Made by a program: the position numbers and the translations under genes | NCBI GenBank assembly: GCA_964638775.1 | Contig: CAZWZH010000066.1 | Span: forward strand, 334 to 64,333 | From: an uncultured Pseudomonadales bacterium | GTDB lineage: Bacteria > Pseudomonadota > Gammaproteobacteria > Pseudomonadales > Azotimanducaceae | Direction: 5' to 3' | Length of the DNA: 64,000 nt | The notes under the pieces: model-generated | The model's input: only the letters and a program-made list of their open reading frames with translations | Databases searched by the model: none | What the model was told of the DNA's origin: nothing | In this document: positions 1 through 64,000 of the stretch, in pieces | How the letters are laid out: each line of letters begins with the position of its first letter | Position numbering within the stretch: position 1 is the stretch's first letter

Positions 1-611
1 ACGCTCCACGGGACCAAGACGCGCTATGTGGACAGACCTCGCCAAAGTGCCGGAAACTCCGCTCGTGGGCCTCGAACACCATCTCCTGGCCTTCGCGCGG
101 GAAAATCTGAACCAGGAAAACGCGACTGTGGCACAGCCGCATGTGCGCCGCCTTGACCCGCACGGTGGTGCCGGCGATCACCGCGTACTCGTGACTCCAG
201 TCGAACTGGTACGCCTCGCCGGGATCGAACGTCAGCGGCACAAAGGCCTGCCCGGCCGATCCGGGGTCGTCGCCGGCGCCAGGACCCCGCGTAACGACGT
301 ACCGCATCGTATCCGCCGTCTTAGCCCAGACCGGCCAGTTCCTCGTAGATCCGCGCCAGCGACAGGCGGTCGCGCCGACTCTTGCCCTCGTTCGCCTCCA
401 ATAGCTGCTCAAGTTCCCCGGTCCAGGCACCGAACTTCGGCAACGGCTGAATCGACCGTTCATAGCGAAACGACGTCTCATCCGAGCGCACCACCCTGCG
501 CACCGTGTTCCGCGACAGCTTCAATTCCCGGGCAATCTGCTTGATCGGTATGCCCCGACCCAGATGATCCCGACGAATCTGCGCAATGGTCTCCACAACC
601 AGCATCTCCAC
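1..611 (-). pseudogene. istA: IS21-family transposase IstA, disrupted by an in-frame TAA and a downstream frameshift
   Basis: The 96-aa ORF at 321-611 has the N-terminal HTH (IKQIARELKLSRNTVRRVV ... RLSLARIYEELAGLG). It stops at a TAA where IstA proteins carry G-Y-x-GGY. Read-through gives DGGYDAVRRY. A shifted frame then gives AFVPLTFDPGEAYQFDWSHEYAVIAGTTVRVKAAHMRLCHSRVFLVQIFPREGQEMVFEAHE, the typical IstA catalytic core. Confidence 0.8.
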
Positions 612-656
612 TCACCTCGCCCGTCCTTGCAACGAGGTAAGTTGATGGCCTCAGTT

Positions 657-717
657 CAGGGGGGTCAGTTTTGGACGCCGATTCCCCCGTCAGGGGGGTC
701 AATATTGCACGCCGATT
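657..717. repeat. Two 27-bp direct repeats (IS21-type terminal transposase-binding repeats)
   Basis: caggggggtcagttttggacgccgatt (657-683) and caggggggtcaatattgcacgccgatt (691-717) match at 22 of 27 positions. Confidence 0.7.
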
Positions 718-1007
718 AACACACATGTCGCAGGTGCGAGCGTTGTTCGGTTATAGGTCCGTCTCTCCGGGGACGCGGTATGACCAGCCCTTCTGGGGCC
801 AGCCCGCCAACCGCCACTTGCCAATACCGCGACCTTCCATCGTCCGAACGCTGCGCTGCGAACCCGGGAAGTTACCCGATTTGGCCACGCCGATGGCCAA
901 AATCGTGGCCTGTTGGAGAGAGCGGGTTGTAGCGGTGTTCTACCGATGTTGAAGTAAGGATTCGGCGAAAGTGGAGAGGTCGAGCCCACACTAGCTTCGT
1001 CCTTGCC

Positions 1008-2384
1008 TCAAAGACCTTGACCGGGACCGCCGAGCAGCCCGTTCGCGGCAGACGCGACGGCCGGCCTCCCCGCATGACTTATGCCGCGTGCCCCCGTCGC
1101 CGACAGCTCCGCCAATTTGCGGTCAGCGATGTGCGAGAGGGTCCCGACTTCGTTGACGACACAATCGCAACCGGAGGCTACGGCGATGGCGCGCGCTACT
1201 GTGACTGCTCCTGCTACAGCACTAACGTACGGCACGGCTACGCTGGCTCCGCCTAACTCCGCTGCCCCGCACGCGCCTATCTCCCGTTCGAGGCGCAGAT
1301 AGGCATCGGCACTAGGACGCTCCTGTCCTCCGGGAGGATCCTCGAGATCGGCGAAATGCTGGTCGATGCGGCGATTTTTGTCGAATACGGTGACGCGATA
1401 CCGGTCGAAGTCTGTCGCCGTGCGTCCCAAGCCCGCATCTACAATGCAGTCAAAACCGACCTTTGCCATGAGCTTGCGTCCACTGACCTTGTCCAGGCCC
1501 GAAAGCGCGAGCCGCGGATCGTCATCCTGAACCCGGTCTCGCGCCGTGAGCCAGCGATCGACTCGTCGAACACGAAACCCCTTTGCCGACGCCCAGTCTT
1601 CAGCCACCTTCGTCTTCAGCGTCCCGTAAGTCTCGGCCTTCACCAACACCGACGTACCCCAGTTCTCTTCGCTAACACTATCTCTGTCCTGAAGGACCAG
1701 GGAGACGTTGCGGGCATCAGCGAATGGCAGCGCGGAAAGCGCCCAGAGATAGGCCTGCCCCAAGTTCCCGAGCCCGACCAGCCAGAGCGCCCCGGGCAGA
1801 AACACCTCTCGGAACCGGGGCGCTTCCTCGCCCTCAGCGACGGGCCAGAGGTCGAGCTGACCCGTGAAATCAACGAGCCGGTTCCTCTCCGCCTCAAAGG
1901 CGACGCCCACCGCCATCGCGCCGGCAGCGATACCGGGCAACGGGTTGTCCCCTTCATCCGGGCGTACCTGGCCTAGTTTCGCTGTCCCCGCTCTCCAGCC
2001 CGTCCACCACGGCGAAACCGCCCAACCCGGCCTAGCGTCGTCTGTACCAATGACAATCCTGCGCGATGCAGCTCCCCGGAAAGACGAAGCGCCAACCCGA
2101 TGCGCCGCCCCGGCAAGGCTCTCGCAGCCCAAGGGCAGGTAAGTGTTCGCAGGGCCGTCCACGGCACCGGCCAGCCGTACGCCACCGACGAAGGTCCTGC
2201 TCGCGACCGACACTGCCGTAAGGGCCGCCGCATGGGCAGCAGGCGAGGAGGCTCCGCTGCCGACGACGACCTCGAGAGTCAGTTGCCTCAGCTTGGCCTG
2301 CGCTTCATCGAACGAGATCCCCTCGCTGTCTACGAGTAGCTTGGAGAGCCGGGCGATCTGTCGGTCTAGCGCCACGGCCACCAT
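1008..2384 (-). CDS. bilD: E1-like ThiF/UBA-family adenylyltransferase (BilD-like)
   Basis: 458 aa. Rossmann-type motif LWLVGLGNLGQAYLWAL sits in the C-terminal half, after a ~190-aa degenerate N-terminal half. There is a Cys-bearing insertion (LEREIGACGAAELGG). The start overlaps the JAB gene end by 19 nt. It is the last gene of a Ubl-E2-JAB-E1 operon. Confidence 0.8.
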   Translation of the reverse strand: MVAVALDRQIARLSKLLVDSEGISFDEAQAKLRQLTLEVVVGSGASSPAAHAAALTAVSVASRTFVGGVRLAGAVDGPANTYLPLGCESLAGAAHRVGASSFRGAASRRIVIGTDDARPGWAVSPWWTGWRAGTAKLGQVRPDEGDNPLPGIAAGAMAVGVAFEAERNRLVDFTGQLDLWPVAEGEEAPRFREVFLPGALWLVGLGNLGQAYLWALSALPFADARNVSLVLQDRDSVSEENWGTSVLVKAETYGTLKTKVAEDWASAKGFRVRRVDRWLTARDRVQDDDPRLALSGLDKVSGRKLMAKVGFDCIVDAGLGRTATDFDRYRVTVFDKNRRIDQHFADLEDPPGGQERPSADAYLRLEREIGACGAAELGGASVAVPYVSAVAGAVTVARAIAVASGCDCVVNEVGTLSHIADRKLAELSATGARGISHAGRPAVASAANGLLGGPGQGL

Positions 2385-2887
2385 CCGATGTGCAGCGGAG
2401 ATGGCTGCTCGAAGCTACGGTCCCGCCAACGGCGCGATCCCAGGTACTCGTACACGCCGATACCCTCGGGACCGGTTTCCCGCGTAGCGAATTTCGGGAG
2501 AATCATGGCCACGTGACCGACTTCTGCTATCACCGGATTGGCACGATCTGAAGGGCTTTGCCCGAACCCGGCGGGGTGGACGTGAATGTCTGCCACAACC
2601 GAGCGCCCGACCCTTCGGCAATAGGTCCAGAGATCACCCAGATGCCGGCCATCGATGAGGACCATCCCTGTCTTCAGTGCGTTCGGATCGATGTCGTCGT
2701 AGAACACGAACTCGTCGATCGCGCGGGCCCGGTTGTTGGAGCCCAGAAGGAAGGCCCCGCTTTCTCGCCGCCCGTCGGCGCGTCGCCTCAGTTCCGCGAC
2801 CCCCCGGCGCCACACTCTGCCACCGCACACGATCTCAGGCGGAGGACCGAGAAGCTTGCGCGCGAGCGTTGCTGTTAAGGATGCCAT
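2366..2887 (-). CDS. bilC: JAB/MPN (JAMM) metalloisopeptidase (BilC-like)
   Basis: 173 aa. It has an upstream Glu (RESGAFLLG) and a JAMM-like metal site (DIHVHPAGFGQSPSD). It overlaps both neighbouring genes. Confidence 0.8.
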   Translation of the reverse strand: MASLTATLARKLLGPPPEIVCGGRVWRRGVAELRRRADGRRESGAFLLGSNNRARAIDEFVFYDDIDPNALKTGMVLIDGRHLGDLWTYCRRVGRSVVADIHVHPAGFGQSPSDRANPVIAEVGHVAMILPKFATRETGPEGIGVYEYLGSRRWRDRSFEQPSPLHIGWWPWR

Positions 2888-3311
2888 GCAGGTCCTGAAA
2901 CACGAAAGTAAGGCGCCGCTTCGGATTCCACGCCAAGTGCGGGTAGGCGGCTGTGTTGTTGTTGTGGGGTCCAGTCTTGCGGTCCCACGGGCGGTAGACG
3001 GTGTCGTCGCCCCAGTTCTTGAACGTCTGCTTGACCCGTCTGCCTCCCTGAGGCCGACGGTCGACGGCTAGAGGGGCGTTGCGCTCGTGGTCCCAAATGC
3101 GGACCAAAGGCGCCTGCGCGGCGTAGTTCGAAAGGTCCGCCCGGAAGCCATACTCGCTGGCCGTGCCGTCCGGCTCTGTAGCGGAGACGGCAAAATCCAG
3201 GGTGGGGAACTCGAACGAGACGACTCGCCAGCGGCCCTGGTCGCAGCCTCGGACGAAGTCGCCTTCCTTCAAGTCGGCCTCGATGCGCGCGATGGCGGGA
3301 TCCGCGATCAT
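2835..3311 (-). CDS. bilB: E2/UBC-like protein (BilB-like), atypical cysteine content
   Basis: 158 aa. UBC-like segment EYGFRADLSNYAAQAPLVRIWD resembles the F-x-x-x-x-YP-x-x-P-P-x-v-x-F signature. It sits between the Ubl and JAB genes. The start ATG shares one nucleotide with the Ubl stop (TGATG). The only Cys is C23. Confidence 0.6.
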   Translation of the reverse strand: MIADPAIARIEADLKEGDFVRGCDQGRWRVVSFEFPTLDFAVSATEPDGTASEYGFRADLSNYAAQAPLVRIWDHERNAPLAVDRRPQGGRRVKQTFKNWGDDTVYRPWDRKTGPHNNNTAAYPHLAWNPKRRLTFVFQDLHGILNSNARAQASRSSA

Positions 3312-3601
3312 CAGGAGCCTCCGTTGGCGATGTCGCCCCGCACCAGATCGAGCGCGAGGTCATCGTCCTTACCCGCTAGGCGCCCGATGTGATCCCGCTC
3401 CGGTAGCTCGTCCTTCTCGCCATGTCGGACCAGAACAAGCTCGGTCGCCAAGCTCCCGTCGACCTTAAACACCTTGATCGCCCAGCTGAGCACGTCCTTA
3501 ACGGCTTCGAATCGTTTGAACTCGAGGCTCTCCTCGCCAGACTGGTAGTAGACGGTAACCTTTACCTCGACCGCTTCCTTCCCTTCGACAATCTCACTCA
3601 T
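3311..3601 (-). CDS. bilA: Ubiquitin-like beta-grasp protein with C-terminal ...NGG-S tail (BilA-like)
   Basis: 96 aa. The alternating strand/helix pattern fits one beta-grasp domain. The C terminus is DIANGGS: a Gly-Gly followed by one residue. It is the first gene of the operon. Confidence 0.7.
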   Translation of the reverse strand: MSEIVEGKEAVEVKVTVYYQSGEESLEFKRFEAVKDVLSWAIKVFKVDGSLATELVLVRHGEKDELPERDHIGRLAGKDDDLALDLVRGDIANGGS

Positions 3602-3733
3602 TCATTCGTCTCCATGCGCCCCAGCGATGTTCGCCGGCGTTGAAACCCTATGCGGAGACTGGACTGTGGCGCGGACATTGACCCATCATGTCCGAGCGGG
3701 CAGGAGGGGGCCGCATAAGAAGAGGCAGACAAG

Positions 3734-4270
3734 ATGCGGCCACGCCGGATGAGCCCAGATGAGATCGCCCAGGCGATCGAAACCCTATCGGATGCTAATT
3801 GGGTACGCCTGAAGAAGGCTGCTCAGCACTACGCCCGCCCCGCGGTCTCGGCTGACGACCTGCTGCAGGAGGCCTTCACCCGCGCCTTGGCGGGTAGTCG
3901 AACATGCCCGGAAGGCGTGGATGTCGTTAAGTTTCTGGCCGAAGCCATGCGCAGCATTGCTCACGGAGAACAGGAGAAGTTCCGTGAGTTGGAGGAACTC
4001 GATGGTGTCGATGGTGCTGCCCTGCCCGCGTCCACGCCCTTGGAGACCGAGATCGCCGACACGGAGCAGTACGAGGTGATCCTCGGGAAAATCCTGTGTC
4101 TCTTTGAGGACGACCCTACAGCGAAGGAGATCGTGGAGGGCATTACGGCGGGACTCACGGCGGAGGAGCTACGAGAACTGACCGGGCTCGACCAGACGGC
4201 GTACAACTCCAAGCGGAGGCTCATACGCCGACGCATCGACAAGAGATTCCCTGAAGGATTCACGCTATGA
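3734..4270 (+). CDS. Small sigma-70/ECF-like factor (region 2 + region 4 like)
   Basis: 178 aa. DDLLQEAFTRAL resembles region 2. LTAEELRELTGLDQTAYNSKRRLIRRRI resembles a region 4 HTH. It is transcribed divergently from the Ubl operon, with a 132-bp gap. Confidence 0.55.
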   Translation: MRPRRMSPDEIAQAIETLSDANWVRLKKAAQHYARPAVSADDLLQEAFTRALAGSRTCPEGVDVVKFLAEAMRSIAHGEQEKFRELEELDGVDGAALPASTPLETEIADTEQYEVILGKILCLFEDDPTAKEIVEGITAGLTAEELRELTGLDQTAYNSKRRLIRRRIDKRFPEGFTL

Positions 4271-4689
4271 CCGGAAAGAAAGAGAGCGCTCGAGAGGACC
4301 TCAACCGGTTGGCCGATGCCCTCGTCGAGGACATTCTGAGCACGCCGGACGACGAACTGTTGGCTGAATTCCGGGAAGAGGGGCAAGACCCACAGCGCAA
4401 TGCCGCCGCATTGCGCAGTCTCTTCCGGCAGAGCCTGTTGGCAGCCAGGAAACGGAGAATGTCGGATGCGAAAGCAGGCGTCGCGGCCGTTCGCCAAGCT
4501 GATCGGGCGGGCCTGGGCGGTGAGGTGACGGACATTGCAGCGGCGCGGGCGCGTCTCCAGTCTCTGATTAAGCGTCACCCCGGTCAGTTGACACTGGCAG
4601 CGCGCAATGAGGCCGAGCTGTCGGACGCGGATGTCCTCGGCATGCTCAAAGACCTAGCAGAGCTTGGCCTCATCGATCCCGAGGAGTAG
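4267..4689 (+). CDS. Hypothetical helical protein, translationally coupled to the sigma-like gene (possible anti-sigma or adaptor)
   Basis: 140 aa. Its ATG overlaps the upstream TGA (ATGA). No TM segment or recognisable motif. Acidic C terminus. Confidence 0.5.
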   Translation: MTGKKESAREDLNRLADALVEDILSTPDDELLAEFREEGQDPQRNAAALRSLFRQSLLAARKRRMSDAKAGVAAVRQADRAGLGGEVTDIAAARARLQSLIKRHPGQLTLAARNEAELSDADVLGMLKDLAELGLIDPEE

Positions 4690-4698
4690 GGCGGGGAA

Positions 4699-5457
4699 GT
4701 GAGGCTTCGGCCAGCCGAGTTGCTGCTGCAGGACTTGGGGGTCACCGAGCCGAAGGAGATCGATCTCGAAGCGATCGCGTTCTATGTTAATGCGCAAGTG
4801 CGCTACCGGATCCTGGACGGGTGTGAAGCACAGATAGTCGGATCGGCCGATAAAGCGATCATTACGGTCAACCAGAGCAGCCCCAGGCGCAGGAAGCGAT
4901 TCTCGATTGCCCACGAGCTAGGCCACTGGCACTACCACCGCGGGCGTCGCCTGACCTGTGTGGTTGAGGCGTACCGTCCCCGAACCGCGTCCCCCGAGCG
5001 GACTGCGGACGGCTACGCTGCTGACCTGCTCATGCCACGATACTTGTTCCAGCCGCTCATCCGCCAACAGAAACAGCTGGACTTTGCAGCAATCGGGTTC
5101 CTTGCGGCGGAGTTCGATGTGAGCCAGACCGCGACGGCCATTCGAGCTACCGAGAGTGACCACTCGCCAGTGATGCTGGTCTGTCACGGGGACGGTGGAC
5201 GCAAGTGGTTTGCACGGGCTCCGAGCGTACCTGAACGGTGGTTCCCCCAGAGTCAGCTGGACTCGGATAGTTTCGCCTACGATGTCCAGTTCGGCTCTGA
5301 GCCCGACGGCACGAGGCTCAGGAAGATTGACGCTGATGCTTGGTTTGACCGGCGGGACGCTGGTCGTTTCGAACTCCTTGAGCAGACCATCACCGTAGGT
5401 CCAGACGAAACACTGACGCTTCTCGTCTTCACGGACGAGGAGATGCTCGACGAGTAG
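4699..5457 (+). CDS. ImmA/IrrE-family (DUF955) zinc metallopeptidase with C-terminal extension
   Basis: 252 aa. HEXXH motif in FSIAHELGHWHYH, with downstream ADLLMP typical of the family. GTG start 10 nt after the previous gene. Confidence 0.75.
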   Translation: MRLRPAELLLQDLGVTEPKEIDLEAIAFYVNAQVRYRILDGCEAQIVGSADKAIITVNQSSPRRRKRFSIAHELGHWHYHRGRRLTCVVEAYRPRTASPERTADGYAADLLMPRYLFQPLIRQQKQLDFAAIGFLAAEFDVSQTATAIRATESDHSPVMLVCHGDGGRKWFARAPSVPERWFPQSQLDSDSFAYDVQFGSEPDGTRLRKIDADAWFDRRDAGRFELLEQTITVGPDETLTLLVFTDEEMLDE

Positions 5458-5468
5458 CGGAAGTAGAT

Positions 5469-5636
5469 GTGGGGAACGCGGGGCCACCGCTTGGCCCCAC
5501 GCCCGCGGCCGACTATGAGCGGCACCGCCCCGAAGAGATCCCGCTCTACGCGATCATCGAGACGTACTACCCGCAGTTTCTCACTCGGCTCGAAGCCCAC
5601 GGTGGCTCGCTGCCCGCGTTCATCAAGCGGGCGTAA
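5469..5636 (+). pseudogene. N-terminal scrap of an IS91-family / zinc-binding-domain transposase
   Basis: The 55-codon ORF ...ADYERHRPEEIPLYAIIETYYPQFLTRLEAHGGSLPAFIKRA* resembles the conserved N terminus of IS91-type transposases (RP-E-x-PLY ... LP-F-V/I-K). The Cys-rich zinc domain and the catalytic part are missing. Confidence 0.4.
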
Positions 5637-5958
5637 GCGAAGTGGAAGCGGATCGAAGCATGCACCGCACCCCGGTGCCACGGGTGATTCACGATGCCGG
5701 TACCAGCGGTTCGAATCGATCGGGCAACGGCCATGCAGTCTGTACGCATTCAACTCGCCAGGGTGCCAATGATGGTTTTCGACATCGCCGCATCGACGGC
5801 GGAATCCTTCCCCCCAAGCCTTGATGCAACGCGTTGCTTCAACTACGGTGCCGCCGAGAACCGAATCCTGCATCCGGGAAATCTTGCGACCGTCCCGCTA
5901 ACGAAGCAAATTCTCGACAGCAATCCGCACACCCCAACCCCCAAACTGAAGCGATCCC

Positions 5959-6582
5959 ATGGCAATAGCACGAAACACGATCGACCCGGCGTACTTCAAC
6001 CCAAAGCTGAAGTTCCCCTACCAGTTGAGAACGGACGACTTCCGTTCGGCAATGCAGGACGTCTATGACTTCTTCCACGACGTAAACGAGCATCTGGTTG
6101 CAAAAGGTCTTCAGCGACTCGATGACAGCCTGCGGCCGGCAATCATGTCAGGCGTTCTTTCGGACTTGCTTACGTCCAGCCTTGCCACGCACTCCAGGGT
6201 CCTCATAGAGAACAGGTACTTCAACGGACACCCAGACCTCTTGGTGCAGGGCGTATACCCGAACAACGCCGTCAAGGCGGGCGAACGAGGGGTGGAAGTC
6301 AAGACCACTCGAAAGAAGGGTGGGGCAGTCGATACACATGGCGCTCGAAACCAATGGATGTGCGTTTTCGTCTACGAGGTCGACACCACATCGGAGCCGG
6401 CCGTGGAAAGGCTGCCGATGACCTTCAGGGAGGTCTACCTTGGCGAGGTCACGCTCGATGATTTCAGAAGGAATCCCAGGGGAGAACTCGGCACCAGAAC
6501 GGCGACGCTGCATGCGGAAGGGATAAGCAAGCTTCGGGAGAATTGGGTGTACAAGATTCAATCGGACCCGTTGGGGGCATAA
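5959..6582 (+). CDS. Type II restriction endonuclease, PD-(D/E)XK fold
   Basis: 207 aa. The motif is NGHPDLLV ... GVEVKTT (PD...ExK). It is convergent with, and overlaps, the adjacent methyltransferase. Confidence 0.6.
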   Translation: MAIARNTIDPAYFNPKLKFPYQLRTDDFRSAMQDVYDFFHDVNEHLVAKGLQRLDDSLRPAIMSGVLSDLLTSSLATHSRVLIENRYFNGHPDLLVQGVYPNNAVKAGERGVEVKTTRKKGGAVDTHGARNQWMCVFVYEVDTTSEPAVERLPMTFREVYLGEVTLDDFRRNPRGELGTRTATLHAEGISKLRENWVYKIQSDPLGA

Positions 6583-7739
6583 GCGGTGAGTTTGGGGATC
6601 GCTTCTACAGCGGTCCGGAAATAGTCCCTGTCTATCTCGATGCCGATGCTGCTGTAACCCACCGCATTGCTGGCCGCCAATGTCGACCCCGCGCCGGCAA
6701 AGGTGTCGAGCACGACTCCTTCTCCGAGCGGCAGCACCCCGCGAACCAGTGTACGAAGGAACACCTGGGGCTTGAGGCTGGGATGCGGCGCCAGTGCTTT
6801 CTCGGCCCGCCGGGTAGGGGCCGATGCAATGACGTCGCCGAAGGGCTTTTTGGCTTCCGGGCGACGGAATCCGCCCGTTTTCCATTTCCGCAAGTTGTCC
6901 TGAACCCTGCCGTCGAGGGGTTTTCTGAAAACCAGCCAAGGCTCCCACATCGAGCGAGGCATCACGCTGACATCGGAGAATTCAGCGTGGGCACCCTTGG
7001 GACGGTCGCCTCCTCGCATCGTCATTGTCAGCCGTATGATCTCGCCGCGCCGCTGCAGACCTGCCCGGGATAGTGCGACCGCAACAATGTGGGAAACCAG
7101 CGGATTCGAAGCGACTATGACGTTCGCGCCGGGAACCAGTACGCGATGCGCGGTTTTTCCCCATGCGACGAAGAAATCCCCGATCTCACCGAGTTGACTC
7201 TCGTCCAGGGTCGTAAAACGGGGCAGGGGCGACCTCCGGTGGCCGTCAAACGACGGGGGAATGCGCCAGACCCCACCCTTGCCGGCCCGCAGCTTGGTCT
7301 GTTGTTCAGCCGTGTATTCATGCAGACCGTATGGCGGATCAGTGACGATCGCGTGCACCGAATTCGGGCTGGCTGCGTCCAGCCAGGAGAGGCAATCGTC
7401 GTGGTGGAGCGTGGAGTTCTGGAATGAAAACGGCTTTTCGGATGCCTCCACCGGTGCAAGAAATCGTTGTCGCAGGCTCGGCTTCGGCGACCTGGCCCGA
7501 TACACGCCTCTGCTTTCGCGGACGAATCGTGCCGGAGTATTGAGCCGAAGATACGACCTGATCGACGAAGTCGGCGTTTCGCCGATCTCTTTGCGAACAC
7601 CTGCTTCGATTTCGAGAACGCTGAGGGGCGCGGCAGATTCCTCAAGCACCTTGACTATGGCATCCCGGACGAGGCCTGGGGCCCGTTTCTTGGCGGACTT
7701 CATTCGTAGAGAGTATGACGTCTGGACGTCTGAAGTCAA
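6558..7739 (-). CDS. Beta-class DNA methyltransferase (N6A/N4C) with an N-terminal winged-helix (HARE-HTH-like) domain
   Basis: 393 aa. Motif IV is IVTDPPYG. Motif I near the C terminus is VLDTFAGAGSTL; IV before I indicates the beta class. N-terminal segment RDAIVKVLEESAAPLSVLEIEAGVRKEIGETPTSSIRSYL...GVYRA looks like a HARE-HTH. Confidence 0.8.
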   Translation of the reverse strand: MTSDVQTSYSLRMKSAKKRAPGLVRDAIVKVLEESAAPLSVLEIEAGVRKEIGETPTSSIRSYLRLNTPARFVRESRGVYRARSPKPSLRQRFLAPVEASEKPFSFQNSTLHHDDCLSWLDAASPNSVHAIVTDPPYGLHEYTAEQQTKLRAGKGGVWRIPPSFDGHRRSPLPRFTTLDESQLGEIGDFFVAWGKTAHRVLVPGANVIVASNPLVSHIVAVALSRAGLQRRGEIIRLTMTMRGGDRPKGAHAEFSDVSVMPRSMWEPWLVFRKPLDGRVQDNLRKWKTGGFRRPEAKKPFGDVIASAPTRRAEKALAPHPSLKPQVFLRTLVRGVLPLGEGVVLDTFAGAGSTLAASNAVGYSSIGIEIDRDYFRTAVEAIPKLTAYAPNGSD

Positions 7740-7836
7740 CGGAAAACATGGTCAGAAATACGCGTCAAGCAGCGCCTGGTGTTATAGCGGTTTCAGTGAC
7801 CCCTTGGCTGTACGACGAGCGGTGCAATGAATCGAA

Positions 7837-8105
7837 GACTCCGGTAAAGCCTCAGTAATACTGAGCCTCACCAAGATCAAACCGGGCCTCGGTCAATCGG
7901 CGGAATGGCCTCGGGCATCGCACGGACGTTGGTTTTCCGAGGTATCGCACGGCGCGATAGCAGGAGCGTCGGCGCGATGCGGCGCATCGTGCATCAATAA
8001 TACTTAGCCACACCCCCACCAACTTTCGTTGCGGGAGACCGCGCGCCGATTCACCATAACGCGCCAGATTCGCAGGCCCCGGATGGGACTGCTCCGTGGA
8101 CGGAC
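7837..8105. repeat. Copy A of a ~270-bp dispersed repeat (LysR leader/promoter segment)
   Basis: Blocks shared with 20798-21065 in the same order and spacing: ctccggt(a/c)aagcctca..aatactgagcc, cctcggtcaatcggcgg, gtgcatcaataatact(t/g)agccaca, ttttcgttgcg, c(t/c)(c/t)cgtggac. Confidence 0.7.
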
Positions 8106-8421
8106 CTGGCGCATGGAGGGTGCGGATGACGACACAAGACGATCTGAAGAAGCCGCGACCTGGCCGGTGCGCGGGGCTTGCCTAGTGCGGGGCAGCGTTG
8201 GTCCTGGCGGTGTCCGGCGCTCCCGCAGCCCGGAGGGCCTGGCTGATCGCGGTAAAGGGCGCTGGGGTGGGGTGCACGCCGAGGCTGGTGCCGACACCGG
8301 CTAAAGCGTTGGGATGGGTCGTGCATCTCTTGGCCACCGCGACAGGCGGCACGCGCGCGGTTTCGGCACGGACGCGAACACCGGGGGTGCAACCTGGCGT
8401 CTGTGGGGGGCCGTGTCGGCG

Positions 8422-11400
8422 ATGAAGATCCCGAGGCGGGTACCCCGGGAACCCGCGAGGAGGACCGCCAGGCGGGCGGGGTCAGCGTATCGACGCTGCG
8501 CGGAGGGCGCGTTGAAGGCTGCTGAGCCGGCGGTTGGCGTCGTACCGGAGGTGGCAAACGACTCCCTTGTGCGAGCAGCGCGTTACGGCACCGCGGTCGC
8601 GCTGACCATCGCCTTGCTCGCCGCCGTCACCGCGTCGCCGGTTCCGCCGCGTGCGTTTGCGAGTGAAGCCGACGTCTCCATGCAAGACCCCCCTCGCGGC
8701 GTTGCGGTATCGATCGAGTCCAGCCCCTCGGATAACCGCAGTTCCTACCGGATCGGAGAGACGATTTCGGTGGCGGTGGAGTCCGACCAGCACGGTCACC
8801 GGGTCGACGGCGAGAGGCCGAAACCGTCTGCCGGAGCCATCGCCGCGGCGGGCAGCGAGGTCTCGATCGTCTTCGACGAGGTTCTGGACGAAGACTCCGT
8901 ACCGCCCGCCGACGCGTTCTCGGTGACCGTCGACGACGCGGCGTATCCGGTGACAGCCGTCTCCGTGGCCGGCGACTCGGTCTCGCTGACACTGAGCCGG
9001 GATGTTCCGGCGGCCGGGCCGGATCTCGTGGTGACTTACGTGGATCCGGTGGACGCGTCCGCTGTCCGGATCCGCGACACGGCCGGCAACGCGGCGGCGA
9101 GTTTCGTGTCGGACCGGGGTCGGGAAGGCACTCAGGATGCGGACCCGGCCCCTCGGACAGGGCGCGAGATGCCCGCGGCCGACAGGCCGAGCATCGGCGA
9201 GATCCTTGCGCAGAAGGCGTTGCGAACGCCGGCGGAACGCAAGGTGAGTTCCCGGCTTCTGCAGGCCCGGCGGGATCGAGGCGCGGACGGACCGGAAAGA
9301 GCGGACGGGGCCGACAGCCGGCCCGCTGACGACGAACGCATCCTGGTGGACATCCGGGCGGACGTGACATCCGAAGTGCTCGAGCGCATCGAAGCGCTGG
9401 GCGGTGAAGTGGAGGATCGCCACCGGCGCTACCGGTCCATCCGGGCGCGACTGACGCCGGAGGCGGCGCTGCAGCTCGCGGAACTGGACGCGGTGCAGAC
9501 CATCCATCCCGCCGACCGGGCGAGGACGCATCAAAACGATGAGGATGAGGAAGAGGATGAGGAAGAGCCCCCGATGCGCAACACATCGGAGGGCGATGCC
9601 GCGCACGCCGCGGCCGCCGCGCGCGCCACCTACGCGGTCGACGGCACTGGAATCGGCATCGGCGTGATTTCGAACGGCGTTGGGTCGCTCGCGCAACTGC
9701 AGGCGTCGGGCGATCTTCCGAACCACGTCCACGTGCTGCCGGGGCAGCAGGGGGAAGCGACCGGAGAAGGGTACGAAGGCGCGGCATTGCTCGAAATCGT
9801 CCACGATCTGGCACCGGGCGCCGACCTCTACTTCGCCACCGGCTTGGGGGGCAAGGCGCGGTTGGCGGCGAACATCGATGCGCTTTGCCGTGCAGGCGCC
9901 GACGTCATCGTCGACGATGTCGTATACATCGAGGAGGCGGCGTTTCAGGACGACGTGATCGCGCAGGCCGTCACTGCGGCGGTGGCCGACGGCTGCTTCC
10001 ATTTTTCCGGGGCCGGCAACTGGGGCAATCTCACGCACACCACACGCGGGGGACGCTCCGGGGTCTGGGAAGGCGACTTCGTTGCCGGGACGGCCTTCAC
10101 CGTGGCTGGCGTAAACGTAGGGACCCGGCACGCGTTCGCAACCGACATGGAAGAGAACGCGTTGACGACCGTGCTGCCAACTTGGCGTGGGTCGATAACC
10201 CTTCAGTGGGCCGACCCCTGGTTCGCGTCGGACAACGACTATGACCTGTTCCTGGTCGATTCTGAGGGCGCGGTCGTTGCGAGTTCGACGAATGTGCAGA
10301 GCGGGTCCCAGCGTCCGTTGGAGGTCATCGAGACGGAAATCGTGGACACCGCAGATATCCGCGTGGTCGTGGTCAAGGCCTCGGGCAGTGCGGACCGCTA
10401 TCTGCGGCTGGTCGCGCACAACCTCGCGTATTTGGACATCACCACGGCCGGCTCCACCTACGGCCACGCCGCCTCCGCGAATGCCTTCGGCATCGGTGCC
10501 GTCAATGCACGCGCGGCCAGGGGGACGGACGGCGCTTTCGACGGCACGGAGTCGGTCCAGTGGTGGAGCGCGGACGGGCCGCGGCGGATGTTCTTCCATC
10601 CGGACGGCGCCGCGGTCACGCCGGGGGACTTCAGTTCGACCGGGGGCGTACTGCTCGCCAAGCCGGACCTCGTCGCGGCTGACTGCGTGACGACGGCGAC
10701 ACCGGGGTTCTCGTACTTCTGCGGCACCTCGGCATCGGCGCCGCACGCCGCGGCGATCGCCGCGCTGGTCCTGGAGGGGGCCGGCGGCCCGGGCAAGGTC
10801 ACCCGGGCCGAGCTTCGTGAGGCAATGGCCACCACGGCCCTCGACATCGGGGCCACCGGCCCCGACCGGGACTCCGGGGCGGGCATCGTCATGGCGCCGG
10901 CCGCGGTCGGCGCGCTCTACGTGCCGGCGGACGTTCGCAACGCGCCGCCGACGGTCGCGAACGCCGTCGGGCATCGGTCGCTGGCGCCGGACTCCCCGCC
11001 GTTCGAGATCGACCTGGCCAGCGTGTTCTCGGATCCGGCCGGGGACGCCCTGACCTACTCCGCCCGGTCGAACCGCCCGGACGGACTGGCCGTGAGCTTG
11101 ACCGGCTCAACCTTGACGCTGACGCCGGGATCGGCGCTGGGTCCGGTGGTCGTGGACCTGCGCGCGACCGACCCCGACCGGCTTGACGCCCGACACAGGT
11201 TCATCGTGACGATCTCCAACAGCGCCGAGCACGTGGTCCGCTCGGACTGGAGCCTGCTGCCGGACGGCGTACCCGTGGGCGGGAGCTTCCGACTGCTGTT
11301 CATGAGTTCGACCAGGCGCGACGGCACGTCGGCCGACCTCTCGGACTACGACAGCCACGTCCAGAGCGCGGCCGCCGGCGGCCTTGCGGACATCCAGGGG

Positions 11401-14400
11401 TACAGCAGCGAATTCGCCGCGGTGGTCTGCACGAACAACCAGCAGGACGTCTTCGAGAACACCGGGACGTCTGCGGACGACACCGACGCGCCGATCTACT
11501 GGCTGAGCACGGAGGGCGACGGGGAAGCCGTGGCGAGCGGCTACGCCGATTTCTACGACGGCTATTGGAACCCTAACGAGTACCGCCCCCGGAACCAGGT
11601 GGGATACCGGGGAAGAATCTCAAGTAGCGACCCCGTTATCACCGGCTGCGAAAACGACGGCACGGTGCGTCACGACGGGCTGGGTTCGGGCAACATTTCC
11701 GTGAGAGGCTGGTACGTCAGCAGCGATGGCACGGTGACTGACATCCGATTGGGACCCATGGCGTCGCAGAGCCTAAGGGTGCTCGCGCTGTCCCCGATCT
11801 TTGTGTACTCAGGAGCGGACGACGCCGCGCTGTCGACGCTGTCGCTCGAGGGCACCGAGGGCGCCTTGTTGGACGAGGAGTTCGATCCCGAGACGTTCTT
11901 CTACCGGGTCACCGTCGATTTCGCGGAGAGTCTCACGTTGGACTTCAAGGCGCGCGGCGCGGCTGCGGGGGCGACCGTGTCGGTCCAGGACGCGAACGGT
12001 CGGGTGTTGGACGATGCTGACCCGAATGCGTTGGGTTTCCAGGTCAATCTGGGCCCGCAGCGGAACGTCTTCCAAGTCATGGTGACCGCGGCGGACGGGA
12101 CCACGCTCACCTACCGGGTAGAGGTGTCACGAAACTATCCGACGCTGCTGACGAACCAGGCTATGCCACGCAGTACCCGACTCCACGACGGGTCGGCCAT
12201 TGCGCAGGTGTTCAAGACGGGCAACCACGGGGGCGGCTACCTGCTGGACGCGGTCATCGTGGAACTGGTGGACCCCCCAAGCGCGCCGGAGCCCGGCACC
12301 GCCTATGTCGGGCTATGGTCGGTTGACGAAACCGACCTCTTTGAAGACGCAAACACCAACCAGCTTGTGGTACTCCCTTGGAGCCGCCCGGGGGTCCTGC
12401 TCGAGTCGCTCGCGTCACCGGACGTTTTCGTGGACGGCCCCAACCGCTTCAGCGCGCCACTCGGGACGGTCCTGGAACCTGACACCTACTACTACGTGAT
12501 CGTCAACGAGGGGGTGGACGATGGAGTGTCCGTTGCGCTTTCTGCTGACTACCTAGTGCCTCCCTACGAGTCCGACTACGGTTGGGACGCAAACAACCAC
12601 TCCTACGGACCGACCTTCCGGGCAGACGACATTGGGGACAGGCAGGCCATTCCCAACAGTGTGATTATGCGCATCGAGGGCGGACTGTTGGCCGTCTCGT
12701 GCCCCATCGACCTGGGGGAGCGAACCGCCATCTGGTGGGCAGAGTTGAGTCCGGCAGAGCTAACCGGCCGTTCCTATGACACGTATGGATTCGACCGTGC
12801 GAACGCGGAGGGCGATCTGTCCATCGACTCTTTCGATTTCGGGGGGGCCACGTATGAAGTTACGGACCTGCGCGTCGCGCCGTTGACCGACCCGGCTCTC
12901 ACCGTCTTCGGCATCGAGCCGCGGTTACCGTCGGAGGACGTGCCGGCACTGGCGCTGCACCTATGCGACCGAGTGTTGCCCCTGAGTGCTGGTTCTCTGA
13001 CCAATGTGGTGACTTGGGCCGGCCCCGTTGACGACTGGTCGGACGGCGAGGCGGTCACGGTCGCGCTGTCGGCGGCCAAGGATGCGCTCCTGAGCGGCCT
13101 CTCAGTGCGGGGGGCCACGTTGACTCACGCGACTACCGGGCTCGCAGGGGAGAACAACGAGGGCTTCGAGGCGACCAAGTTCGACTACACCGCGGTGGTG
13201 CCCTCCATTCCGGTGACGGTGACGGCGACGGCGAACGAGCCGGGCGCGCTCATCGCCTACTTCGACAGCGATGGCGCCGCGATCGCGGACGTGGACACCG
13301 AGGAGCTGGGCCATCAGATGGACTTGGACGTCGGTCCAAACGTCGTTTGGATCGTGGTGACTGCGGGTGACCGCAGGCACAGCACGTCCTACAGCGTGAC
13401 GATCGTGTACGAGACGGGGGTGCTGTTGACGAACGAAGGCAACCGTTCCATTTCGTTAGCTACTGAGAATCCGCTTGTTTTCACGCAACCGTTCACGACC
13501 GGATCCCACGCGCACGGCTACCGGGTCGACACGGTCTGGATGGACACCCGAGACTTCTATTTTACGGATTGGGACCCTTCGCAGACGATTATGCGCCTCA
13601 CCGAGGAAAGGTCCGGAGGATTGCCGGACCTGACGTGCGAGGTGATGGCATTGAGAACGCCTCAGGAGCCCGTCCATGGGCCCGACGCGTTCGGTGCGTC
13701 CCGCAACAACAGGCTCAAGCCGGACACGCGCTACCATCTGGTGCTCAATTGGGGGATCAGAGATTCGAATTATCGGGTGAATCCACAACAAGTGCGCGGT
13801 CGGAGCTCCGAGTCCGGGTTTGGCTGGACAATGGATCAGTATCTGTCGTACGTCTCATGGAGACCCGGCAATGACCCTTGGGAGCCATACGATAGTCCTA
13901 GGGCCTTGGAAGTACGGATTGTAGGGTGCGAGTTGCATCCGGCAACGCAGCAGACACTGGTTTCGAACACGGGGCAGGCGCTTGATGACTCGACTTTGAC
14001 TGTGAGCGACACCTTGTCGATGGCGCTCGGTTTCACCACCGGCGACCGCACGACCGGTTTCACGCTCTCGTCGGTGCAGGTCCACTTCCACTCGTGGTTC
14101 GGCACCGGCGACAGGGCGAGGGTCAGCATCTACACGTCAACGTCCTCTGGGGCGCCGAATCAAAGCCTCTACGTCCTGACGAACCCGTCTTCGATCGTGG
14201 ACGGCGCGCTCAATACGTTCACGGCGCCCGAGAACGCGACGCTGGACCCGGACACCGAGTATTTCGTGGTGGTGGAGGCGGTGGAGGGGGTGTTCCGCAT
14301 CGGCCGAGCAAGCTCAAGTGTCGAGGACGTTTGCGAGGCGAGCGGCTGGTCTATCAGAGATCGAAACTATGGCTTCGATGACGCCAATGGAAGCTGGGGA

Positions 14401-17400
14401 GAGAGCCCGACAGACTCGTACCCGGTGCTGGGCATCGAGGGCATCGCTCATGCCTTGGTAAGCGGCCTGTCGCTCGCCGACCCGGGTGGGGTCCCGGTGC
14501 CACTCAACGAGGACTTCGACCCCGCGACGAAGGAATACACGGCGGACGTGGCCAACGCGGTACAGCGGGTCACCGTCGAGCCGCAGACCGACGACCCCCT
14601 CGCCAGCTTCGACTTCCTTGACACGGCCGGCACCGCGCTGACCGACGCCGACGGGATGGCGGACGGCTTCCAGGTGGATCTGGCGGTGGGCAACAACGAT
14701 ATCCAGATCGTGGCGACCTCGGGGAACGGCGCCGCGCGGGAAGCCTACGTGGTGGCCGTGTCGCGGTCGGCGACCGTGCCCGCGGACTGGAGCCTGACGC
14801 CGGACGGCGTCCCGCCCGGCGGACGGTTCCGCCTGCTGTTCGCGACCTCGAGGGGACGCGACGCGACGTCGTCCGACATTGCCGACTACAACGCCCACGT
14901 GCGCAACGCGGCGGCGGCGGGGCACGCGGACATCCAGGCGTACAGCGACCGGTTCACTGCGTTGGCCAGCACCGCTGCGGTCGATGCCCGGACGAACACG
15001 GGGACGGTGGCGTCGGACGCGGACGTGCCGATCTACTGGCTGTCCACGACGACGACGCGCGAGGCCGTTGCGACCGGCTACGCGGACTTCTACGACGGCA
15101 ACTGGCGCGACGCGTCCGCCCGCACGGAGAGCGGGGCGTCCACCACCATGGACGACTCCGACGCCGGCTCTGTGGCCACGGGCTCGAACCTCGACGGCAC
15201 GGCCACCACGGGCGGCGAGTTGGGGACCCCCGCCGTAGCCGGCTGGTGGCTGTCCGGGGGCGACCTCGGTTCGCGGCCCGCCCCCGGCAGCGTGTCCCGG
15301 CGCCTGCTGGCGCTGTCGCCGGTCTTCGAGAAGGACGCCACGACGCTCGTGACGAACGAGGGGGAGACCCCGAAATCGATGCAGGGCGCGTGGTGGACGG
15401 CGCAGGCGTTCACCACGGGGGGCCACACGGAAGGGTACCTGCTTCACGCGGTCTGGCTGGATGCAAGCGCCGGGAACGCGTACAGCGCGACCGACACGCA
15501 CGTCCGCATCGTGCCGGCAGAACCGGACGGGACCCCCCAACCCGTTGGCGCGCAGTTGGTGGACCTCGCGTCGCCGGCCACGATCGGCTCCGGCCCGGAC
15601 GCGTTCACGGCCCCGCCGGGCACGGTGCTGGAGCGGAGGACGACGTACGTCGTGGTGGTCAACCGAACGATCGTCGACTGGGAAGCGCGGCTGAAGCTGG
15701 TTCTGGTGGATTCGGACGTCGAACAGTCCGGGTTTGACTGGAGGATCAGCGATACGAGGACGATCCACCCCGAAGGCGACTCTGCGTCGAGGGGCGGTGC
15801 GCGGAGATCGCTTTCCATGCGCGTGACCGGCCGCGAGATTACGAACAACGCGCCGGTGTTCAATCCGAACACGGCGATGCGCACGGTGCCGGAGAACACC
15901 TCGGCGGGCGTGGCGGTCGGGGAGCCGATCCCGGAGGCGGCGGACGCGGACGACGACGCGCTGACCTACACGCTGGAGGGAACCGACGCGGCGTCGTTCG
16001 CGTTCAACGACACGACGCGGCAGATCAGCACCGGGACCGGGGTGAGCTACAACCACGAGGCGGCGAAGAACAGCTACGAGGTGGTGGTCAAGGCCGACGA
16101 CAACAAGGGCGGCACGGGCACGATCACGGTGACGATCAACGTCGGGGACGAGAACGAGAAGACGGACACCCCCGCCGCGCCGACGGTGGCGCCGACGGAG
16201 GGCGTGACCGACAGCCTGGACGTGACGTGGGAGGCGCCGGGGCTGAACGGCGGCCCGGACATCACCGGGTTCAAGCTGCGCTACCGGAAGACGGCGGGGA
16301 CGCCGGGCTGGGCGGAGGTGGCGGGGCTGGCCGCCGCGGCCAGGGGGGACACGATCGGCAGCCTGGAGTCGGGCACGGAGTACGAGGTGCAGGTGCAGGC
16401 GCTCAACGGCGAGGACGACAGCGACTGGTCGGCGTCGGGCACGGGAACCACGTCGACACCGGTGCCGAACCGGCCGCCGGTGTTCACCCCGAACGCGGCG
16501 ATGCGCACGGTGCCGGAGAACACCTCGGCGGGCGTGGCGGTCGGGGAGCCGATCCCGGAGGCGGCGGACGCGGACGACGACACGCTGGCCTACACGCTGG
16601 AGGGAACCGACGCGGCGTCGTTCGCGTTCAACGACACGACGCGGCAGATCAGCACCGGGACCGGGGTGAGCTACAACCACGAGGCGGCGAAGAACAGCTA
16701 CGAGGTGGTGGTCAAGGCCGACGACAAGAAGGGCGGCACGGGCACGATCACAGTGACGATCACCGTCGAGGACGAGAACGAGAAGACGGACCGCCCCGCC
16801 GCGCCGATGGTGACGGCGACGACCGGGGCGACCGACAGCCTGGACGTGACGTGGACGGCGCCGGGGCTGAACAACGGCCCGGACATCACCGGGTTCAAGC
16901 TGCGCTACCGGAAGAGGGGGGTGACGCCGCCGCCGGGCTGGACGGAGGTGGCGGGGCTGGCCGCCGCGGCCAGGGGGGACACGATCGGCAGCCTGGAGTC
17001 GGGCACGGAGTACGAGGTGCAGGTGCAGGCGCTCAACGGCGAGGGCGACAGCGACTGGTCGGCGTCGGGGACCGCGACGACGGGGAACAACGCGCCGGTG
17101 TTCACCCCGTCGACGGCGATGCGCACGGTGGCGGAGAACTCGGTGGCGGACACGGCGGTCGGGGACGCGATCCCGGCGGCGGCGGACGCCGACGACGACA
17201 CGCTGACCTACACGCTGGAGGGAACCGACGCGGGGTCGTTCTCGTTCAACGACACGACGCGGCAGATCAGCACGAAGGCGGGCGTCGCCTACAACTTCGA
17301 GGCGAAGAACAGCTACGAGGTCGAGGTCAAGGCCGACGACAAGAAGGGCGGCACGGGCACGATCACAGTGACGATCACCGTCGAGGACGAGAACGAGAAG

Positions 17401-19323
17401 ACGGACCGCCCCGCCGCGCCGATGGTGACGGCAACGACCGGGGCGACCGACAGCCTGGACGTGACGTGGGACGCGCCGGGGCTGAACAACGGCCCGGACA
17501 TCACCGGGTTCAAGCTGCGCTACCGGAAGACGGGGGTGACGCCGCCGCCGGACTGGACGGAGGTGGCGGGGCTGGCCGCGGCGGCCAGGGGGCACACGAT
17601 CGAGAGCCTGGATTCGGGCACCGGGTACGAGGTGCAGGTGCAGGCGCTCAACGGCGAGGACGACAGCGACTGGTCGGCGTCGGGGCGCGGCACGCCGGGG
17701 GCGGAAACCGACGAGGATCGCGATGTGCGTCTCGTCGGCGGCTCGGACGACCGTAGGGGCCGTCTCGAGGTGTTCTACCGTGGGCATTGGGGCACCGTGT
17801 GCGACGACCGCTTCGACCGACCGTTCGTGGACCCAAGTACGGAAAGCGATGAGCGCGTGCCCAACATCGCAGCGGAAGTCGCGTGCCGGCTGCTCGGTGA
17901 GGGTTACGTGTCCGGGGAGATGGTCACGCGCGAGAGCCTGGGCATTCCCGTGGCTCCGGCGTCGCAGCGGATCTGGTTGGACGACGTGCGGTGCGCGGAA
18001 GGGTCCACGCACTGGACGGACCCGCCCAGGACGCCGTTCGACGAGCCGGGAAGTGGGCTGCACCGGTGCTACCACGCTGGCGTGGGGCTCCACAACTGCA
18101 GCCACTCCGAGGATGTGCACCTGGTGTGCTCGGAGGGCGGGACGCCGCAGGCATCCGTCTCTGAGGCGCGGCTGACATTGCGCTACCGGCGGTTGCTGGA
18201 CCCGGCTTCGACGCCCGGCCCCAAGGACTGGGTGGTGCGCGCCCAGGACGCCGACGGGGCGCGCGCCCTGGCTGTGTTGGGGGCGACGGTGTCGGGCTCC
18301 GAGGTGTCTCTGGAGTTGTCGCCGCCGGCGGCGGCGGGCGAGTCGGTGTCGGTGAGCTACCTGCCGTGGGCGATGCACCCGCTGCGCGGGGCGGACGGCG
18401 CGGAGCTGGCGCCGCTGACGGAGCTGGAGGCGCGCAACGAGACGCCGTCCGCGCCGGTCGATGCGCCGGTCGATGCGCCGGCCGATGCGCCGGTCGATGC
18501 GGCGGTCGATGCGGCGGCGGAGCACCTGCCCGCCGCGCGGGACGCTGCGGCGCCCGTGCCACTGCCGCCGTCGTCGACGCGGCTCGACCTGTCGGGCCTG
18601 GGGCTGACGGACGTGGCGGCGCTGGCGGGGCTGACGGAATTGGAGGCGCTGGACCTGTCGGACAACGCGGTGGCGGACGCGTGGCCGCTGGCGGGGCTGG
18701 CGGCGCTGCGCCGGCTGGACCTGTCGGGCAACCGGCTCGGCGACGTGGCGGCGCTGGCGTACCTGCCGCGCCTCGAGGTGCTGGACCTGTCGGGCAACGC
18801 GGTGGCGGACGCGTGGCCGCTGGCGGGGCTGGCGGCGCTGCGCCGTCTGGACCTGTCGGACAACCGGCTCGGTGAAGTGGCCGCGCTGGCGGGCCTGCCG
18901 AACCTCGAGGTGCTGGTGCTCGACGGCAACCGCATCGCAAACGTGCTGCCGCTGGCGCTGCTGCCGCGGCTGGCGCGCCTCGACATGTCGGGCAACCGGG
19001 TGGCCGACGCGCTGCTGCTCGCGGAGCTGCGCTCGCTGGCGCGTCTGGACCTCGCGGGCAACCGGCTGGCAGACGCGGCCCCGCTCGGCGACCTGTCGCG
19101 GCTGGTGTGGCTGGACCTGACCGGCAACCCGGTGTCCGACCCGGCGCCGCTGGGGCGGCTGACGGCGCTGCGCTGGCTGTGGCTGGACGCGGCGGCGGCC
19201 GGTGCGGAGGCCCTGGCGCCGCTGCGGGAGCGCCCGGTGCCGGTGCGCATCGGGGCGCGTGCGCCCGCCGCTCCCGCCGCGCCCAGCGCCGTCCCCGCCG
19301 GACAGGCGCCCGGAACGCCATAG
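8422..19323 (+). CDS. Giant (~3,630 aa) secreted/surface multidomain protein: S8 peptidase, cadherin-like beta-sandwich, cadherin+FN3 x3, SRCR, LRR
   Basis: A single uninterrupted ORF runs 8314-19323. The ATG at 8422 precedes a hydrophobic signal-like segment (TAVALTIALLAAVTASPVPPRAFA). Domain motifs are listed in the sub-features and findings. Confidence 0.9.
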   Translation: MKIPRRVPREPARRTARRAGSAYRRCAEGALKAAEPAVGVVPEVANDSLVRAARYGTAVALTIALLAAVTASPVPPRAFASEADVSMQDPPRGVAVSIESSPSDNRSSYRIGETISVAVESDQHGHRVDGERPKPSAGAIAAAGSEVSIVFDEVLDEDSVPPADAFSVTVDDAAYPVTAVSVAGDSVSLTLSRDVPAAGPDLVVTYVDPVDASAVRIRDTAGNAAASFVSDRGREGTQDADPAPRTGREMPAADRPSIGEILAQKALRTPAERKVSSRLLQARRDRGADGPERADGADSRPADDERILVDIRADVTSEVLERIEALGGEVEDRHRRYRSIRARLTPEAALQLAELDAVQTIHPADRARTHQNDEDEEEDEEEPPMRNTSEGDAAHAAAAARATYAVDGTGIGIGVISNGVGSLAQLQASGDLPNHVHVLPGQQGEATGEGYEGAALLEIVHDLAPGADLYFATGLGGKARLAANIDALCRAGADVIVDDVVYIEEAAFQDDVIAQAVTAAVADGCFHFSGAGNWGNLTHTTRGGRSGVWEGDFVAGTAFTVAGVNVGTRHAFATDMEENALTTVLPTWRGSITLQWADPWFASDNDYDLFLVDSEGAVVASSTNVQSGSQRPLEVIETEIVDTADIRVVVVKASGSADRYLRLVAHNLAYLDITTAGSTYGHAASANAFGIGAVNARAARGTDGAFDGTESVQWWSADGPRRMFFHPDGAAVTPGDFSSTGGVLLAKPDLVAADCVTTATPGFSYFCGTSASAPHAAAIAALVLEGAGGPGKVTRAELREAMATTALDIGATGPDRDSGAGIVMAPAAVGALYVPADVRNAPPTVANAVGHRSLAPDSPPFEIDLASVFSDPAGDALTYSARSNRPDGLAVSLTGSTLTLTPGSALGPVVVDLRATDPDRLDARHRFIVTISNSAEHVVRSDWSLLPDGVPVGGSFRLLFMSSTRRDGTSADLSDYDSHVQSAAAGGLADIQGYSSEFAAVVCTNNQQDVFENTGTSADDTDAPIYWLSTEGDGEAVASGYADFYDGYWNPNEYRPRNQVGYRGRISSSDPVITGCENDGTVRHDGLGSGNISVRGWYVSSDGTVTDIRLGPMASQSLRVLALSPIFVYSGADDAALSTLSLEGTEGALLDEEFDPETFFYRVTVDFAESLTLDFKARGAAAGATVSVQDANGRVLDDADPNALGFQVNLGPQRNVFQVMVTAADGTTLTYRVEVSRNYPTLLTNQAMPRSTRLHDGSAIAQVFKTGNHGGGYLLDAVIVELVDPPSAPEPGTAYVGLWSVDETDLFEDANTNQLVVLPWSRPGVLLESLASPDVFVDGPNRFSAPLGTVLEPDTYYYVIVNEGVDDGVSVALSADYLVPPYESDYGWDANNHSYGPTFRADDIGDRQAIPNSVIMRIEGGLLAVSCPIDLGERTAIWWAELSPAELTGRSYDTYGFDRANAEGDLSIDSFDFGGATYEVTDLRVAPLTDPALTVFGIEPRLPSEDVPALALHLCDRVLPLSAGSLTNVVTWAGPVDDWSDGEAVTVALSAAKDALLSGLSVRGATLTHATTGLAGENNEGFEATKFDYTAVVPSIPVTVTATANEPGALIAYFDSDGAAIADVDTEELGHQMDLDVGPNVVWIVVTAGDRRHSTSYSVTIVYETGVLLTNEGNRSISLATENPLVFTQPFTTGSHAHGYRVDTVWMDTRDFYFTDWDPSQTIMRLTEERSGGLPDLTCEVMALRTPQEPVHGPDAFGASRNNRLKPDTRYHLVLNWGIRDSNYRVNPQQVRGRSSESGFGWTMDQYLSYVSWRPGNDPWEPYDSPRALEVRIVGCELHPATQQTLVSNTGQALDDSTLTVSDTLSMALGFTTGDRTTGFTLSSVQVHFHSWFGTGDRARVSIYTSTSSGAPNQSLYVLTNPSSIVDGALNTFTAPENATLDPDTEYFVVVEAVEGVFRIGRASSSVEDVCEASGWSIRDRNYGFDDANGSWGESPTDSYPVLGIEGIAHALVSGLSLADPGGVPVPLNEDFDPATKEYTADVANAVQRVTVEPQTDDPLASFDFLDTAGTALTDADGMADGFQVDLAVGNNDIQIVATSGNGAAREAYVVAVSRSATVPADWSLTPDGVPPGGRFRLLFATSRGRDATSSDIADYNAHVRNAAAAGHADIQAYSDRFTALASTAAVDARTNTGTVASDADVPIYWLSTTTTREAVATGYADFYDGNWRDASARTESGASTTMDDSDAGSVATGSNLDGTATTGGELGTPAVAGWWLSGGDLGSRPAPGSVSRRLLALSPVFEKDATTLVTNEGETPKSMQGAWWTAQAFTTGGHTEGYLLHAVWLDASAGNAYSATDTHVRIVPAEPDGTPQPVGAQLVDLASPATIGSGPDAFTAPPGTVLERRTTYVVVVNRTIVDWEARLKLVLVDSDVEQSGFDWRISDTRTIHPEGDSASRGGARRSLSMRVTGREITNNAPVFNPNTAMRTVPENTSAGVAVGEPIPEAADADDDALTYTLEGTDAASFAFNDTTRQISTGTGVSYNHEAAKNSYEVVVKADDNKGGTGTITVTINVGDENEKTDTPAAPTVAPTEGVTDSLDVTWEAPGLNGGPDITGFKLRYRKTAGTPGWAEVAGLAAAARGDTIGSLESGTEYEVQVQALNGEDDSDWSASGTGTTSTPVPNRPPVFTPNAAMRTVPENTSAGVAVGEPIPEAADADDDTLAYTLEGTDAASFAFNDTTRQISTGTGVSYNHEAAKNSYEVVVKADDKKGGTGTITVTITVEDENEKTDRPAAPMVTATTGATDSLDVTWTAPGLNNGPDITGFKLRYRKRGVTPPPGWTEVAGLAAAARGDTIGSLESGTEYEVQVQALNGEGDSDWSASGTATTGNNAPVFTPSTAMRTVAENSVADTAVGDAIPAAADADDDTLTYTLEGTDAGSFSFNDTTRQISTKAGVAYNFEAKNSYEVEVKADDKKGGTGTITVTITVEDENEKTDRPAAPMVTATTGATDSLDVTWDAPGLNNGPDITGFKLRYRKTGVTPPPDWTEVAGLAAAARGHTIESLDSGTGYEVQVQALNGEDDSDWSASGRGTPGAETDEDRDVRLVGGSDDRRGRLEVFYRGHWGTVCDDRFDRPFVDPSTESDERVPNIAAEVACRLLGEGYVSGEMVTRESLGIPVAPASQRIWLDDVRCAEGSTHWTDPPRTPFDEPGSGLHRCYHAGVGLHNCSHSEDVHLVCSEGGTPQASVSEARLTLRYRRLLDPASTPGPKDWVVRAQDADGARALAVLGATVSGSEVSLELSPPAAAGESVSVSYLPWAMHPLRGADGAELAPLTELEARNETPSAPVDAPVDAPADAPVDAAVDAAAEHLPAARDAAAPVPLPPSSTRLDLSGLGLTDVAALAGLTELEALDLSDNAVADAWPLAGLAALRRLDLSGNRLGDVAALAYLPRLEVLDLSGNAVADAWPLAGLAALRRLDLSDNRLGEVAALAGLPNLEVLVLDGNRIANVLPLALLPRLARLDMSGNRVADALLLAELRSLARLDLAGNRLADAAPLGDLSRLVWLDLTGNPVSDPAPLGRLTALRWLWLDAAAAGAEALAPLRERPVPVRIGARAPAAPAAPSAVPAGQAPGTP
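9630..10900 (+). other. Subtilisin-like S8 peptidase domain inside the giant ORF
   Basis: VDGTGIGIGVI (Asp region), GAALLEIVHDLAPGADL (His region), SGAGNWGN (oxyanion Asn) and FCGTSASAPHAAAIAAL (catalytic Ser motif GTSxxAPH). Confidence 0.75.
15844..17700 (+). repeat. Three near-identical ~620-bp tandem units, each encoding a cadherin + fibronectin-III pair
   Basis: Units lie at about 15844-16464, 16465-17085 and 17086-17700. The protein repeats are PVF(N/T)PNxAMRTVPENTSAGVAVGEPIPEAADADDD(A/T)LxYTLEGTDAASFAFNDTTRQIST...ITVT(I)xVxDENE, then ...LDVTWxAPGLNxGPDITGFKLRYRK...GTEYEVQVQALNGExDSDWSASG. Confidence 0.9.
17716..18135 (+). other. SRCR (scavenger receptor cysteine-rich)-like domain inside the giant ORF
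   Basis: VRLVGGSDDRRGRLEVFYRGHWGTVCDDRFD ... AAEVACRLLG ... RIWLDDVRCAEGSTHW ... CSHSEDVHLVCS matches the canonical SRCR pattern VRLVGG-x-GRVE-x-x-x-G-x-WGTVCDD-x-W ... D-x-V-x-C-x-G-x-E ... C-x-H-x-EDAGV-x-C. Confidence 0.65.
18580..19180 (+). other. Leucine-rich repeat (LRR) array at the C terminus of the giant ORF
   Basis: About 9 units of L-x-x-L-D-L-S-G/D-N-x-(V/L)-x-D-x-x-x-L-A-x-L-x-x. The 132-bp units at 18652-18783 and 18784-18915 are nearly identical at DNA level. Confidence 0.85.
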
Positions 19324-19343
19324 GGGGTGTATGCGCGTGCCGG

Positions 19344-19637
19344 TCAGGGAGCGCCGGCCCGGTCGGCCGTGCGCACCTGGGCCGTGGCTCTTCTCAGGTC
19401 GCGGACGATGCGGCTCACCCTGCGGGCGTAGGCGTTGCCGGCCGGGGTGAGCGTCACGCCGTTGCTCCGCCTGACGAACAGGGCCGTTCCCAGGAAGCGC
19501 TCGAGCTGCCGGACGTGCCTGCTGACGGCCCCGGGGGAGACCTGCAGTTCGGCCGCCGCGTAGAGGAAGCTCTCGTGTCTGCCCGCCGCTTCGAACGCCT
19601 GAAGCGAGTTCAGCGGCGGAAGCGTGTCGTCGAGCAT
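19344..19637 (-). pseudogene. LysR-family regulator fragment (N-terminal HTH only)
   Basis: 97 aa: LNSLQAFEAAGRHESFLYAAAELQVSPGAVSRHVRQLERFLGTALFVRRSNGVTLTPAG. This is a close paralogue of the N terminus of the intact LysR at 19882-20790. There is no effector-binding domain. Confidence 0.75.
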
Positions 19638-19657
19638 GGACGTCCGGCCGGCCGCAG

Positions 19658-19690
19658 CCTCAGAGAAATTGAGCCAGACTAGATTTATTG
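19658..19690. repeat. Partial third copy of the LysR-leader repeat
   Basis: cctcagagaaattgagccagactagat resembles cctcaaaaatactgagccagactacgag at 20811-20838. It lies immediately 5' of the LysR fragment. Confidence 0.5.
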
Positions 19691-19881
19691 CAGGTCACGG
19701 TCAATCCCGCGCCGCCGCCGGCGGCATTGCGGGCGCGCGAACCCGCCCGCCGGAACCCCGCGGGATCGGCTTTTGCGGTGCGCGGAATCGGGCGCCGGGG
19801 CGCCGCGTTGGCGGCTACGGCCCGGGGCGCGAACGCTCGACCGGGCGGCGCGGCCTCGGGTCGCGGCGGGCCCGGGCGCCG

Positions 19882-20790
19882 TCAGGCGCTGGCCGGCCCG
19901 GCGGCCGCGCATTCACGCAGCAGCCAGTCCTTCAGGCGCGCGAGGGTGCGGTTGTTGCCGGCCGACGGGTTCATGACCAGGTGGTAGGCCTTCCCCGAGT
20001 CGACCGCGAGATGCGCCAGGGGAACGAGCTTTCCGGCCGCGAGCTCCTCGGCGATCATCTCGCCGTGTCCGACGGCCATGCCCATGCCGTCGACGGCGGC
20101 GCGGATGACGCCCATGTAGAGCGCGAAGCGCATGTTGGCGGACAGCGCGGCGGCGGCGACGCCGACGGCGCGGGCCCAGTCGGGCCAGTCGTCGTCCCAG
20201 TAGATGTCGTGCAGCAGGGGCTGGCCGATGACCTCCCCGGCGTCCGGGCGGGACGACAGCGTCCGGCGGAACTGGGGGCTGCAGACGGGGAAGACCTCTT
20301 CGCCGAACAGCCGGGTGACGCTGTAGCCGGGATGCTGCCCGTCCGAATACAGGATCCAGGCGTCCACGTCCTCGCGCTCGGCGTCGTGCTCGCCGTTGTG
20401 GGCCTCGACGCGCAGCTCCGTGCGGCCGAACGCCTTGCGGAACGACGGGATGCGGGGGTAGAGCCAGCGCTGCGCGAATATCGGCAGCGTGGAGATCGCG
20501 ACGGCGCGGTCGCGTGGCCGCCTGCTGACCCGGTCCGTCGCGGCTCTCAGGTTCCGGAACACGGCGCTCACGGTGTCGGCGTAGTCCCTGCCGGCGGCGG
20601 TGAGCGCGACCCCGTTGCTGCGCCGGACGAAGAGCTCGGTGCCGAGATGGTTCTCGAGCAGCCGCACGTGGCGGCTGATCGAGCCCGGCGACACGTCCTG
20701 CTCGGCGGCGGCGTCGAGGAAGCTCTCGTGGCGCCCCGCGGCTTCGAACGCCCGCAGGGAATTGAGAGGGATCGGCTGCTTGGTCTTCAT
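19882..20790 (-). CDS. LysR-family transcriptional regulator (GcvA-like)
   Basis: HTH is LNSLRAFEAAGRHESFLDAAAEQDVSPGSISRHVRLLENHLGTELFVRR, followed by a full substrate-binding domain. The likely start is MKTKQP at 20790; the ORF extends to 20817. Confidence 0.9.
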   Translation of the reverse strand: MKTKQPIPLNSLRAFEAAGRHESFLDAAAEQDVSPGSISRHVRLLENHLGTELFVRRSNGVALTAAGRDYADTVSAVFRNLRAATDRVSRRPRDRAVAISTLPIFAQRWLYPRIPSFRKAFGRTELRVEAHNGEHDAEREDVDAWILYSDGQHPGYSVTRLFGEEVFPVCSPQFRRTLSSRPDAGEVIGQPLLHDIYWDDDWPDWARAVGVAAAALSANMRFALYMGVIRAAVDGMGMAVGHGEMIAEELAAGKLVPLAHLAVDSGKAYHLVMNPSAGNNRTLARLKDWLLRECAAAGPASA

Positions 20791-20797
20791 GGATCGC

Positions 20798-21065
20798 GAA
20801 CTCCGGTCAAGCCTCAAAAATACTGAGCCAGACTACGAGCAAACCCGTCCTCGGTCAATCGGCGGCCCGGCGGCACGCCGATGCGGGTTGCGGGGACGAC
20901 GCCCGGCTCGGATAGGGAAGCGGTGGCGTCGGGTCCGGGCCCACGTGCATCAATAATACTGAGCCACATCCCAAGGAATTTTCGTTGCGCGGCATTGCGC
21001 CCAAAGTCACGATGCTGCGCCAAGTTCGCGGCTCCGCCGGCGGAGCCGCTTCGTGGACCGGCATC
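20798..21065. repeat. Copy B of the ~270-bp dispersed repeat (native LysR leader)
   Basis: See copy A. It begins a few nt upstream of the LysR start codon. Confidence 0.7.
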
Positions 21066-21258
21066 CACAATCTCCGGGCGCCGGCCGGCACGGCATTCTC
21101 GAGCACGACCAGGCTGCCGCTCTCGGCGCGCGACGGCTGGTACCTGCGCCTGGACCTCGACGGGATGGGCACACCGTCGACTTCGCATTCATCGATGCAC
21201 GCAAGACGCTCGGCCACATGCCCGAGATCTATCCCGCCTCGGATGGCGTGCTAGGTTT

Positions 21259-21887
21259 TTACGGCATGGTGCGCGAGACGCTCGCGACTCGGGCTGAGGT
21301 ATCGATGGCATAGATGAACTCGGTGTTCGGGCCCTGCTCCGGTCCGGTTCTGCCGGTGACGGTCACGCGGGCGAGTTCCTCGAACAGCATGCCGCCGAGG
21401 GCGTTAACGACGTTGGGGGTGTTGTGCTGCAAGTTCATGGATTTGGCGACATCCCCGGCGCGTATGGTGATGGTCGTCTGTCCTTGCCGCCGAGCGGGCT
21501 CAATTATAGTTTCGGTGGCGTACCTGCGAATCTGATCGGCTTCCGTCTCAACGGTGGCGTCTGGTTCTTGGGTTTGATCAGCGCGTGGATGGCCTTCCGT
21601 GGCCAGACGTCTTACTGTTTGACGGAGATGGAGTCGTTCGGGGGAGTCGAGATAGCGACCTAATACGTCGGCCGCGCCGCGGAGGAGCATACGATCGAGT
21701 TCGGCAGGTATCGCCTCGTGGATGTCGAGGGCGAACTTGTTTCGACGGCATGACGCAGCATAGTGAGTGCTGCGTTTGGATCGAGTTGGACAGAACTGCG
21801 TGGGAGAGCGTTGCCCGAAAGGAGCTTGGAGCCGGCGGAATAGAGATAGCCGGCGTCAACGAAGACAGCCGTGCGGATGAGGATTTC
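21259..21887 (-). pseudogene. Possible decayed NYN/LabA-like gene fused or adjacent to an unknown C-terminal domain
   Basis: The minus-strand reading gives (stop)EILIRTAVFVDAGYLYSAGSKLL...; NYN proteins start ...R-x-A-V-F-I-D-G-x-N-L-Y. There is no start codon. The frame breaks before the 143-aa ORF at 21259-21690 (…TITIRAGDVAKSMNLQHNTPNVVNALGGMLFEE…). Confidence 0.25.
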
Positions 21888-22247
21888 CTATTTGATCGTA
21901 GTATTGGATATGAGGGTCCCTGGCGGGACCCTCGGTCTAGTTCACGCTCCAACCTTTGTAATAATTCGGGAGACGCTGAACACTAGAAATCCTCGAGCAG
22001 CCAGCGCTGGGCGTCAAGAAAGGCCACGGTGTTTGCGGCGTCAGGTTTCCAAGCTGTAGTTGGCCCACCACTGCATGAGTCCCTGCCGTTTGCATAGGAG
22101 GTCGATATGGAAGTATGCGGTCTCGACCTGACTCGGCCGGACTACGCCCTCCCTCCCCAGGCGCGCACCATGAGCTCAATCGAATTGGTTGGGAACGGCG
22201 GGCCGTCTTTCTGCGCATCACCGCACCGGTCGGCGGGGCCGGAACCG

Positions 22248-22742
22248 TCAGGCGTCGCCAAGCTCCCGAAGTTCCCCAGCCACCTGGGTCAGCGTCATGT
22301 CGTACATCTGCCAGCCGACGCCCGGCGTGAATCGGACCCGGGAATCGTAGGTACCGAGAAAGAGCCAGACGTTGCCGGCAAGCCTGTTTTCGTGCCAGGC
22401 CTGCAGGTAGCTTTCCATGCGGGCTTTGCCGGCCGTGACGGCGCCCTCACCGTCGACGTCCATGGATTCGATCTCGACGATCTGGGTGCCGATCAGGTGC
22501 TGGGTCGAGGAGTACTGGTCGAGGGCTTCCATGACCACCTCCACCCAGCCGTCCGGGCCCTGCCGAACGAGCTGTTCCGAGCCGCTGCCGCCGGCGCGGA
22601 TCATGGCCTCGGGGGTGAATATCCGGTGATAGATGGCGCGGCCCTCTTCGATACCCGCCTTGGTGTTGGTGCCGATGATATCGGTCGCCTTGGCGTAGAG
22701 CTGCTGCAGGTACTGGATGTCCAGGCGTGCAATGGTTTCCAT
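22248..22742 (-). CDS. SnoaL-like / NTF2-fold protein
   Basis: METIARLDIQYLQQLYAKATD... is a typical SnoaL-like N terminus. ~165 aa. Divergent from the TetR gene. Confidence 0.6.
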   Translation of the reverse strand: METIARLDIQYLQQLYAKATDIIGTNTKAGIEEGRAIYHRIFTPEAMIRAGGSGSEQLVRQGPDGWVEVVMEALDQYSSTQHLIGTQIVEIESMDVDGEGAVTAGKARMESYLQAWHENRLAGNVWLFLGTYDSRVRFTPGVGWQMYDMTLTQVAGELRELGDA

Positions 22743-22971
22743 GCGAACTTCCTCAAAACGGCGGTGCAAACTAACCAACGGCGATGTCAAAGGCAATTCG
22801 GCCGAAAAACGGGCCATCGTGTAATTGCGGCCCGGCGTGTTATCTTCCGGGTTGCATGGCCGACGATGGGACGGCCGGTGCAATCGAAGTCAGCGGCCCG
22901 GCCGAACTTGCCTGCCTTGCCCGCTACGTGCGACGGTGTCGGCCACCGTGGCCCGGCGGCCGCCCGTATCG

Positions 22972-23649
22972 ATGAAGAACGAGAAGAACGGAATGACGGC
23001 GACAACCAAGAGAAAGTACAAGTCACCACGGCAATTGGCACGCCAGTCCAACATCATGAAGACGGTGCGGGCGATGCTGGAGGAATCCGGCTACGACGGC
23101 ATGACGATACGCGGCCTGGCGAAGCGTGCGGGCGTGGCGCAGGGCACCCTCTACAACCTCTACGGCGGGAAGGACTCCCTGGTTCTCGCGGCGGTGGACG
23201 ACCTGCTGTCGCAACTCACCGGCACGGTGGTGGAGGAATCGCCCAGTGAGGGGATCGAGGCGATATTCGCCAGGAGCAGGCTCGTCGGCGCCCAGATCGA
23301 GTCAACGCCGCGGTACGCCGATGCGATGACGCGCACACTGTTCCATGTGGGGCCGAACGATCCGTTGGTGGAGGTGCTGTTCGCCGGCAGCTTTCCGTTC
23401 CTGAAATCGCAACTGGAGGCCGCCCGGAAGAACGGCGAGGTGCGTGCAGATGTCGACATCGACCTGGTGGCGCGGCACCTGGTGGGGCAGCAGTGGGGCG
23501 TGGTGCTGCTGTGGATGATGGGCATGATCCCGGTCGAGGACAACGCCAGGGAGCGGCAGCGCAGCGAAATCATGACCCTGATCGCCATTGCGACCGAAAA
23601 GACGAGGAAGAAACTCGAAGCCCGGCTGGTGGAACTCGACAGCAACTGA
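22972..23649 (+). CDS. TetR/AcrR-family transcriptional regulator
   Basis: HTH is MTIRGLAKRAGVAQGTLYNLYGGKDSL. ~225 aa. Confidence 0.9.
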   Translation: MKNEKNGMTATTKRKYKSPRQLARQSNIMKTVRAMLEESGYDGMTIRGLAKRAGVAQGTLYNLYGGKDSLVLAAVDDLLSQLTGTVVEESPSEGIEAIFARSRLVGAQIESTPRYADAMTRTLFHVGPNDPLVEVLFAGSFPFLKSQLEAARKNGEVRADVDIDLVARHLVGQQWGVVLLWMMGMIPVEDNARERQRSEIMTLIAIATEKTRKKLEARLVELDSN

Positions 23650-23737
23650 CCGCGCCACGGCCGACGCGGCTCCCTTCGCCGCCCGCTTGCATGGAACGAT
23701 TTCTCAAGCGATAAACCGCGCCGGCCAACATGTTACG

Positions 23738-24166
23738 ATGGTAGCCATGCACCTGCCGCGAACGACAATCCTGGTGTGTGCGTGCGCGAGTCTTCTCGCC
23801 GTGCAGATCGGCGGGTTGCACGTGCATGGTCACGCAGGTGGCCATGCCGGCGATCGGGGGGACACGCACCTCCACTTCGGCGGGTTGAACGAACACAGTA
23901 AACACGCCCATGCTCTTGGTTTGGGGTCTTCAGACGACAGGAGCGCCGCAGACCCGCAATCTCCCGGCAGCAACGGTGTTGCAGTAGCAGAATTGAGTTC
24001 GGGCAACTGGAAGTCGCCCGATCTCGACACCGACGTCCACCACGGTCCGCAACCTGGCACCGCAGGTGCAGTTCGGGATTACCACCCTATCGCCGGAATA
24101 CGGCCGGCGGCATCCGGAGAGCATTGGCGACAGCCCTCCCGCGGGCCGCCCCTGAGAGCCGTTTAG
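23738..24166 (+). CDS. Small His-rich exported protein upstream of the RND efflux operon
   Basis: MVAMHLPRTTILVCACASLLAVQIGGLHVHGHAGGHAGDRGDTHLHFGGLNEHSKHAH: a signal/TM-like N terminus followed by H-x-H clusters. The start is uncertain. Confidence 0.4.
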   Translation: MVAMHLPRTTILVCACASLLAVQIGGLHVHGHAGGHAGDRGDTHLHFGGLNEHSKHAHALGLGSSDDRSAADPQSPGSNGVAVAELSSGNWKSPDLDTDVHHGPQPGTAGAVRDYHPIAGIRPAASGEHWRQPSRGPPLRAV

Positions 24167-24285
24167 CGGACGGAATTTCCGGCTGCGTGCGGCCTCGACC
24201 CTGGTCGAGAGTCATGCGCACAGTACCGAAATCCTGAGCGTACCCCTGGTACCCGATCCTGTGTTGACCCTGGGAGATTTCTTCG

Positions 24286-25602
24286 ATGTTCCATGCCAAT
24301 GTGCGTCGCGCCTGGTGTTGCCTGGCGGCGTGTCTCGCCGCGGTTACGGCGGCGGCAGGAGAGCCCGGAGCAGGCGCGGCGGAGCATGAAGCGACCCTTG
24401 CGGGGTCGAGCGTCACGCTGGATGCCGCGTTGGGCAGGGCAATGGCGCGAAATCCGGCACTGGTCGCCTTCGGCTACCAGGTGGAAGCTGCGCGGGGAAG
24501 GATGCGGCAAGCCGGAATCCGCCCCAATCCGGAGTTCGACATCAGTGTCAACGATGCCCTGGGGAGCGGCGACTTTCGCGGCATCCGAAGCGCCGAGACC
24601 ACCTTGTCGATTGCGTGGGCGATCGAGCGGGGCGTGCGCCAGAGGCGCCTCGAAGCCGCTCGAGCGGATGTTTCACTGGCGGAACTCGATGCCCGGATCG
24701 AGCGGCTCGACACGGCCGCGGAGACGGCGCGGCGGTTCATCGCCTGCCTGGCGTACCAGGAGCGCCTCGGCCTCGCGGCGGAGCAGGTTCGCCTTGCGCA
24801 AGAGACCATCGCGGCGGTGGAGGCCCGCATCGATGCGGGGCGGGCGACGGGGGCCGCGTTGGCGCGGGCGCGGGCGGGGCTGGTGCGCGCGGAACTGCTG
24901 GAGGAGGAACATCGCCATGAACTGCTCTCCGCGCGGCATCGCCTCAGCGCCCAGTGGGGCGAGAGCGAACCGGATTTCGTATCGGTGGCCGGAAACCTGC
25001 GATCGCTCCCGTTGCTGGATCCGGTGGAGAGCCTGATCGAACGGGTGAAACAGAACCCGGATCTGGCCCGATTCATGTCACGGGAACGCATCGCCGAAGC
25101 GCGACTGCGCGTGGCCCAGGCGCGCAGCCGGCCCGACTGGACGGCCCACGCAGGCATCCGCCGTTACGAACAGACCGACGACCTCGGGCTGGTCGCCGGC
25201 CTGGCGATCCCCATCGGCGTACGCGACCGATACCGGGGCCGCATCGCCGAAGCGCGCGCGGACATGCGCCGCGCGGCCGGCGAGGGCCGGGCGGCCCGGG
25301 TCGAGATCGAGACCGCGGTGTACGCGTTCTACCAGCAGTTGCGTCATCACATTCAGGTCGCCCTGGCTATCCGCGACCGCTTGATACCGCAGCTTGAACG
25401 GGCGCATGCCGACCTCGAGCGGGGGTACGAACTGGGTCGCACGACCTTCCTCGAACTCACCGGCGTGCAGGCGGAACTGCTGGGCGCCAGGCACGACTAC
25501 CTGGAATCGAGCATCGGCGCGCACGAGACCCTGGTCGAAATAGAGCGACTGACCGGAGAGACCGTTCTGCCATCGGGCCGAAAAGGGCGCGAACCGTCAT
25601 GA
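24286..25602 (+). CDS. czcC: Outer-membrane efflux protein, TolC/CzcC family
   Basis: 438 aa with a signal peptide. It has a two-repeat OEP pattern (LDAALGRAMARNPAL...; NPDLARF...). It is the first gene of a C-B-A operon. Confidence 0.85.
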   Translation: MFHANVRRAWCCLAACLAAVTAAAGEPGAGAAEHEATLAGSSVTLDAALGRAMARNPALVAFGYQVEAARGRMRQAGIRPNPEFDISVNDALGSGDFRGIRSAETTLSIAWAIERGVRQRRLEAARADVSLAELDARIERLDTAAETARRFIACLAYQERLGLAAEQVRLAQETIAAVEARIDAGRATGAALARARAGLVRAELLEEEHRHELLSARHRLSAQWGESEPDFVSVAGNLRSLPLLDPVESLIERVKQNPDLARFMSRERIAEARLRVAQARSRPDWTAHAGIRRYEQTDDLGLVAGLAIPIGVRDRYRGRIAEARADMRRAAGEGRAARVEIETAVYAFYQQLRHHIQVALAIRDRLIPQLERAHADLERGYELGRTTFLELTGVQAELLGARHDYLESSIGAHETLVEIERLTGETVLPSGRKGREPS

Positions 25603-26882
25603 AGATACGACTTCGACGCCTGGTTCGCGGCTCGATGCGGCCACCGACGGTTCTCGCCACCACCCTCACTGCGCTGGCTTGTCTTGCGGGGTGTGCAGAC
25701 CCGGGGTCTGCCGAATCGGATTCCGTGCCTACAGTCGCCGGGACCAACGGCGCTTTCGAGCGCGGCCCGAACGACGGCCGCATGCTCCGCGATGGGGAGT
25801 TCGCCATCGAGCTGGCCATTTTCGAGGCCGGCGTTGCGGCGCCCGAGTTCCGCGCCTGGGCCACGCAGGGCGGCCGCCCGCTGGATCCCGGGACAGTTGA
25901 CCTGCGTGTACGACTGACCCGGTTGGGCAACCGGGTCGACGAGCACCTGTTTCACCCGGCCGGCGCGTTACTTCGCGGTACGCCGATGGTTGACGAACCT
26001 CACTCGTTCCGGGTCAACGTGACTGCTGCCCGTCGCGGCAGCACCCATCGCTGGGATTACGACAGCTTCGAAGGCCGTACGCGCATCGATGCGGATACGG
26101 CGACGGCGTTCGGGCTGCGGACCGCGGTGGCCGGTCCTGCGACGATCGACGAGGTGGTAACGGTGTACGGCCGCATCGTGCCGGATCCCGGCCGGGTTCT
26201 CGAAGTCAGTGCGCGATTCGACGGCGCCATCCGTGCCGTGCACGCAAAGCCCGGGGACAGGGTTGGGCAAGGGGAGGTTCTGGCCGTCGTCGAGAGCAAC
26301 GAGAGCCTCAAGGCGTACGCCGTCGATGCGCCGATATCGGGGGTGGTCACCGAGCGCAGCGCCAATGCCGGCGAGCAGACTTCGGGAAGGCGACTGTTTA
26401 CGATCGTTGACGCGTCATCCGTGTGGGCCCAACTGGCAATCTTTCCCGCCGACCGGCAGCGCATCGCGGTGGGAACGGCGGTGACGGTGAAGCCGGCGGC
26501 CGGCGGCGCTTCGGTGGATGGGACCATCTCCTACATCGACGTCTTCTCGGCGCCGGACCAGTCCATCTCCGCCCGGGCGGTGCTGGGCAACCGCGCCGGA
26601 ACGCTGGCGCCGGGGATGTTTGTAACCGCCGAAGCGAAGGTCGCCCGTCACGAGGTGCCGCTGGCGGTCCGGCGGGATGCGTTGCAGGGCTTCGGCGAAG
26701 CCCCCGTGGTTTACGTACAGTTCGGCGACACCTACGAGGCCCGCAGGCTGGAACCGGGCCGGGTGGGGGTCGACTGGGTGGAAGTGCTCGGCGGCCTGGA
26801 ACCCGGGTCCGTCTACGTCGTCGAGAACAGCTACCTCCTCAAGGCGGATATCGAGAAGGACGGTGCGGCCCACATTCATTGA
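25599..26882 (+). CDS. czcB: RND efflux periplasmic adaptor (CzcB/CusB/HlyD family)
   Basis: 427 aa. Lipobox LACLAGC. Barrel-sandwich motifs (GRIVPDPGRV..., GDRVGQGEVLAVVES, APISGVV). ATGA overlap with czcC. Confidence 0.85.
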   Translation: MKIRLRRLVRGSMRPPTVLATTLTALACLAGCADPGSAESDSVPTVAGTNGAFERGPNDGRMLRDGEFAIELAIFEAGVAAPEFRAWATQGGRPLDPGTVDLRVRLTRLGNRVDEHLFHPAGALLRGTPMVDEPHSFRVNVTAARRGSTHRWDYDSFEGRTRIDADTATAFGLRTAVAGPATIDEVVTVYGRIVPDPGRVLEVSARFDGAIRAVHAKPGDRVGQGEVLAVVESNESLKAYAVDAPISGVVTERSANAGEQTSGRRLFTIVDASSVWAQLAIFPADRQRIAVGTAVTVKPAAGGASVDGTISYIDVFSAPDQSISARAVLGNRAGTLAPGMFVTAEAKVARHEVPLAVRRDALQGFGEAPVVYVQFGDTYEARRLEPGRVGVDWVEVLGGLEPGSVYVVENSYLLKADIEKDGAAHIH

Positions 26883-26910
26883 GCGGCTGGCATTGAGCGG
26901 CTGGCATTGA

Positions 26911-30072
<3,162 letters not shown>

Positions 30073-30101
30073 CGGCTTGCGTGGGGCGAATCTTCCGGGT
30101 A

Positions 30102-31241
30102 TCAGCCCGCGACCGCTCCGCTGTCGCGCAACGATGCGATTTCCGCATCGGCGAACCCGAAAGCGTTCAGCACTTCATCGGTATGCGCGCCCGGGGTTAC
30201 CGCGGCCGGGGGCGTCTCCGGGGCCGTGCGGCTGAACCGCGGCGCCGGCGCGGCCTGGTGAATGCCGTCGACCTCCACGAAAGTGTCGCGCGCGGCGTTG
30301 TGCGGGTGCGCGATGGCATCGCGGAAATTCAGGATCGGCGCATAACAGATGTCGGTGCCGAGCATGATCTCGTCCCACTCGTCCCGGGTTCTGGTCTTGA
30401 ATAGGGCTTCCAGCCTCTGTTGCATGGCCGGCCATTCCTGCCGGCTCATCTGCGGGGCCAGGCCGTCCTGCTCGCCGAGCCCGGACTTCTCGAGCAACAG
30501 GGCGTAGAACTGGGGTTCGATGGAGCCGACCGAGACGTATTTCCCGTCTTTCGTCTCGTAGGCGCCGTAGAAATGGGCGCCGCCGTCCAGCATGTTGCTG
30601 CCGCGTTCGGGCAACCACATCTCGGAATTCATCATGCCCAGAATCCCGTTCATCAGCAGTGCCGAGCCGTCGGTCATGGCGGCATCCACCACCTGGCCCT
30701 TGCCGGAGCGGCCCCGCTCGAAGAGCGCCGCGACCACGCCGAAGGCGAGCAGCATGCCGCCGCCGCCGAAATCCCCCACCAGGTTGAGGGGCGGTGTGGG
30801 CCGGCGGCCCTTTTCGCCGATGGAGTGCAGGGCCGCCGTCAACGAGATGTAGTTGATGTCGTGCCCCGCCGCGTGGGCGAGGGTGCCGGTCTGTCCCCAG
30901 CCGGTCATGCGCCCGTACACGAGCCCGGGGTTGCGCTCCAGGCACACATCGGGCCCGAGGCCCAGGCGTTCCATGACGCCGGGGCGGAATCCTTCGATGA
31001 GCACGTCGTTGCCTTCCACGAGGCGCAGCACCGTCTCGACGCCATCGGGGTTCTTGAGGTCGACGGCGATGCTCCTGCGGCCCCGCGCCAGCACATCGGC
31101 CCGGTGCGAAGCCTGGCCGGCCGAGCTGGCCCGGTCGATGCGCACGACCTCGGCGCCCATGTCGGCCAGCATCATGCCGCAGAACGGCCCCGGCCCGATG
31201 CCCTGAAGTTCGATGACCTTAAGCCCCGTGAGTGGTCCCAT
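30102..31241 (-). CDS. Family III CoA-transferase (CaiB/BaiF; alpha-methylacyl-CoA racemase-like)
   Basis: [37 protein letters not shown]. The ORF extends upstream to 31469, but the conserved N terminus starts at 31241. Confidence 0.9.
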
Positions 31242-31317
31242 GGTGAATTCCTTGAACAGGTGGACGAAGAAAGACAGTCGCCTAGAATAGCAAACCCGCG
31301 GCTGGGAGGGCCGGAAA

Positions 31318-31950
31318 ATGCAGGCAGACTCACCTTCCGAACTCGATCTTGCGAGTATCGACACCGTGCTGTCCACCGCGCGCTCGGTGCGGCGCCGTCT
31401 CGACTTCGACCGCCCGGTGGAACAGGCCACCATTCTCGATTGCATCGACATCGCCACCCAGGCGCCCACGGGTCTCGGCGGAGAGAGCTGGCGGTTCGTC
31501 GTGGTACTCGATGCCTACCGCAAGCGGCGCCTGGCGGAACTGTACCGAACGGTGCTGCTGGAGCTGGCGGAGGAGCGGGGCCTGGTGATCAAGCCCACCC
31601 AGCAGGCGCTGGTGGCCCGGCTGCACGAGATTCCGGCCATGATCCTGGTGTGCACGACCACACCGGCTCCGGCAGGGGAGGTGGCGGCGCAGGTGGCCTA
31701 CTACGGATCGATTCTGCCGGCGGCCTGGTCGCTGATGCTCGCCCTGCGGGCGCGGCAGCTCGGCGCCACCTGGACGACGCTGCTGTCGTCACGGCAGAAG
31801 GCAGTGGGCAGGATACTGGAGATGCCGGAGGATGCGGTGCTTACCGTCATGTTGCCCGTGGCGTACACGAAGAATGCCCGGCTCAACCGGGCCGAGCGGG
31901 TGCCTGCGCGCCAGGTTACCTTCTGGGATGCTTGGGGGAAGGAAATCTGA
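31318..31950 (+). CDS. Nitroreductase-family protein
   Basis: 210 aa: [41 protein letters not shown]... Confidence 0.8.
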
Positions 31951-32549
31951 CGGTGCCGTCAGCGACAGAATGCGGTTTTTGAAGCGGGGTCCAAGCCTGC
32001 GTTACGTCCTCCACCGATGCGGAGGCGATGGCCGGGCCGGAGTTAGTGCCATCAGTCGTCAGCGTTGTGCCATTCGCGACGTACATCCAGGCCAACCCAC
32101 CTCCGAAAAGGATCATGAGGACAGTTACAATCCAATACCACCATTCGGCCTCATTGAAACGACTGAATACCGCTCGCGTTGGCTTCAAGCATGAAGGCCT
32201 CGACGTTACACGGACGGATGTAGAAGCGTTTCTGGCTAGCGTTGAAGCATTCCAATCCAGAGCCAGTCTTCCAGCCCGTTCTCTCGCGGGCAATGTTCTG
32301 CAAGGGCCTAGTCGTCGGTGGCGTATTTGGCCAGGGTGTGGCAATGGGCATCATGGCGGTCGAGGGAGCGCTTCAACCTTGAGAACCCTGAATTCAGGAT
32401 GTCGCTGTCGCCGGATACGGCCGCGTGTGTGCCAATCGTCCGTTAGTCGGTCAGTCTTGTTCTTTTTGGGCTCCGCGCCAGCCGGTCAGGTCTTGCGCGT
32501 CCTTCTCTCGGCACCTTTGCCCTTCGTTCCACCATCCAAATCGAATAGG

Positions 32550-32798
32550 ATGCAACGCATGTGGTATTGCGCCTACGAGAACTGGAGGAGATTCCGCGCA
32601 CGAGTGCACTGTGACGGATGCGGATACCTGACGCCGGAGCGCTTGCAACGCGTCCGCGATGGCGACATCGGACCCAATGACTGTTGGCACGACCTGGGGC
32701 ACTTCGCCACTTCGGAGGAAGCTATGGCCGAAGCGCGTCGCCGCCTTCAGCCCGGTAACAACTACGAACTCTCATTCTGCGCCCATTGCCTACCTTGA
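32550..32798 (+). CDS. Small Cys-rich (zinc-ribbon-like) hypothetical protein
   Basis: ~82 aa: MQRMWYCAYENWRRFRARVHCDGCGY...SFCAHCLP, with two CxxC pairs. Start uncertain. Confidence 0.3.
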   Translation: MQRMWYCAYENWRRFRARVHCDGCGYLTPERLQRVRDGDIGPNDCWHDLGHFATSEEAMAEARRRLQPGNNYELSFCAHCLP

Positions 32799-33017
32799 CC
32801 TACTACAGGTGCGTACCCGGACCACGTCCGCGACATCGCAATCCCTGTCCGCTCCCGAACTGAATTGTAGGTGTGATCCGTGTGATCCCCAGCGTCTCCT
32901 CGACGATGATCGGGAGATTGCTCTACCCTCACTTAGCGTCGGACAAAGGCAAGGCTACTTCAGGACAACGCCGCGACACGGTTTCGCACACTGGGGTGAC
33001 ACTGGAAATCCCAAAAC

Positions 33018-33641
33018 ATGAATCAAAACCTACAGAGAGAGGATGCCTTGGAGCGTTCGAAGACATTGAGAGGTTGGGTTGCCGACTGTCTGGACGGACT
33101 CACCATAAGAGACCTTCCGCACAACAAGCGCCTGCAAATGGCAATTGCCTGTCAGCACCTCGCCATCGAGCACTCACACGCGATTGTCGCCCTCGTTGAC
33201 AACGGATGGTACGGATCAGCCCTCGCGCTTCAGCGCCCGCTTTTCGAAGCAGTGGTCCGGGGCGTGTGGTTGAGGTATGCCGCCACCGAGGACGAGGTCG
33301 ACAAGGCCGCCAGGGGGAGGTTTCCGAGACTTGAGAGAATGACCACAGAATCTCCAGAATCGACGAATCAAGACGATCCACCGCCACTGCAAATCCTCAA
33401 AGATCGTTGGTGGAAACGGCTATGCGGCTATACGCACGGAGGGCCAGAACAGATATTGGCGCGATTGGATCACACGGGAATTCGGGCGACTTACCTGGAT
33501 GACGAGATTCTGGCCGCGCTGCGTTGGTCGGATATGGTGCAACTCTTTGCCGGGATACAGATGGCCGACGCAGCCGGCAACACACCGCTTGTCCATGCGT
33601 TCATGGCCCGCGACAGCGACTTTGGCGAGGAACAAACTTGA
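33018..33641 (+). CDS. Hypothetical helical protein, DUF5677/AbiV-like by eye
   Basis: 207 aa. QMAIACQHLAIEHSHAIVALVDNGWYGSALALQRPLFEAVVRGVWLRYAATEDE resembles the DUF5677 core (…aI..L...G....A..L.R.l.E......Wl…). Confidence 0.5.
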   Translation: MNQNLQREDALERSKTLRGWVADCLDGLTIRDLPHNKRLQMAIACQHLAIEHSHAIVALVDNGWYGSALALQRPLFEAVVRGVWLRYAATEDEVDKAARGRFPRLERMTTESPESTNQDDPPPLQILKDRWWKRLCGYTHGGPEQILARLDHTGIRATYLDDEILAALRWSDMVQLFAGIQMADAAGNTPLVHAFMARDSDFGEEQT

Positions 33642-33931
33642 AGGCCGCCGGGCGAATGTCCCGAGAACGCCAGCAGGCTCCACGTCGCCTTCCGCGTCTC
33701 GGCCACCAGTTCCAGCGCCTCGCCGACAGCGGCACCCTGTGGGACTTCGTCGTCTTGACTGCCTCGGCTTTCAGACATCAGCCCAACGTGGTTCCGACTC
33801 CCCTCACTGCTGCTTCTTCACGCCAGACAGTCTTACGCCCGTCGCCCCGCTCCGTCGCCCCCGATCCTTGCCCTCGCCGCTCAATTGAGGTATGTATGGC
33901 TCGGTAGCGAACCACCTAGGCGCCACAAAAA

Positions 33932-34129
33932 GTGACCGATTCCGACGACCAATCCCGCACTAGCCCTTCCGGCGACGCCACCATTGAACGGGCGCAGGTA
34001 CGCATCGACCGCAAAGGCCGTCTCTCCGTTGACGTCGCCGAACTCGCGGCGAGCAAGACCTTCCGTACGGAACTTAGCGAAATGGTCGAACTCGCCAAGA
34101 CTCACCCGCCCAAGACCGCTACCTCCTAG
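33932..34129 (+). CDS. Small hypothetical protein (65 aa)
   Basis: The ORF ends 12 nt before the next gene, on the same strand. No recognisable motif. Confidence 0.3.
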   Translation: MTDSDDQSRTSPSGDATIERAQVRIDRKGRLSVDVAELAASKTFRTELSEMVELAKTHPPKTATS

Positions 34130-34140
34130 CCTTCTCGCCA

Positions 34141-34824
34141 ATGGGTCTGGGCCTCCTTTTGGTGCCCGCCCTAGCGGGCTATCTCTTCCTAAGCTGGTTC
34201 AATGCCACTCGGTATTCCCTACCTCGCGAGACCGGGTACCACGTCGTGTTCCGGTCCGCCATCGCGGGCGTGTTTCTGTTCTTCGTCGCCCGCCTGTTTG
34301 TCCTGCTTGCGAATGCCCTAACTCCCGCAATCGGCTCATCCTGGAAGGCCATCGTCCCTCTCGACTACTCCGGGACCGCCGCCATCACGCTAATCCTCGC
34401 GGCGGCCCTTCCACAGATCATCAACCGCCTGCCTCGGTTCGACCAGTTTCGGGCCCAGCGCGAAGCTGCCATGACAGCTGGCGACCAGATCAGCCTGATC
34501 ATCGACCAAGCCATCCTCCAGAGCCGTTTCGTCGAGATCTCTCTAACCAGCGGCAAGTCCTACGTCGGCTCGCCGATCCAAGGCACTTTTGGACACCGCG
34601 ACGACGGCGACGTCGCGATCATCCCCGTCGCGAGCGGCTACAGACACAACGAAACCCAAGCCCTCGTCATGACCACGAACTACGCGCCTACCATCGACGG
34701 TCTGACGGGTCACGAGTTGGAGAACCTAAAGGTTGCCTTCCCGATGCGCGAGGTAATCTCTGCTCGCCTGTTTGACCGAGCACTCTATGTGTCCTTCCTC
34801 AACACCCCATCCGGATCTCCTTAA
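34141..34824 (+). CDS. Hypothetical membrane protein (3 predicted TM helices + ~120-aa soluble C-terminal domain)
   Basis: Hydrophobic segments: LGLLLVPALAGYLFLSWF, AIAGVFLFFVARLFVLLANAL and TAAITLILAAALPQII. Confidence 0.5.
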   Translation: MGLGLLLVPALAGYLFLSWFNATRYSLPRETGYHVVFRSAIAGVFLFFVARLFVLLANALTPAIGSSWKAIVPLDYSGTAAITLILAAALPQIINRLPRFDQFRAQREAAMTAGDQISLIIDQAILQSRFVEISLTSGKSYVGSPIQGTFGHRDDGDVAIIPVASGYRHNETQALVMTTNYAPTIDGLTGHELENLKVAFPMREVISARLFDRALYVSFLNTPSGSP

Positions 34825-34933
34825 GACAGTTGCCGCCGTACCGTGGAGTGAGCACCTCCAGAAAAGCCCTCGCATCAGGCCCCGCCTGAAATCCGTCGCC
34901 GACGAGGAGGGCAACCAGGTCCGATTCATCGAC

Positions 34934-35260
34934 ATGACTGGCGTTGACCTACGCAGGCTAGTTCACAAGGCGTATGAATTGTCCTGCCCCGTCGGCAACG
35001 GTCACCTGGATTACGAGCCCGGGTCGCTAGCCGAGAGTGAAGTCCAGCAGATACTCTCTGAACACGATTCGACCGCGACACTCTCCATGGACTACGTCAA
35101 AGGGCGCCTCGTCAAATTCGTCCTGTTCGACGGCCGCGGACGCGAGAACATGCCGGGCGTGGAGTACTACCTTCCCGAGCGTTGGGGCGGTGAAATCTGG
35201 ATCGCTCACTCCGACCGACAACTGCGAGAACTCTTGGAGTACTGCCTGCCCGCGGTCTGA
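34934..35260 (+). CDS. Hypothetical protein (start uncertain; ORF open from 34772)
   Basis: Coding-looking sequence: ...LVHKAYELSCPVGNGHLDYEPGSLAESEVQQIL...LSMDYVKGRLVKFVLFDGRG.... No motif recognised. Confidence 0.4.
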   Translation: MTGVDLRRLVHKAYELSCPVGNGHLDYEPGSLAESEVQQILSEHDSTATLSMDYVKGRLVKFVLFDGRGRENMPGVEYYLPERWGGEIWIAHSDRQLRELLEYCLPAV

Positions 35261-35290
35261 CAACTCCCGAGCAAATGGGCGTGTCTCCCC

Positions 35291-35626
35291 TCACCAAGCG
35301 GCCCGAACAGCTTCCTCCATCTCCTTCGTGAACACCTTGTACGTGTCTTCCATGATCTCGTCATCCGCGCCGGTATGACGCAGCCCAAGCAGCTCGAGTT
35401 TTCGGATCACCTGATACACCGCGCAGGCTTCGCCTACGCCCTTCAGGCTGTCCGCATCGACATCCTTCTTCACGAAACGGAACCAGTGGTCGAACCGCGT
35501 ACCAGGGCTGTCGGGGATGGGACACGCGAAAACCGCCTTGCGCAGTTCGGTGTCCCCGACCATTTCGGCGTCTTTCGGTGATCCTTGGACGGCCTCTTCG
35601 AACAGATTCGCTCCGACGACGACCAC
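35291..35626 (-). CDS. Hypothetical 111-aa protein, starting 1 nt after the upstream ORF's stop codon
   Basis: The GTG start lies 1 nt after the stop of 35628-36530, in a different frame. No motif recognised. Confidence 0.4.
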   Translation of the reverse strand: MVVVGANLFEEAVQGSPKDAEMVGDTELRKAVFACPIPDSPGTRFDHWFRFVKKDVDADSLKGVGEACAVYQVIRKLELLGLRHTGADDEIMEDTYKVFTKEMEEAVRAAW

Positions 35627-35627
35627 G

Positions 35628-36530
35628 CTAGGCAGCGCATACTTCGTCCTCCTCCCAGACCTCGTAGAGGAGCCAGATCTCGTCGCCGATTCCTTTTACG
35701 ACGAACGCGCGCTTCCAGTTCCAGCTAATCTCGCCGCCAGACTCGCGAAACAGAGACTCGTAGAACCGCCACTCTGCGTAGAGGAACTGCCGCTGGAAAT
35801 CCGCATACCAGCGGTTCAGATCCTTGTCGTCCTGCGCACGTTGTCTCATGCGCGCTTTGACATCCGTGGACCCGCAGACGTCCATTGAGATTGAAATGAC
35901 CCGCGTACGGCCGTCGCGTCCGGACTCTTCTTCGGTCGCCTCGTCACTAGGCAATCGCTTGCCCAACTCATCTATGAACGCTCTTCGGCTGGCGTCGTGC
36001 TCCTCGTGGGCCATGAGATCCAACGCGTTCGTCAGCACTTGGCGGTCTTCGGCGGACGCGACTTCGATCTCCGCGGCAATAGTCGGGATCGCCGCATCGC
36101 GGCGAATCCGGTCGTTGTTTGACGGGCCGTACAGCGACATCGCCTCGATCGCGATTCTCGAATACACACTCGTTCTTCGCGGTGCGCTGGCGATTTCGGC
36201 AACCGATGCGCCGAACGTCTCTTCGACGCGATCCAACGGGGCCTTTGGAAACAAGACGGCAAGCTCCGCCGCTTGCCTTGAGACTAGGTCCATCTCTAGC
36301 GAGTCCGCCGCCCTCTCAGCAGCCAAGAATCCCGACATGGACGACGCCGTGAGTATTCGTCCCTCCATTTCTTCCAGCACGAAATCCAGTACGTCTAGGC
36401 CGTCGGCTTTGGCGGAGGCATTGGCCAAGGCTGAACGCATCGGCGAGCAGCTTCGCCTTGCGTCGATTGAGCCGTCAAGCTGGCCAGTCAATATCTGGCC
36501 CGAGGAGGACCGTCGCGGCTTGTTGTTCAA
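35628..36530 (-). CDS. Hypothetical protein whose C-terminal ~100 aa resemble the first half of a class III nucleotide cyclase/palm domain
   Basis: 300 aa. RVISISMDVCGSTDVKARM ... FVVKGIGDEIWLLYEV parallels cyclase-homology-domain motifs (v-l-F-x-D-I-x-G-S/F-T ... K-x-x-GD-x-x-m-x-x-F). The ORF ends right after the second motif. Confidence 0.45.
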   Translation of the reverse strand: MNNKPRRSSSGQILTGQLDGSIDARRSCSPMRSALANASAKADGLDVLDFVLEEMEGRILTASSMSGFLAAERAADSLEMDLVSRQAAELAVLFPKAPLDRVEETFGASVAEIASAPRRTSVYSRIAIEAMSLYGPSNNDRIRRDAAIPTIAAEIEVASAEDRQVLTNALDLMAHEEHDASRRAFIDELGKRLPSDEATEEESGRDGRTRVISISMDVCGSTDVKARMRQRAQDDKDLNRWYADFQRQFLYAEWRFYESLFRESGGEISWNWKRAFVVKGIGDEIWLLYEVWEEDEVCAA

Positions 36531-36775
36531 GAGCCAGGATTGGTCCGGGGTACCTGAGTTAACGACATTTTTTGTCGAGGTTAGGTGGGGACCATGGAGA
36601 GGCTAGAACTTCCTGCTAAGCCTGATGGGCGAGGAATGGAAATCACAAAGACCTCATCTCCGACTACGCGATTGGAGATGAACGGACCGGAAGCTCAGTG
36701 AGTGGAAGGTCAAAGGCGTAGAACGCGGGGGAGGGGGTATGTGTAACCTCCCCCGCGCCGTTAATCGACAACTAG

Positions 36776-36886
36776 GCGAGTGGCAGTTGATATTCTTGGG
36801 CGTATGACTTTAGCCGGGCACCACTTCAGGGTATCTGTTTTGTAAGCGGTTGATATAGGAGTGCTTACCTGACGCTGCCACTCGCC
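36776..36886. ncRNA. Candidate structured RNA/DNA element closed by a perfect 13-bp stem
   Basis: aggcgagtggcag (36776-36788) pairs with ctgccactcgcct (36874-36886), enclosing ~85 nt. The enclosed part has an internal hairpin (gtaagc-15 nt-gcttac) and two ttgatat boxes. Strand unknown. Confidence 0.3.
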
Positions 36887-37246
36887 TGGCTATAATCCCG
36901 GCACTTAACCTTGAGCCTCCATTTTATCTAACCAGTCAATGGGTGCTCCCGGACGGATCGAAGTGGATCCATGTCGGCGCCACTCAGGGCCGCGGGCGCT
37001 ACGACAGGAACAACCGCTACGACAAGCCGAAAAAGGACGTCTAGCTGCGCCCCCTGCGCAAGGACTGGAAGCGCGTCCTCAACCGCTAGAATCCACTAGA
37101 ATCCGGCCCCGTCACGCGACCACGGAACGGTTACCACGGGAGTCACACCGTTCGCGTGATTTTACGCAACCGGGGACATGCCGGGATCGCCACCGCCGTC
37201 ACCGGGGCAATCCACGGTGAGATTCGTGACAGATGAACAATCAGCG

Positions 37247-37675
37247 TCAGAGCACGGCGCTCTCGAGCGGTTGGATGAAATGGATGCCGGGCACGACCTT
37301 GCGGCTTAGCCTCCGGTCGTTGGTGATGAAGATGTCCACGCCAACTGCGGATGCGCAAGCGAGCTGGATAGCATCCGGTGGCGCGATCGACCGGTCGCTG
37401 CGAATTCGAGCGAAGGCTGCCGCAGCGATGCGATCGAACGCCAATACGGTGGCCGCAGCGACAATCGCCTGTTCGTAACGACGAGCCAAGGTGTCGTTCC
37501 CTGCTTCAACGGGCCTTGCGAGAATCTCGCCCAGGGTCAGTGTTGAAGTGAGCAGTTCGTCGCTACGCTCGATCATTCGTCGGCGAAGCGAGACTACGGC
37601 GTCGGTGAGTTCGCCCTTGTCTTCGAGCAGATACACGAACAGGTTCGTGTCCCAGAAAACCCTGCTCATTGCCAA
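37247..37675 (-). CDS. vapC: PIN-domain toxin VapC
   Basis: 142 aa. FWDTNLFVYLLE (first acidic residue), LTLGEILA and DAIQLACASAVGVDIFITND match the PIN signature. Confidence 0.85.
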   Translation of the reverse strand: MAMSRVFWDTNLFVYLLEDKGELTDAVVSLRRRMIERSDELLTSTLTLGEILARPVEAGNDTLARRYEQAIVAAATVLAFDRIAAAAFARIRSDRSIAPPDAIQLACASAVGVDIFITNDRRLSRKVVPGIHFIQPLESAVL

Positions 37676-38148
37676 GCGTCCCGCTGCCGCCGAACGTACG
37701 CATCGGCGTCTTCACCGGCCCAGATCTCCTTGCCGAGACCGCGTAGAGCCAGTACGGGATCTTCGCCCCGGCCGCGAGTTCCTGCGTATTGGTTGTGGTA
37801 CCAGTCAATCAGGTCGCGGTATTCGGCCGGAACCGCGTCGCGTGCAGGGGTGTTCTTGGCGGCCGCTCGGCGCGGATGACAGGGGTCTCCGGGAACGTAC
37901 AGACGTCGTCGGCCGGGCGATGTCTCGAAGAGCATGCGGTAGTTCCCCGGATTGGGCGTCTTGTTGGCGACGCAGTGTTGATAGACGTGGATCTTGACCC
38001 CAGGACGCAGCGGTTCGCCGGTTATGCCAACCGACTCGGCTTCGTCCAGAATCTCCTTGATGGAAAAATCAGTTTGATCCGGGCGCCGTCGGTGAAGCGT
38101 CGCGGCGGCGAGCCAGACTTCGTCGGCCACTTTGATTGGTTGTACCAT
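37666..38148 (-). CDS. Cognate antitoxin-like protein, unusually long (160 aa), non-canonical N-terminal domain
   Basis: Overlaps vapC by 10 nt. The C-terminal tail DPVLALRGLGKEIWAGEDADAYVRRQRDAW is typical of PIN-partner antitoxins. The N-terminal ~95 aa (…FSIKEILDEAESVGI…VKIHVYQHCVANKTPNPGNYRML…) are neither AbrB, RHH nor Phd-like. Confidence 0.6.
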   Translation of the reverse strand: MVQPIKVADEVWLAAATLHRRRPDQTDFSIKEILDEAESVGITGEPLRPGVKIHVYQHCVANKTPNPGNYRMLFETSPGRRRLYVPGDPCHPRRAAAKNTPARDAVPAEYRDLIDWYHNQYAGTRGRGEDPVLALRGLGKEIWAGEDADAYVRRQRDAWQ

Positions 38149-38341
38149 GTTGTTTCTCTTAATATAAGAATTATTTGTACTACATACATAATTAAGAAAA
38201 ATTATCTGAGTCGCCCGGTGAAGTCAATGCCGGTTTTCGGAAGCCGATTGCGGAAGCCGCGACGCGGGGAGGGCTTGACCAGCAGGGTCAATCCAAGGCC
38301 GCCGCGGCCGTCGCCGTAGCGGCCAGGCAGCATGCTGAAGG

Positions 38342-38749
38342 TCAGTCGGGGAGAACGACCGTCGCGCTGCCTTCGAGCGGGTTGGCGGTTCCGTCGCGCT
38401 CGAGCCAGACATCGCAGTCCACCAGGGTTTCTCCGGCTTCCTCGCGCACGGCGGTGACCCGGCCCCGGGCGGTGATGCGGTCGCCGTCGAGCACCACCAG
38501 GGGAAAGCGCATGATCAGGCGCCGCAGGCACCTTGGCCCCGCCCAGGCGTGCAGCATGTTGACCATGTAGCTCAGGCCCAGCGGGCCCTGGTTGATGGTG
38601 TGCCTGCCGAAGCCGATCTTCTCGCAGACGTCGGGGTCCCAGTGCACGGGGTTGGGGTCGCGCAGGATGGCGGCCATGGTGCGCATCCGTTCGGGGCAGA
38701 CGCTCGGCATCACCCAGGGGGGGATCTCGTCTCCGACACGGATATTCAT
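38342..38749 (-). CDS. MaoC-like (R)-hydratase hotdog-fold protein
   Basis: 135 aa: ...ILRDPNPVHWDPDVCEKIGFGRHTINQGPLGLSYM... Confidence 0.85.
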   Translation of the reverse strand: MNIRVGDEIPPWVMPSVCPERMRTMAAILRDPNPVHWDPDVCEKIGFGRHTINQGPLGLSYMVNMLHAWAGPRCLRRLIMRFPLVVLDGDRITARGRVTAVREEAGETLVDCDVWLERDGTANPLEGSATVVLPD

Positions 38750-39216
38750 GGCCGGCTCCTGTTGTAGTGCCAGGTGATGGTGGTGCGCGCCGCGTGCCCG
38801 CCGTTTGGGTCGTGCAGGTCGAAGCGGAACTGGATGCGGTCGAAGGTGCGCTCGCCCTCGGTGCGGCGGTCCGCCTCGGTGACTTCCGCACTCACGCGGT
38901 AAAGCAGCTCTTCCCGGAGCGGTTCGTAGATTTCCCAGTCGTAGCTCTCGATGCCGATGGAGAAATCGGATTCGGCCTGCCCCAGGGCGAACATCTCGCC
39001 GATGCTGGTGTTGGCGCCGAGTATCGGCATATGGAACAGGGCCACCGGGTGGGCGAGCCCGTCGGGCAGCGGTTGGGCTCCGGTGCACTCCGTCAGCAGG
39101 AAGTTCTCCCAGTGGGCGATGGTGTATTCGCCGCCGGGAAAGCGGTGGCCGACCAGGGCGCGAATTTCTTCGGGGTCGGGCGCACCCCGGGGTGAGGCGG
39201 CTTGGGTATCGGTCAT
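38746..39216 (-). CDS. MaoC N-terminal-like hotdog-fold partner subunit
   Basis: ~156 aa from MTDTQAAS. 4-nt overlap with the downstream MaoC gene. Pattern FPGGEYTIAHWENFL...HPVALFHMPI. Confidence 0.7.
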   Translation of the reverse strand: MTDTQAASPRGAPDPEEIRALVGHRFPGGEYTIAHWENFLLTECTGAQPLPDGLAHPVALFHMPILGANTSIGEMFALGQAESDFSIGIESYDWEIYEPLREELLYRVSAEVTEADRRTEGERTFDRIQFRFDLHDPNGGHAARTTITWHYNRSRP

Positions 39217-39416
39217 GGGCAATCCTGTTGTGATTGAAGGCTGCGTTGCCGGGCGCCACGGGATTGCAGGGCCACCGCTCACGGCGGTGAGTCCGGCGGG
39301 CGCTCACCGGTGGCGTTATTCAAACCGAGGGCCGACGGCGCAGTCAACGCCGAATGCCGTCCTCGAACCGGTGCCCCAACTGGCGTATCGTGCCCCGTTT
39401 CGGCCGCTTGCCACAC

Positions 39417-39929
39417 ATGCAAACCACCCTGATCGTAGGCGGAGCCCGGTCGGGCAAGAGCCGCCGGGCGCTGCAACTCGCGCTGGAAACCGGCGGGCGG
39501 CGAACCTTCATCGCGACCGCGGAGGCAACTGACGCGGAGATGGCGGAACGGATCGGGCGTCACCGCGCCGAGCGTGGCGTTGCGTTCACGACGCGGGAAG
39601 AGCCGCTGGACCTCGTCAATGCACTCGAAGCCGAGGTATCGCGTGACGGGATCGTCGTCGTCGACTGCCTGACCCTCTGGCTGTCCAATCTGATGCACGA
39701 CGGCCGCGATGTGGTTGCCCAGGCCGATGCGCTTGTCGCGCTTCTTTCGCACTCGCCCGGGCCGATCATCCTGGTTTCCAATGAAGTCGGCACGGGCCTC
39801 GTGCCGGAGACGCGCCTCGGCCGGGAATTCCGCGATGCGCAGGGCGAACTGAACCGTGAGGTGGCTGCCGTCTGCGAGCGCGTTGAGTTCATGGTCGCGG
39901 GGCTGCCGCTGACGGTGAAGCCGGCCTGA
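39417..39929 (+). CDS. cobU: Adenosylcobinamide kinase / adenosylcobinamide-phosphate guanylyltransferase
   Basis: MQTTLIVGGARSGKSRRA (P-loop) ... VVVDCLTLWLSNL ... ILVSNEVGTGLVPE. Confidence 0.9.
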   Translation: MQTTLIVGGARSGKSRRALQLALETGGRRTFIATAEATDAEMAERIGRHRAERGVAFTTREEPLDLVNALEAEVSRDGIVVVDCLTLWLSNLMHDGRDVVAQADALVALLSHSPGPIILVSNEVGTGLVPETRLGREFRDAQGELNREVAAVCERVEFMVAGLPLTVKPA

Positions 39930-39999
39930 CGGGCCGGCACCGTTCAACGATCTCCTGTCGCGAGCGCCGCTTCTCGACATCCGGCAATGGAGCGACCCG

Positions 40000-40791
40000 T
40001 CACAGCGGCCCCTCGATTTCGATCCGGGTGCCCTCTACGCGCCCACGCACGCCGTAGATTTCCGCCAGCCGGGCTGGGGTAAGGGTCTCTGCGGGCGGTC
40101 CGTCGGCAACGATGCGACCGTCCTTCATCCAGATGAGACGGGTCGAGTAGCGCCTGGCCAGCGTTACGTCGTGCAGCACCACCAGCGCGCCGCCGCCTGC
40201 GTCCACGAACGCCCGGATCAGGTCCATGACCCGGAACTGGTGGTACGGGTCCAGTTCCGCCACCGGTTCGTCGGCGATCAGGAGCGGCGCTTCCGCGGCG
40301 AAGGCGCGCGCGCAGTGCACGCGGGCGAGTTCCCCGCCCGATAGAGTCGCCGTCGACCGCCCCGCAAGTTCGACCAGGTCGCAGGCGGCCAGTGCCCGTT
40401 CGACGGCGTCCCGGTCGGCGCCACGCAGGCGCCCGAGAGCCGCACCGTGAGAGAAGCGCCCCAGCGCGACCACGTCGCGTACCGGGTTCGGCCAGGCCAG
40501 GGGACGGTTCTGGGGAAGGTATGCCAGGAGGCGGGCCCGCCTGCGGGGCAGCATTTCCGCCGTGTCCCTGCCATCGATTCGGGCCTGCCCGGCCGAACGC
40601 GCCGCCAGGCCGATTGCGCCCCGAAGCAGCGTTGTCTTGCCGGCCCCGTTCGGGCCGAGCAGGGCGACCAGTTCGCCCGCCCGCAGGCTGAACGAGGCGT
40701 CTTCAACCAGCACCGTTCCGCCCGCTTCGAGCGTCAGGCCGGAAACCTGCAATCCGCTTTCGGTTTGCGAAAGATTCATGCGAGTTTCCAA
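40000..40791 (-). CDS. btuD: ABC transporter ATPase, FecE/BtuD type
   Basis: Walker A LLGPNGAGKTTLL, signature LSGGELARV, Walker B LLIADEP. Confidence 0.85.
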   Translation of the reverse strand: METRMNLSQTESGLQVSGLTLEAGGTVLVEDASFSLRAGELVALLGPNGAGKTTLLRGAIGLAARSAGQARIDGRDTAEMLPRRRARLLAYLPQNRPLAWPNPVRDVVALGRFSHGAALGRLRGADRDAVERALAACDLVELAGRSTATLSGGELARVHCARAFAAEAPLLIADEPVAELDPYHQFRVMDLIRAFVDAGGGALVVLHDVTLARRYSTRLIWMKDGRIVADGPPAETLTPARLAEIYGVRGRVEGTRIEIEGPL

Positions 40792-40855
40792 CCCGGTCGG
40801 CCGAGACGCTGTACGAGACGCTGTAGTGGAAGGAACAACACCGAATCTCGGGAAA

Positions 40856-40964
40856 GAGTTCGCATGCGGCGCTTCCCTTTCGGCGCGTTAAGCTCGTCCG
40901 AAAGCCTTTTGTCCTGCTGGACAATGTGGCCGTGCGCCGAAAGGGAAGCGCCGCATGCGAACTC
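40856..40964. repeat. Perfect 31-bp inverted repeat with a 47-nt spacer in the btuC-btuD intergenic gap
   Basis: gagttcgcatgcggcgcttccctttcggcgc (40856-40886) is the exact reverse complement of 40934-40964. Confidence 0.9.
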
Positions 40965-40977
40965 GCTGCCGGTGGCG

Positions 40978-41982
40978 TCAGTCATGAACGGTGCGCCGCT
41001 GCATGGCGATCCAGATGAAGGCGGGCGCCCCGATCAGCGCCGCAACCACGCCGAGCTTGAGTTCGCTGACCGTGGGCACGAGCCGCACGCCGATATCCGC
41101 CAGCACCAGGATCAGCCCGGCCAGCAGCGCGGACGGCAGCAGCGAGCGCGCCGGGTCGTGGTGGACCAGGGGCCGGACGATATGCGGCGCGACAATGCCG
41201 ACGAAGCCGATGATGCCGGCCAGGGCCACCGCGGCGCCGGTGGCGAACCCCGTGCCGAGCACCACCAGCAGGCGTTGCCGGGCGAGGTTCAGGCCGACCC
41301 CGCTGGCTGCTTCCTCGCCCAGCGTCAACGCGGAGAGGCCACGCCGGGCAGTGAACAGTATGACCAGCCCGACGATCAGGAAGGGCGCGGCGAAAGCCAG
41401 GTCAAGGAAGCTGCGATTGGCTACGGAACCCAGCATCCAGTTGACCATGTCCGCCAGCGAGAACGGGTTCGGGGAGAGATTCATCAGCAGGTTCATCGCC
41501 GCGCCGGCGAAGCTCGACAGGCCCACGCCGATCAGTATCAGCGTAACCGCGGAGGCGGTACGGAGCGCCGCGAGCGCGATCAGCCCCGTGCCGGCCAGAG
41601 CCCCGGCAATCGCCGCCGTCGGCATCGCCCAGGCGCTCAGCGCCGCGAACCCGTAGTAGAGCGCTCCGGTGGCCCCGAGGGAAGCCACTGCCGACACGCC
41701 GAGCACGCCGGGCTCGGCGAGCGGGTTGCGCAAGAGGCCCTGCAGCGCGGCGCCGCTCGCACCCAGGGCGGCGCCAACCGCGAAGGCGGTCAGTGCCCGC
41801 GGCAGCCGGATGTGCACCACAACCAGTTGATCCCCGGCCCCACCGCGCCCGAGCAGCGCGGCAAGCACCCGTTCTGCATCCATCGGCGTCGAGCCGAGCA
41901 GGCAGGCGGCAAACAGCGCCGCCATCGAGGCCAGCGTCAGCCCGGCCAGTGCGGGAAATGCCGATGTGGGGCCGGCCCTCAC
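40978..41982 (-). CDS. btuC: FecCD-family ABC permease (BtuC type)
   Basis: 334 aa, polytopic. Motifs LLGSTPM, VHIRLPRAL, AAVALAGIIGFVGIVAPHIVR. 4-nt overlap with btuF. Confidence 0.9.
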   Translation of the reverse strand: MRAGPTSAFPALAGLTLASMAALFAACLLGSTPMDAERVLAALLGRGGAGDQLVVVHIRLPRALTAFAVGAALGASGAALQGLLRNPLAEPGVLGVSAVASLGATGALYYGFAALSAWAMPTAAIAGALAGTGLIALAALRTASAVTLILIGVGLSSFAGAAMNLLMNLSPNPFSLADMVNWMLGSVANRSFLDLAFAAPFLIVGLVILFTARRGLSALTLGEEAASGVGLNLARQRLLVVLGTGFATGAAVALAGIIGFVGIVAPHIVRPLVHHDPARSLLPSALLAGLILVLADIGVRLVPTVSELKLGVVAALIGAPAFIWIAMQRRTVHD

Positions 41983-42950
41983 GGGGCGATGTCACCGTTT
42001 GGGATAGCTCCCGCGGCCTGCCCCAGCGCTTCCACCGCATCCATCAGGAACCAGGCCCCACAGGCTGTCCAGGCTCCCTCGATCGAAACCACGGTGCGCC
42101 CGGCGAGCTGGGCCCGGGCCACGGGATGCCGGGCGGGGCTCCAGCCGTTGGGGTGGTCGGTGAGGCTCCCGAAAAACGCCGCCGCGATCAGGTCCGGCTG
42201 TTCGTAGGCCAGGCGCTCAAGGGGAATCGGCCGCCAGCCGGGCCGGGCCTGAAAGTTGCCCAGGCCCGCGGCGACGAGCATTTCATGGATCAGCGATCCC
42301 GGCCCCGAGGTGACGCCTGCCGGGGTCATGTAGAGAGCGTCAGCGCGCGGTGGGCTGCCGGCCAGGGCCGCCAGGCGGCCGAGCATCTCCGTGGCGACCG
42401 ACTGGCCCTCAGCGTCGGAGCCGAGCGCCCGGGCCGTCTCCCTGATCGTCCGCAGAATAGCCGGGAAGTCCTCGGCCCAGCCCACGTTGTGCACTGGTAT
42501 GCCAGCCCTCGCCAGCGCCACCGGCGCCTGTGGACCGCCGCCGTAGGAACGCACTACCATGTCGGGTTTCAGCACGATCACGTCCTCGGCCACCGGCCTG
42601 ACCGTGGGCAGGCCCGCCGCCCGATCCCGCATGTAGGAGAAATCCCGCTCCGCGTCGGGCGAGACCGCCAGAATGCGCTCTCGCTCCGCAAATCTCAGCA
42701 CGTACTGATCCGCACAGAAGTCGAGGCTAACGATGCGCTGCGGGAGCCCGGCGCCGGCGTGGGATTCAGCGGCCTCCATGCCGCATCCGCCAATGGTGCA
42801 AACAACACCGAGGATCACGGCGGCCGAGCATAGCCTTGCCGGTGACCGCGTCCTGTGAGGCGCATGTCCCTGACTCACGGTGATTGCCCGAGCATGCGGC
42901 GGTGATTCATGCGAGTCGGGAACCCGGCGCGCCCGGACGAGGACGCGCAA
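41979..42950 (-). CDS. btuF: Periplasmic cobalamin/siderophore-binding protein (BtuF type)
   Basis: Lipobox-like VVCTIGGC, then RIVSLDFCADQYVL...VVLKPDMVV. The start codon is uncertain. Confidence 0.75.
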   Translation of the reverse strand: MRVLVRARRVPDSHESPPHARAITVSQGHAPHRTRSPARLCSAAVILGVVCTIGGCGMEAAESHAGAGLPQRIVSLDFCADQYVLRFAERERILAVSPDAERDFSYMRDRAAGLPTVRPVAEDVIVLKPDMVVRSYGGGPQAPVALARAGIPVHNVGWAEDFPAILRTIRETARALGSDAEGQSVATEMLGRLAALAGSPPRADALYMTPAGVTSGPGSLIHEMLVAAGLGNFQARPGWRPIPLERLAYEQPDLIAAAFFGSLTDHPNGWSPARHPVARAQLAGRTVVSIEGAWTACGAWFLMDAVEALGQAAGAIPNGDIAP

Positions 42951-42982
42951 GGAACAGAATCCCGCTGGGAGAGAGTAGGTGT

Positions 42983-43073
42983 GGGGTACGGGTATCCGGT
43001 ACCTTTAAAGCACCCCTGCACCCTCGAATTCCACGACAACGCGTCCGCTTGGCGTACCGGATACCCGTACCCC
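42983..43073. repeat. Perfect 20-bp inverted repeat with a 51-nt spacer between btuB and btuF
   Basis: ggggtacgggtatccggtac (42983-43002) is the exact reverse complement of gtaccggatacccgtacccc (43054-43073). Confidence 0.9.
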
Positions 43074-43184
43074 ATACCTGCTCTCGGTGCCTGATCGAAG
43101 CAATCTTTCGGTACGCTTGTTCCAAAAATAACATTTAATTCAATCGCTTGAGGAATTGTTCCATCCAAGTCGCGACGCTGCCGT

Positions 43185-45104
43185 TCAGTACCGCCACCGA
43201 ACGCCCACCGAGCCGGAGAGGCCCGGCGTGCCGTAGCCGAGAATCTGCTGGTAGTGCGTATCGAACAGGTTCTCGATGCGCCCGAACAGCTCGAGTCTTT
43301 CGGAAAGCGCGTAGCGGGCGTTGATGTCGACGCGCGCCCAGTCGTCCAGGCGGCTGCCGTCGCTGTTCGTCTCGCGGCCGTTGAAGCGTAGCAGTACGGT
43401 CCCGGAGAAGGGGCCGGACGGATCGAAGCTGAGCGCCAGGTCGCCGGAGTGCCTGGGCAGGTGACGCAGCGCGGTGCCGTCACCCTCTTCGGCCCTGATG
43501 TAGGCGTAGTCTGCCGACAGGGCAAGCGCGTCGGTGAGGTTCCAGCCGGCGGACACTTCGATGCCCTTCGAATCCACCTCGTCGATGTTCTGGTAGCCGC
43601 CGATTGCAAACGAGAAGTCGATCAGGTCTTCGGTGTCCTGCCTGAACCAGGTCACGCCGATATGCCCGAGCCCGCTGTCCGGACGCCATTCGGCTCCGAA
43701 GTCGACGCCCTCGGAGCGTTCCGGCCGCAGGGCATCGTTGGCCGCGGGGGCACCGCAGCAGAAGAACGTTGTCTGGAATATCGTCGGCGGCTTGAATCCC
43801 TGGCCCCAGCTTGCGCGGAGCGTCAGGTTCGGGACGGGGCGGACCGCGGCCGCGACGCGGCCGGTGGTCTCCGCGCCGAAGCGCTTGTGGTCGTCGGCGC
43901 GCAGGCCGCCCGTGAGCGTGAGCGCCTCGAAGGGCTGCCACTCGTATAGGGCGAACAGGCCGTTGATGGAACTGTCATTGCGGCTCGCGGACGATTCCTC
44001 GCGCTCGGCGCCCACCACCAACGTGTTGCCGGAATCGACGGTCAGCGTGCCCTGGTACCGGAACAGCGTGCGCTCCCCCCTGGCGTCGAAACTCTTTGCG
44101 CCGTTGCTGAAATTCTCGCGGTCGATCCCGGCATGGCCCACCAGCAGGAGACTGTGGAACCGCTCGCCGAACAGGGGGGCTTTCAGCGCCACGTGCCCGG
44201 ACAGCTCTTCCGTCCTGCTGAGTTCATCGCCGTCGCCCACGTTGCCCTGGGCGCCGAAGTGAAAACTGTCGAACTCGGTATCGGAGTCGTTCCACAGCAG
44301 GCTGCCCTCGAGGCGGGCGCCCCCCGGGAGGTTCAGCCCGCCCCGGGCAGACAGCGTGAGCGATTCGAGGCCGTCGTCCTCCGTGTTGCCGTTGCGCGCA
44401 TCGGCCCGGGACACGCCGTCGGTGTTCAGCCGCGTGGCGGCGAGCCGGAAATCGCCGGCGCTGCCGCCGTGGCCAAGCGAAGCCCCGGCGCGCAATGCGC
44501 CGTGCGAGCCGCCCTGCGCGAACAGGCTGCCGCCGAGTCCTTCTCCCGGCCGCCTGGTGGTGATGGAAACCACGCCGCCGATGGCGTCGGCGCCCCACAG
44601 CGTCGACTGCGGACCGCTCAGGATTTCCACGCGTTCAATGTTCTCGGTGTCGAGCCGCGCGAAGTCGAAACCGCCGCCGGGCGAGGAGGCATCGTTGACG
44701 GACACGCCGTCGACCAGCACCAGCGTCTGGTCGCTGGACGCGCCGCGAATGCGCACGGTTGCGGAACCGCCGAACGAGCCGTTCTGGTTGACGGTGACGC
44801 CCGGCGCCCCGGCGACGGCATCCAGGGCATGCGAGAAACCGAGCGCCGCGATCTCTTCCGCATCGATGATGTGCACCGTCGACCCGGTTTCCGCGACGGT
44901 CTGCCCGATGCGCGTTCCGGTGACGATGATGGTGTCGATGCGAACCCGGTCTTCGCCGTCTGCCGGCGGTTCGGCAACGGCGGCCGCGGTCGCGGACGCG
45001 ACCACCAGCCCGCATATTGCACAAGGGGCCGCGATGATCGCGCCGGAACCTGCCCAGGTGCGTGCGCTCGCGGCCGGAAGCCGCAGCAGGGGGTTGCGTG
45101 GCAT
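43185..45104 (-). CDS. btuB: TonB-dependent outer-membrane cobalamin receptor
   Basis: TonB-box/plug DTIIVTGTR, a plug domain, and a C-terminal beta-barrel ending ...GVRWRY. It lies directly downstream of a cobalamin riboswitch. The likely start is MPRNPLL at 45104. Confidence 0.9.
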   Translation of the reverse strand: MPRNPLLRLPAASARTWAGSGAIIAAPCAICGLVVASATAAAVAEPPADGEDRVRIDTIIVTGTRIGQTVAETGSTVHIIDAEEIAALGFSHALDAVAGAPGVTVNQNGSFGGSATVRIRGASSDQTLVLVDGVSVNDASSPGGGFDFARLDTENIERVEILSGPQSTLWGADAIGGVVSITTRRPGEGLGGSLFAQGGSHGALRAGASLGHGGSAGDFRLAATRLNTDGVSRADARNGNTEDDGLESLTLSARGGLNLPGGARLEGSLLWNDSDTEFDSFHFGAQGNVGDGDELSRTEELSGHVALKAPLFGERFHSLLLVGHAGIDRENFSNGAKSFDARGERTLFRYQGTLTVDSGNTLVVGAEREESSASRNDSSINGLFALYEWQPFEALTLTGGLRADDHKRFGAETTGRVAAAVRPVPNLTLRASWGQGFKPPTIFQTTFFCCGAPAANDALRPERSEGVDFGAEWRPDSGLGHIGVTWFRQDTEDLIDFSFAIGGYQNIDEVDSKGIEVSAGWNLTDALALSADYAYIRAEEGDGTALRHLPRHSGDLALSFDPSGPFSGTVLLRFNGRETNSDGSRLDDWARVDINARYALSERLELFGRIENLFDTHYQQILGYGTPGLSGSVGVRWRY

Positions 45105-45299
45105 TGGATCCCTCCTCACCCCGGCGGGGTGCGTTGTAATGACAAAGCCGGCCCGCCAGCCATGGCGGGCGCGGCGCTCCACTCAAGTGTCGTTACGAGG
45201 GATCCTTCAGCCGGGGAGCGCGAGGGGCTTGCCCCGCGCAGCAGGATGAAGGGCACCATCGGTGCTCTTTCCCGTTCGCGGGCAATGTGCCCGGCCCCC

Positions 45300-45650
45300 G
45301 AACGAACGACGCGATGGCAGGTCTCCTGGCTCGCCGATCCGCGCTTGGGGCCGCCTTCCCGGAGATGCCTCCAGTGGCTCAGCCCAACCTATTCATGAAT
45401 AAACTACTGTGGCCGTCAATAGCAGCGAAATCACTGCGCGTGCTCCCGCCGCGTGCTCAGCGTGCTATCAAGCACGCCTCCGCGCGCTCTGGTCCGCGCC
45501 ACTCAGTGCTTTCACTACTCTTGCCAGCCTCGCTACGTTCATTCACAAATAGGTCGGGCTAATGGCCGCAAGCTCCTGGCTTACAGTTGCGGGTACAGCC
45601 CCGGATTTCCACCGGGTTCCCTTTTGGCCGCCCGCCGGGCGGCACCATCT
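45300..45650 (-). promoter_or_regulatory. Cobalamin (AdoCbl) riboswitch with an enlarged internal region
   Basis: The minus strand reads GGTGCCGCCCGGCGGGCGGCCAAAAGGGAACCCGGTGGAAATCCGGGGCTGTACCCGCAACTGTAAGCC (45646-45578). It then reads GCCACTGG..GGGAAGGC and the B12 box GCCAGGAGACCTGCC (45330-45316). It lies 5' of btuB. Confidence 0.85.
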
Positions 45651-45687
45651 GCGTGCATTGTCGGAATAGCGGGCGCGGTGTCAATAG

Positions 45688-46290
45688 TTAGAAGTCGATG
45701 CCGCGTACCGCCTTGATGCCCGCATCGAAGGGATGCTTGACGGCGTGCATCTCGCTGACCAGGTCGGCGTATTCGCACAGGGCGGGCTTCGCGTCCCGCC
45801 CGGTGAGGATGACGCTGGTGCGCGGGGAGCGGGATTCGAGGCCCTCTAGAACGGACTCTTCCGACAAATAGTCGTAGTGCAGGGCGATGTTGATCTCGTC
45901 CAGAACGACCAGGTCGTAGCCGCCGCTCTCGAGCATTTCGCGCGCCTTCCGGAACGCAGCCTGAGCGGTGGCCGTGTCGCGCTCCAGGTCCTGGGTGTCC
46001 CAGGTGAATCCCTCGCCCATGGTGTGCCAGTCGATGCGGCCCTCGAAATTCGCGAAGAACTGGCGCTCGCCGGTTTTCCAGGTGCCCTTGATGAACTGCA
46101 CCACGCCGACCCGCTGGCCCCAGCCGAGGGCTCGCACGATCACGCCGAAGGCGGAACTCGACTTGCCCTTGCCTTCGCCGGTATAGACCAACACCAGGCC
46201 CCGGTCCGGCGTGGATGCCGCCTTGACCCGCTTGCGGTGCGCGGCCTGCTGGACCTTCATCTTTTCGGCATGGCTTGTCGCGTCGCTCAT
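45688..46290 (-). CDS. cobO: Cob(I)yrinic acid a,c-diamide / cob(I)alamin adenosyltransferase
   Basis: VYTGEGKGKSSSAFGVIVRALGWGQRVGVVQFIKG ... LVVLDEIN ... ADLVSEMHAVKHPFDAGIKA. Confidence 0.9.
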   Translation of the reverse strand: MSDATSHAEKMKVQQAAHRKRVKAASTPDRGLVLVYTGEGKGKSSSAFGVIVRALGWGQRVGVVQFIKGTWKTGERQFFANFEGRIDWHTMGEGFTWDTQDLERDTATAQAAFRKAREMLESGGYDLVVLDEINIALHYDYLSEESVLEGLESRSPRTSVILTGRDAKPALCEYADLVSEMHAVKHPFDAGIKAVRGIDF

Positions 46291-46293
46291 GAA

Positions 46294-46839
46294 TCAGTCT
46301 CCCGGTGGGGGCTCGTTGGCGTCAGAGAGTGCCATGATGCCACCAAAATCCACGGAGACACCAAAATCCCGCGCCGTCGTGCCATTCCCGGAGAAGGCGG
46401 CCCTGATCACGCCGGAATGGGTAACGACGGCCATCGGTTCGCGCCGGGCCGACAAGTGCGTGAGGGCCTCCCGGACCCGGCCCTGCAGCATGGCGACGCT
46501 TTCCCCGCCGTGGGGCCTGGCGTGCATGAAGTCGTTGGACCAGACGTCCAGTTCCGATGCGGGCAGTGCCGACCAGGCGCGCCCTTCCCAGGCGCCGAAA
46601 TCCATCTCCGTCAGGCGCTGGTCAAACTCCAGTGGCACCTCCAGCGCGGCCGCGATGAATCGCGCCAGTTTCCGGCAGCGGCTCAACGGGCTGGAGACCA
46701 CCCGGCGCAATTCGGGCAAGGCCTGGAGCACATTGGCCGCTTCGTCGGCGAACGTGTTCAGGACACCCACGTCCAGGCGCCCGTAGCAGAGGCCCTCCGC
46801 CACATCCGGACGGGTATGGCGCACGAGGATCAGGCCCAC
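46294..46839 (-). CDS. cobC: Histidine-phosphatase family protein, alpha-ribazole phosphatase by context
   Basis: LILVRHTRP (RHG-type motif), ...GGES..., VVTHSGVIR. It sits between cobS and cobO. Confidence 0.75.
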   Translation of the reverse strand: MGLILVRHTRPDVAEGLCYGRLDVGVLNTFADEAANVLQALPELRRVVSSPLSRCRKLARFIAAALEVPLEFDQRLTEMDFGAWEGRAWSALPASELDVWSNDFMHARPHGGESVAMLQGRVREALTHLSARREPMAVVTHSGVIRAAFSGNGTTARDFGVSVDFGGIMALSDANEPPPGD

Positions 46840-47714
46840 GCGCCCACTCCCGCGCAGACACCCAGGTAGAGCCCGACTTCACTGGCCTGCTGAACGGCGC
46901 CCAGGGTGTCGCCGGTGTAGCCGCCCAGTTTGCGCTCGAAGCAGAGCCGCATCAGCGCGTGCCCGGCGATGAGCCCGGCGAGCGCGAGAACGGTGGCCAG
47001 AGGCCCAAGCGTTCGAAACAGCCCGGCCACGACCAGCAGCCCGGTGACGAGAATCACCAGCCAGCTTCCAGACCCCAGGCGGTTGGCGAGCGGGGTGGCG
47101 ATGCCCGCCGTACGGACATAGGCGCTGGTCTGCATGACGACGATGCAGGACAGGCGGGAAAGCCCGTGGCCGGCGACAAACGCGAGGCAGACGGCGAGTG
47201 GCGCGAGAGAGGCGAGGGTGGCGACCTTGAGTGCCAGCGCGATGACGAGCGCGACGGCGCCGAAGGTTCCAAGGCGGCTGTCGCGCATGACTTCCAGCAT
47301 GCGGTCGCGGTCTGTGCGGCCGGGTTCGCCGGGGTGCCCGTCGGCACTGCCGGCCGGGGTGTCGCCGGCGTGTTTGCCGGCACTTTCTCCGGTGCCCTGG
47401 CTGCCCCGCCGGCACGCGGCAATGCCGATACCGTCAAAAGTGTCAGCCAGCCCGTCTTCGTGCAGGGCGCCCGTAATCGCCAGTCCGGCCGCTACGGCCA
47501 GAATCACCGCGACGGCAGCGGGCAGGACGAGATTCGCCGGCCAGAACACCGCGGCACAGAGACCGCCGATGAGAGCGCCGACGAGGGGGTAGTAGCGCAC
47601 GGAGGCGGCGAGGCGTTCCGGGCTGAAAGCGTCGTCGGCCGGGCCCGGCAGCCGGGTGAGGAATTGCAGGGCGAGGGCGAACGCCTGCAGTTCGTTGCGG
47701 GCCACGCGCCTCAT
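46830..47714 (-). CDS. cobS: Adenosylcobinamide-GDP ribazoletransferase (cobalamin synthase)
   Basis: ALQFLTRLP, GALHEDGLADTFDG, MRDSRLGTFG. Polytopic membrane protein, 294 aa, with a low-complexity insert. Confidence 0.85.
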   Translation of the reverse strand: MRRVARNELQAFALALQFLTRLPGPADDAFSPERLAASVRYYPLVGALIGGLCAAVFWPANLVLPAAVAVILAVAAGLAITGALHEDGLADTFDGIGIAACRRGSQGTGESAGKHAGDTPAGSADGHPGEPGRTDRDRMLEVMRDSRLGTFGAVALVIALALKVATLASLAPLAVCLAFVAGHGLSRLSCIVVMQTSAYVRTAGIATPLANRLGSGSWLVILVTGLLVVAGLFRTLGPLATVLALAGLIAGHALMRLCFERKLGGYTGDTLGAVQQASEVGLYLGVCAGVGAWA

Positions 47715-47769
47715 TTGCCGCGGCCTTTCCGGTCTGTCGCCGCTCCGTCGGCTGCTCGTCCGGCCCGTC

Positions 47770-48825
47770 TCATGACTTGCCGCTGACGCCGGCGGAACGG
47801 AAGCTCGCCATGTCGCGCAGTATCGCGGCGGCCGCCCGCACCAACGGCCAGGCGAGCAGGGCGCCGGTGCCTTCGCCGAGCCTCAGGCCCAGGTCGAGCA
47901 GGGGCCGGGCGCCCATCGCCTCAAGCACCACGGCATGGCCGGATTCCGCCGAGCGATGGGCGAACACCAGGTGGCGCTCCAGGCCGGGCATCATTCGCAG
48001 TGCCGCCAGGGCAGACACCGTTGCGATGAAGCCGTCCACCAGCACCAGCTTGCCCGCTTCGGCGGCGCCCATGACGGCGCCGGCCAGCATGACGGTCTCG
48101 AAGCCGCCGTATTCGGCCAGGGCCGCCAACGGTTCGAGTTCTCCCGGCGTTCGGCCCGCGGCGGCTTCAAGGATGCGCCGCTTCCTGGCAAGGCCGTGGT
48201 CGTCGAGGCCCGTGCCGCGCCCCACAAGGCTGCCCACCGGCAGGCCGAGCAGCTTGGCCGCCACGAGGCTTGCCGAAGAGGTGTTGCCGATGCCCATCTC
48301 GCCGAAGCACGCCGCTTCATGGCCCGGCTCGCCGCCGATGACACGGCCCTCCCGCAACGCGCGGCGGCATTGGGCCGCGGACATGGCCGCCCGTTCGGCC
48401 GAGCTGTTCGTACCGTTGCCGATGCGCACGGAAGCGAGGCCGGGCCCTTCGAGGGCCGGCCCCTTGACGCCGGCGTCGACCAGGGCGAATTCCACGCCGA
48501 GGGTCCTGGCCAATACGTTGGCGGCGGCGCCTCCGGCTAGGAAGTTCCGCAGCATCTGCCGGGTCACTTCCTGGGGATAGGCGGAAACGCCGGCTTGCGC
48601 GATGCCATGGTCGGCGGCGAATACGGTAAGCCGGCAGCGTTCTGCAGTGGGTTCGAGTGTCTGCTGCACCTCGGCGATCTGCGCCGCGAGGGTTTCCAGC
48701 CGGCCCAGGGCGCCGAGCGGCTTGGTCTTGCCGTCGATGGCGTCGCGAACCGCACGCAGGAACGCTGCCGTTTCAGCCGATGCCGTTTTGCCTTTGCTGG
48801 CTGTGGAAGACTTCGCTTCAGGCAT
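47770..48825 (-). CDS. cobT: Nicotinate-nucleotide--dimethylbenzimidazole phosphoribosyltransferase
   Basis: KTKPLGALGRLE ... VFAADHG ... GEMGIGNTSSAS ... LRLGEGTGA. The likely start is MPEAK at 48825. Confidence 0.9.
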   Translation of the reverse strand: MPEAKSSTASKGKTASAETAAFLRAVRDAIDGKTKPLGALGRLETLAAQIAEVQQTLEPTAERCRLTVFAADHGIAQAGVSAYPQEVTRQMLRNFLAGGAAANVLARTLGVEFALVDAGVKGPALEGPGLASVRIGNGTNSSAERAAMSAAQCRRALREGRVIGGEPGHEAACFGEMGIGNTSSASLVAAKLLGLPVGSLVGRGTGLDDHGLARKRRILEAAAGRTPGELEPLAALAEYGGFETVMLAGAVMGAAEAGKLVLVDGFIATVSALAALRMMPGLERHLVFAHRSAESGHAVVLEAMGARPLLDLGLRLGEGTGALLAWPLVRAAAAILRDMASFRSAGVSGKS

Positions 48826-49109
48826 TTGCCGGAACTCCCCCTTCGAATGCCGGCTGGCAGACCGGGCGAACACTAACGACTTTGCCGCGCCACGCGCAAG
48901 CGCCCGCCTGGGGGCTGCCGGCAGGCTCCGGTTTGACTGGCAGCAGGCGCCGCACCATGATGCCCTGTTGGCCCGGCGGGCAAACGATCCTGTGCCTATC
49001 GTGTTGGCGTTTGCACGCCAGCGGGGGCTTTTTGCGGATTTCCGCCCCGCGGGCCGACGGACTGGCCGAAGTCGGCCGGGCTGCGGCGGGTACAGGAGGA
49101 GCCGGGTTC

Positions 49110-50288
49110 ATGGAAGGTCGTATCCACTTCACGGCGATGCAGTTGGTGTCGCTCACGGCGGTGCTGCTACTGGCCTTCGCCGCATCCCTCGGAATGGCCT
49201 TCAATGTCGATGCGGTGGTCCTGTCGTTTTCGGCCACAAACTTCCAGGCGGGGCTGGTGGCATCCACGGAACTGAGCGGCATCGCCGCCGGCAACCTGCT
49301 GCTCGGCAGGCTGGCCACGCGGCTGAACGCGCGCCGTGTGTACCTGCTGGGTGCGCTGGCCATCGCCGGATTCAACTTTTTGTCGCTGTTCACGAACTCT
49401 GTTTGGGAACTGCTGGCGCTGCGCGCGCCGGCCGGTTTTGCGCTGGGCGCGGTGCTGTCTACCGTGATGGCTACCGCCGCCCGGTCAGCCACTCCGGAAC
49501 TGACGTTCGGCGTCATCAATTCCCTGGTGGGCGTCATGGGCCTGACCCTTGCTTTCGTGTTGCCCCGGGCGCTGCACGCACACCTGCTGGCGAACGAAGT
49601 GTCGCCCTCTTTTCTGGACTGGAATGAGCTGGACGGGCTGTATGCCGTGTACATTCTCTGTTCCCTGCTTGCGCTCGCATTCATTCGGGGCACCCCGGTG
49701 CCGAAACCGCTGCCGCCCGCCGACCCGGCTGCGGGATCACCGTCGAAGGGGGTCGGCTGGCTCGCCCTGCTGGGCCTCGGCGTCATGTTCTTCGGCCACG
49801 GAACGCTGGCGCTCTTCCTGGTGAGGGTCGGGCGCGAGATTCCCCTTGATGCGGAGACGATCGGCTATGTCCTGATGGCCGGCGCGCTGGTCGGCATCGC
49901 CTGCCCGCTGTTGGCCGGTTGGGTGGGCAGCCGCATGGCTCCGGGGCTGCCGATCGCCGTCATCGTCGCGATCTTGCTGGTTACCGGCGTGTCGCTGTCC
50001 AATGTGGGCACGGTGCCGGCCTTCTTCATCGCCACCCCGGTGTTCGCGGCCCTGATCACCGCGGTAATGCCGATCATGCTCGGCGTTCTGGCGCGATTCG
50101 ATCCATCCGGCGGGCTTGCGGCTTCTCATCCGGCCTTCATCATGATCGCCGGTGCGGTCGCGCCCTTTGCCGGTGGCTTCATCAGCGACGCATCGGGTGG
50201 CTTCGCGGCGAACGGCTGGTTTGCCGCCGCCTGCATATTCGTCGGCGCGCTGCTTTGCAGGCCGGTGATGAGCCAGGCGCGGCGATAG
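49110..50288 (+). CDS. MFS transporter
   Basis: ~392 aa, 12 hydrophobic segments. AGGAGGA lies 10 nt upstream of the ATG at 49110. Confidence 0.75.
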   Translation: MEGRIHFTAMQLVSLTAVLLLAFAASLGMAFNVDAVVLSFSATNFQAGLVASTELSGIAAGNLLLGRLATRLNARRVYLLGALAIAGFNFLSLFTNSVWELLALRAPAGFALGAVLSTVMATAARSATPELTFGVINSLVGVMGLTLAFVLPRALHAHLLANEVSPSFLDWNELDGLYAVYILCSLLALAFIRGTPVPKPLPPADPAAGSPSKGVGWLALLGLGVMFFGHGTLALFLVRVGREIPLDAETIGYVLMAGALVGIACPLLAGWVGSRMAPGLPIAVIVAILLVTGVSLSNVGTVPAFFIATPVFAALITAVMPIMLGVLARFDPSGGLAASHPAFIMIAGAVAPFAGGFISDASGGFAANGWFAAACIFVGALLCRPVMSQARR

Positions 50289-50313
50289 GCCGGTCCGGCC
50301 AGCCCGACGCCGT

Positions 50314-52179
50314 TCAGAACCGGGAGATGCTCTCGGGCGGCCAGGCGCTGCAGCCGAGCGCCTCGTACTCGGCGCCGTCGAACAGGCCCGTATCCCGGAA
50401 CGTGCGCACGTAAGTGGCGCAGTGCACGAACTTGTCGCCGAAGTCCGCATCGGCGATCAACTCCGCCTTCAACGTCTCGTAGGTCAGCGTCTCGTCGTCC
50501 ATGCGGATGCCGCCGTCGTCGGGCGTATCGAGAATGATCTGGGTCTGGCCGTTCTGCCCCCAGGCGAGCCAGGGCGTCTCGGTGGCGCCGCGGCCGCTGC
50601 CCGGGTCGCCCGTGTAGGCGAACTCGGCCCAGTAGGACATCATGCTGTTCGACAGCCGCCACTGGTTCTCGTCGTCGGGGTAGACGTAGCCGAGACCCAG
50701 GCCGTTGAACTCGCCGAACACGAAACCGATCTCCAGGGCGTGGGCCGCGCCCAGCGCAACGCTCAGGTCGTAGCCCATGATGCTCGGTTCCTCGTCCCAG
50801 TCGAACCGGTAGGCGTACACGTGCGGGTTTCCGGATGCGGTCATGGCCCGGGCAAGCTCATCGACCCCCCTGACTTTCCAGGCCCGCCCGCCGTAGTGTG
50901 CCAGGGAGCGGTAGGTCTGTTCGTCCTTCAGGGAATAGAAGATGCCGAGGATGTTGTTTACGTACCTCGGGTCCCTGGTCATGAACAGCGTCGGCTCGTC
51001 CCGGTTGACGCCGAGGATGACGGGAACCTGGTTGTGGCTGCCGGCGCTCGAGAAGATGTCGCCGGCAGGCAGGTTCGGCAGCACGTGGCCGTCGCCGAAA
51101 CTGTCGGGCAGGTCGGCCATGCCGAAGGCGCCGCCTTCGAGTGCGGCGAATATCTCCCCGGGCGACTTGCCGTAGAGGTACTCCCGCGCTTCGGCGCTGC
51201 CCCAGGCCTGCTGGTGTTCCCGTGCGCTTTGGCCGTTTGCGGCGATGCCGTCGGCGATCAGCAGGCGGTCGACGATTTCCGGGGCGCTGAAGTCGTGACC
51301 CCCGTCGTCGCTGTAGTTGCGGCCCCGGACGGGATCGGTCGCCTCGAACCCGCCGCTCTGCACGATGGCGCGGTGAAAAAGCCCCGCGGCCAGCGGGGAG
51401 GCCATCATCGCGAGGCTGTTGTAGGCGCCCGCGGATTCGCCGAATACGGTGACGCGGCCGGGGTCGCCGCCGAATGCGGCGATGTTGTCCCGGGTCCATT
51501 CGAGGGCCCGCACCAGGTCGAGCGTGCCGTAGTTGCCCGAGTCGTCGGCGGGGTCGCCGGTTTGCAGCGCGGGGTGGTTGAACCAGCCGAAGACGCCGAG
51601 GCGGTAGTTGGTGGTGACCACCACCAGGTTGTGCGCCGTGGCGAGCCGGGCGCCGATGAAGCTGCCGGCGTGACCGATGGAATTGCCGCCGCCGTGGATC
51701 CAGACCATCACGGGCAGGTTGCGCGCGTTCGGCGGCGACCAGATGTTGAGGTAGAGGCAGTTCTCGTTGCCGGCCACGCTCGGTTCGCTGTCAAGACCGT
51801 CGCCGCTGAGAATGCTCGCGAACTGGGGACACATGGGACCCGCGGCCAGGGTCTCGGTAACCGCGGCGGACCGCACCGGCGGCTGCGGAGCGCGCCAGCG
51901 CAACTCGCCGACCGGCGGCGCGGCGAAGGGTACGCCCATCCAGGCGCGGGCGCCGAAGTCGTCGATGAACCCGACCACCTCGCCGCCTTCGGTGTTCCTG
52001 AGGGTGGTGTTGTCCCGCACCGGGGGCGCCTCCGGTTCGGGGAGGCCGGCGATGTACAGCACGCCGCCGGCAACGACGACGACCGCGATGGCGATGAGGA
52101 TGATGGCTGCTTTTTTCACGATGCCTCTCTCAAACTTCAAAGCCCCCGGCCCGGAGGCGCGGGGTTGGAAGCGGCGCAT
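50314..52179 (-). CDS. Type-B carboxylesterase/lipase family protein, membrane-anchored or secreted
   Basis: ENCLYLNIW, VMVWIHGGG, FGESAGA (nucleophile elbow GESAG). N-terminal anchor KKAAIILIAIAVVVVAGGVLYIAG. Start uncertain. Confidence 0.85.
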   Translation of the reverse strand: MRRFQPRASGPGALKFERGIVKKAAIILIAIAVVVVAGGVLYIAGLPEPEAPPVRDNTTLRNTEGGEVVGFIDDFGARAWMGVPFAAPPVGELRWRAPQPPVRSAAVTETLAAGPMCPQFASILSGDGLDSEPSVAGNENCLYLNIWSPPNARNLPVMVWIHGGGNSIGHAGSFIGARLATAHNLVVVTTNYRLGVFGWFNHPALQTGDPADDSGNYGTLDLVRALEWTRDNIAAFGGDPGRVTVFGESAGAYNSLAMMASPLAAGLFHRAIVQSGGFEATDPVRGRNYSDDGGHDFSAPEIVDRLLIADGIAANGQSAREHQQAWGSAEAREYLYGKSPGEIFAALEGGAFGMADLPDSFGDGHVLPNLPAGDIFSSAGSHNQVPVILGVNRDEPTLFMTRDPRYVNNILGIFYSLKDEQTYRSLAHYGGRAWKVRGVDELARAMTASGNPHVYAYRFDWDEEPSIMGYDLSVALGAAHALEIGFVFGEFNGLGLGYVYPDDENQWRLSNSMMSYWAEFAYTGDPGSGRGATETPWLAWGQNGQTQIILDTPDDGGIRMDDETLTYETLKAELIADADFGDKFVHCATYVRTFRDTGLFDGAEYEALGCSAWPPESISRF

Positions 52180-52220
52180 GTTAAAGCTCCGGGCGGAGCA
52201 GCGCGAGCCTTCGTACTGCC

Positions 52221-52440
52221 CGGACATCCAGACGAAGCGGCAACGCACCGTCGTGCCGCCGTTGTTCGACTACCGGTACGCCAGCCCGCCGCGTATGTGG
52301 GGCGTGGAGGTGGCCCGGAATGGTCGTGGACATCCACAAGAATGGTCGTGGACATCCACAGGCAGCGGCAACGCACCGTCGTGCCGCCGCTGTTCGACTA
52401 CCGGAACTTCAGCCCGCCGCGAGTGGGGCGCGTGGGGGGT
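52221..52440. repeat. Composite tandem duplication (~128-bp unit x2, plus a 20-mer x2) in the esterase/CoA-transferase divergent intergenic region
   Basis: The 57-bp blocks 52237-52293 and 52365-52421 differ at only a few positions (gcggcaacgcaccgtcgtgccgccg(t/c)tgttcgactaccgg...cagcccgccgcg). aatggtcgtggacatccaca occurs at 52319-52338 and again at 52341-52360. Confidence 0.85.
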
Positions 52441-52568
52441 GGTCTGGAACCTGCGGCGGCGGCCTTCCTCGCGCGTTGCGGACGTTTGCGGAAATGCCCG
52501 CCCGGTCCCGTTTGTGAGGGTTTCCCCGCTGTGGTACAAGCGGCACCCTTACCCTCAAGGAGCCTCGA

Positions 52569-53750
52569 GTGGGACCGCTGGAGCACATCCGGGTACTCGA
52601 TCTTACCCACGCCAGGGCAGGGCCGTCGGCGGTGCGCCTGCTGGCCGACTGGGGTGCGGATGTCATCAAGATCGAGGTTCCGGCCGCGGCACGCCGGGGC
52701 AACAGCATTGGCGGCGACCGGCACGGCCCGGACGAGCAGAACCTGCACCGCAACAAGCGCAGCCTCACCCTAGACCTGAAGAATCCGCGGGGCCACGCGC
52801 TGTTCATGCGGCTGGCCGAAGGCGCCGACGTGGTGGTGGAGAATTTCAAGGCCGATGTGAAGCACCGGCTGGGGGTCGACTACGATTCCGTCAAGGCGGT
52901 CAATCCCGCCGTTATCTACGCCAGCATTTCCGGGTTCGGCCAGAGCGGCCCCTACAGCAGCCGCGCCGGCGTGGATCAGATCGTGCAGGGCATGAGCGGG
53001 CTCATGTCGATCACCGGCCCGCCGGACAGCGGGCCCTGGCGCGTCGGCATCGCCATCAGCGACACCTCGGCGGGCATGTTCCTGGGCCAGGGAATTCTGC
53101 TGGCGCTCCTGCACCGGGAACGGACGGGAGAGGGGCAGTGGGTGCACACCTCGCTCTTCGAGGCGATGCTAAACAAGCTCGACTTCCAGGCCGCGCGTTA
53201 CACGATGAACGGCGAAGTGCCCCGGCAACAGGGCAACGACCATCCATACCTCATTCCGATGGGCGCCTTTCGCTGCAAGGACGGCCTGGTGAACATCGCA
53301 GCATCCGGCGGGCGCCTGTGGAAGCGTTTCTGCGAGGCGGTTGGGGCGGAGGAACTGTTGGGCAGGCCGGAGTACGCGACCCCCCGGGGGCGTGTTGAGC
53401 GCAAAGCGGCCCTCAATGCGGAAATCGAGGCGGTGACAGCGCGCTTCACCACCGCTGAACTGGTGCGCAAGCTGAACGCCGTGGGCGTGCCTTGCGGGCC
53501 GATCAACGACATCGGCCAGGCGTTCGAGGACGAACACGCGCAGCATCTGGGCATGGCGAAAGCGGCGCCGCATCCGGAGTTGGGCGACGTGAACCTGATT
53601 CGTTCGCCGATCAACCTGAGCGCTTTTCCGCGGGCGGAGCGGTTCGACAGGGCGGCGCCCGATCCCGGAGCCGACTCCGATACCATTCTGGGTGAATTGG
53701 GGTGTGGACGAAGCGAGATCGAGTCGTTGCGCGCCGACGGCGTGATCTAG
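52569..53750 (+). CDS. Family III CoA-transferase (CaiB/BaiF)
   Basis: GPLEHIRVLDLTHARAGPSAVRLLADWGADVIKIE ... GVDQIVQGMSGLMSITG. GTG start. Confidence 0.9.
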   Translation: MGPLEHIRVLDLTHARAGPSAVRLLADWGADVIKIEVPAAARRGNSIGGDRHGPDEQNLHRNKRSLTLDLKNPRGHALFMRLAEGADVVVENFKADVKHRLGVDYDSVKAVNPAVIYASISGFGQSGPYSSRAGVDQIVQGMSGLMSITGPPDSGPWRVGIAISDTSAGMFLGQGILLALLHRERTGEGQWVHTSLFEAMLNKLDFQAARYTMNGEVPRQQGNDHPYLIPMGAFRCKDGLVNIAASGGRLWKRFCEAVGAEELLGRPEYATPRGRVERKAALNAEIEAVTARFTTAELVRKLNAVGVPCGPINDIGQAFEDEHAQHLGMAKAAPHPELGDVNLIRSPINLSAFPRAERFDRAAPDPGADSDTILGELGCGRSEIESLRADGVI

Positions 53751-55096
53751 ACCTGAATTCGGTGGACACGGAAAGGCTCACCAGTTCCGAGCGCGTGGGG
53801 TACGGAATCGCCGATTTCGGCATCAACCTGTACTTCATCTCCGCGATGACGTACCTGCTCTACTTCTACACCGACGTGTTCGGCCTCAGCGCCGCCGCCG
53901 CGGCAGGCGTGATGGGCGTTGCGCGGCTGGTCGACGCGGTGACGGATCCGATCATGGGCGGCATCGCCGAGCGAACCCGCAGCCGCTGGGGGCGATTGCG
54001 TCCCTACCTGCTCTTCGGTGCGCTGCCCCTCGCCGCTCTTGGGGTACTGACGTTCACGGTGCCGGGGCTCGACACCCTCGGCAAGCTGTGGTGGGCCTAC
54101 ATCACCTACACGGCATTCGGCATCGCCTACACGGTGGTATCGATCCCGTACTCGGCGCTGACCGCGTCGCTCACCTCCAACCACGAAGAGCGCACGCTGC
54201 TCTCGACCATTCGCATGGCCTGCGCGTTCGGCGGCGGGGTGGTCGTATCCGGCATCACCTGGGACCTGGTCGGCTGGTTCGACAGCGAAGCGGAGGGCTA
54301 CCGGTGGTCGATGCTGCTCTACGCCATAGCGGCAACCGCGTTGCTATGGGTGACGTTCGCCATGACCAGGGAGCGCATTCAGCCGCCGGCGGAGCAGAAG
54401 CTGAAGATCTCCGACAGCGCCAGGGCGGTGCTGTTCAACCCGCCGCTGATCGTGGTGATTGTGATGTTCACCGGCGGCATGCTCTCGTTCACGGTGCGCC
54501 AGGCCGTCGCTCCCTACTTTTTCAAGTACAACCTGGAGCGGCCGGACCTGGTGGGAACCTGGTTCCAGGTGACGCTGTCGATCATGTTCCTGGGGCTGCT
54601 GGTCACGCCGCTGCTGGCGCGCCGGTACGGCAAGGCGGGCGGGATTCTCATCGGTGCGCTGGCGACTATCGTGGCTGCTGCGGGGATGTACTTCACGCCT
54701 TATTCCGAGATTGAGCTGATCTTCTTCTGGGGTTGCGTGATGGCATTGGGCGGTACCCCGATCGCCGTGCTCGGCTGGGCTATGTTGCCGGACACCGTGG
54801 ACTACGCCCAGTGGCGCCACGGGGTGCGTGCGGACGGGGCCATTTTCTCGATGTCTAGTTTCTTTCAGAAGCTCGCGAAGACCATCGGCGGCGCCGGGAT
54901 AGCTGGGGTGCTGGCGTTGGCGGGTTATGTGGCGAATGCTGAACAGACGGAGGCATCGCTGGCGGCGATACACGGGCTGATGACGCTGGCTCCGGCCGCC
55001 ATCATGGTGGTGATGGTGCTGGCGGCTAGGGCGTATCGGCTGGATGCGGGGGCGCATCGGAGGTTGCTGGCGGAGATGGATGCGGGGCGGTCTTGA
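53702..55096 (+). CDS. GPH-family (glycoside-pentoside-hexuronide:cation) symporter-like MFS transporter
   Basis: VGYGIADFGINLYFISAMTYLLYFYTDVFGLSAAAAAGVMGVARLVDAVTDPIMGGIAERT is the GPH signature region. Start uncertain; as drawn, it overlaps the upstream gene. Confidence 0.8.
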   Translation: MWTKRDRVVARRRRDLDLNSVDTERLTSSERVGYGIADFGINLYFISAMTYLLYFYTDVFGLSAAAAAGVMGVARLVDAVTDPIMGGIAERTRSRWGRLRPYLLFGALPLAALGVLTFTVPGLDTLGKLWWAYITYTAFGIAYTVVSIPYSALTASLTSNHEERTLLSTIRMACAFGGGVVVSGITWDLVGWFDSEAEGYRWSMLLYAIAATALLWVTFAMTRERIQPPAEQKLKISDSARAVLFNPPLIVVIVMFTGGMLSFTVRQAVAPYFFKYNLERPDLVGTWFQVTLSIMFLGLLVTPLLARRYGKAGGILIGALATIVAAAGMYFTPYSEIELIFFWGCVMALGGTPIAVLGWAMLPDTVDYAQWRHGVRADGAIFSMSSFFQKLAKTIGGAGIAGVLALAGYVANAEQTEASLAAIHGLMTLAPAAIMVVMVLAARAYRLDAGAHRRLLAEMDAGRS

Positions 55097-55170
55097 CGTT
55101 GACGAAAACGGTTCGTGACGGACCTGCGGGCTGGACTTCACGTGCTATGCTGTTGCGTTCGTTCCGCATC

Positions 55171-55261
55171 GGAGAGGTGCCGGAGCTGGCCGAACGGGCC
55201 TGACTCGAAATCAGGTGATCTCTTGCGGGATCCGTGGGTTCGAATCCCACCCTCTCCGCCA
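55171..55261 (+). tRNA. tRNA-Ser (anticodon CGA), long variable arm, encoded CCA
   Basis: Acceptor stem GGAGAGG/CCTCTCC. Anticodon stem-loop cctga-CTCGAAA-tcagg. Variable arm gtgatctcttgcgggatc. T arm gtggGTTCGAATCccac. 3' end GCCA. Confidence 0.9.
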
Positions 55262-55678
55262 ATAATTCAATAAAAACAATGTCTTATAAAACTTGTACCC
55301 CATTTTGTACCACAAATTAGCTAGGCTTGAACGGGTCGTGCCCCTACGATTCGCGCAGTTCCACGCTGTCTTGACCGCCGCATCCCTTTTTCGACGCCGC
55401 ACGCCGCAACCGCATTTGTTCGTCTGCGACATGGCCGGCATCGCTTTCCCTGTCAGAATCGTTCATACCGCTTTTTCTACTCCGATGGTCGTGCGGCATC
55501 TTCTCCGAAACCGAGATCGATAAACTCAAGGGACACGGAAGTCGACTCCAGCGTAACCGGTCAGTCAGTCTGAGGCGTTTCTCCAACAAGGACTTGGCCA
55601 AGGCGCTACGGTTGTCCGACGGCCGCGTAATGCGGTTCTTGACCTCCGCGAAGGAATCCCGGCAGACCCCTACCAGAG

Positions 55679-57301
55679 CTAGTGCGGCGCGCTCGCCCGC
55701 GCAAAAGGCGTAATCAGGCGGTATTTCGAGCGCATTACCGAAGGCCACCGGTGTTCCGTGTCGCAGGGGATCCACCTCGTCTCGCCGCCATCGACCCCGG
55801 TAAGCGACACGCGCCCCTCTGCGGCACAGGCCTCCGCGCACGCCTCATAGCTTTGCCGGGCATCATCGAAGATCGGACGACCGGCGATGGTGTCCAGCTC
55901 GAACCCATCGAGATCTGGACAGGCGGGGGTGTCCAGCGTGACGGAAGCGTCATTGGTCCAGAACCCCCGTCGGCCCTCGCCGCATCCCTGGTTCAGCAGC
56001 GTCCAAACCAACCTGGACCGGATCAAGGCCGCACTCTCGGCAACGCCTTCCTCCACATCGATCGAGACGCCGGCGCCCTGGACGAAGTCGATGACGTCGT
56101 CCTCGCCGAGCGTCCGATTCAGAAAACGCGCGGCCACGGTGCCGCTTTCGGCAGGGTTCCGGGTGTCACTCTCTACCAGCATGGTCACACGACCGGTCTC
56201 CAGCCAGCGCAGCCAGTACGCCACCGAGCCGCAGGAGTACGGGGAAATCCTCCTCTCTCCGACTCGGAGGTCGTTCATGCAGGCATCGAAATCGCGCACA
56301 AACCCCTCTTCCGCAGCCGTGCCAAGCACAGTGCGGCCGTCGGGGCGGGCGGCGAGCAGTATCTCCAGGAACCGCGCTTGGCCCTCGTGCGCCCAAGGCT
56401 CCCACTGTTCTGGCTGATAGCAGTGCGCCAACTCGTGGACGAGAAGATCATGCGTTCGATTTAGCAGATCGGGTCGTTCGTCCTTCCAATCCTTGCCACG
56501 AAACCAGAGCCTCACCGCGCAGTGCCCGCCGGCCTTGTCGCCGCCGCTGTACGGCCGGCCGGCTTGCGCACCCTCGGTACGGTAGTCCACGAACAGCGGC
56601 GCGGGAATGAACTCCATGCCCAGCGTGTCAACCAGTCCCCGCTGCGCGCGCCGGTACGATTCCCGGATCTCCTCCTCCAGCCAGGTCGGCGTCGTCCGCG
56701 CAAACTGCATCGCAGTGTTCGGGTCAAGCGACCGGCCGACTAGGACGAATCCCGCCGTTTCCGCGAGACGATAGTCTCCCTTGACCCACCGAAAGGCTCC
56801 CTCGACGACGGTACCCACTCCAGGCCCACCCCGTACGAAGACCGAGACGTCGCCACAGACTTCCGGCAGCAGGTAGGGTAGGTACACGCCAATGCCGCGA
56901 CCCGCAATGGCGAAGGCGATGGGGTATTGCCGGTCTACTTTGTGCCCAGGCGGGTCTGGCGGCACGTTCAGTACCAGGGTGTTGGAAGGCTTCGACAGGA
57001 CGACGCTGCCGTCACTTCCAATCTCTGCCTCTGGGTCCCCGACCCGCAACCGGTCCAGAAGCGCTTCGTCCCTCGGCAGCCCCAATACAAGTGTCGATAG
57101 CTGTCGGCTAACCCGGTAGGTGACCCGCACCACGTCATTGGCGGGCGGAACCTCCAGCCAGACTTCGACGTTCGCCTGTACCTCCACGCATTCGCCTTCG
57201 CCAAGCGGTTCGTGCGCAAGCGCTTGAAGTCCCCAGGCACCGGTCGCGACCACCAGCCAAGGCCAGACAGCCGCTCGAATCCGGTGTGTTGTTTTCCGCA
57301 T
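55679..57301 (-). CDS. Secreted hypothetical protein with an HExxH zinc-peptidase motif
   Basis: 540 aa. Signal peptide MRKTTHRIRAAVWPWLVVATGAWGLQALA. The motif is LLVHELAHCYQPEQWEPWAHEGQARF. The C-terminal ~170 aa are Cys-containing. Confidence 0.6.
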   Translation of the reverse strand: MRKTTHRIRAAVWPWLVVATGAWGLQALAHEPLGEGECVEVQANVEVWLEVPPANDVVRVTYRVSRQLSTLVLGLPRDEALLDRLRVGDPEAEIGSDGSVVLSKPSNTLVLNVPPDPPGHKVDRQYPIAFAIAGRGIGVYLPYLLPEVCGDVSVFVRGGPGVGTVVEGAFRWVKGDYRLAETAGFVLVGRSLDPNTAMQFARTTPTWLEEEIRESYRRAQRGLVDTLGMEFIPAPLFVDYRTEGAQAGRPYSGGDKAGGHCAVRLWFRGKDWKDERPDLLNRTHDLLVHELAHCYQPEQWEPWAHEGQARFLEILLAARPDGRTVLGTAAEEGFVRDFDACMNDLRVGERRISPYSCGSVAYWLRWLETGRVTMLVESDTRNPAESGTVAARFLNRTLGEDDVIDFVQGAGVSIDVEEGVAESAALIRSRLVWTLLNQGCGEGRRGFWTNDASVTLDTPACPDLDGFELDTIAGRPIFDDARQSYEACAEACAAEGRVSLTGVDGGETRWIPCDTEHRWPSVMRSKYRLITPFARASAPH

Positions 57302-57878
57302 CTCTCGCCCGCCGCCACTCCCCCAGGAACTTCGTTCGCAGGGCCGATTGTCCCGCCGGTGAATCGCGGCGATCCCGGGCTAAGCTGACCGTTGTTCCAC
57401 CGACGGAACCGGATGCCGGGCAGACATTTCACCGGCCATCAGACGCGGCTCTATCTGCATGTTCGAAGATCGCTCATCCCAACCCGCAGGTACTGTCGAA
57501 CGCATTGTCGGAATGCTGCGCTTGGTCACCAAGCGAGTCAATGACGCCTACGGGACAAGGAACGCCCAAGCAACTGCGGAGCTGGGGAAGGACACATCGG
57601 CGTCGAGCTTGCCGGCGAATTCGCAGGCGAAATAACCGTCTTCATCGGAGAAGTCTGGGATGATTGCGTCGTTCTTGCGTCTTGCGTTCCACTCTTCTGC
57701 TCCATCGAAGAGCTACTTAACATGTTGTTGGTTGCCCATGCGGTGTCCTTACCGAATCACTATCACTCAACCGGAGTCTACCCGCTTCGTTGTTCTCCCT
57801 ACCCGCTGCCGCCATGCCCGCCTCTGCGTCGATGAATCAGCATGAGAAAGCACCGCTACGCGGCGGTGCCTGTGTGCC

Positions 57879-58625
57879 TCACCGGTTGGTTCGGTGGCGA
57901 TCCTCCCGGATGTCGGGGCGCACCGGGTATGCAGGCGCACCCCATTCTTTGCCCGGGTTATCCACCATGATGTCCAGAAACAGGTGCACCAAAGGCCCGA
58001 GAACCGCTGCGCCCGCATCGACCTGTCGGCGATTCAGGGTTCCGTGTTGGGTGGCGCATCCGTGCATGAGTTGGTTTCGCAGCACATTCAGACGATCGAA
58101 CAGTTTGTGCAGGATTCCTGCAACGTCTGTCGGTACTAGCGCATTGGGGCGAAGCTGCGCTTGCAGTGATCCTGCTGGAGGCCGATACGCCAACCGTTCT
58201 GTCACGAACGCGCTGTCCCGCTCGAACCATGTCCGGTTCGGCCACTCCTGCCAGTTGAAATCCCGTTCCGTCAGACTGTCCCAGAATCCACGATACAGAT
58301 ACACGTTTTCCATGATGCTCTTAACCGGTGCGCGCAACTGCTTCGCAAGGAGCCCGTAGATGCGGTTATTCTTGTCGAGCGGAACCAGCAAGTTCAAGTA
58401 GCTCTCGCGGCGCTGTGCGTCCGAACTGACGTTGCGCTCCACCGCATAGGCGGCGTTGAAGGCTATCCACAGGAAGATGTATTTCGCGTCGGTGTCACGT
58501 TCTCCATTACCGCGTCGTAACCAGCTCACGGCGCGGTGCAGACGGAGCTTGAGACGGGAATCGTCGTCCCACGCGTCTATCCTGGCCTTCAGGTACTCGA
58601 TCTTGGGAGACAGTTCGTCCGGCAC
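57879..58625 (-). CDS. HEPN-domain protein (RxxxxH)
   Basis: DAKYIFLWIAFNAAYA ... LFDRLNVLRNQLMHGCATQHG contains R-N-x-x-x-H. The ORF is open to 58838, but its N-terminal 70 codons are Arg/Pro-rich and look non-coding. There is a GTG at 58625. Confidence 0.55.
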   Translation of the reverse strand: MPDELSPKIEYLKARIDAWDDDSRLKLRLHRAVSWLRRGNGERDTDAKYIFLWIAFNAAYAVERNVSSDAQRRESYLNLLVPLDKNNRIYGLLAKQLRAPVKSIMENVYLYRGFWDSLTERDFNWQEWPNRTWFERDSAFVTERLAYRPPAGSLQAQLRPNALVPTDVAGILHKLFDRLNVLRNQLMHGCATQHGTLNRRQVDAGAAVLGPLVHLFLDIMVDNPGKEWGAPAYPVRPDIREDRHRTNR

Positions 58626-59420
58626 GACACTTCCCCTTCGTTGCCGCGATCTCGGAATCGTGTCGAATCGTCGAGCTTCGGTCAATCGCGGTGGCGCCGG
58701 TCCGGGCGGCGGATATCGCCGCCACGGCGCGACCCTTCCGTCGAACCACCGCAAGCGCGAGTCGCGAATTCTCCCGATTCTTCCCAACCGATGTACCCAT
58801 TGAGGCACCCAGTCGCCGTGCAGATCTGACCGAGTCACGGGATGCGCCGATCACTCCTCGCGACTTTTTGCCGAAGCTCGCGCCGGGAATCTGGCAAACG
58901 GTATCGGTTGTGTCCAATCGCTTGGTAGTCGGTCGTAGGGAGGATTTAGCGTCGCCTTCGGCCGGGCCCTATCCGCCTTCGGCGGACCGAGCCCCGCGGG
59001 GCGGGTCTCGTCCCACACGGGGTAACGGTCCCTGACGCCTGGCGCGCTGCGCTTGCCGATGCCTCGTCACCGGCGGAAAACTCTCGGCAATGCTGGGAGC
59101 CCACTCGCCACCGGTGCTCGGGCCTTCCGCAGATTCGCTTTGTCTGCATGCGGCTCGACATCTGGAACTGCCTGCATCCAGTAATCCACTGCACCCCCTA
59201 TGTCGCTACGCGCGATGGTCTTTCCCTGGGTCGCGGTTCACCACCCCATCCCCAGCATCCCGTCCGTCGTTACCGCCCAGCGTGTCACACGCGCTTGCGC
59301 GGTCAACCAGGGGCCGGTCCTGCGCTGGCGCTCCGGCCTCGCTAACGCGAGGTGACCGCCCGGCGCGCGCGTGCCGCCGTTCAGGCACCGACGCACTCCG
59401 CGTCGCGACAGGAGACCACC

Positions 59421-59960
59421 ATGAACCTCGATCACATGCTCGCCCAGTTGCGCGGCACCCTTCCATCCGCTGTCCTTGAGCCCGACAGCCTCCCCCGTGA
59501 TTGGCCGACCTGTGTCCAAAGGGGTTGTCGCAAACCAGCGGCCCGCAAGAAGAACGGGGAGCCGGCCAAGTCGTGCCAGGCGTGTCTGGATCGACGGGCC
59601 GCCAGTTGTCGCAGAAGGCGTACTCATTTTGTCGCCCACGGCGGCTGCAGGCGATGCGCGTATCGTCCGAGACTGGCGGGCGACTTCCTCTGTGCGCGAT
59701 GCCGGGAAGACCGGGACATCGAGCGCGCGCAAAAGCGGCAGGACGCCATCGACGCGGCGGCCATCGACGAGTTCGCGGCCAAACCCGAGAAGGCGCACCG
59801 TGCCAGCAACCTCGATCTGGGCATATCGCCGTGGAATGCGCGACCCCCGGCACAACCCTCCGCAGCCTACTGGTCGCCATTGCCAGACCCCGAACCGCGC
59901 GAAGAGCGCGGATGGGCGCGCCCGCTCTTCGAAGACGACTGGCATTTCCACCGCTGCTAG
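59421..59960 (+). CDS. Cys-rich (multi CxxC) hypothetical protein
   Basis: AGGAG lies 7 nt upstream of the ATG. CVQRGC...CQAC...CRRC...CARC suggest zinc ribbons. Confidence 0.4.
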   Translation: MNLDHMLAQLRGTLPSAVLEPDSLPRDWPTCVQRGCRKPAARKKNGEPAKSCQACLDRRAASCRRRRTHFVAHGGCRRCAYRPRLAGDFLCARCREDRDIERAQKRQDAIDAAAIDEFAAKPEKAHRASNLDLGISPWNARPPAQPSAAYWSPLPDPEPREERGWARPLFEDDWHFHRC

Positions 59961-60668
59961 CGGTACCTTCGCGGTCGAGGCGCGCAATTTGCGGATTGCG
60001 CGTCTCGGCCTCGCCAGCCGTCCTGAAGAAGCCCTTGGCGGGGAATCGCTCAATTGACTCGCTGGTCATCGGCCACGTCACAGCAACGCAGTCGCGCCCT
60101 CCGTGCGTTTCGATCCACCCGGCGCCCAGACCCTCGGGCAACACCTAAGACTCCCTCAGGGTATTGGAGAACATGTCCTCTGTGGAAATCCGGCCGGTAT
60201 TGCACACGGGTCTGGCCGTCTGTCCACAGCGCACAATCACGCGCCGGGCAAAGCTCGATGTGCACGGTTGGCGAAGCGGGCTAACCTGGGTCGCCAATAC
60301 CGCCAATACGCTTGGCGTCGATTGCGGCCCCGAGACTCTGCTTCATCGTGTCACGTCCGTCGTGGAGTCAGTCAACTGACTCCCACAACTGCGCGTTGCA
60401 GGCTGTCCCGGTGACGGTCGTCACCTCCGTGCAGCGGACCCATCAGAGGTCGCGACACACTGTCCCGCCGCCAAGCGGGCTGGTGTCCGTGATGGTGGCC
60501 ATCGCGTTGTCCAATACGCGGGCGGCGATCCTGAGTGCAGGTGCACCCCGAACTCCATCCCCACCGTGCGGTGAGCGCAAAAAGTGACTTACATGCCGCA
60601 GCCCTTGTGGGCTGCGGCACCGTCCGAGCCCCCGCGAAACGCGGTTCGACCGTCCTGAATTCGGGGGA

Positions 60669-60953
60669 TTGCGTAGCAGCCAGCCGGTTGTTCATCATGC
60701 CCCGATGCACCCGGAAACCACCCCCAACCCAACCTTCGACGCGGCTGCCGAAGCCGCCCTCCTGAAGGCTCAGACCCATGCCCGCCGCCGACCCCGATAC
60801 CGCCGCTCTCGCCTCGACCGGTACAAGCGCGAACTGCTCGCACTGCGCGGGGAGGGGTGTACCACTGCGGAACTGCAACGCTGGCTGCTTGCGCACCGCA
60901 TCCGGGTCCAGCACGCTACCGTCGCCCGCTGGCTTCGGCGACACACGGGTTGA
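60669..60953 (+). CDS. Small HTH protein preceding the recombinase
   Basis: ...SRLDRYKRELLALRGEGCTTAELQRWLLAHRIRVQHATVARWLRRH is an HTH-like segment. The start may be at 60705. Confidence 0.4.
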   Translation: MRSSQPVVHHAPMHPETTPNPTFDAAAEAALLKAQTHARRRPRYRRSRLDRYKRELLALRGEGCTTAELQRWLLAHRIRVQHATVARWLRRHTG

Positions 60954-60957
60954 CGGG

Positions 60958-61866
60958 GTGCCGAAGTTCCGTTCCAATCGGTCGCCGGAACGGCAGGCAG
61001 AGGCCGTCGTGGGACGCCTCGTCAACCTCGGCGCGTTGCGCCGCAATCCAAACCGGCCAGCCTCGGTGCGCACCGTCGCCAACTACCGGGACTGCCTGCT
61101 CCAGATCGCCCGGCGCATCGCCCCGGACGGGCGCGAACTGCGGGACCTCACGCCCGAGTCCGCGGTCGAATACCTCCGAACCCGCACCGCCGATCTCGGC
61201 CAGAAGGCGCTCGACATGCACCGCCAGTCGCTCCAAGCGATGCTCGTCTATGTCTCCCGGCGGCTCCCCAAGGGTGAACGCCTGACGGTGGTCCGTTCGC
61301 TGAAACCCCGCCGCCGGGGAGGGCGGGCGTACCTGCCGGAACAGATCGGCATGGTGGCCGCCGCCCAGAACGCGCGCAACGGGCTCTCGACGCTCATCGC
61401 CCACGCCGCCGGACTGCGGGCGCACGAACTCTTCACGCTCGCCCGCCCCGGCGAACAGCCGCCCGACCGCCGCCCCGCGCGCCCGGAGAAATTCGCCGGC
61501 AGGCCGGGGCGGGACTACACGGTGATCGGCAAGGGCGGCCTCGTCCGGCTGGTTCGGCTCCCGGACCACCTGGCGGATCGTCTCGAGGAACGCCGCCGCG
61601 AGCAACCGGTGCGCGTTACCGACCGCGGCATCCACTACCTGTCCCGCTACGATGTCGCTGGTGGCACCCCGTGGAGCGTCAGTTTTTCCGGCGCCTCGAA
61701 GCGGGCCCTGGGCTGGACCGCCGGCGCCCATGGCGCTCGTCATTCGTATGCTCAACAGCGCATGGACGAGCTTCAGCGCATCCTGGTTCGCGCCGACGCA
61801 TTGGAGACCGTCAGTCAGGAGCTTGGGCATTTTCGCCCCGAGATCTCGGAGACCTACTTGCGGTGA
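60958..61866 (+). CDS. Tyrosine recombinase / phage-type integrase
   Basis: GLRAHELFTL (box I Arg), GAHGARHSYAQ (H-x-x-R) and LGHFRPEISETYLR (His ... catalytic Tyr). The ORF is open from 60778; a GTG at 60958 follows the upstream stop. Confidence 0.8.
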   Translation: MPKFRSNRSPERQAEAVVGRLVNLGALRRNPNRPASVRTVANYRDCLLQIARRIAPDGRELRDLTPESAVEYLRTRTADLGQKALDMHRQSLQAMLVYVSRRLPKGERLTVVRSLKPRRRGGRAYLPEQIGMVAAAQNARNGLSTLIAHAAGLRAHELFTLARPGEQPPDRRPARPEKFAGRPGRDYTVIGKGGLVRLVRLPDHLADRLEERRREQPVRVTDRGIHYLSRYDVAGGTPWSVSFSGASKRALGWTAGAHGARHSYAQQRMDELQRILVRADALETVSQELGHFRPEISETYLR

Positions 61867-62360
61867 CCCCGCTCACGGTTTACCTCAGCCAGACCCAGAT
61901 CGATACCCTTGACTCGATCATGAACGGCCGACGCGGCTACCTAGCGGACGACCGAAGCCGCGGCGACGCCATCGGCGAGATCCTGCTCAAGTACGACAAT
62001 CTGCTTGGCGAGCGCGAGGACCGCAAGGCCGAAGCCACGGGGGCGCAGCAGGCGCTCCGCAAACGGCTCGATGCCATGTCCCGCGAGCGCGACGCCGTCC
62101 GCAAGGCGCTCAACGCCGAGCGCGCTACCCGCCGCCGCGATCGCGAACGCCACGCCCGACACCGCGAACGCCTGCGCGGCGCCCGCAACGCCCTCCGGCG
62201 CCTGGGCGAGTCCCGCGCCACCTACCGCGATCTGGCGCTGCGTGCCGAGGCCGCGCTGTTGCGCACCGTGCCGCGCCGTGACCTCGGCGACCTCGAAGGT
62301 CGCCTCGCGCGCGCCTTGCGCGCCGCCGGCTTCGAGATGCCCAAGGCACCCGAGGACTAG
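61863..62360 (+). CDS. Hypothetical protein: possible ribbon-helix-helix N terminus + Arg-rich coiled coil
   Basis: The GTG overlaps the integrase TGA (GTGA). VTPLTVYLSQTQIDTLDSIM... has an RHH-like strand-helix pattern. It is followed by a charged heptad-like region. Confidence 0.35.
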   Translation: MTPLTVYLSQTQIDTLDSIMNGRRGYLADDRSRGDAIGEILLKYDNLLGEREDRKAEATGAQQALRKRLDAMSRERDAVRKALNAERATRRRDRERHARHRERLRGARNALRRLGESRATYRDLALRAEAALLRTVPRRDLGDLEGRLARALRAAGFEMPKAPED

Positions 62361-63187
62361 CCGCGCACCGGCCGGAAAATCCGCGATCGCCGTCGACGCA
62401 GTCCGGCGCCGCCCCAACGCAGCTTGCGCAACATTCCCGAATGTCGCCAGATGCCGCATCGAAGCCGCGTGCAGGCCGCTGCTCGCCCGGACGCTGGCAA
62501 AGGGTCCTGGCGGACCGCTGTTCCCAGCGTCCGGGCTCGCCTTGCCGCTTTTCGCTCACAGTTGGCCGCTAACATCCACCACGCACATTGGCAGACGCAA
62601 AATTGGCTGGTCTTGAACCGCATTCCAGCGCCGTTTACAGTCCGCTCCGACTATTGCCCTTTGGGCGTCAGACGCCGGGATCTGTAACCCGGACATGGCT
62701 TCCCCACCATGTAAATCATCGGAAATTGCCGTCAGTGTGCGGCTCCAGCACGACCTCTGCTGAACCAACGGGTAGCGGCCGCCAGAGGCGGCAGGCTCAG
62801 CAAGCAACCCAGCTGACACAACGGGAGACGCCATTGGCGTTGCAGAGGTTCCACTGACCAAAGGAACACCGCGAGAGCAGTGCCGGCGGGCCTGACAACA
62901 GGCGAACTGGGTGCGAACAGGGCAAGCGGCGTCCGATACCGCAAGTCCGCTCAGCACCGACCGATCGCAAGCATCGGTCGAATGCGAGTCACTTTCTTAC
63001 GTACAGTCCGACCGCTTGCCTCCCGCCAAACGGCCACCCTTCGCTGCCGTCCGTGCGCATCCGGGTTTTGTTTGCCACATTGACCGGTCAGAAGACTGGA
63101 CTTTTTTCCCGGATTAGTTCACCTCCGAACGTACGGTCCTGGCGGAACAAGGCGAGAAATCCCGGATTGATTCACCACGGGTGACGC

Positions 63188-63355
63188 CTACTCGTCCGCT
63201 TGTCGGAAAATCAACTTGTCTACTTGTTGAGAAGTCCACTTGTCCACTTCTCGTGAAATCCGCGTGTCCATCAGTAGGAAAGCCGACTCGTCCGTATTTC
63301 CACAAGTCCAAAAGCCGGCAAGTCCACTGGAAGGAAAGTCGACTTGCACACTTGC
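63188..63355. repeat. Iteron/operator-like array: ~8 degenerate copies of a 17-25-bp unit (consensus about GAAAGTCCACTTGTCCA)
   Basis: ctcgtccgcttgtcgg / aaatcaacttgtcta / gaagtccacttgtccac / gaaatccgcgtgtccat / gaaagccgactcgtccgt / caagtccaaaag / caagtccactgg / gaaagtcgacttgcaca. Confidence 0.7.
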
Positions 63356-63590
63356 AGGGAACCCCACATCAGCGCTCACCAAGTCCGTTGACTTGCGCCG
63401 CGCGATCCTCGGCCAAGCGGGCTGGGGTTTCGCCGGCAAGCGCTCCCAACTTGGGATGTTCTGCGACAACCTCGGTAGTGACGGGCGTCGCTAAAACTCG
63501 TATCTCAACGCCGCAATCCCCCAGTCGACGTGAATGGCCAATTTCGTCGGCCTGATCGCCGAGACTCCCAGGCTCACCTATACCTCCCAG

Positions 63591-63881
63591 TCAGACCCTC
63601 CGACCCCACAACACAACGGTGCCACGGATATCCGTTTCGTTATCATGAGTCACCACGCGATCCGGGATTTCGGCACGCATCGCGCGAAGCAGCCGCTTGC
63701 CGTCCTCGACTACATAAAGCCGCACCACCGTTTCGCGACTCTCGGGTTCGTACACGCCGACGAACCGCCCGTGTACGGCTGGCTCGTCGGGGTCCAGGTA
63801 AGCGAAATCGCCGTCAGAGAAGTTGGGTGCCATGTCGTCGCCCGCGACCCGCACCGTAAAGGTGTCACGGCCGTAGTACAC
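63591..63881 (-). CDS. Stand-alone S24 (LexA/UmuD/CI C-terminal)-like domain, catalytic residues substituted
   Basis: VRVAGDDMAPNFSDGDFAYLD aligns with LexA VSGMSMKDIGIMDGDLLAV (Ser to Asp). GRFVGVYEPESRETVVRLY aligns with GQVVVARIDDEVTVKRL (Lys to Val). GTG start, with no HTH domain in the same frame. Confidence 0.6.
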   Translation of the reverse strand: MYYGRDTFTVRVAGDDMAPNFSDGDFAYLDPDEPAVHGRFVGVYEPESRETVVRLYVVEDGKRLLRAMRAEIPDRVVTHDNETDIRGTVVLWGRRV

Positions 63882-64000
63882 CGCGTCTTTGCTGCGGCCA
63901 GATGGTCGCGTAATCTTTGATTGAGCCTAAAGCCCCTTCTCGTTGCGACGCACGAGCGGTTACGGATCCAATCCGTTGCATGGCCGCTGCAACAGCAATA

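What the first reader, a model, noticed from the sequence alone, without database searches (positions are those of the whole stretch)
1008..3601. Complete Ubl-E2-JAB-E1 (Bil-type) ubiquitin-like conjugation operon in a defence island
Four tightly overlapping minus-strand genes encode these products in order:
- a 96-aa beta-grasp protein ending in GG-S
- a UBC-like protein
- a JAMM/JAB isopeptidase (HVHPAGFGQSPSD)
- a two-lobed ThiF/E1 protein (GLGNLG Rossmann motif plus a Cys-bearing insertion)

This is the gene order reported for BilABCD antiphage systems, which conjugate a Ubl to phage structural proteins. It sits between an IS21 remnant, an ImmA-protease cassette and an R-M pair, a typical defence-island context. 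Only a handful of such operons have been studied, and this one has sequence peculiarities described in separate findings.
Basis: partly seen in the sequence, partly recalled or inferred. Interest (0 to 1): 0.8.

Follow-up and report, generated by a model that had tools for sequence, protein, structure and literature searches.

The report
Bil defence operon with cysteine-less E2
The four-gene bacterial anti-phage operon that tags proteins with a ubiquitin-like protein is really there, but its E2-like protein lacks the cysteine that the studied examples need, so it probably works by a modified route.

Summary
Four overlapping minus-strand genes (3601 to 1008) match the PADLOC models BilA, BilB, BilC and BilD (E 8e-23, 1e-47, 6e-61, 1e-119). 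The BilB model folds as an E2, and its best structural match is Ensifer BilB. The BilD profile's best solved relative is Ensifer BilD. It is therefore a Type-I-like Bil operon, not a ThiF/MoeB sulfur system.

Three features depart from the studied systems:
- **BilB has no catalytic cysteine.** The column that holds Cys in the Cys-type relatives is Trp109 here. It is Trp in all 143 clade members examined, and 25 of them contain no Cys at all. Only 27 of 102 family representatives have Cys there. The neighbouring His116 and the E1 cysteine (BilD C372) are conserved.
- **BilA has one beta-grasp domain, not two.** The conserved glycine is G94 (…DIANG).
- **The regulator is unusual.** The divergent cassette is an ECF-sigma-like protein, a 140-aa protein and CapP, not CapH plus CapP.

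All four genes are under purifying selection. The most likely mechanism is Ubl conjugation without an E2 thioester. This is a new variant of a known kind.

The parts
3311..3601 (-). bilA: single-domain ubiquitin-like protein, 96 aa. The conserved reactive Gly is G94 (codon 3322-3320), followed by a 2-residue tail, GS.
   Evidence: PADLOC BilA 8.4e-23, residues 11-94 against profile positions 78-162 of 162. A stored Pfam hit BilA_UBL_2 is on record for the identical protein. Relatives end ...RGDIANG plus 2-3 variable residues. An in-frame TGA lies directly upstream of the ATG.
2835..3311 (-). bilB: E2-fold protein, 158 aa, without a catalytic Cys. The clade-invariant loop is T104-x-Y106-R-P-W109-D-R-x-T113-G-P-H116. 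The W109 codon is 2987-2985.
   Evidence: PADLOC BilB 9.8e-48. Pfam DUF7665 (named BilB-like in newer Pfam) 6e-26. AF2 pLDDT 79.9; Foldseek top hits 8tz0_C and 8tyz_C, then UbcH7, Ubc12 and UEV domains. W109, T113 and H116 are invariant in 143 sequences.
2366..2887 (-). bilC: JAMM/JAB metallopeptidase, 173 aa. Active-site residues are E42 and H102-x-H104-x6-S111-x2-D114 (motif DNA 2546-2584). It overlaps bilB by 53 nt.
   Evidence: PADLOC BilC 5.8e-61. PDB sequence hit 8tyx_B, DUB(BilC), 5.3e-4, with D114 aligned to the Asp of the Ensifer HSHPGRAYHSTTD motif (taken to be the D106 mutated in bioRxiv 10.1101/2023.09.26.559546). E42, H102, H104, S111 and D114 are invariant in 23 clade sequences. 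The same 53-nt overlap occurs in relatives.
1008..2384 (-). bilD: E1, 458 aa. It has an N-terminal inactive-adenylation-like domain, a Rossmann domain with GLGNLG (residues 204-209, DNA 1758-1775), and the catalytic-Cys loop G-A-C372-G (codon 1271-1269).
   Evidence: PADLOC BilD 1.4e-119, residues 7-426 against profile positions 6-437 of 453. Stored Pfam hit BilD_N. The BilD profile's top PDB hit is 8tyz_A, E1(BilD), 8.6e-6 over positions 25-277, followed by ThiF, UBA3 and UBA1. C372, G204, G206, G209, Q210, D233, K257 and R277 are invariant in 23 sequences that fall to 28% identity.
3602..3733 (.). Shared divergent promoter region. It carries an imperfect palindrome, GCGCGGACAT-N9-ATGTCCGAGC (3669-3697), which is a candidate operator.
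   Evidence: Inverted repeat I1. The region and the palindrome are conserved in L041, which has the same gene arrangement. No sigma-70 consensus promoter was found.
3734..4270 (+). ECF-sigma-like protein, 178 aa, first gene of the divergent regulator cassette.
   Evidence: TIGR02937 sigma70-ECF 1.4e-4, below the curated cutoff but aligned end to end (residues 14-168 against positions 2-161 of 165). Pfam Sigma70_r2 6.4e-4. The family has 490 clusters, several named ECF sigma by JGI.
4267..4689 (+). 140-aa protein with no family match. It always lies between the sigma-like gene and capP, and is a candidate anti-sigma factor or CapP substrate.
   Evidence: No Pfam, NCBIfam or PADLOC hit. A gene of 140-149 aa sits at the same position in L041, L042, L043 and L044.
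4699..5457 (+). capP-like M78 (ImmA/IrrE) metallopeptidase, 252 aa, with an HELGH motif.
   Evidence: PADLOC capP 8.2e-65, residues 5-244 against positions 8-241 of 242. Pfam Peptidase_M78 2.1e-15.

Best explanation
This is a Type-I-like BilABCD operon, a bacterial ISG15-like anti-phage ubiquitin-like conjugation system. It belongs to a widespread and strongly conserved clade whose E2-fold protein has lost the catalytic cysteine.

Proposed route:
1. **Induction (inferred).** The divergent cassette (ECF-sigma-like, 140-aa protein, CapP protease) switches the operon on. By analogy with CapH/CapP, CapP would be activated by DNA damage or phage-derived single-stranded DNA and would cleave its partner.
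2. **Maturation (inferred from homology).** BilC, an intact JAMM peptidase, removes the two-residue tail GS and exposes Gly94 of the single-domain BilA.
3. **Activation (inferred from conserved residues).** BilD adenylates Gly94 and takes BilA onto Cys372 as a thioester.
4. **Transfer (the new part, inferred).** BilB cannot carry a thioester because the catalytic column is Trp109. It most likely docks on BilD like an E2 and acts as a non-covalent adaptor or catalyst. It would use its invariant His116/Asp110/Arg111 loop to present a target lysine, so that BilA passes directly from the E1 thioester to the target. The target is presumably a phage structural protein, as in Collimonas.
5. **Reversal.** BilC can also remove conjugates.

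Shown here: gene content, family membership, folds, conserved residues, absence of the cysteine, purifying selection. Not shown: any activity, target or phenotype.
For: **Family membership.** All four PADLOC Bil models match. The AF2 model of BilB is an E2 fold and its best PDB matches are Ensifer BilB chains. The BilD profile's best PDB match is Ensifer BilD.

**Absence of the E2 cysteine.**
- W109 is invariant in 143 clade sequences. The only frequent Cys (C23) is present in 95 of 143, and 25 of 143 have no Cys at all.
- Among 102 family representatives at 50% identity: 27 have Cys at this column, 5 have Cys only at column 104, 14 have a Cys at some other, non-conserved position within residues 90-132, 39 have Cys only outside that stretch, and 17 have none.
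- Cys and hydrophobic states are mixed within single sequence clusters.
- Cys-type relatives read LYxPCDR...H. One of them has that Cys at residue 113 of 161, the number mutated in Collimonas (C113A) (bioRxiv 10.1101/2023.09.04.556158).

**Rest of the active machinery is kept.**
- H116 is present in 99 of 106 family sequences, D110 (or E) in 98 and R111 in 97.
- BilD C372 is invariant in 22 clade loci and 14 plasmid loci, including 7 whose BilB lacks Cys.
- The BilC JAMM residues are invariant.

**Functional constraint.** dN/dS is 0.05-0.2 for all four genes. The clade occurs in Binatia, Terriglobia, Opitutia and Alpha-, Beta- and Deltaproteobacteria.

**Tail trimming.** Relatives carry variable 2-3-residue tails after ...ANG. 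Ensifer BilC trims a one-residue tail (bioRxiv 10.1101/2023.09.26.559546).

**Regulator.** capP matches at 8.2e-65. The cassette is divergent from bilA, the position reported for CapH/CapP at Type II Bil operons. The same arrangement and a conserved intergenic palindrome occur in L041.
Against: - No experiment exists for any member of this clade.
- The equivalence of W109 with Collimonas C113 and Ensifer C138 rests on motif alignment. I never obtained the Collimonas sequence. The profile alignment to Ensifer BilB is weak (probability 20%) and places C138 two residues away.
- The active-site loop of the AF2 model has low confidence (pLDDT 46-57 for residues 100-125), so no geometry can be argued.
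- Invariant hydroxyl residues (T113; T/S104; Y106) next to invariant H116 leave room for a covalent oxyester relay instead.
- In this sub-lineage bilA has lost its first domain through a 5' rearrangement, and its closest relative, L041, has an IS inside bilB. This particular copy could therefore be on the way to decay.
- The published statement is that the Cys is 'highly conserved' in Type I and Type II BilB. The authors may define Type I more narrowly than PADLOC or Pfam do.
Confidence: 0.55

Rival explanations
1. The operon is the same, but BilB is a covalent carrier that uses a non-cysteine nucleophile. Candidates are Thr113, Thr104 or Tyr106, activated by His116. BilA would pass from the BilD C372 thioester to a BilB oxyester and then to the target lysine. 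This would be a hybrid of the Bil and Bub chemistries.
For: - Bub E2 proteins were predicted to be 'inactive' for lack of Cys (Iyer et al. 2006, PMC1779556). They were later shown to act through a Ser-x-His oxyester (bioRxiv 10.1101/2024.11.21.623953).
- In 143 clade members T113 and Y106 are 100% conserved, position 104 is always Thr or Ser, and H116 is 100% conserved.
- Column 104 holds Cys in 12 of the 106 aligned family sequences, and in 5 of the 102 filtered representatives it is the only Cys of the two catalytic-loop columns. This part of the loop can therefore carry a nucleophile.
Against: - Across the wider Cys-less family no hydroxyl residue is conserved. Column 113 is Ala in 62 of 106 and column 104 is Ala in 46 of 106.
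- Several Cys-less BilB proteins (L030, L034, L035) have Ala at both columns 104/113 equivalents.
- Y106 is universal in Cys-type members too, which suggests a structural role.
- Unlike Bub, the E1 keeps its cysteine.
Confidence: 0.2
2. This particular copy is a decaying or inactive remnant of a Bil operon. The 5' part of bilA and the native regulator were lost in a rearrangement next to IS elements, and the genes are no longer a working defence system.
For: - DNA homology to clade relatives starts only at window 3568, which is codon 12 of bilA. The first beta-grasp domain, the promoter and the usual HTH + M78 + exonuclease regulator are missing.
- An IS21 remnant lies 400 nt downstream of bilD.
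- The closest relative with the same layout (L041) has a DDE transposase inside bilB.
- L039, another single-domain copy, has a transposase fragment upstream.
Against: - All four ORFs are intact, and bilA, bilB and bilC have Shine-Dalgarno-like sequences.
- The single-domain BilA with the same new N-terminus (MSxxxEGKExVE) is kept in three genomes at 78-94% identity.
- The new upstream cassette is itself a recurrent, intact regulator module.
- Single-domain Ubls are the norm in functional Type II Bil.
- dN/dS is about 0.1, although this mostly reflects history before the rearrangement.
Confidence: 0.12
3. A canonical Bil cascade as implied by the first reader: E1 thioester, then E2 thioester, then the target lysine.
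For: Gene order and all four family matches. E2 fold.
Against: BilB has a single cysteine, C23, in the N-terminal helical region. It is replaced by R, L, V or Q in 48 of 143 clade members, and 25 members have no Cys at all. A thioester on BilB is therefore not possible as a conserved mechanism.
Confidence: 0.03
4. A ThiF/MoeB-type sulfur-carrier system with a ThiS/MoaD-like partner.
For: A sub-threshold Pfam ThiF hit (0.0011). ThiF is the second-best PDB sequence match of the BilD profile.
Against: - The best matches are BilD (PADLOC 1.4e-119; PDB 8tyz_A).
- BilD has an extra N-terminal inactive adenylation-like domain.
- The operon includes E2-fold and JAB genes.
- No thiamine, molybdopterin or rhodanese genes lie nearby.
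- The Ubl ends in ANG plus a tail, not a free GG.
Confidence: 0.01

Closest known systems
Type I BilABCD (Collimonas sp. OK412; Millman 2022; Hor et al., bioRxiv 10.1101/2023.09.04.556158)
   Same: - Gene order bilA-bilB-bilC-bilD.
- All four PADLOC models match, three of them over nearly their full length.
- E1 of about 450 aa with a conserved Cys in a short loop (Collimonas C385; C372 here).
- JAMM peptidase.
- Ubl with a conserved C-terminal Gly.
- No E3.
   Different: - BilB has Trp where the Cys-type has the Cys whose C113A mutation abolishes defence.
- BilA has one beta-grasp domain instead of two, plus a 2-residue tail after the Gly. Collimonas BilA ends at G163; 12 homologues with 2-9-aa overhangs were noted.
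- The window BilB scores 160 bits on the PADLOC BilB model, against 189-212 bits for Cys-type relatives.
- The regulator cassette is different.
Type II BilABCD / CEHH-6C operons (Ensifer aridi TW10; Chambers et al., bioRxiv 10.1101/2023.09.26.559546; PDB 8tyx, 8tyz, 8tz0)
   Same: - Single-domain Ubl with a tail after the reactive Gly that BilC trims.
- E2 fold (the top Foldseek match of the window's BilB model).
- E1 with inactive and active adenylation domains (the top PDB sequence match of the BilD profile).
- A divergent CapP-containing regulator.
   Different: - Sequence similarity is marginal: BilC 5e-4, BilD profile 8.6e-6, BilB detectable by fold only.
- No CEHH motif, and no Cys138 equivalent.
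- The Cys-bearing insertion of the E1 is much shorter than the roughly 80-aa CYS domain.
- The four Zn-binding cysteines of Ensifer BilD are not conserved here.
Bub (bacterial ubiquitination-like, formerly 6E/DUF6527) operons (Ye et al., bioRxiv 10.1101/2024.11.21.623953)
   Same: The E2-fold protein has no catalytic Cys but has a conserved His next to the active position. This is the precedent that a 'Cys-less E2' can still be catalytic.
   Different: - Bub E1 also lacks Cys (it uses a Tyr), whereas BilD here keeps an invariant Cys.
- Bub proteins are fused (Ubl-E2, JAB-E1 or E2-E1).
- Bub operons carry the DUF6527 serine protease BubE. None of these features is present here.
CapH + CapP DNA-damage-responsive regulators of immune operons (Lau et al. 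2022; summarised in PMC13373217)
   Same: A CapP-family M78 peptidase (PADLOC capP 8.2e-65) encoded divergently from the defence operon and sharing its promoter region.
   Different: There is no XRE-type HTH CapH. Instead, an ECF-sigma-like protein and a 140-aa protein of unknown family precede capP. Control may therefore be positive (release of a sigma factor) rather than de-repression.
E1-only Ubl conjugation (archaeal SAMP/UbaA; Thermus TtuB/TtuC) and non-catalytic E2 variants (UEV: Mms2, TSG101/Vps23). From my own knowledge, not tested here.
   Same: Conjugation of a Ubl from an E1 without an E2 thioester is chemically and biologically precedented. UEV domains are E2 folds without Cys that act as binding or positioning modules. 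UEV structures appear among the Foldseek hits.
   Different: Those systems either have no E2-fold protein at all or pair the UEV with an active E2. Here the Cys-less E2 fold is the only one in the operon.

Membership tests
Bil (BilABCD), Type I | Four-gene operon in the order Ubl - E2 - JAB peptidase - E1 | tested here: met
   ORFs 3601-3311, 3311-2835, 2887-2366 and 2384-1008, all on the minus strand and overlapping. The same order occurs in the 36 related loci examined (some incomplete, IS-disrupted or cut by a contig end).
Bil (BilABCD), Type I | Each protein matches the family's profile (PADLOC BilA-D) | tested here: met
   8.4e-23, 9.8e-48, 5.8e-61 and 1.4e-119. BilA matches only the second half of its profile.
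Bil (BilABCD), Type I | E2 (BilB) with a catalytic cysteine (Collimonas C113, Ensifer C138; mutation abolishes defence or conjugation) | tested here: not met
   The column is Trp109, which is invariant in 143 clade sequences. No conserved Cys exists anywhere in the protein. The column assignment is by motif (LYxPCDR...H in Cys-type relatives, with Cys at residue 113 in L032).
Bil (BilABCD), Type I | Conserved His close to the E2 active site (Ensifer H151) | tested here: met
   H116 is present in 143 of 143 clade members and 99 of 106 family representatives.
Bil (BilABCD), Type I | ISG15-like Ubl with two beta-grasp domains | tested here: not met
   BilA is 96 aa, with a stop directly upstream of the start codon. 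It matches profile positions 78-162 only. Most clade relatives have about 165-185 aa and two domains.
Bil (BilABCD), Type I | Ubl with a conserved C-terminal glycine as the conjugation site | tested here: met
   G94 in ...RGDIANG is conserved in every relative examined. It is followed by variable tails of 2-3 residues.
Bil (BilABCD), Type I | JAMM peptidase with an intact E...HxH...S..D site | tested here: met
   E42, H102, H104, S111 and D114 are invariant in 23 sequences. D114 aligns with the Asp of the Ensifer BilC JAMM motif, taken to be D106.
Bil (BilABCD), Type I | E1 with an inactive and an active adenylation domain and a catalytic cysteine | tested here: met
   The BilD profile aligns with Ensifer BilD across the inactive domain and the Rossmann region. 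The GLGNLGQ loop and C372 are invariant down to 28% identity.
Bil (BilABCD), Type I | [quoted passage not shown] | not testable with these tools
   Needs expression, plaque assays and mass spectrometry.
Bil Type II (CEHH/6C) | E2 with a C-E-H-H motif; E1 with a Zn site made of four cysteines | tested here: not met
   No Cys or Glu at the equivalent positions of BilB. The only invariant Cys in BilD is C372. The sequence matches to the Ensifer proteins are marginal.
Bub (6E/DUF6527) | Fused Ubl-E2 / JAB-E1 or E2-E1 proteins; E1 without Cys; a DUF6527 serine protease | tested here: not met
   The genes are separate, the E1 Cys is invariant, and no fifth gene lies in the operon. No PADLOC or Pfam hit to such families.
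ThiF/MoeB sulfur-carrier systems | Single-domain E1-like adenylyltransferase with a ThiS/MoaD partner and cofactor-biosynthesis neighbours | tested here: not met
   The ThiF hit is below threshold (18.6 bits against a cutoff of 28.1). BilD has an extra N-terminal domain. E2-fold and JAB genes are present, and no biosynthesis genes lie nearby.
CapH/CapP regulator pair | CapP M78 peptidase plus an XRE-type HTH repressor CapH, divergent from the regulated operon | tested here: inconclusive
   CapP is met (8.2e-65) and the divergent position is met. CapH is not met. The two upstream genes are an ECF-sigma-like protein (below threshold) and a protein with no family match.

The most novel reading that the evidence does not exclude
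A large part of the BilB-like family cannot form an E2 thioester, and this operon's clade is entirely so. At least 56 of 102 representatives at 50% identity have no Cys in the catalytic loop region (residues 90-132). These Bil systems would therefore conjugate their Ubl by a route not yet described for Bil. One option is direct transfer from the E1 thioester to the target lysine, with the Cys-less E2 fold acting as a non-covalent, E3-like catalyst or target selector. The other is a Thr/Tyr oxyester on BilB. If so, the E2 cysteine has been lost or gained repeatedly within one defence family, and the E2 thioester step is not obligatory in this bacterial ubiquitination-like family.
Probability: 0.55. 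Interest if true: 0.75.

Novelty: new variant of a known kind. Interest (0 to 1): 0.55.

Why it matters
Bil systems are the clearest bacterial counterpart of eukaryotic ubiquitination. Both mechanistic studies treat the E1-Cys to E2-Cys relay as the core of the system and describe the E2 cysteine as highly conserved.

A natural, widespread clade under purifying selection keeps the E1 cysteine, the peptidase and the E2 fold with its neighbouring His, but replaces the E2 cysteine with Trp. That makes a direct question testable: what does an E2 fold contribute besides carrying the thioester? Target choice, lysine activation and E1 discharge are the candidates.

It also bears on how E2, UEV and E3-like functions diverged. 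It gives a compact five-protein system for reconstitution.

On the practical side, defence-system finders will label such operons 'Bil' although a defining catalytic residue is absent. The sigma-like/140-aa/CapP cassette may be an unrecognised, portable, positive regulator of defence operons.

Tried and rejected
- **PDB sequence searches with the single proteins** found only a weak BilC match and nothing for BilA, BilB or BilD. A BilD profile was needed.
- **Profile alignment of the BilB family to Ensifer BilB.** With the shallow clade alignment it covered only the N-terminal half (probability 7%). With 106 diverse sequences it spanned the whole length at only 20% probability and placed C138 two residues from column 109. 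Residue equivalence therefore rests on the Cys-type relatives, not on this alignment.
- **The Collimonas BilB sequence was never obtained.** Cluster look-ups of Cys-type representatives returned Micromonospora and unnamed metagenome proteins. A search with a Variovorax Cys-type BilB returned no Collimonas entry among the 120 listed.
- **AF2 of BilA without an alignment** was useless (pLDDT 47.6).
- **A compensating cysteine elsewhere was looked for and rejected.** BilC C90 is family-wide whatever the BilB type. BilC C21 occurs in both Cys-type and Cys-less operons. No BilD feature separated operons with Cys-type BilB from those with Cys-less BilB.
- **The consensus promoter and terminator scan** gave nothing above chance.
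- **NCBIfam** has no model for any of the four proteins.
- **Literature searches** for DUF7665, BilB and a Cys-less E2 in Bil found no paper describing the loss. The library lacks most subscription-journal text, so this does not prove that the loss is unreported.

Full report

Yes. The minus strand between 3601 and 1008 carries four ORFs exactly as described:
- a 96-aa protein (3311-3601) ending ...DIANGGS
- a 158-aa protein (2835-3311)
- a 173-aa protein (2366-2887) with HVHPAGFGQSPSD at residues 102-114
- a 458-aa protein (1008-2384) with GLGNLG at residues 204-209 and a Cys at 372 in a G-A-C-G loop

The genes overlap by 1, 53 and 19 nt. The first gene has an in-frame TGA immediately upstream of its ATG and a GGAG 8 nt upstream, so it cannot be longer.

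The match to known families is far beyond chance. The PADLOC models give BilA 8.4e-23, BilB 9.8e-48, BilC 5.8e-61 and BilD 1.4e-119, the last three over almost the whole profile. The local Pfam copy recognises only DUF7665 for the second protein (6e-26) and gives sub-threshold Prok-JAB and ThiF hits. Newer Pfam names stored with the identical proteins are BilA_UBL_2, BilB-like and BilD_N. NCBIfam has no model.

**2. Folds and solved relatives**

An AlphaFold2 model of the second protein has mean pLDDT 79.9. Its topology is two helices, four strands, a long loop and two helices. Its best matches among solved structures are the E2 (BilB) chains of the Ensifer aridi E1-E2-Ubl complexes 8tz0 and 8tyz (probability 1.0, TM about 0.5). 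These are followed by UbcH7, Ubc12, UbcH8 and UEV domains.

A profile of 23 BilD sequences finds Ensifer BilD (8tyz_A, 8.6e-6) as its best solved relative. The alignment runs from the N-terminal inactive adenylation domain into the Rossmann region. ThiF, UBA3 and UBA1 come next.

The JAB protein aligns with Ensifer BilC (8tyx_B, 5.3e-4). Its D114 falls on the Asp of the Ensifer JAMM motif, taken to be the catalytic D106.

**3. Relatives**

The second protein has 277 clusters of close relatives (65-87% identity). Twenty-two species genomes carry the same operon. They include Binatia, Terriglobia, Opitutia and Alpha-, Beta- and Deltaproteobacteria MAGs, as well as Paraburkholderia, Mesorhizobium, Rhizobium and sphingomonads. 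These loci have the same gene order and the same 53- and 19-nt overlaps.

Fourteen plasmid loci hold more distant versions (27-38% identity for BilB, plus one clade member).

All four genes show dN/dS of about 0.05-0.2 against clade relatives. dS is near saturation, so these are rough values.

**4. The main departure: no E2 cysteine**

*The window clade.* The window's BilB has one cysteine, C23, in the N-terminal helices. In 143 clade sequences (window, 22 loci, 120 clusters):
- C23 is present in only 95.
- 25 proteins have no Cys at all.
- Y106, R107, P108, W109, R111, T113, H116 and W128 are invariant, and position 104 is always Thr or Ser.

*The wider family.* A full HMMER scan of 1.84 billion cluster representatives found 243 relatives. 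In 102 full-length representatives the motif is (A/T)(L/V)Y-x-P-X-D-R-x-(A/S/T/G)...H-x-x-W. Column X is Cys in 27. Five more have Cys only at column 104, 14 have a Cys at some other, non-conserved position within residues 90-132, 39 have Cys only outside that stretch, and 17 have none. Otherwise column X is W, F, Y, V, L, I or M. Cys and non-Cys states are mixed within single sequence clusters, which points to repeated switches.

*Assignment of the column.* Cys-type relatives read LYxPCDR...H. In one of them (Rhizobium phaseoli, 161 aa, the best PADLOC BilB score at 212 bits) that Cys is residue 113. This is the number of the Collimonas residue whose C113A mutation abolishes defence (bioRxiv 10.1101/2023.09.04.556158). 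I could not obtain the Collimonas sequence, so the equivalence is an inference. The profile alignment to Ensifer BilB is weak and places C138 two residues away.

*Published view.* The published statement is that this Cys and the adjacent His are 'highly conserved' in Type I and Type II BilB (bioRxiv 10.1101/2023.09.26.559546). Here the His (H116) is indeed kept, in 99 of 106 sequences, but the Cys is not.

*The rest of the machinery.* In every operon examined, including seven plasmid operons with Cys-less BilB, the E1 cysteine (C372 column) and the nucleotide loop are invariant. No compensating cysteine appears in BilC.

**5. Second departure: the Ubl**

PADLOC aligns the 96-aa protein only to the second half of the two-domain BilA profile. 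Most clade relatives have two-domain BilA of about 165-185 aa.

DNA similarity between the window and five clade relatives begins at 3568, which is codon 12 of bilA and the start of the second domain. It ends near 1062-1162. The first domain, the promoter and the regulator were therefore replaced by a rearrangement at the domain boundary.

The same single-domain form, with the same new N-terminus, occurs in two other assemblies (L041 at 94% identity; L039). It is therefore a small lineage, not an assembly artefact.

All relatives end ...RGDIANG followed by two or three variable residues. The L041 copy has SSR where the window has GS. BilC would have to trim the tail, as shown for the one-residue tail of Ensifer BilA.

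**6. Third departure: the regulator**

The 'ImmA' gene (4699-5457) is a full-length CapP (8.2e-65). It is placed divergently from bilA, the position reported for CapH/CapP at Type II Bil operons. The XRE-type CapH is missing, however. Its place is taken by an ECF-sigma-like protein (3734-4270; below threshold but aligned end to end to TIGR02937) and a 140-aa protein with no family (4267-4689).

The sigma-like family has 490 clusters. The three-gene cassette recurs next to different cargo:
- the same Bil layout in L041
- two small ORFs in a Brevundimonas MAG (L042)
- a different small-ORF + ThiF operon in L043/L044

Other clade members instead carry HTH + M78 + RNase_T exonuclease.

The 132-nt intergenic region, including an imperfect palindrome at 3669-3697, is conserved in L041.

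**7. How it most likely works**

*Shown:* gene content, family membership, folds, conserved catalytic residues of BilC and BilD, absence of a BilB cysteine, and purifying selection.

*Inferred:*
1. The cassette induces the operon. CapP, activated by single-stranded DNA as in CapH/CapP, would cleave its partner and perhaps free the sigma-like protein.
2. BilC removes GS.
3. BilD adenylates G94 and forms a C372 thioester.
4. BilB, unable to carry a thioester, binds BilD like an E2. It would use its invariant His/Asp/Arg loop to bring a target lysine to the E1~Ubl thioester.
5. The target is a phage structural protein, by analogy with Collimonas.

I give this about 0.55.

The main rival (0.2) is an oxyester on T113, T104 or Y106. 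It is supported by the Bub precedent, in which E2 proteins once called inactive (PMC1779556) proved to act through Ser/His. It is weakened by the lack of any hydroxyl residue conserved across the other Cys-less clades.

Decay of this particular copy is possible (0.12), given the rearrangement and the nearby IS elements. The intact ORFs, the ribosome-binding sites and the conservation of the layout argue against it.

**8. Comparison and novelty**

The operon works like, and is detected as, Type I Bil. It fails two features of the studied Type I system: the E2 cysteine and the two-domain Ubl. In Ubl architecture and tail trimming it resembles Type II. It shares 'E2 without Cys' with Bub, but unlike Bub it keeps the E1 cysteine.

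I found no paper that describes Cys-less BilB. The library lacks most subscription-journal text.

I rate it a new variant of a known kind. As a plain 'Bil operon in a defence island' it would be ordinary. The Cys-less E2, which is clade-wide and apparently common in the family, is what a specialist would want to test.

**9. Context**

The 'island' is small. It consists of:
- the IS21 remnant (321-611)
- the Bil operon and its regulator
- a Type II methyltransferase (6558-7739, 2.6e-106)
- a convergent 207-aa ORF that is only weakly REase-like

From 8.3 kb onward the ORFs examined are a 3669-aa ORF with protease-, repeat- and LRR-like sequence (read by eye) and housekeeping genes.

Noticed in passing
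window 3734-5457; also L041 7001-8724, L042 7001-8795, L043 7001-8765, L044 6077-7841: A three-gene cassette recurs divergently from different cargo operons: an ECF-sigma-like protein of about 180-190 aa, a protein of 140-149 aa with no family, and a CapP-type M78 peptidase of 252-261 aa. The cargo is a Bil operon, two small ORFs, or a small-ORF + ThiF operon. It looks like a portable regulator module that replaces CapH with a sigma and possible anti-sigma pair. I found no description of it.
   Followed up: partly
L023-L027, L029, L030, L032, L033 (positions about 1-3400 of each locus): A UvrD-like helicase of about 1110 aa lies directly upstream of bilA in the same orientation in 9 of 14 plasmid-borne Type-I-like Bil operons, often preceded by a small ORF. 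It is absent from the window and from the 22 loci of the window's clade. It may be a fifth component or a linked system in that branch.
   Followed up: partly
window 2835-2887; same relative position in L001-L022, L023, L027, L030, L033: The last 17 codons of bilB and the first 17 codons of bilC are read from the same 53 nt in two frames. This long overlap (44-53 nt) is kept across distant Bil operons, while others overlap by only 4-20 nt. Both reading frames are supported by the profile alignments. The meaning (translational coupling?) was not explored.
   Followed up: partly
L041 4849-6273: In the closest relative with the same layout, a DDE transposase is inserted inside bilB, splitting it into residues 1-75 and 69-145. 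L039 has a transposase fragment between its regulator and its single-domain bilA. IS activity around this sub-lineage is high.
   Followed up: partly
L020 4561-4998, L021 4666-4998: In two sphingomonad genomes the single-domain BilA proteins carry N-terminal Gly-Asn dipeptide repeats ((GN)n). This resembles the N/G-rich tails reported for some Type II Bil and Bub Ubls.
   Followed up: no
L043 4232-6833, L044 3308-5909: An operon of four small ORFs (92, 50, 80 and 127 aa) plus a 482-aa ThiF-family protein lies next to the same sigma/CapP cassette. It is followed by DUF7002 and an adenylosuccinate-synthetase-like gene. It may be another Ubl/E1-type defence system. An adenylosuccinate synthetase gene also lies near the Bil operon in L025.
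   Followed up: no
window 5959-7739: A Type II DNA methyltransferase (6558-7739, minus strand) overlaps convergently by 25 nt with a 207-aa ORF (5959-6582, plus strand). That ORF has only a marginal REase_II hit and no Pfam family. It is a candidate new restriction endonuclease partner.
   Followed up: partly
window 8314-19323: A single 3669-aa ORF. By eye its translation contains a subtilase-like protease segment, three near-identical repeats of about 200 aa and C-terminal leucine-rich repeats (my reading; no family search was run). It starts about 575 nt after the methyltransferase gene. It is unrelated to the finding.
   Followed up: no
window 611-1008: About 400 nt lie between the bilD stop codon and the IS21 transposase fragment (321-611), with no convincing ORF. 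The identical proteins appear on a 5-kb Logan contig (L037), and the identical sigma-like protein is on record from a 65,435-nt contig. The operon probably sits near a contig end, with an assembly break at the IS.
   Followed up: no

What the first reader, a model, noticed from the sequence alone, without database searches (positions are those of the whole stretch)
3602..5457. Divergent sigma-like / unknown / ImmA-IrrE protease cassette next to the Ubl operon: a possible sigma-based analogue of CapH/CapP-type defence regulators
A translationally coupled trio starts 132 bp from the Ubl gene and runs on the opposite strand. It comprises:
- a 178-aa protein with sigma-70 region-2-like and region-4-like segments
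- a 140-aa helical protein (ATGA coupling to the sigma-like gene)
- a 252-aa HEXXH ImmA/IrrE-family peptidase with an extra C-terminal domain

HTH-repressor + ImmA/IrrE-protease pairs (ImmR/ImmA, CapH/CapP) are established damage- or infection-responsive switches placed divergently from mobile-element and defence operons. Here the repressor position is taken by a sigma-like protein plus a possible anti-sigma. This suggests protease-triggered sigma release that activates the Bil-type operon. I do not know of this arrangement being described.
Basis: inference. Interest (0 to 1): 0.75.

Follow-up and report, generated by a model that had tools for sequence, protein, structure and literature searches.

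The report
Sigma-factor version of CapH/CapP defence switch
Next to a ubiquitin-like (Bil) anti-phage operon sits a portable three-gene switch: a divergent ECF-type sigma factor, a small partner protein and the DNA-damage-sensing protease CapP. It carries its own conserved promoter pair and probably turns defence genes on by freeing a sigma factor rather than by destroying a repressor.

Summary
Three co-directional genes lie 132 bp from, and divergent to, a complete Type II BilABCD operon: a 178-aa sigma-like protein, a 140-aa helical protein (ATGA overlap) and a 252-aa peptidase.

- **Peptidase:** a full-length CapP (PADLOC 8e-65).
- **178-aa protein:** a very divergent ECF-type sigma. The ~22 best Foldseek hits are all ECF sigmas, and 22 of 27 homologues hit TIGR02937.
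- **140-aa protein:** no HTH and no known fold. Its last ~35 residues weakly resemble the CapH C-terminal domain.

The trio is conserved in about 55 loci from several phyla, beside CBASS, Bub, Bil, DUF2188 or DUF3892 cargo. The middle gene is sometimes fused to CapP.

I found a family-specific bipartite promoter, ATGTCCG-N17/18-CGCATAGG, back-to-back in the intergenic region. One copy faces the cargo and one faces the sigma gene. The window has exactly two matches in 64 kb (0.02 expected).

Most likely mechanism (inferred): CapP cleaves the middle protein, an anti-sigma, and releases the sigma.

Lau et al. 2022 mentioned sigma+capH+capP next to 24 CBASS systems, and Bil+CapH/CapP is published. 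This is therefore a new, uncharacterised variant of a known regulator.

The parts
1008..2384 (-). bilD (E1-like), last gene of the regulated cargo operon
   Evidence: PADLOC BilD E 1.4e-119 over 7-426. Weak ThiF hit.
2366..2887 (-). bilC (JAB deubiquitinase-like)
   Evidence: PADLOC BilC E 5.8e-61.
2835..3311 (-). bilB (E2-like, DUF7665/BilB-like)
   Evidence: PADLOC BilB E 9.8e-48. Pfam DUF7665 E 6e-26.
3311..3601 (-). bilA (ubiquitin-like protein, ends ...NGGS)
   Evidence: PADLOC BilA E 8.4e-23. Translation.
3649..3677 (-). Predicted cassette-specific promoter facing bilA: -35 TGTCCG (3677-3672), 18-nt spacer, -10 GCATA (3653-3649), extended as ATGTCCG...CGCATAGGG
   Evidence: - Exact pattern match. 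There are only 2 matches in 64 kb against 0.02 expected.
- The same element faces the cargo in 41 of 48 non-redundant loci.
3689..3717 (+). Predicted cassette-specific promoter facing the sigma gene (autoregulation): -35 TGTCCG (3689-3694), 18-nt spacer, -10 GCATA (3713-3717)
   Evidence: - Exact pattern match.
- The same element faces the trio in 41 of 48 loci, with the spacer always 17-18 nt.
3734..4270 (+). Divergent ECF-type sigma factor (sigma2 + sigma4), 178 aa. The start could alternatively be the ATG at 3749.
   Evidence: - TIGR02937 E 1.4e-4 over 14-168; 22 of 27 family members hit it.
- hhalign to E. coli RpoE region 4: probability 83%.
- AF2 pLDDT 81 with 4+4 helices.
- The ~22 best Foldseek hits are all ECF sigmas.
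- Invariant basic helix K160, R165-R167.
4267..4689 (+). 140-aa all-helical partner protein in the capH position; proposed anti-sigma and CapP substrate
   Evidence: - No Pfam or NCBIfam family.
- AF2 model all-helical, pTM 0.32, with no PDB fold match.
- The C-terminal half hits PADLOC capH positions 61-99 of 103, while the N-terminal half hits nothing.
- Always sits between sigma and CapP.
- Fused to CapP in L013, L040, P0289 and P0307.
4588..4605 (+). Codons for L108-T-L-A-A-R113, the conserved motif proposed as the CapP cleavage site (A112|R113)
   Evidence: - Nearly invariant columns.
- A recognisable form (consensus LTLAAR; the Arg is kept even in the most divergent members) is present in the mid protein of nearly every CapP-containing locus. 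It is lost in the three CapP-less loci L036, L037 and L039.
- The cleavage site itself is inference, by analogy with CapH F82|R83.
4699..5457 (+). capP: ImmA/IrrE (M78) Zn-metallopeptidase with C-terminal sensor domain. HEXXH at residues 72-76 (nt 4912-4926) and Cys87 (nt 4957-4959), a likely cysteine switch.
   Evidence: - PADLOC capP E 8.2e-65 over the full length.
- Pfam Peptidase_M78 E 2e-15.
- The only PDB sequence match is 7T5T CapP, E 3e-7 over residues 60-241.
- Motif positions.

Best explanation
The three genes are a portable, self-contained transcriptional switch of the CapH/CapP kind. In it, the HTH repressor CapH has been replaced by a sigma/anti-sigma pair.

1. The 178-aa protein is a highly divergent ECF-type sigma factor. 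It recognises a cassette-specific promoter, ATGTCCG-N17/18-CGCATAGG.
2. Two copies of that promoter lie back-to-back in the 132-bp intergenic region. One drives bilABCD and the other drives the trio itself, giving positive feedback.
3. In unstressed cells the 140-aa helical protein holds the sigma inactive, i.e. it acts as an anti-sigma.
4. CapP is the sensor. Its relatives are activated by single-stranded DNA produced by DNA damage or phage infection.
5. Active CapP cuts the 140-aa protein in its CapH-like C-terminal module, probably at LTLAA|R (A112|R113). The sigma is freed and the Bil operon is transcribed.

Shown here:
- the identity of CapP and of BilABCD;
- the ECF-like fold;
- conservation of the trio;
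- its association with varied defence cargo;
- the conserved, fixed-spacing divergent promoter pair;
- fusions of the middle protein to CapP.

Inferred:
- sigma activity on RNA polymerase;
- anti-sigma binding;
- cleavage by CapP and its site;
- the ssDNA trigger.
For: **Identity of the parts**
- CapP.
- BilABCD.

**ECF sigma**
- Sub-threshold but consistent sequence hits.
- 22 of 27 homologues hit TIGR02937, and all other hits are ECF families.
- Region 4 aligns in register with E. coli RpoE.
- The AF2 model has two four-helix domains.
- The ~22 top PDB matches are all ECF sigmas: SigH, RpoE/NepR, CnrH, SigL, SigW, sigmaE, BldN and AlgU.
- The last helix is invariantly basic.

**Promoter**
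- TGTCCG and GCATA are the most enriched words upstream of the sigma gene: 38 of 48 loci, against a maximum of 16 in shuffles.
- They occur on the same strand with a 17-18 nt spacer only. The distance between the two divergent copies varies from 10 to 29 nt.
- With up to 2 mismatches, 41 of 48 loci carry the element in each direction, against 2.5 expected.
- In 866 kb of loci, all 83 exact matches lie in that one intergenic region, and there are none in the canonical CapH/CapP locus L065.
- The window has 2 matches against 0.02 expected.
- No sigma70-type promoter was found in 3300-6100.

**Middle protein**
- No HTH.
- The C-terminal ~35 residues match the capH HMM at positions 61-99, and 30 of 34 members hit capH weakly.
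- Fused to CapP in four proteins or loci.
- The LTLAAR motif tracks the presence of CapP.
- The sigma+mid pair persists without CapP in L036, L037 and L039, so those two genes form the core unit.

**Modularity**
- Trios 75-79% identical to this one sit beside Bil (L067) or CBASS (L068, L069).
- Other cargo includes CBASS, Bub, DUF2188 and DUF3892.

**Published behaviour of CapP**
- ssDNA-activated cleavage of CapH at F82|R83 in its C-terminal domain (Lau et al. 2022).
Against: - No direct evidence that the 140-aa protein binds the sigma. It matches no known anti-sigma family or fold, and I could not predict the complex.
- All sigma hits are below the curated cut-offs (21.5 bits against 42.9 for TIGR02937), and Foldseek E-values are only about 3e-3.
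- The similarity of the middle protein to capH is weak (E 4e-3 to 0.035). It could partly reflect mid-type sequences in the seed of the PADLOC model.
- The correlation between the LTLAAR motif and CapP rests on one CapP-less lineage (three related loci).
- In the window the -10 element ends only about 15 nt before the annotated ATG at 3734. Either the leader is very short or the true start is the ATG at 3749.
- The loci are evolutionarily related, so motif counts are not independent events.
Confidence: 0.6

Rival explanations
1. This is a canonical CapH/CapP derepression switch. The 140-aa protein would be a divergent CapH that itself binds the intergenic DNA as a repressor, with the inverted ATGTCCG...CGGACAT elements as its operator. 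The sigma-like protein would be an accessory or unrelated passenger.
For: - The gene occupies the capH position directly upstream of capP, and Lau et al. listed a capH gene in the sigma-containing systems.
- 30 of 34 members weakly hit the PADLOC capH model.
- The two TGTCCG elements form an inverted repeat in the window.
Against: - No HTH by Pfam, NCBIfam or PADLOC. N-terminal halves hit nothing, whereas a canonical CapH hits HTH_31 at 1e-12 and capH at 3.5e-13.
- The AF2 model consists of long helices with no DNA-binding fold match.
- The distance between the two TGTCCG elements varies from 10 to 29 nt, while each TGTCCG-GCATA pair keeps a 17-18 nt spacer. This fits promoters, not a dimer operator.
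- The sigma gene is conserved with the middle gene in every such locus.
Confidence: 0.12
2. The sigma-like protein is not a true sigma. It would be a sigma-fold DNA-binding activator or repressor, or a PhyR-like sigma mimic. It would act on the conserved sites without replacing the housekeeping sigma, and the 140-aa protein and CapP would modulate it.
For: - Scores are below the family cut-offs, so the family is very divergent.
- PhyR sigma-like domains also appear lower in the Foldseek list.
Against: - Both sigma2 and sigma4 are present, and the protein has no extra domain.
- The target motif has the bipartite -35/-10 geometry, spacing and distance to start codons of an ECF promoter, in both directions.
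- No sigma70-like promoter is detectable in the region.
- The DNA-contacting basic residues of region 4.2 are invariant. In a sigma mimic such as PhyR these would not be needed (my own knowledge, not tested here).
Confidence: 0.15
3. The trio belongs to a mobile-element or prophage immunity/induction module of the ImmR/ImmA type. It would control element genes, and its adjacency to Bil here would be incidental.
For: - Many instances are on plasmids or next to integrases and IS elements.
- An IS21 fragment lies just beyond bilD.
- ImmA/IrrE peptidases are classic regulators of mobile elements.
Against: - Across about 60 loci the gene divergent from the trio is consistently a defence or conflict operon: CBASS, Bub, Bil, DUF2188, DUF3892 or small unknown proteins. 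It is not an integrase, excisionase or phage gene.
- The conserved promoter points directly into that cargo.
- The peptidase scores as full-length capP.
Confidence: 0.05

Closest known systems
CapH/CapP (Lau et al. 2022, Corbett lab): HTH repressor plus ssDNA-activated M78 metallopeptidase upstream of CBASS, DISARM, Bil and Bub operons
   Same: - The peptidase is a full-length CapP with HEXXH and a probable cysteine switch.
- The cassette is upstream of, and divergent from, a defence operon.
- The partner gene lies directly upstream of capP and is sometimes fused to it, as reported for CapH-CapP fusions.
- The partner's C-terminal ~35 residues weakly resemble the CapH C-terminal domain that carries the cleavage site.
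- The same paper notes 24 CBASS systems with an added sigma70-family gene.
   Different: - The partner has no HTH and no DNA-binding fold.
- An ECF-like sigma gene is an obligate third member.
- The conserved DNA element is a bipartite promoter in two orientations, not an operator.
- The logic would be activation by sigma release, not derepression.
ECF sigma/anti-sigma systems controlled by regulated proteolysis (sigmaE-RseA with DegS/RseP/ClpXP; SigW-RsiW)
   Same: - A two-domain sigma2-sigma4 protein.
- A co-transcribed small partner with a start/stop overlap.
- An autoregulated promoter with a fixed spacer.
- A dedicated protease gene in the operon.
- Cleavage at LTLAA|R would leave an LAA C-terminus that resembles the VAA end of cleaved RseA. 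This last point is inference from general knowledge.
   Different: - Everything is cytoplasmic, with no transmembrane segment in the partner.
- The protease is an M78 ImmA/IrrE enzyme, not a site-1 or site-2 protease.
- The signal would be DNA damage or ssDNA rather than envelope stress.
- The partner matches no anti-sigma domain.
DdvS/DdvA of Myxococcus xanthus (ECF sigma and transmembrane anti-sigma controlling a CBASS-CRISPR island; PMC11506125)
   Same: An ECF sigma/anti-sigma pair controls expression of anti-phage defence genes.
   Different: - DdvA is a membrane anti-sigma with no associated CapP-type protease.
- The present cassette is small, cytoplasmic and mobile, and it is found beside many cargo types.
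IrrE/DdrO (Deinococcus) and ImmA/ImmR (ICEBs1)
   Same: An M78 metallopeptidase inactivates a transcription regulator by cleaving near its C-terminal helix after DNA damage.
   Different: In those systems the substrate is an XRE-family HTH repressor. Here it would be a non-DNA-binding sigma inhibitor.

Membership tests
CapP (CBASS-associated/controller peptidase, M78 ImmA/IrrE) | Zn-metallopeptidase domain with HEXXH plus a C-terminal sensor (GAF-like) domain, matched over the full length | tested here: met
   - PADLOC capP E 8.2e-65, residues 5-244 against model positions 8-241 of 242.
- Pfam Peptidase_M78 E 2e-15.
- PDB 7T5T CapP over residues 60-241.
- HELGH at 72-76.
CapP | Internal cysteine-switch loop (present in about a third of CapPs) | tested here: inconclusive
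   Cys87 lies 11 residues after the second His. In the phmmer alignment to 7T5T it sits next to the Thauera switch cysteine. No structural check was made.
CapP | Activated by ssDNA or DNA damage, and cleaves its partner | not testable with these tools
   Needs biochemistry. Known for E. coli MS115-1 CapP.
CapH | N-terminal XRE-family helix-turn-helix DNA-binding domain | tested here: not met
   - No HTH family in Pfam, NCBIfam or PADLOC for the 140-aa protein or for the N-terminal halves of four homologues.
- AF2 shows long helices with no HTH fold match.
- The control canonical CapH, L065:3447-3818, hits HTH_31 at 1e-12.
CapH | C-terminal domain carrying the CapP cleavage site | tested here: inconclusive
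   - C-terminal halves hit capH model positions 61-99 of 103 at E 4e-3 to 5e-3 in 2 of 4 sequences.
- 30 of 34 full-length members hit weakly.
- There was no hit in a profile search of PDB sequences.
CapH/CapP module | Located upstream of, and on the opposite strand to, a defence operon, sharing the promoter region | tested here: met
   There is a 132-bp shared intergenic region with bilA. The layout is the same in related loci.
ECF (group 4) sigma-70 family | Only sigma2 and sigma4 domains, recognisable by sequence | tested here: inconclusive
   - Sigma70_r2 19.9 bits (cut-off 24) and TIGR02937 21.5 bits (cut-off 42.9).
- 22 of 27 homologues hit TIGR02937, best E 9e-7.
- hhalign to RpoE region 4: probability 83%.
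ECF (group 4) sigma-70 family | Sigma2 + sigma4 fold | tested here: met
   The AF2 model has pLDDT 81 and 4+4 helices joined by a disordered linker. Foldseek ranks 1-22 are all ECF sigmas, with probability up to 1.00.
ECF (group 4) sigma-70 family | Group-specific bipartite -35/-10 promoter upstream of its own operon (autoregulation) | tested here: met
   TGTCCG-N17/18-GCATA faces the sigma gene in 41 of 48 loci and faces the cargo in 41 of 48. The window sites are 3689-3717(+) and 3649-3677(-).
ECF (group 4) sigma-70 family | Binds core RNA polymerase and directs initiation | not testable with these tools
   Needs in vitro transcription or co-purification.
Anti-sigma factors (class I ASD/ZAS, class II NepR/CnrY-type) | Recognisable anti-sigma domain, or a fold that binds sigma2/sigma4 | tested here: not met
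   No Pfam or NCBIfam family. No PDB sequence or fold match. The functional role is inferred from position and co-conservation only.
Type II BilABCD | Ubl, E2 (CEHH/BilB-like), JAB DUB and E1 genes in the order bilA-bilB-bilC-bilD | tested here: met
   All four PADLOC models hit, in that order, on the minus strand from 3601 to 1008. The order matches Chambers et al..

The most novel reading that the evidence does not exclude
The cassette is a cytoplasmic, DNA-damage-triggered regulated-proteolysis cascade.

1. ssDNA-activated CapP cuts the anti-sigma at the conserved LTLAA|R site.
2. This leaves an ssrA/RseA-like ...LAA C-terminus, which hands the sigma-bound fragment to ClpXP.
3. An orthogonal ECF sigma is released, and it reads a private promoter (ATGTCCG-N17/18-CGCATAGG).

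This would make the trio a plug-and-play, host-independent 'off until damage' expression module. Horizontal transfer would attach it to many toxic defence operons: CBASS, Bub, Bil, DUF2188 and DUF3892. A family of more than 1,700 sequence clusters, with no Pfam family detected for the members examined, would be a new class of anti-sigma factor.
Probability: 0.3. Interest if true: 0.75.

Novelty: new variant of a known kind. Interest (0 to 1): 0.6.

Why it matters
- **Regulatory logic.** CapH/CapP is currently understood as repressor cleavage, i.e. derepression. A widespread version that instead liberates a dedicated sigma factor changes that logic to positive control with feedback. It would explain how very toxic abortive-infection operons can be kept silent and yet remain portable between hosts, because the cassette brings its own promoter specificity.
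- **Concrete, testable parts.** The analysis gives a promoter consensus, a candidate cleavage site and a large unannotated protein family (the 140-aa partner) that may be a new anti-sigma class.
- **Annotation.** Genes counted as 'CapH' in surveys of Bil, Bub and CBASS regulators may include a non-HTH protein family.
- **Synthetic biology.** An orthogonal sigma/anti-sigma/protease/promoter set that responds to DNA damage would be a useful part.

Tried and rejected
- **Profile of the 140-aa family against all PDB sequences.** Only noise came back (HLA chains, a virion RNA polymerase). PDB holds only the HTH half of CapH as 7T5U, so the C-terminal comparison could not be made there.
- **hhalign of the 140-aa family against one canonical CapH, and against the Pontibacter homologues.** Single-sequence templates gave no usable probability. 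The Pontibacter alignment did span the full length and kept the ...L.L..RN...L motif.
- **Foldseek of the 140-aa model.** Nothing below E = 2.
- **Sigma70-type promoter scan of 3300-6100.** No sites. The two terminator-like hits are at chance level.
- **Rfam scan of 1-9000.** Nothing.
- **phmmer of the window's Bil proteins against the 57 genome loci.** No Bil found, so Bil is a minority cargo. A Bil-linked copy was found only through the closest homologue (L067).
- **The listing of cluster members for the window proteins.** No names or organism.
- **EMBO J version of Lau et al.** Not held.
- **Literature searches for a described sigma/anti-sigma/CapP mechanism.** Only the one-sentence mention in Lau et al. 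and the unrelated DdvS/DdvA system were found.
- **P0313, a sigma4-mid fusion.** Rejected as evidence, because it looks like a deletion or an assembly artefact.
Full report
**1. What is in the sequence**

The three ORFs exist as described:
- 3734-4270(+), 178 aa
- 4267-4689(+), 140 aa
- 4699-5457(+), 252 aa, GTG start

The first two overlap as ATGA. The third starts 9 nt after the stop of the second, behind a G-rich Shine-Dalgarno-like run.

On the other strand, 132 bp away, lies a complete Type II Bil operon in the order bilA (3311-3601), bilB, bilC, bilD. All four PADLOC models hit, with E from 8e-23 to 1e-119.

**2. The peptidase is CapP**

- It matches the PADLOC capP model end to end (E 8.2e-65) and Pfam Peptidase_M78.
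- Its only relative among solved structures is Thauera CapP, 7T5T.
- HELGH is at residues 72-76. Cys87 lies where the CapP cysteine switch is found.

**3. The 178-aa protein is a very divergent ECF-type sigma**

- Single-sequence scores are below the curated thresholds: Sigma70_r2 at 19.9 bits, and TIGR02937 at 21.5 bits over residues 14-168.
- The family-level evidence is stronger.
  - At least 490 database clusters are homologous.
  - 22 of 27 sampled members hit TIGR02937, and every other hit is an ECF family.
  - Region 4 aligns in register with E. coli RpoE.
- An AlphaFold2 model (pLDDT 81) has two four-helix domains joined by a disordered linker.
- Its ~22 best PDB matches are all ECF sigma factors.
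- The last helix is invariantly basic (K160, R165-R167), as expected for -35 recognition.

**4. The 140-aa protein is not a CapH-type repressor**

- It has no Pfam or NCBIfam family.
- Its model is all-helical, with a 40-residue helix and low pTM, and it has no fold match.
- A canonical CapH used as a control (L065:3447-3818) hits HTH_31 at 1e-12 and PADLOC capH at 3.5e-13.
- N-terminal halves of four family members hit nothing. Two of four C-terminal halves hit capH model positions 61-99 of 103.
- 30 of 34 full-length members hit capH weakly.
- The protein therefore looks like a CapH C-terminal module, the part that CapP cuts at F82|R83 in E. coli CapH, joined to a different N-terminal region.
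- The family is large: 1,714 representative clusters at E <= 1e-3.

**5. The trio is a conserved, mobile cassette**

- Of the 57 genome loci found with the sigma-like protein, 47 carry sigma, middle gene and CapP in this order.
  - In two of these (L013, L040) the middle gene and CapP are fused.
  - Two more fusions are P0289 and P0307.
- Three loci (L036, L037, L039) keep sigma and the middle gene without CapP.
- The same three-gene layout is annotated as 'hypothetical, hypothetical, ImmA/IrrE' on plasmids of Fuscovulum, Cereibacter sphaeroides 2.4.1, Celeribacter, Polaromonas, Pseudoalteromonas, Bradyrhizobium and Pontibacter.
- The divergent cargo varies:
  - CBASS, with CD-NTase/E2/SAVED-HNH or with patatin/Cap2;
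  - Bub-type operons (Multi_ubiq, E1, DUF6527);
  - DUF2188 and DUF3892;
  - a PCMT-like methyltransferase;
  - an unknown 92-aa protein.
- None of the 57 genome loci has Bil. The closest homologue (79% identity) does have Bil (L067), while 75%-identical trios sit next to CBASS (L068, L069).
- The cassette is therefore swapped between cargo operons.

**6. A cassette-specific promoter pair**

- The most over-represented words upstream of the sigma gene are TGTCCG and GCATA, in both orientations.
- On a given strand they are always 17 or 18 nt apart. The two divergent copies are 10 to 29 nt apart. That pattern fits two back-to-back promoters and does not fit a dimer operator.
- Allowing two mismatches, 41 of 48 non-redundant loci have the element facing the trio and 41 of 48 have it facing the cargo. 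Shuffled sequences give 2.5.
- In 866 kb of fetched loci, all 83 exact matches fall in this one intergenic region. The canonical CapH/CapP locus has none.
- In the window the pattern occurs exactly twice in 64 kb, at 3649-3677(-) and 3689-3717(+), against 0.02 expected.
- No sigma70-type promoter is detectable there.
- The consensus is ATGTCCG-N17/18-CGCATAGG, and the spacers are not conserved.

**7. Mechanism**

The best-supported reading runs as follows.
1. The sigma reads both promoters, one for the cargo and one for its own operon.
2. The middle protein is its inhibitor.
3. CapP, activated by ssDNA as its characterised relatives are, cleaves the middle protein.

The motif L-T-L-A-A-R (residues 108-113) is close to invariant. 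A recognisable form is present in the middle protein of nearly every CapP-containing locus, including distant ones. It is lost in the three CapP-less loci, although the following helix is kept there.

By analogy with CapH (F|R) and DdrO (L|R), I propose cleavage at A112|R113. This would leave an ...LAA C-terminus that resembles known ClpXP degrons. That last step is speculation.

Sigma activity, anti-sigma binding and cleavage are all inferred rather than shown.

**8. Comparison with what is known**

- CapH/CapP next to Type II BilABCD is published: 25 of 162 operons.
- CapH/CapP is also reported next to Bub operons.
[quoted passage not shown] The gene numbering in their Table S1 is consistent with the order sigma, capH, capP.
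- I found no paper that analyses this version, its promoter or the nature of its 'capH'.
- An ECF sigma with a membrane anti-sigma controls a CBASS-CRISPR island in Myxococcus, but that system is otherwise unrelated.

**9. Verdict**

This is a real feature. I classify it as a new, uncharacterised variant of a known regulator.

Noticed in passing
L059:5576-5854(-) (Cereibacter sphaeroides 2.4.1 pDE); also L058:5556-5834(-) and 19 of the genome loci (cluster C0): In many loci, though not in the window, the first gene divergent from the sigma gene is a ~92-aa protein with no Pfam, PADLOC or NCBIfam family. It precedes variable cargo (CBASS, Bub) or stands with only a second small 85-aa protein. 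It may be a fourth, optional component of the cassette or a minimal cargo.
   Followed up: partly
window 5959-6582(+) and 6558-7739(-): Directly after capP lies a convergent pair. One gene encodes a 207-aa protein with a weak type II restriction-enzyme hit (PADLOC REase_II, E 5e-4). The other encodes a 393-aa N6/N4 DNA methyltransferase (PADLOC MTase_II, E 2.6e-106; Pfam N6_N4_Mtase). Bil therefore sits in a small defence island.
   Followed up: partly
window 321-611(-): A 96-aa ORF matches only the first 80 positions of the IS21-family transposase model (NF033546, E 2.3e-13). This IS fragment lies just beyond the end of bilD and is consistent with a mobile context.
   Followed up: partly
window 8314-19323(+): A 3,669-aa ORF in a region of 68-76% GC. 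By eye its translation contains protease-like, repeated and leucine-rich-repeat segments. I did not analyse it.
   Followed up: no
L036:8001-9010, L037:7971-8977, L039:2815-3833: A sub-lineage keeps the sigma and the 140-aa partner but has no CapP. It sits divergent from a PCMT-like methyltransferase, still has the TGTCCG...GCATA promoter, and has lost the LTLAAR motif. Its input signal must differ.
   Followed up: partly
L067:4849-6273(-): In the closest relative of this locus (sigma 79% identical), a DDE transposase is inserted in the Bil operon within or after bilB, leaving a 75-aa BilB-like fragment.
   Followed up: no
P0313 (212 aa, metagenome protein): This protein joins the sigma region 4 directly to residues ~43-133 of the 140-aa family. 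It could be a natural deletion or fusion variant, or an assembly artefact.
   Followed up: no
window 3734 vs 3749: The -10 element of the trio-facing promoter ends only about 15 nt before the annotated ATG at 3734. In most homologous loci the -35 element starts near -54 relative to the start codon, against -45 here. The leader is either very short or translation starts at the conserved Met6 (ATG at 3749).
   Followed up: partly
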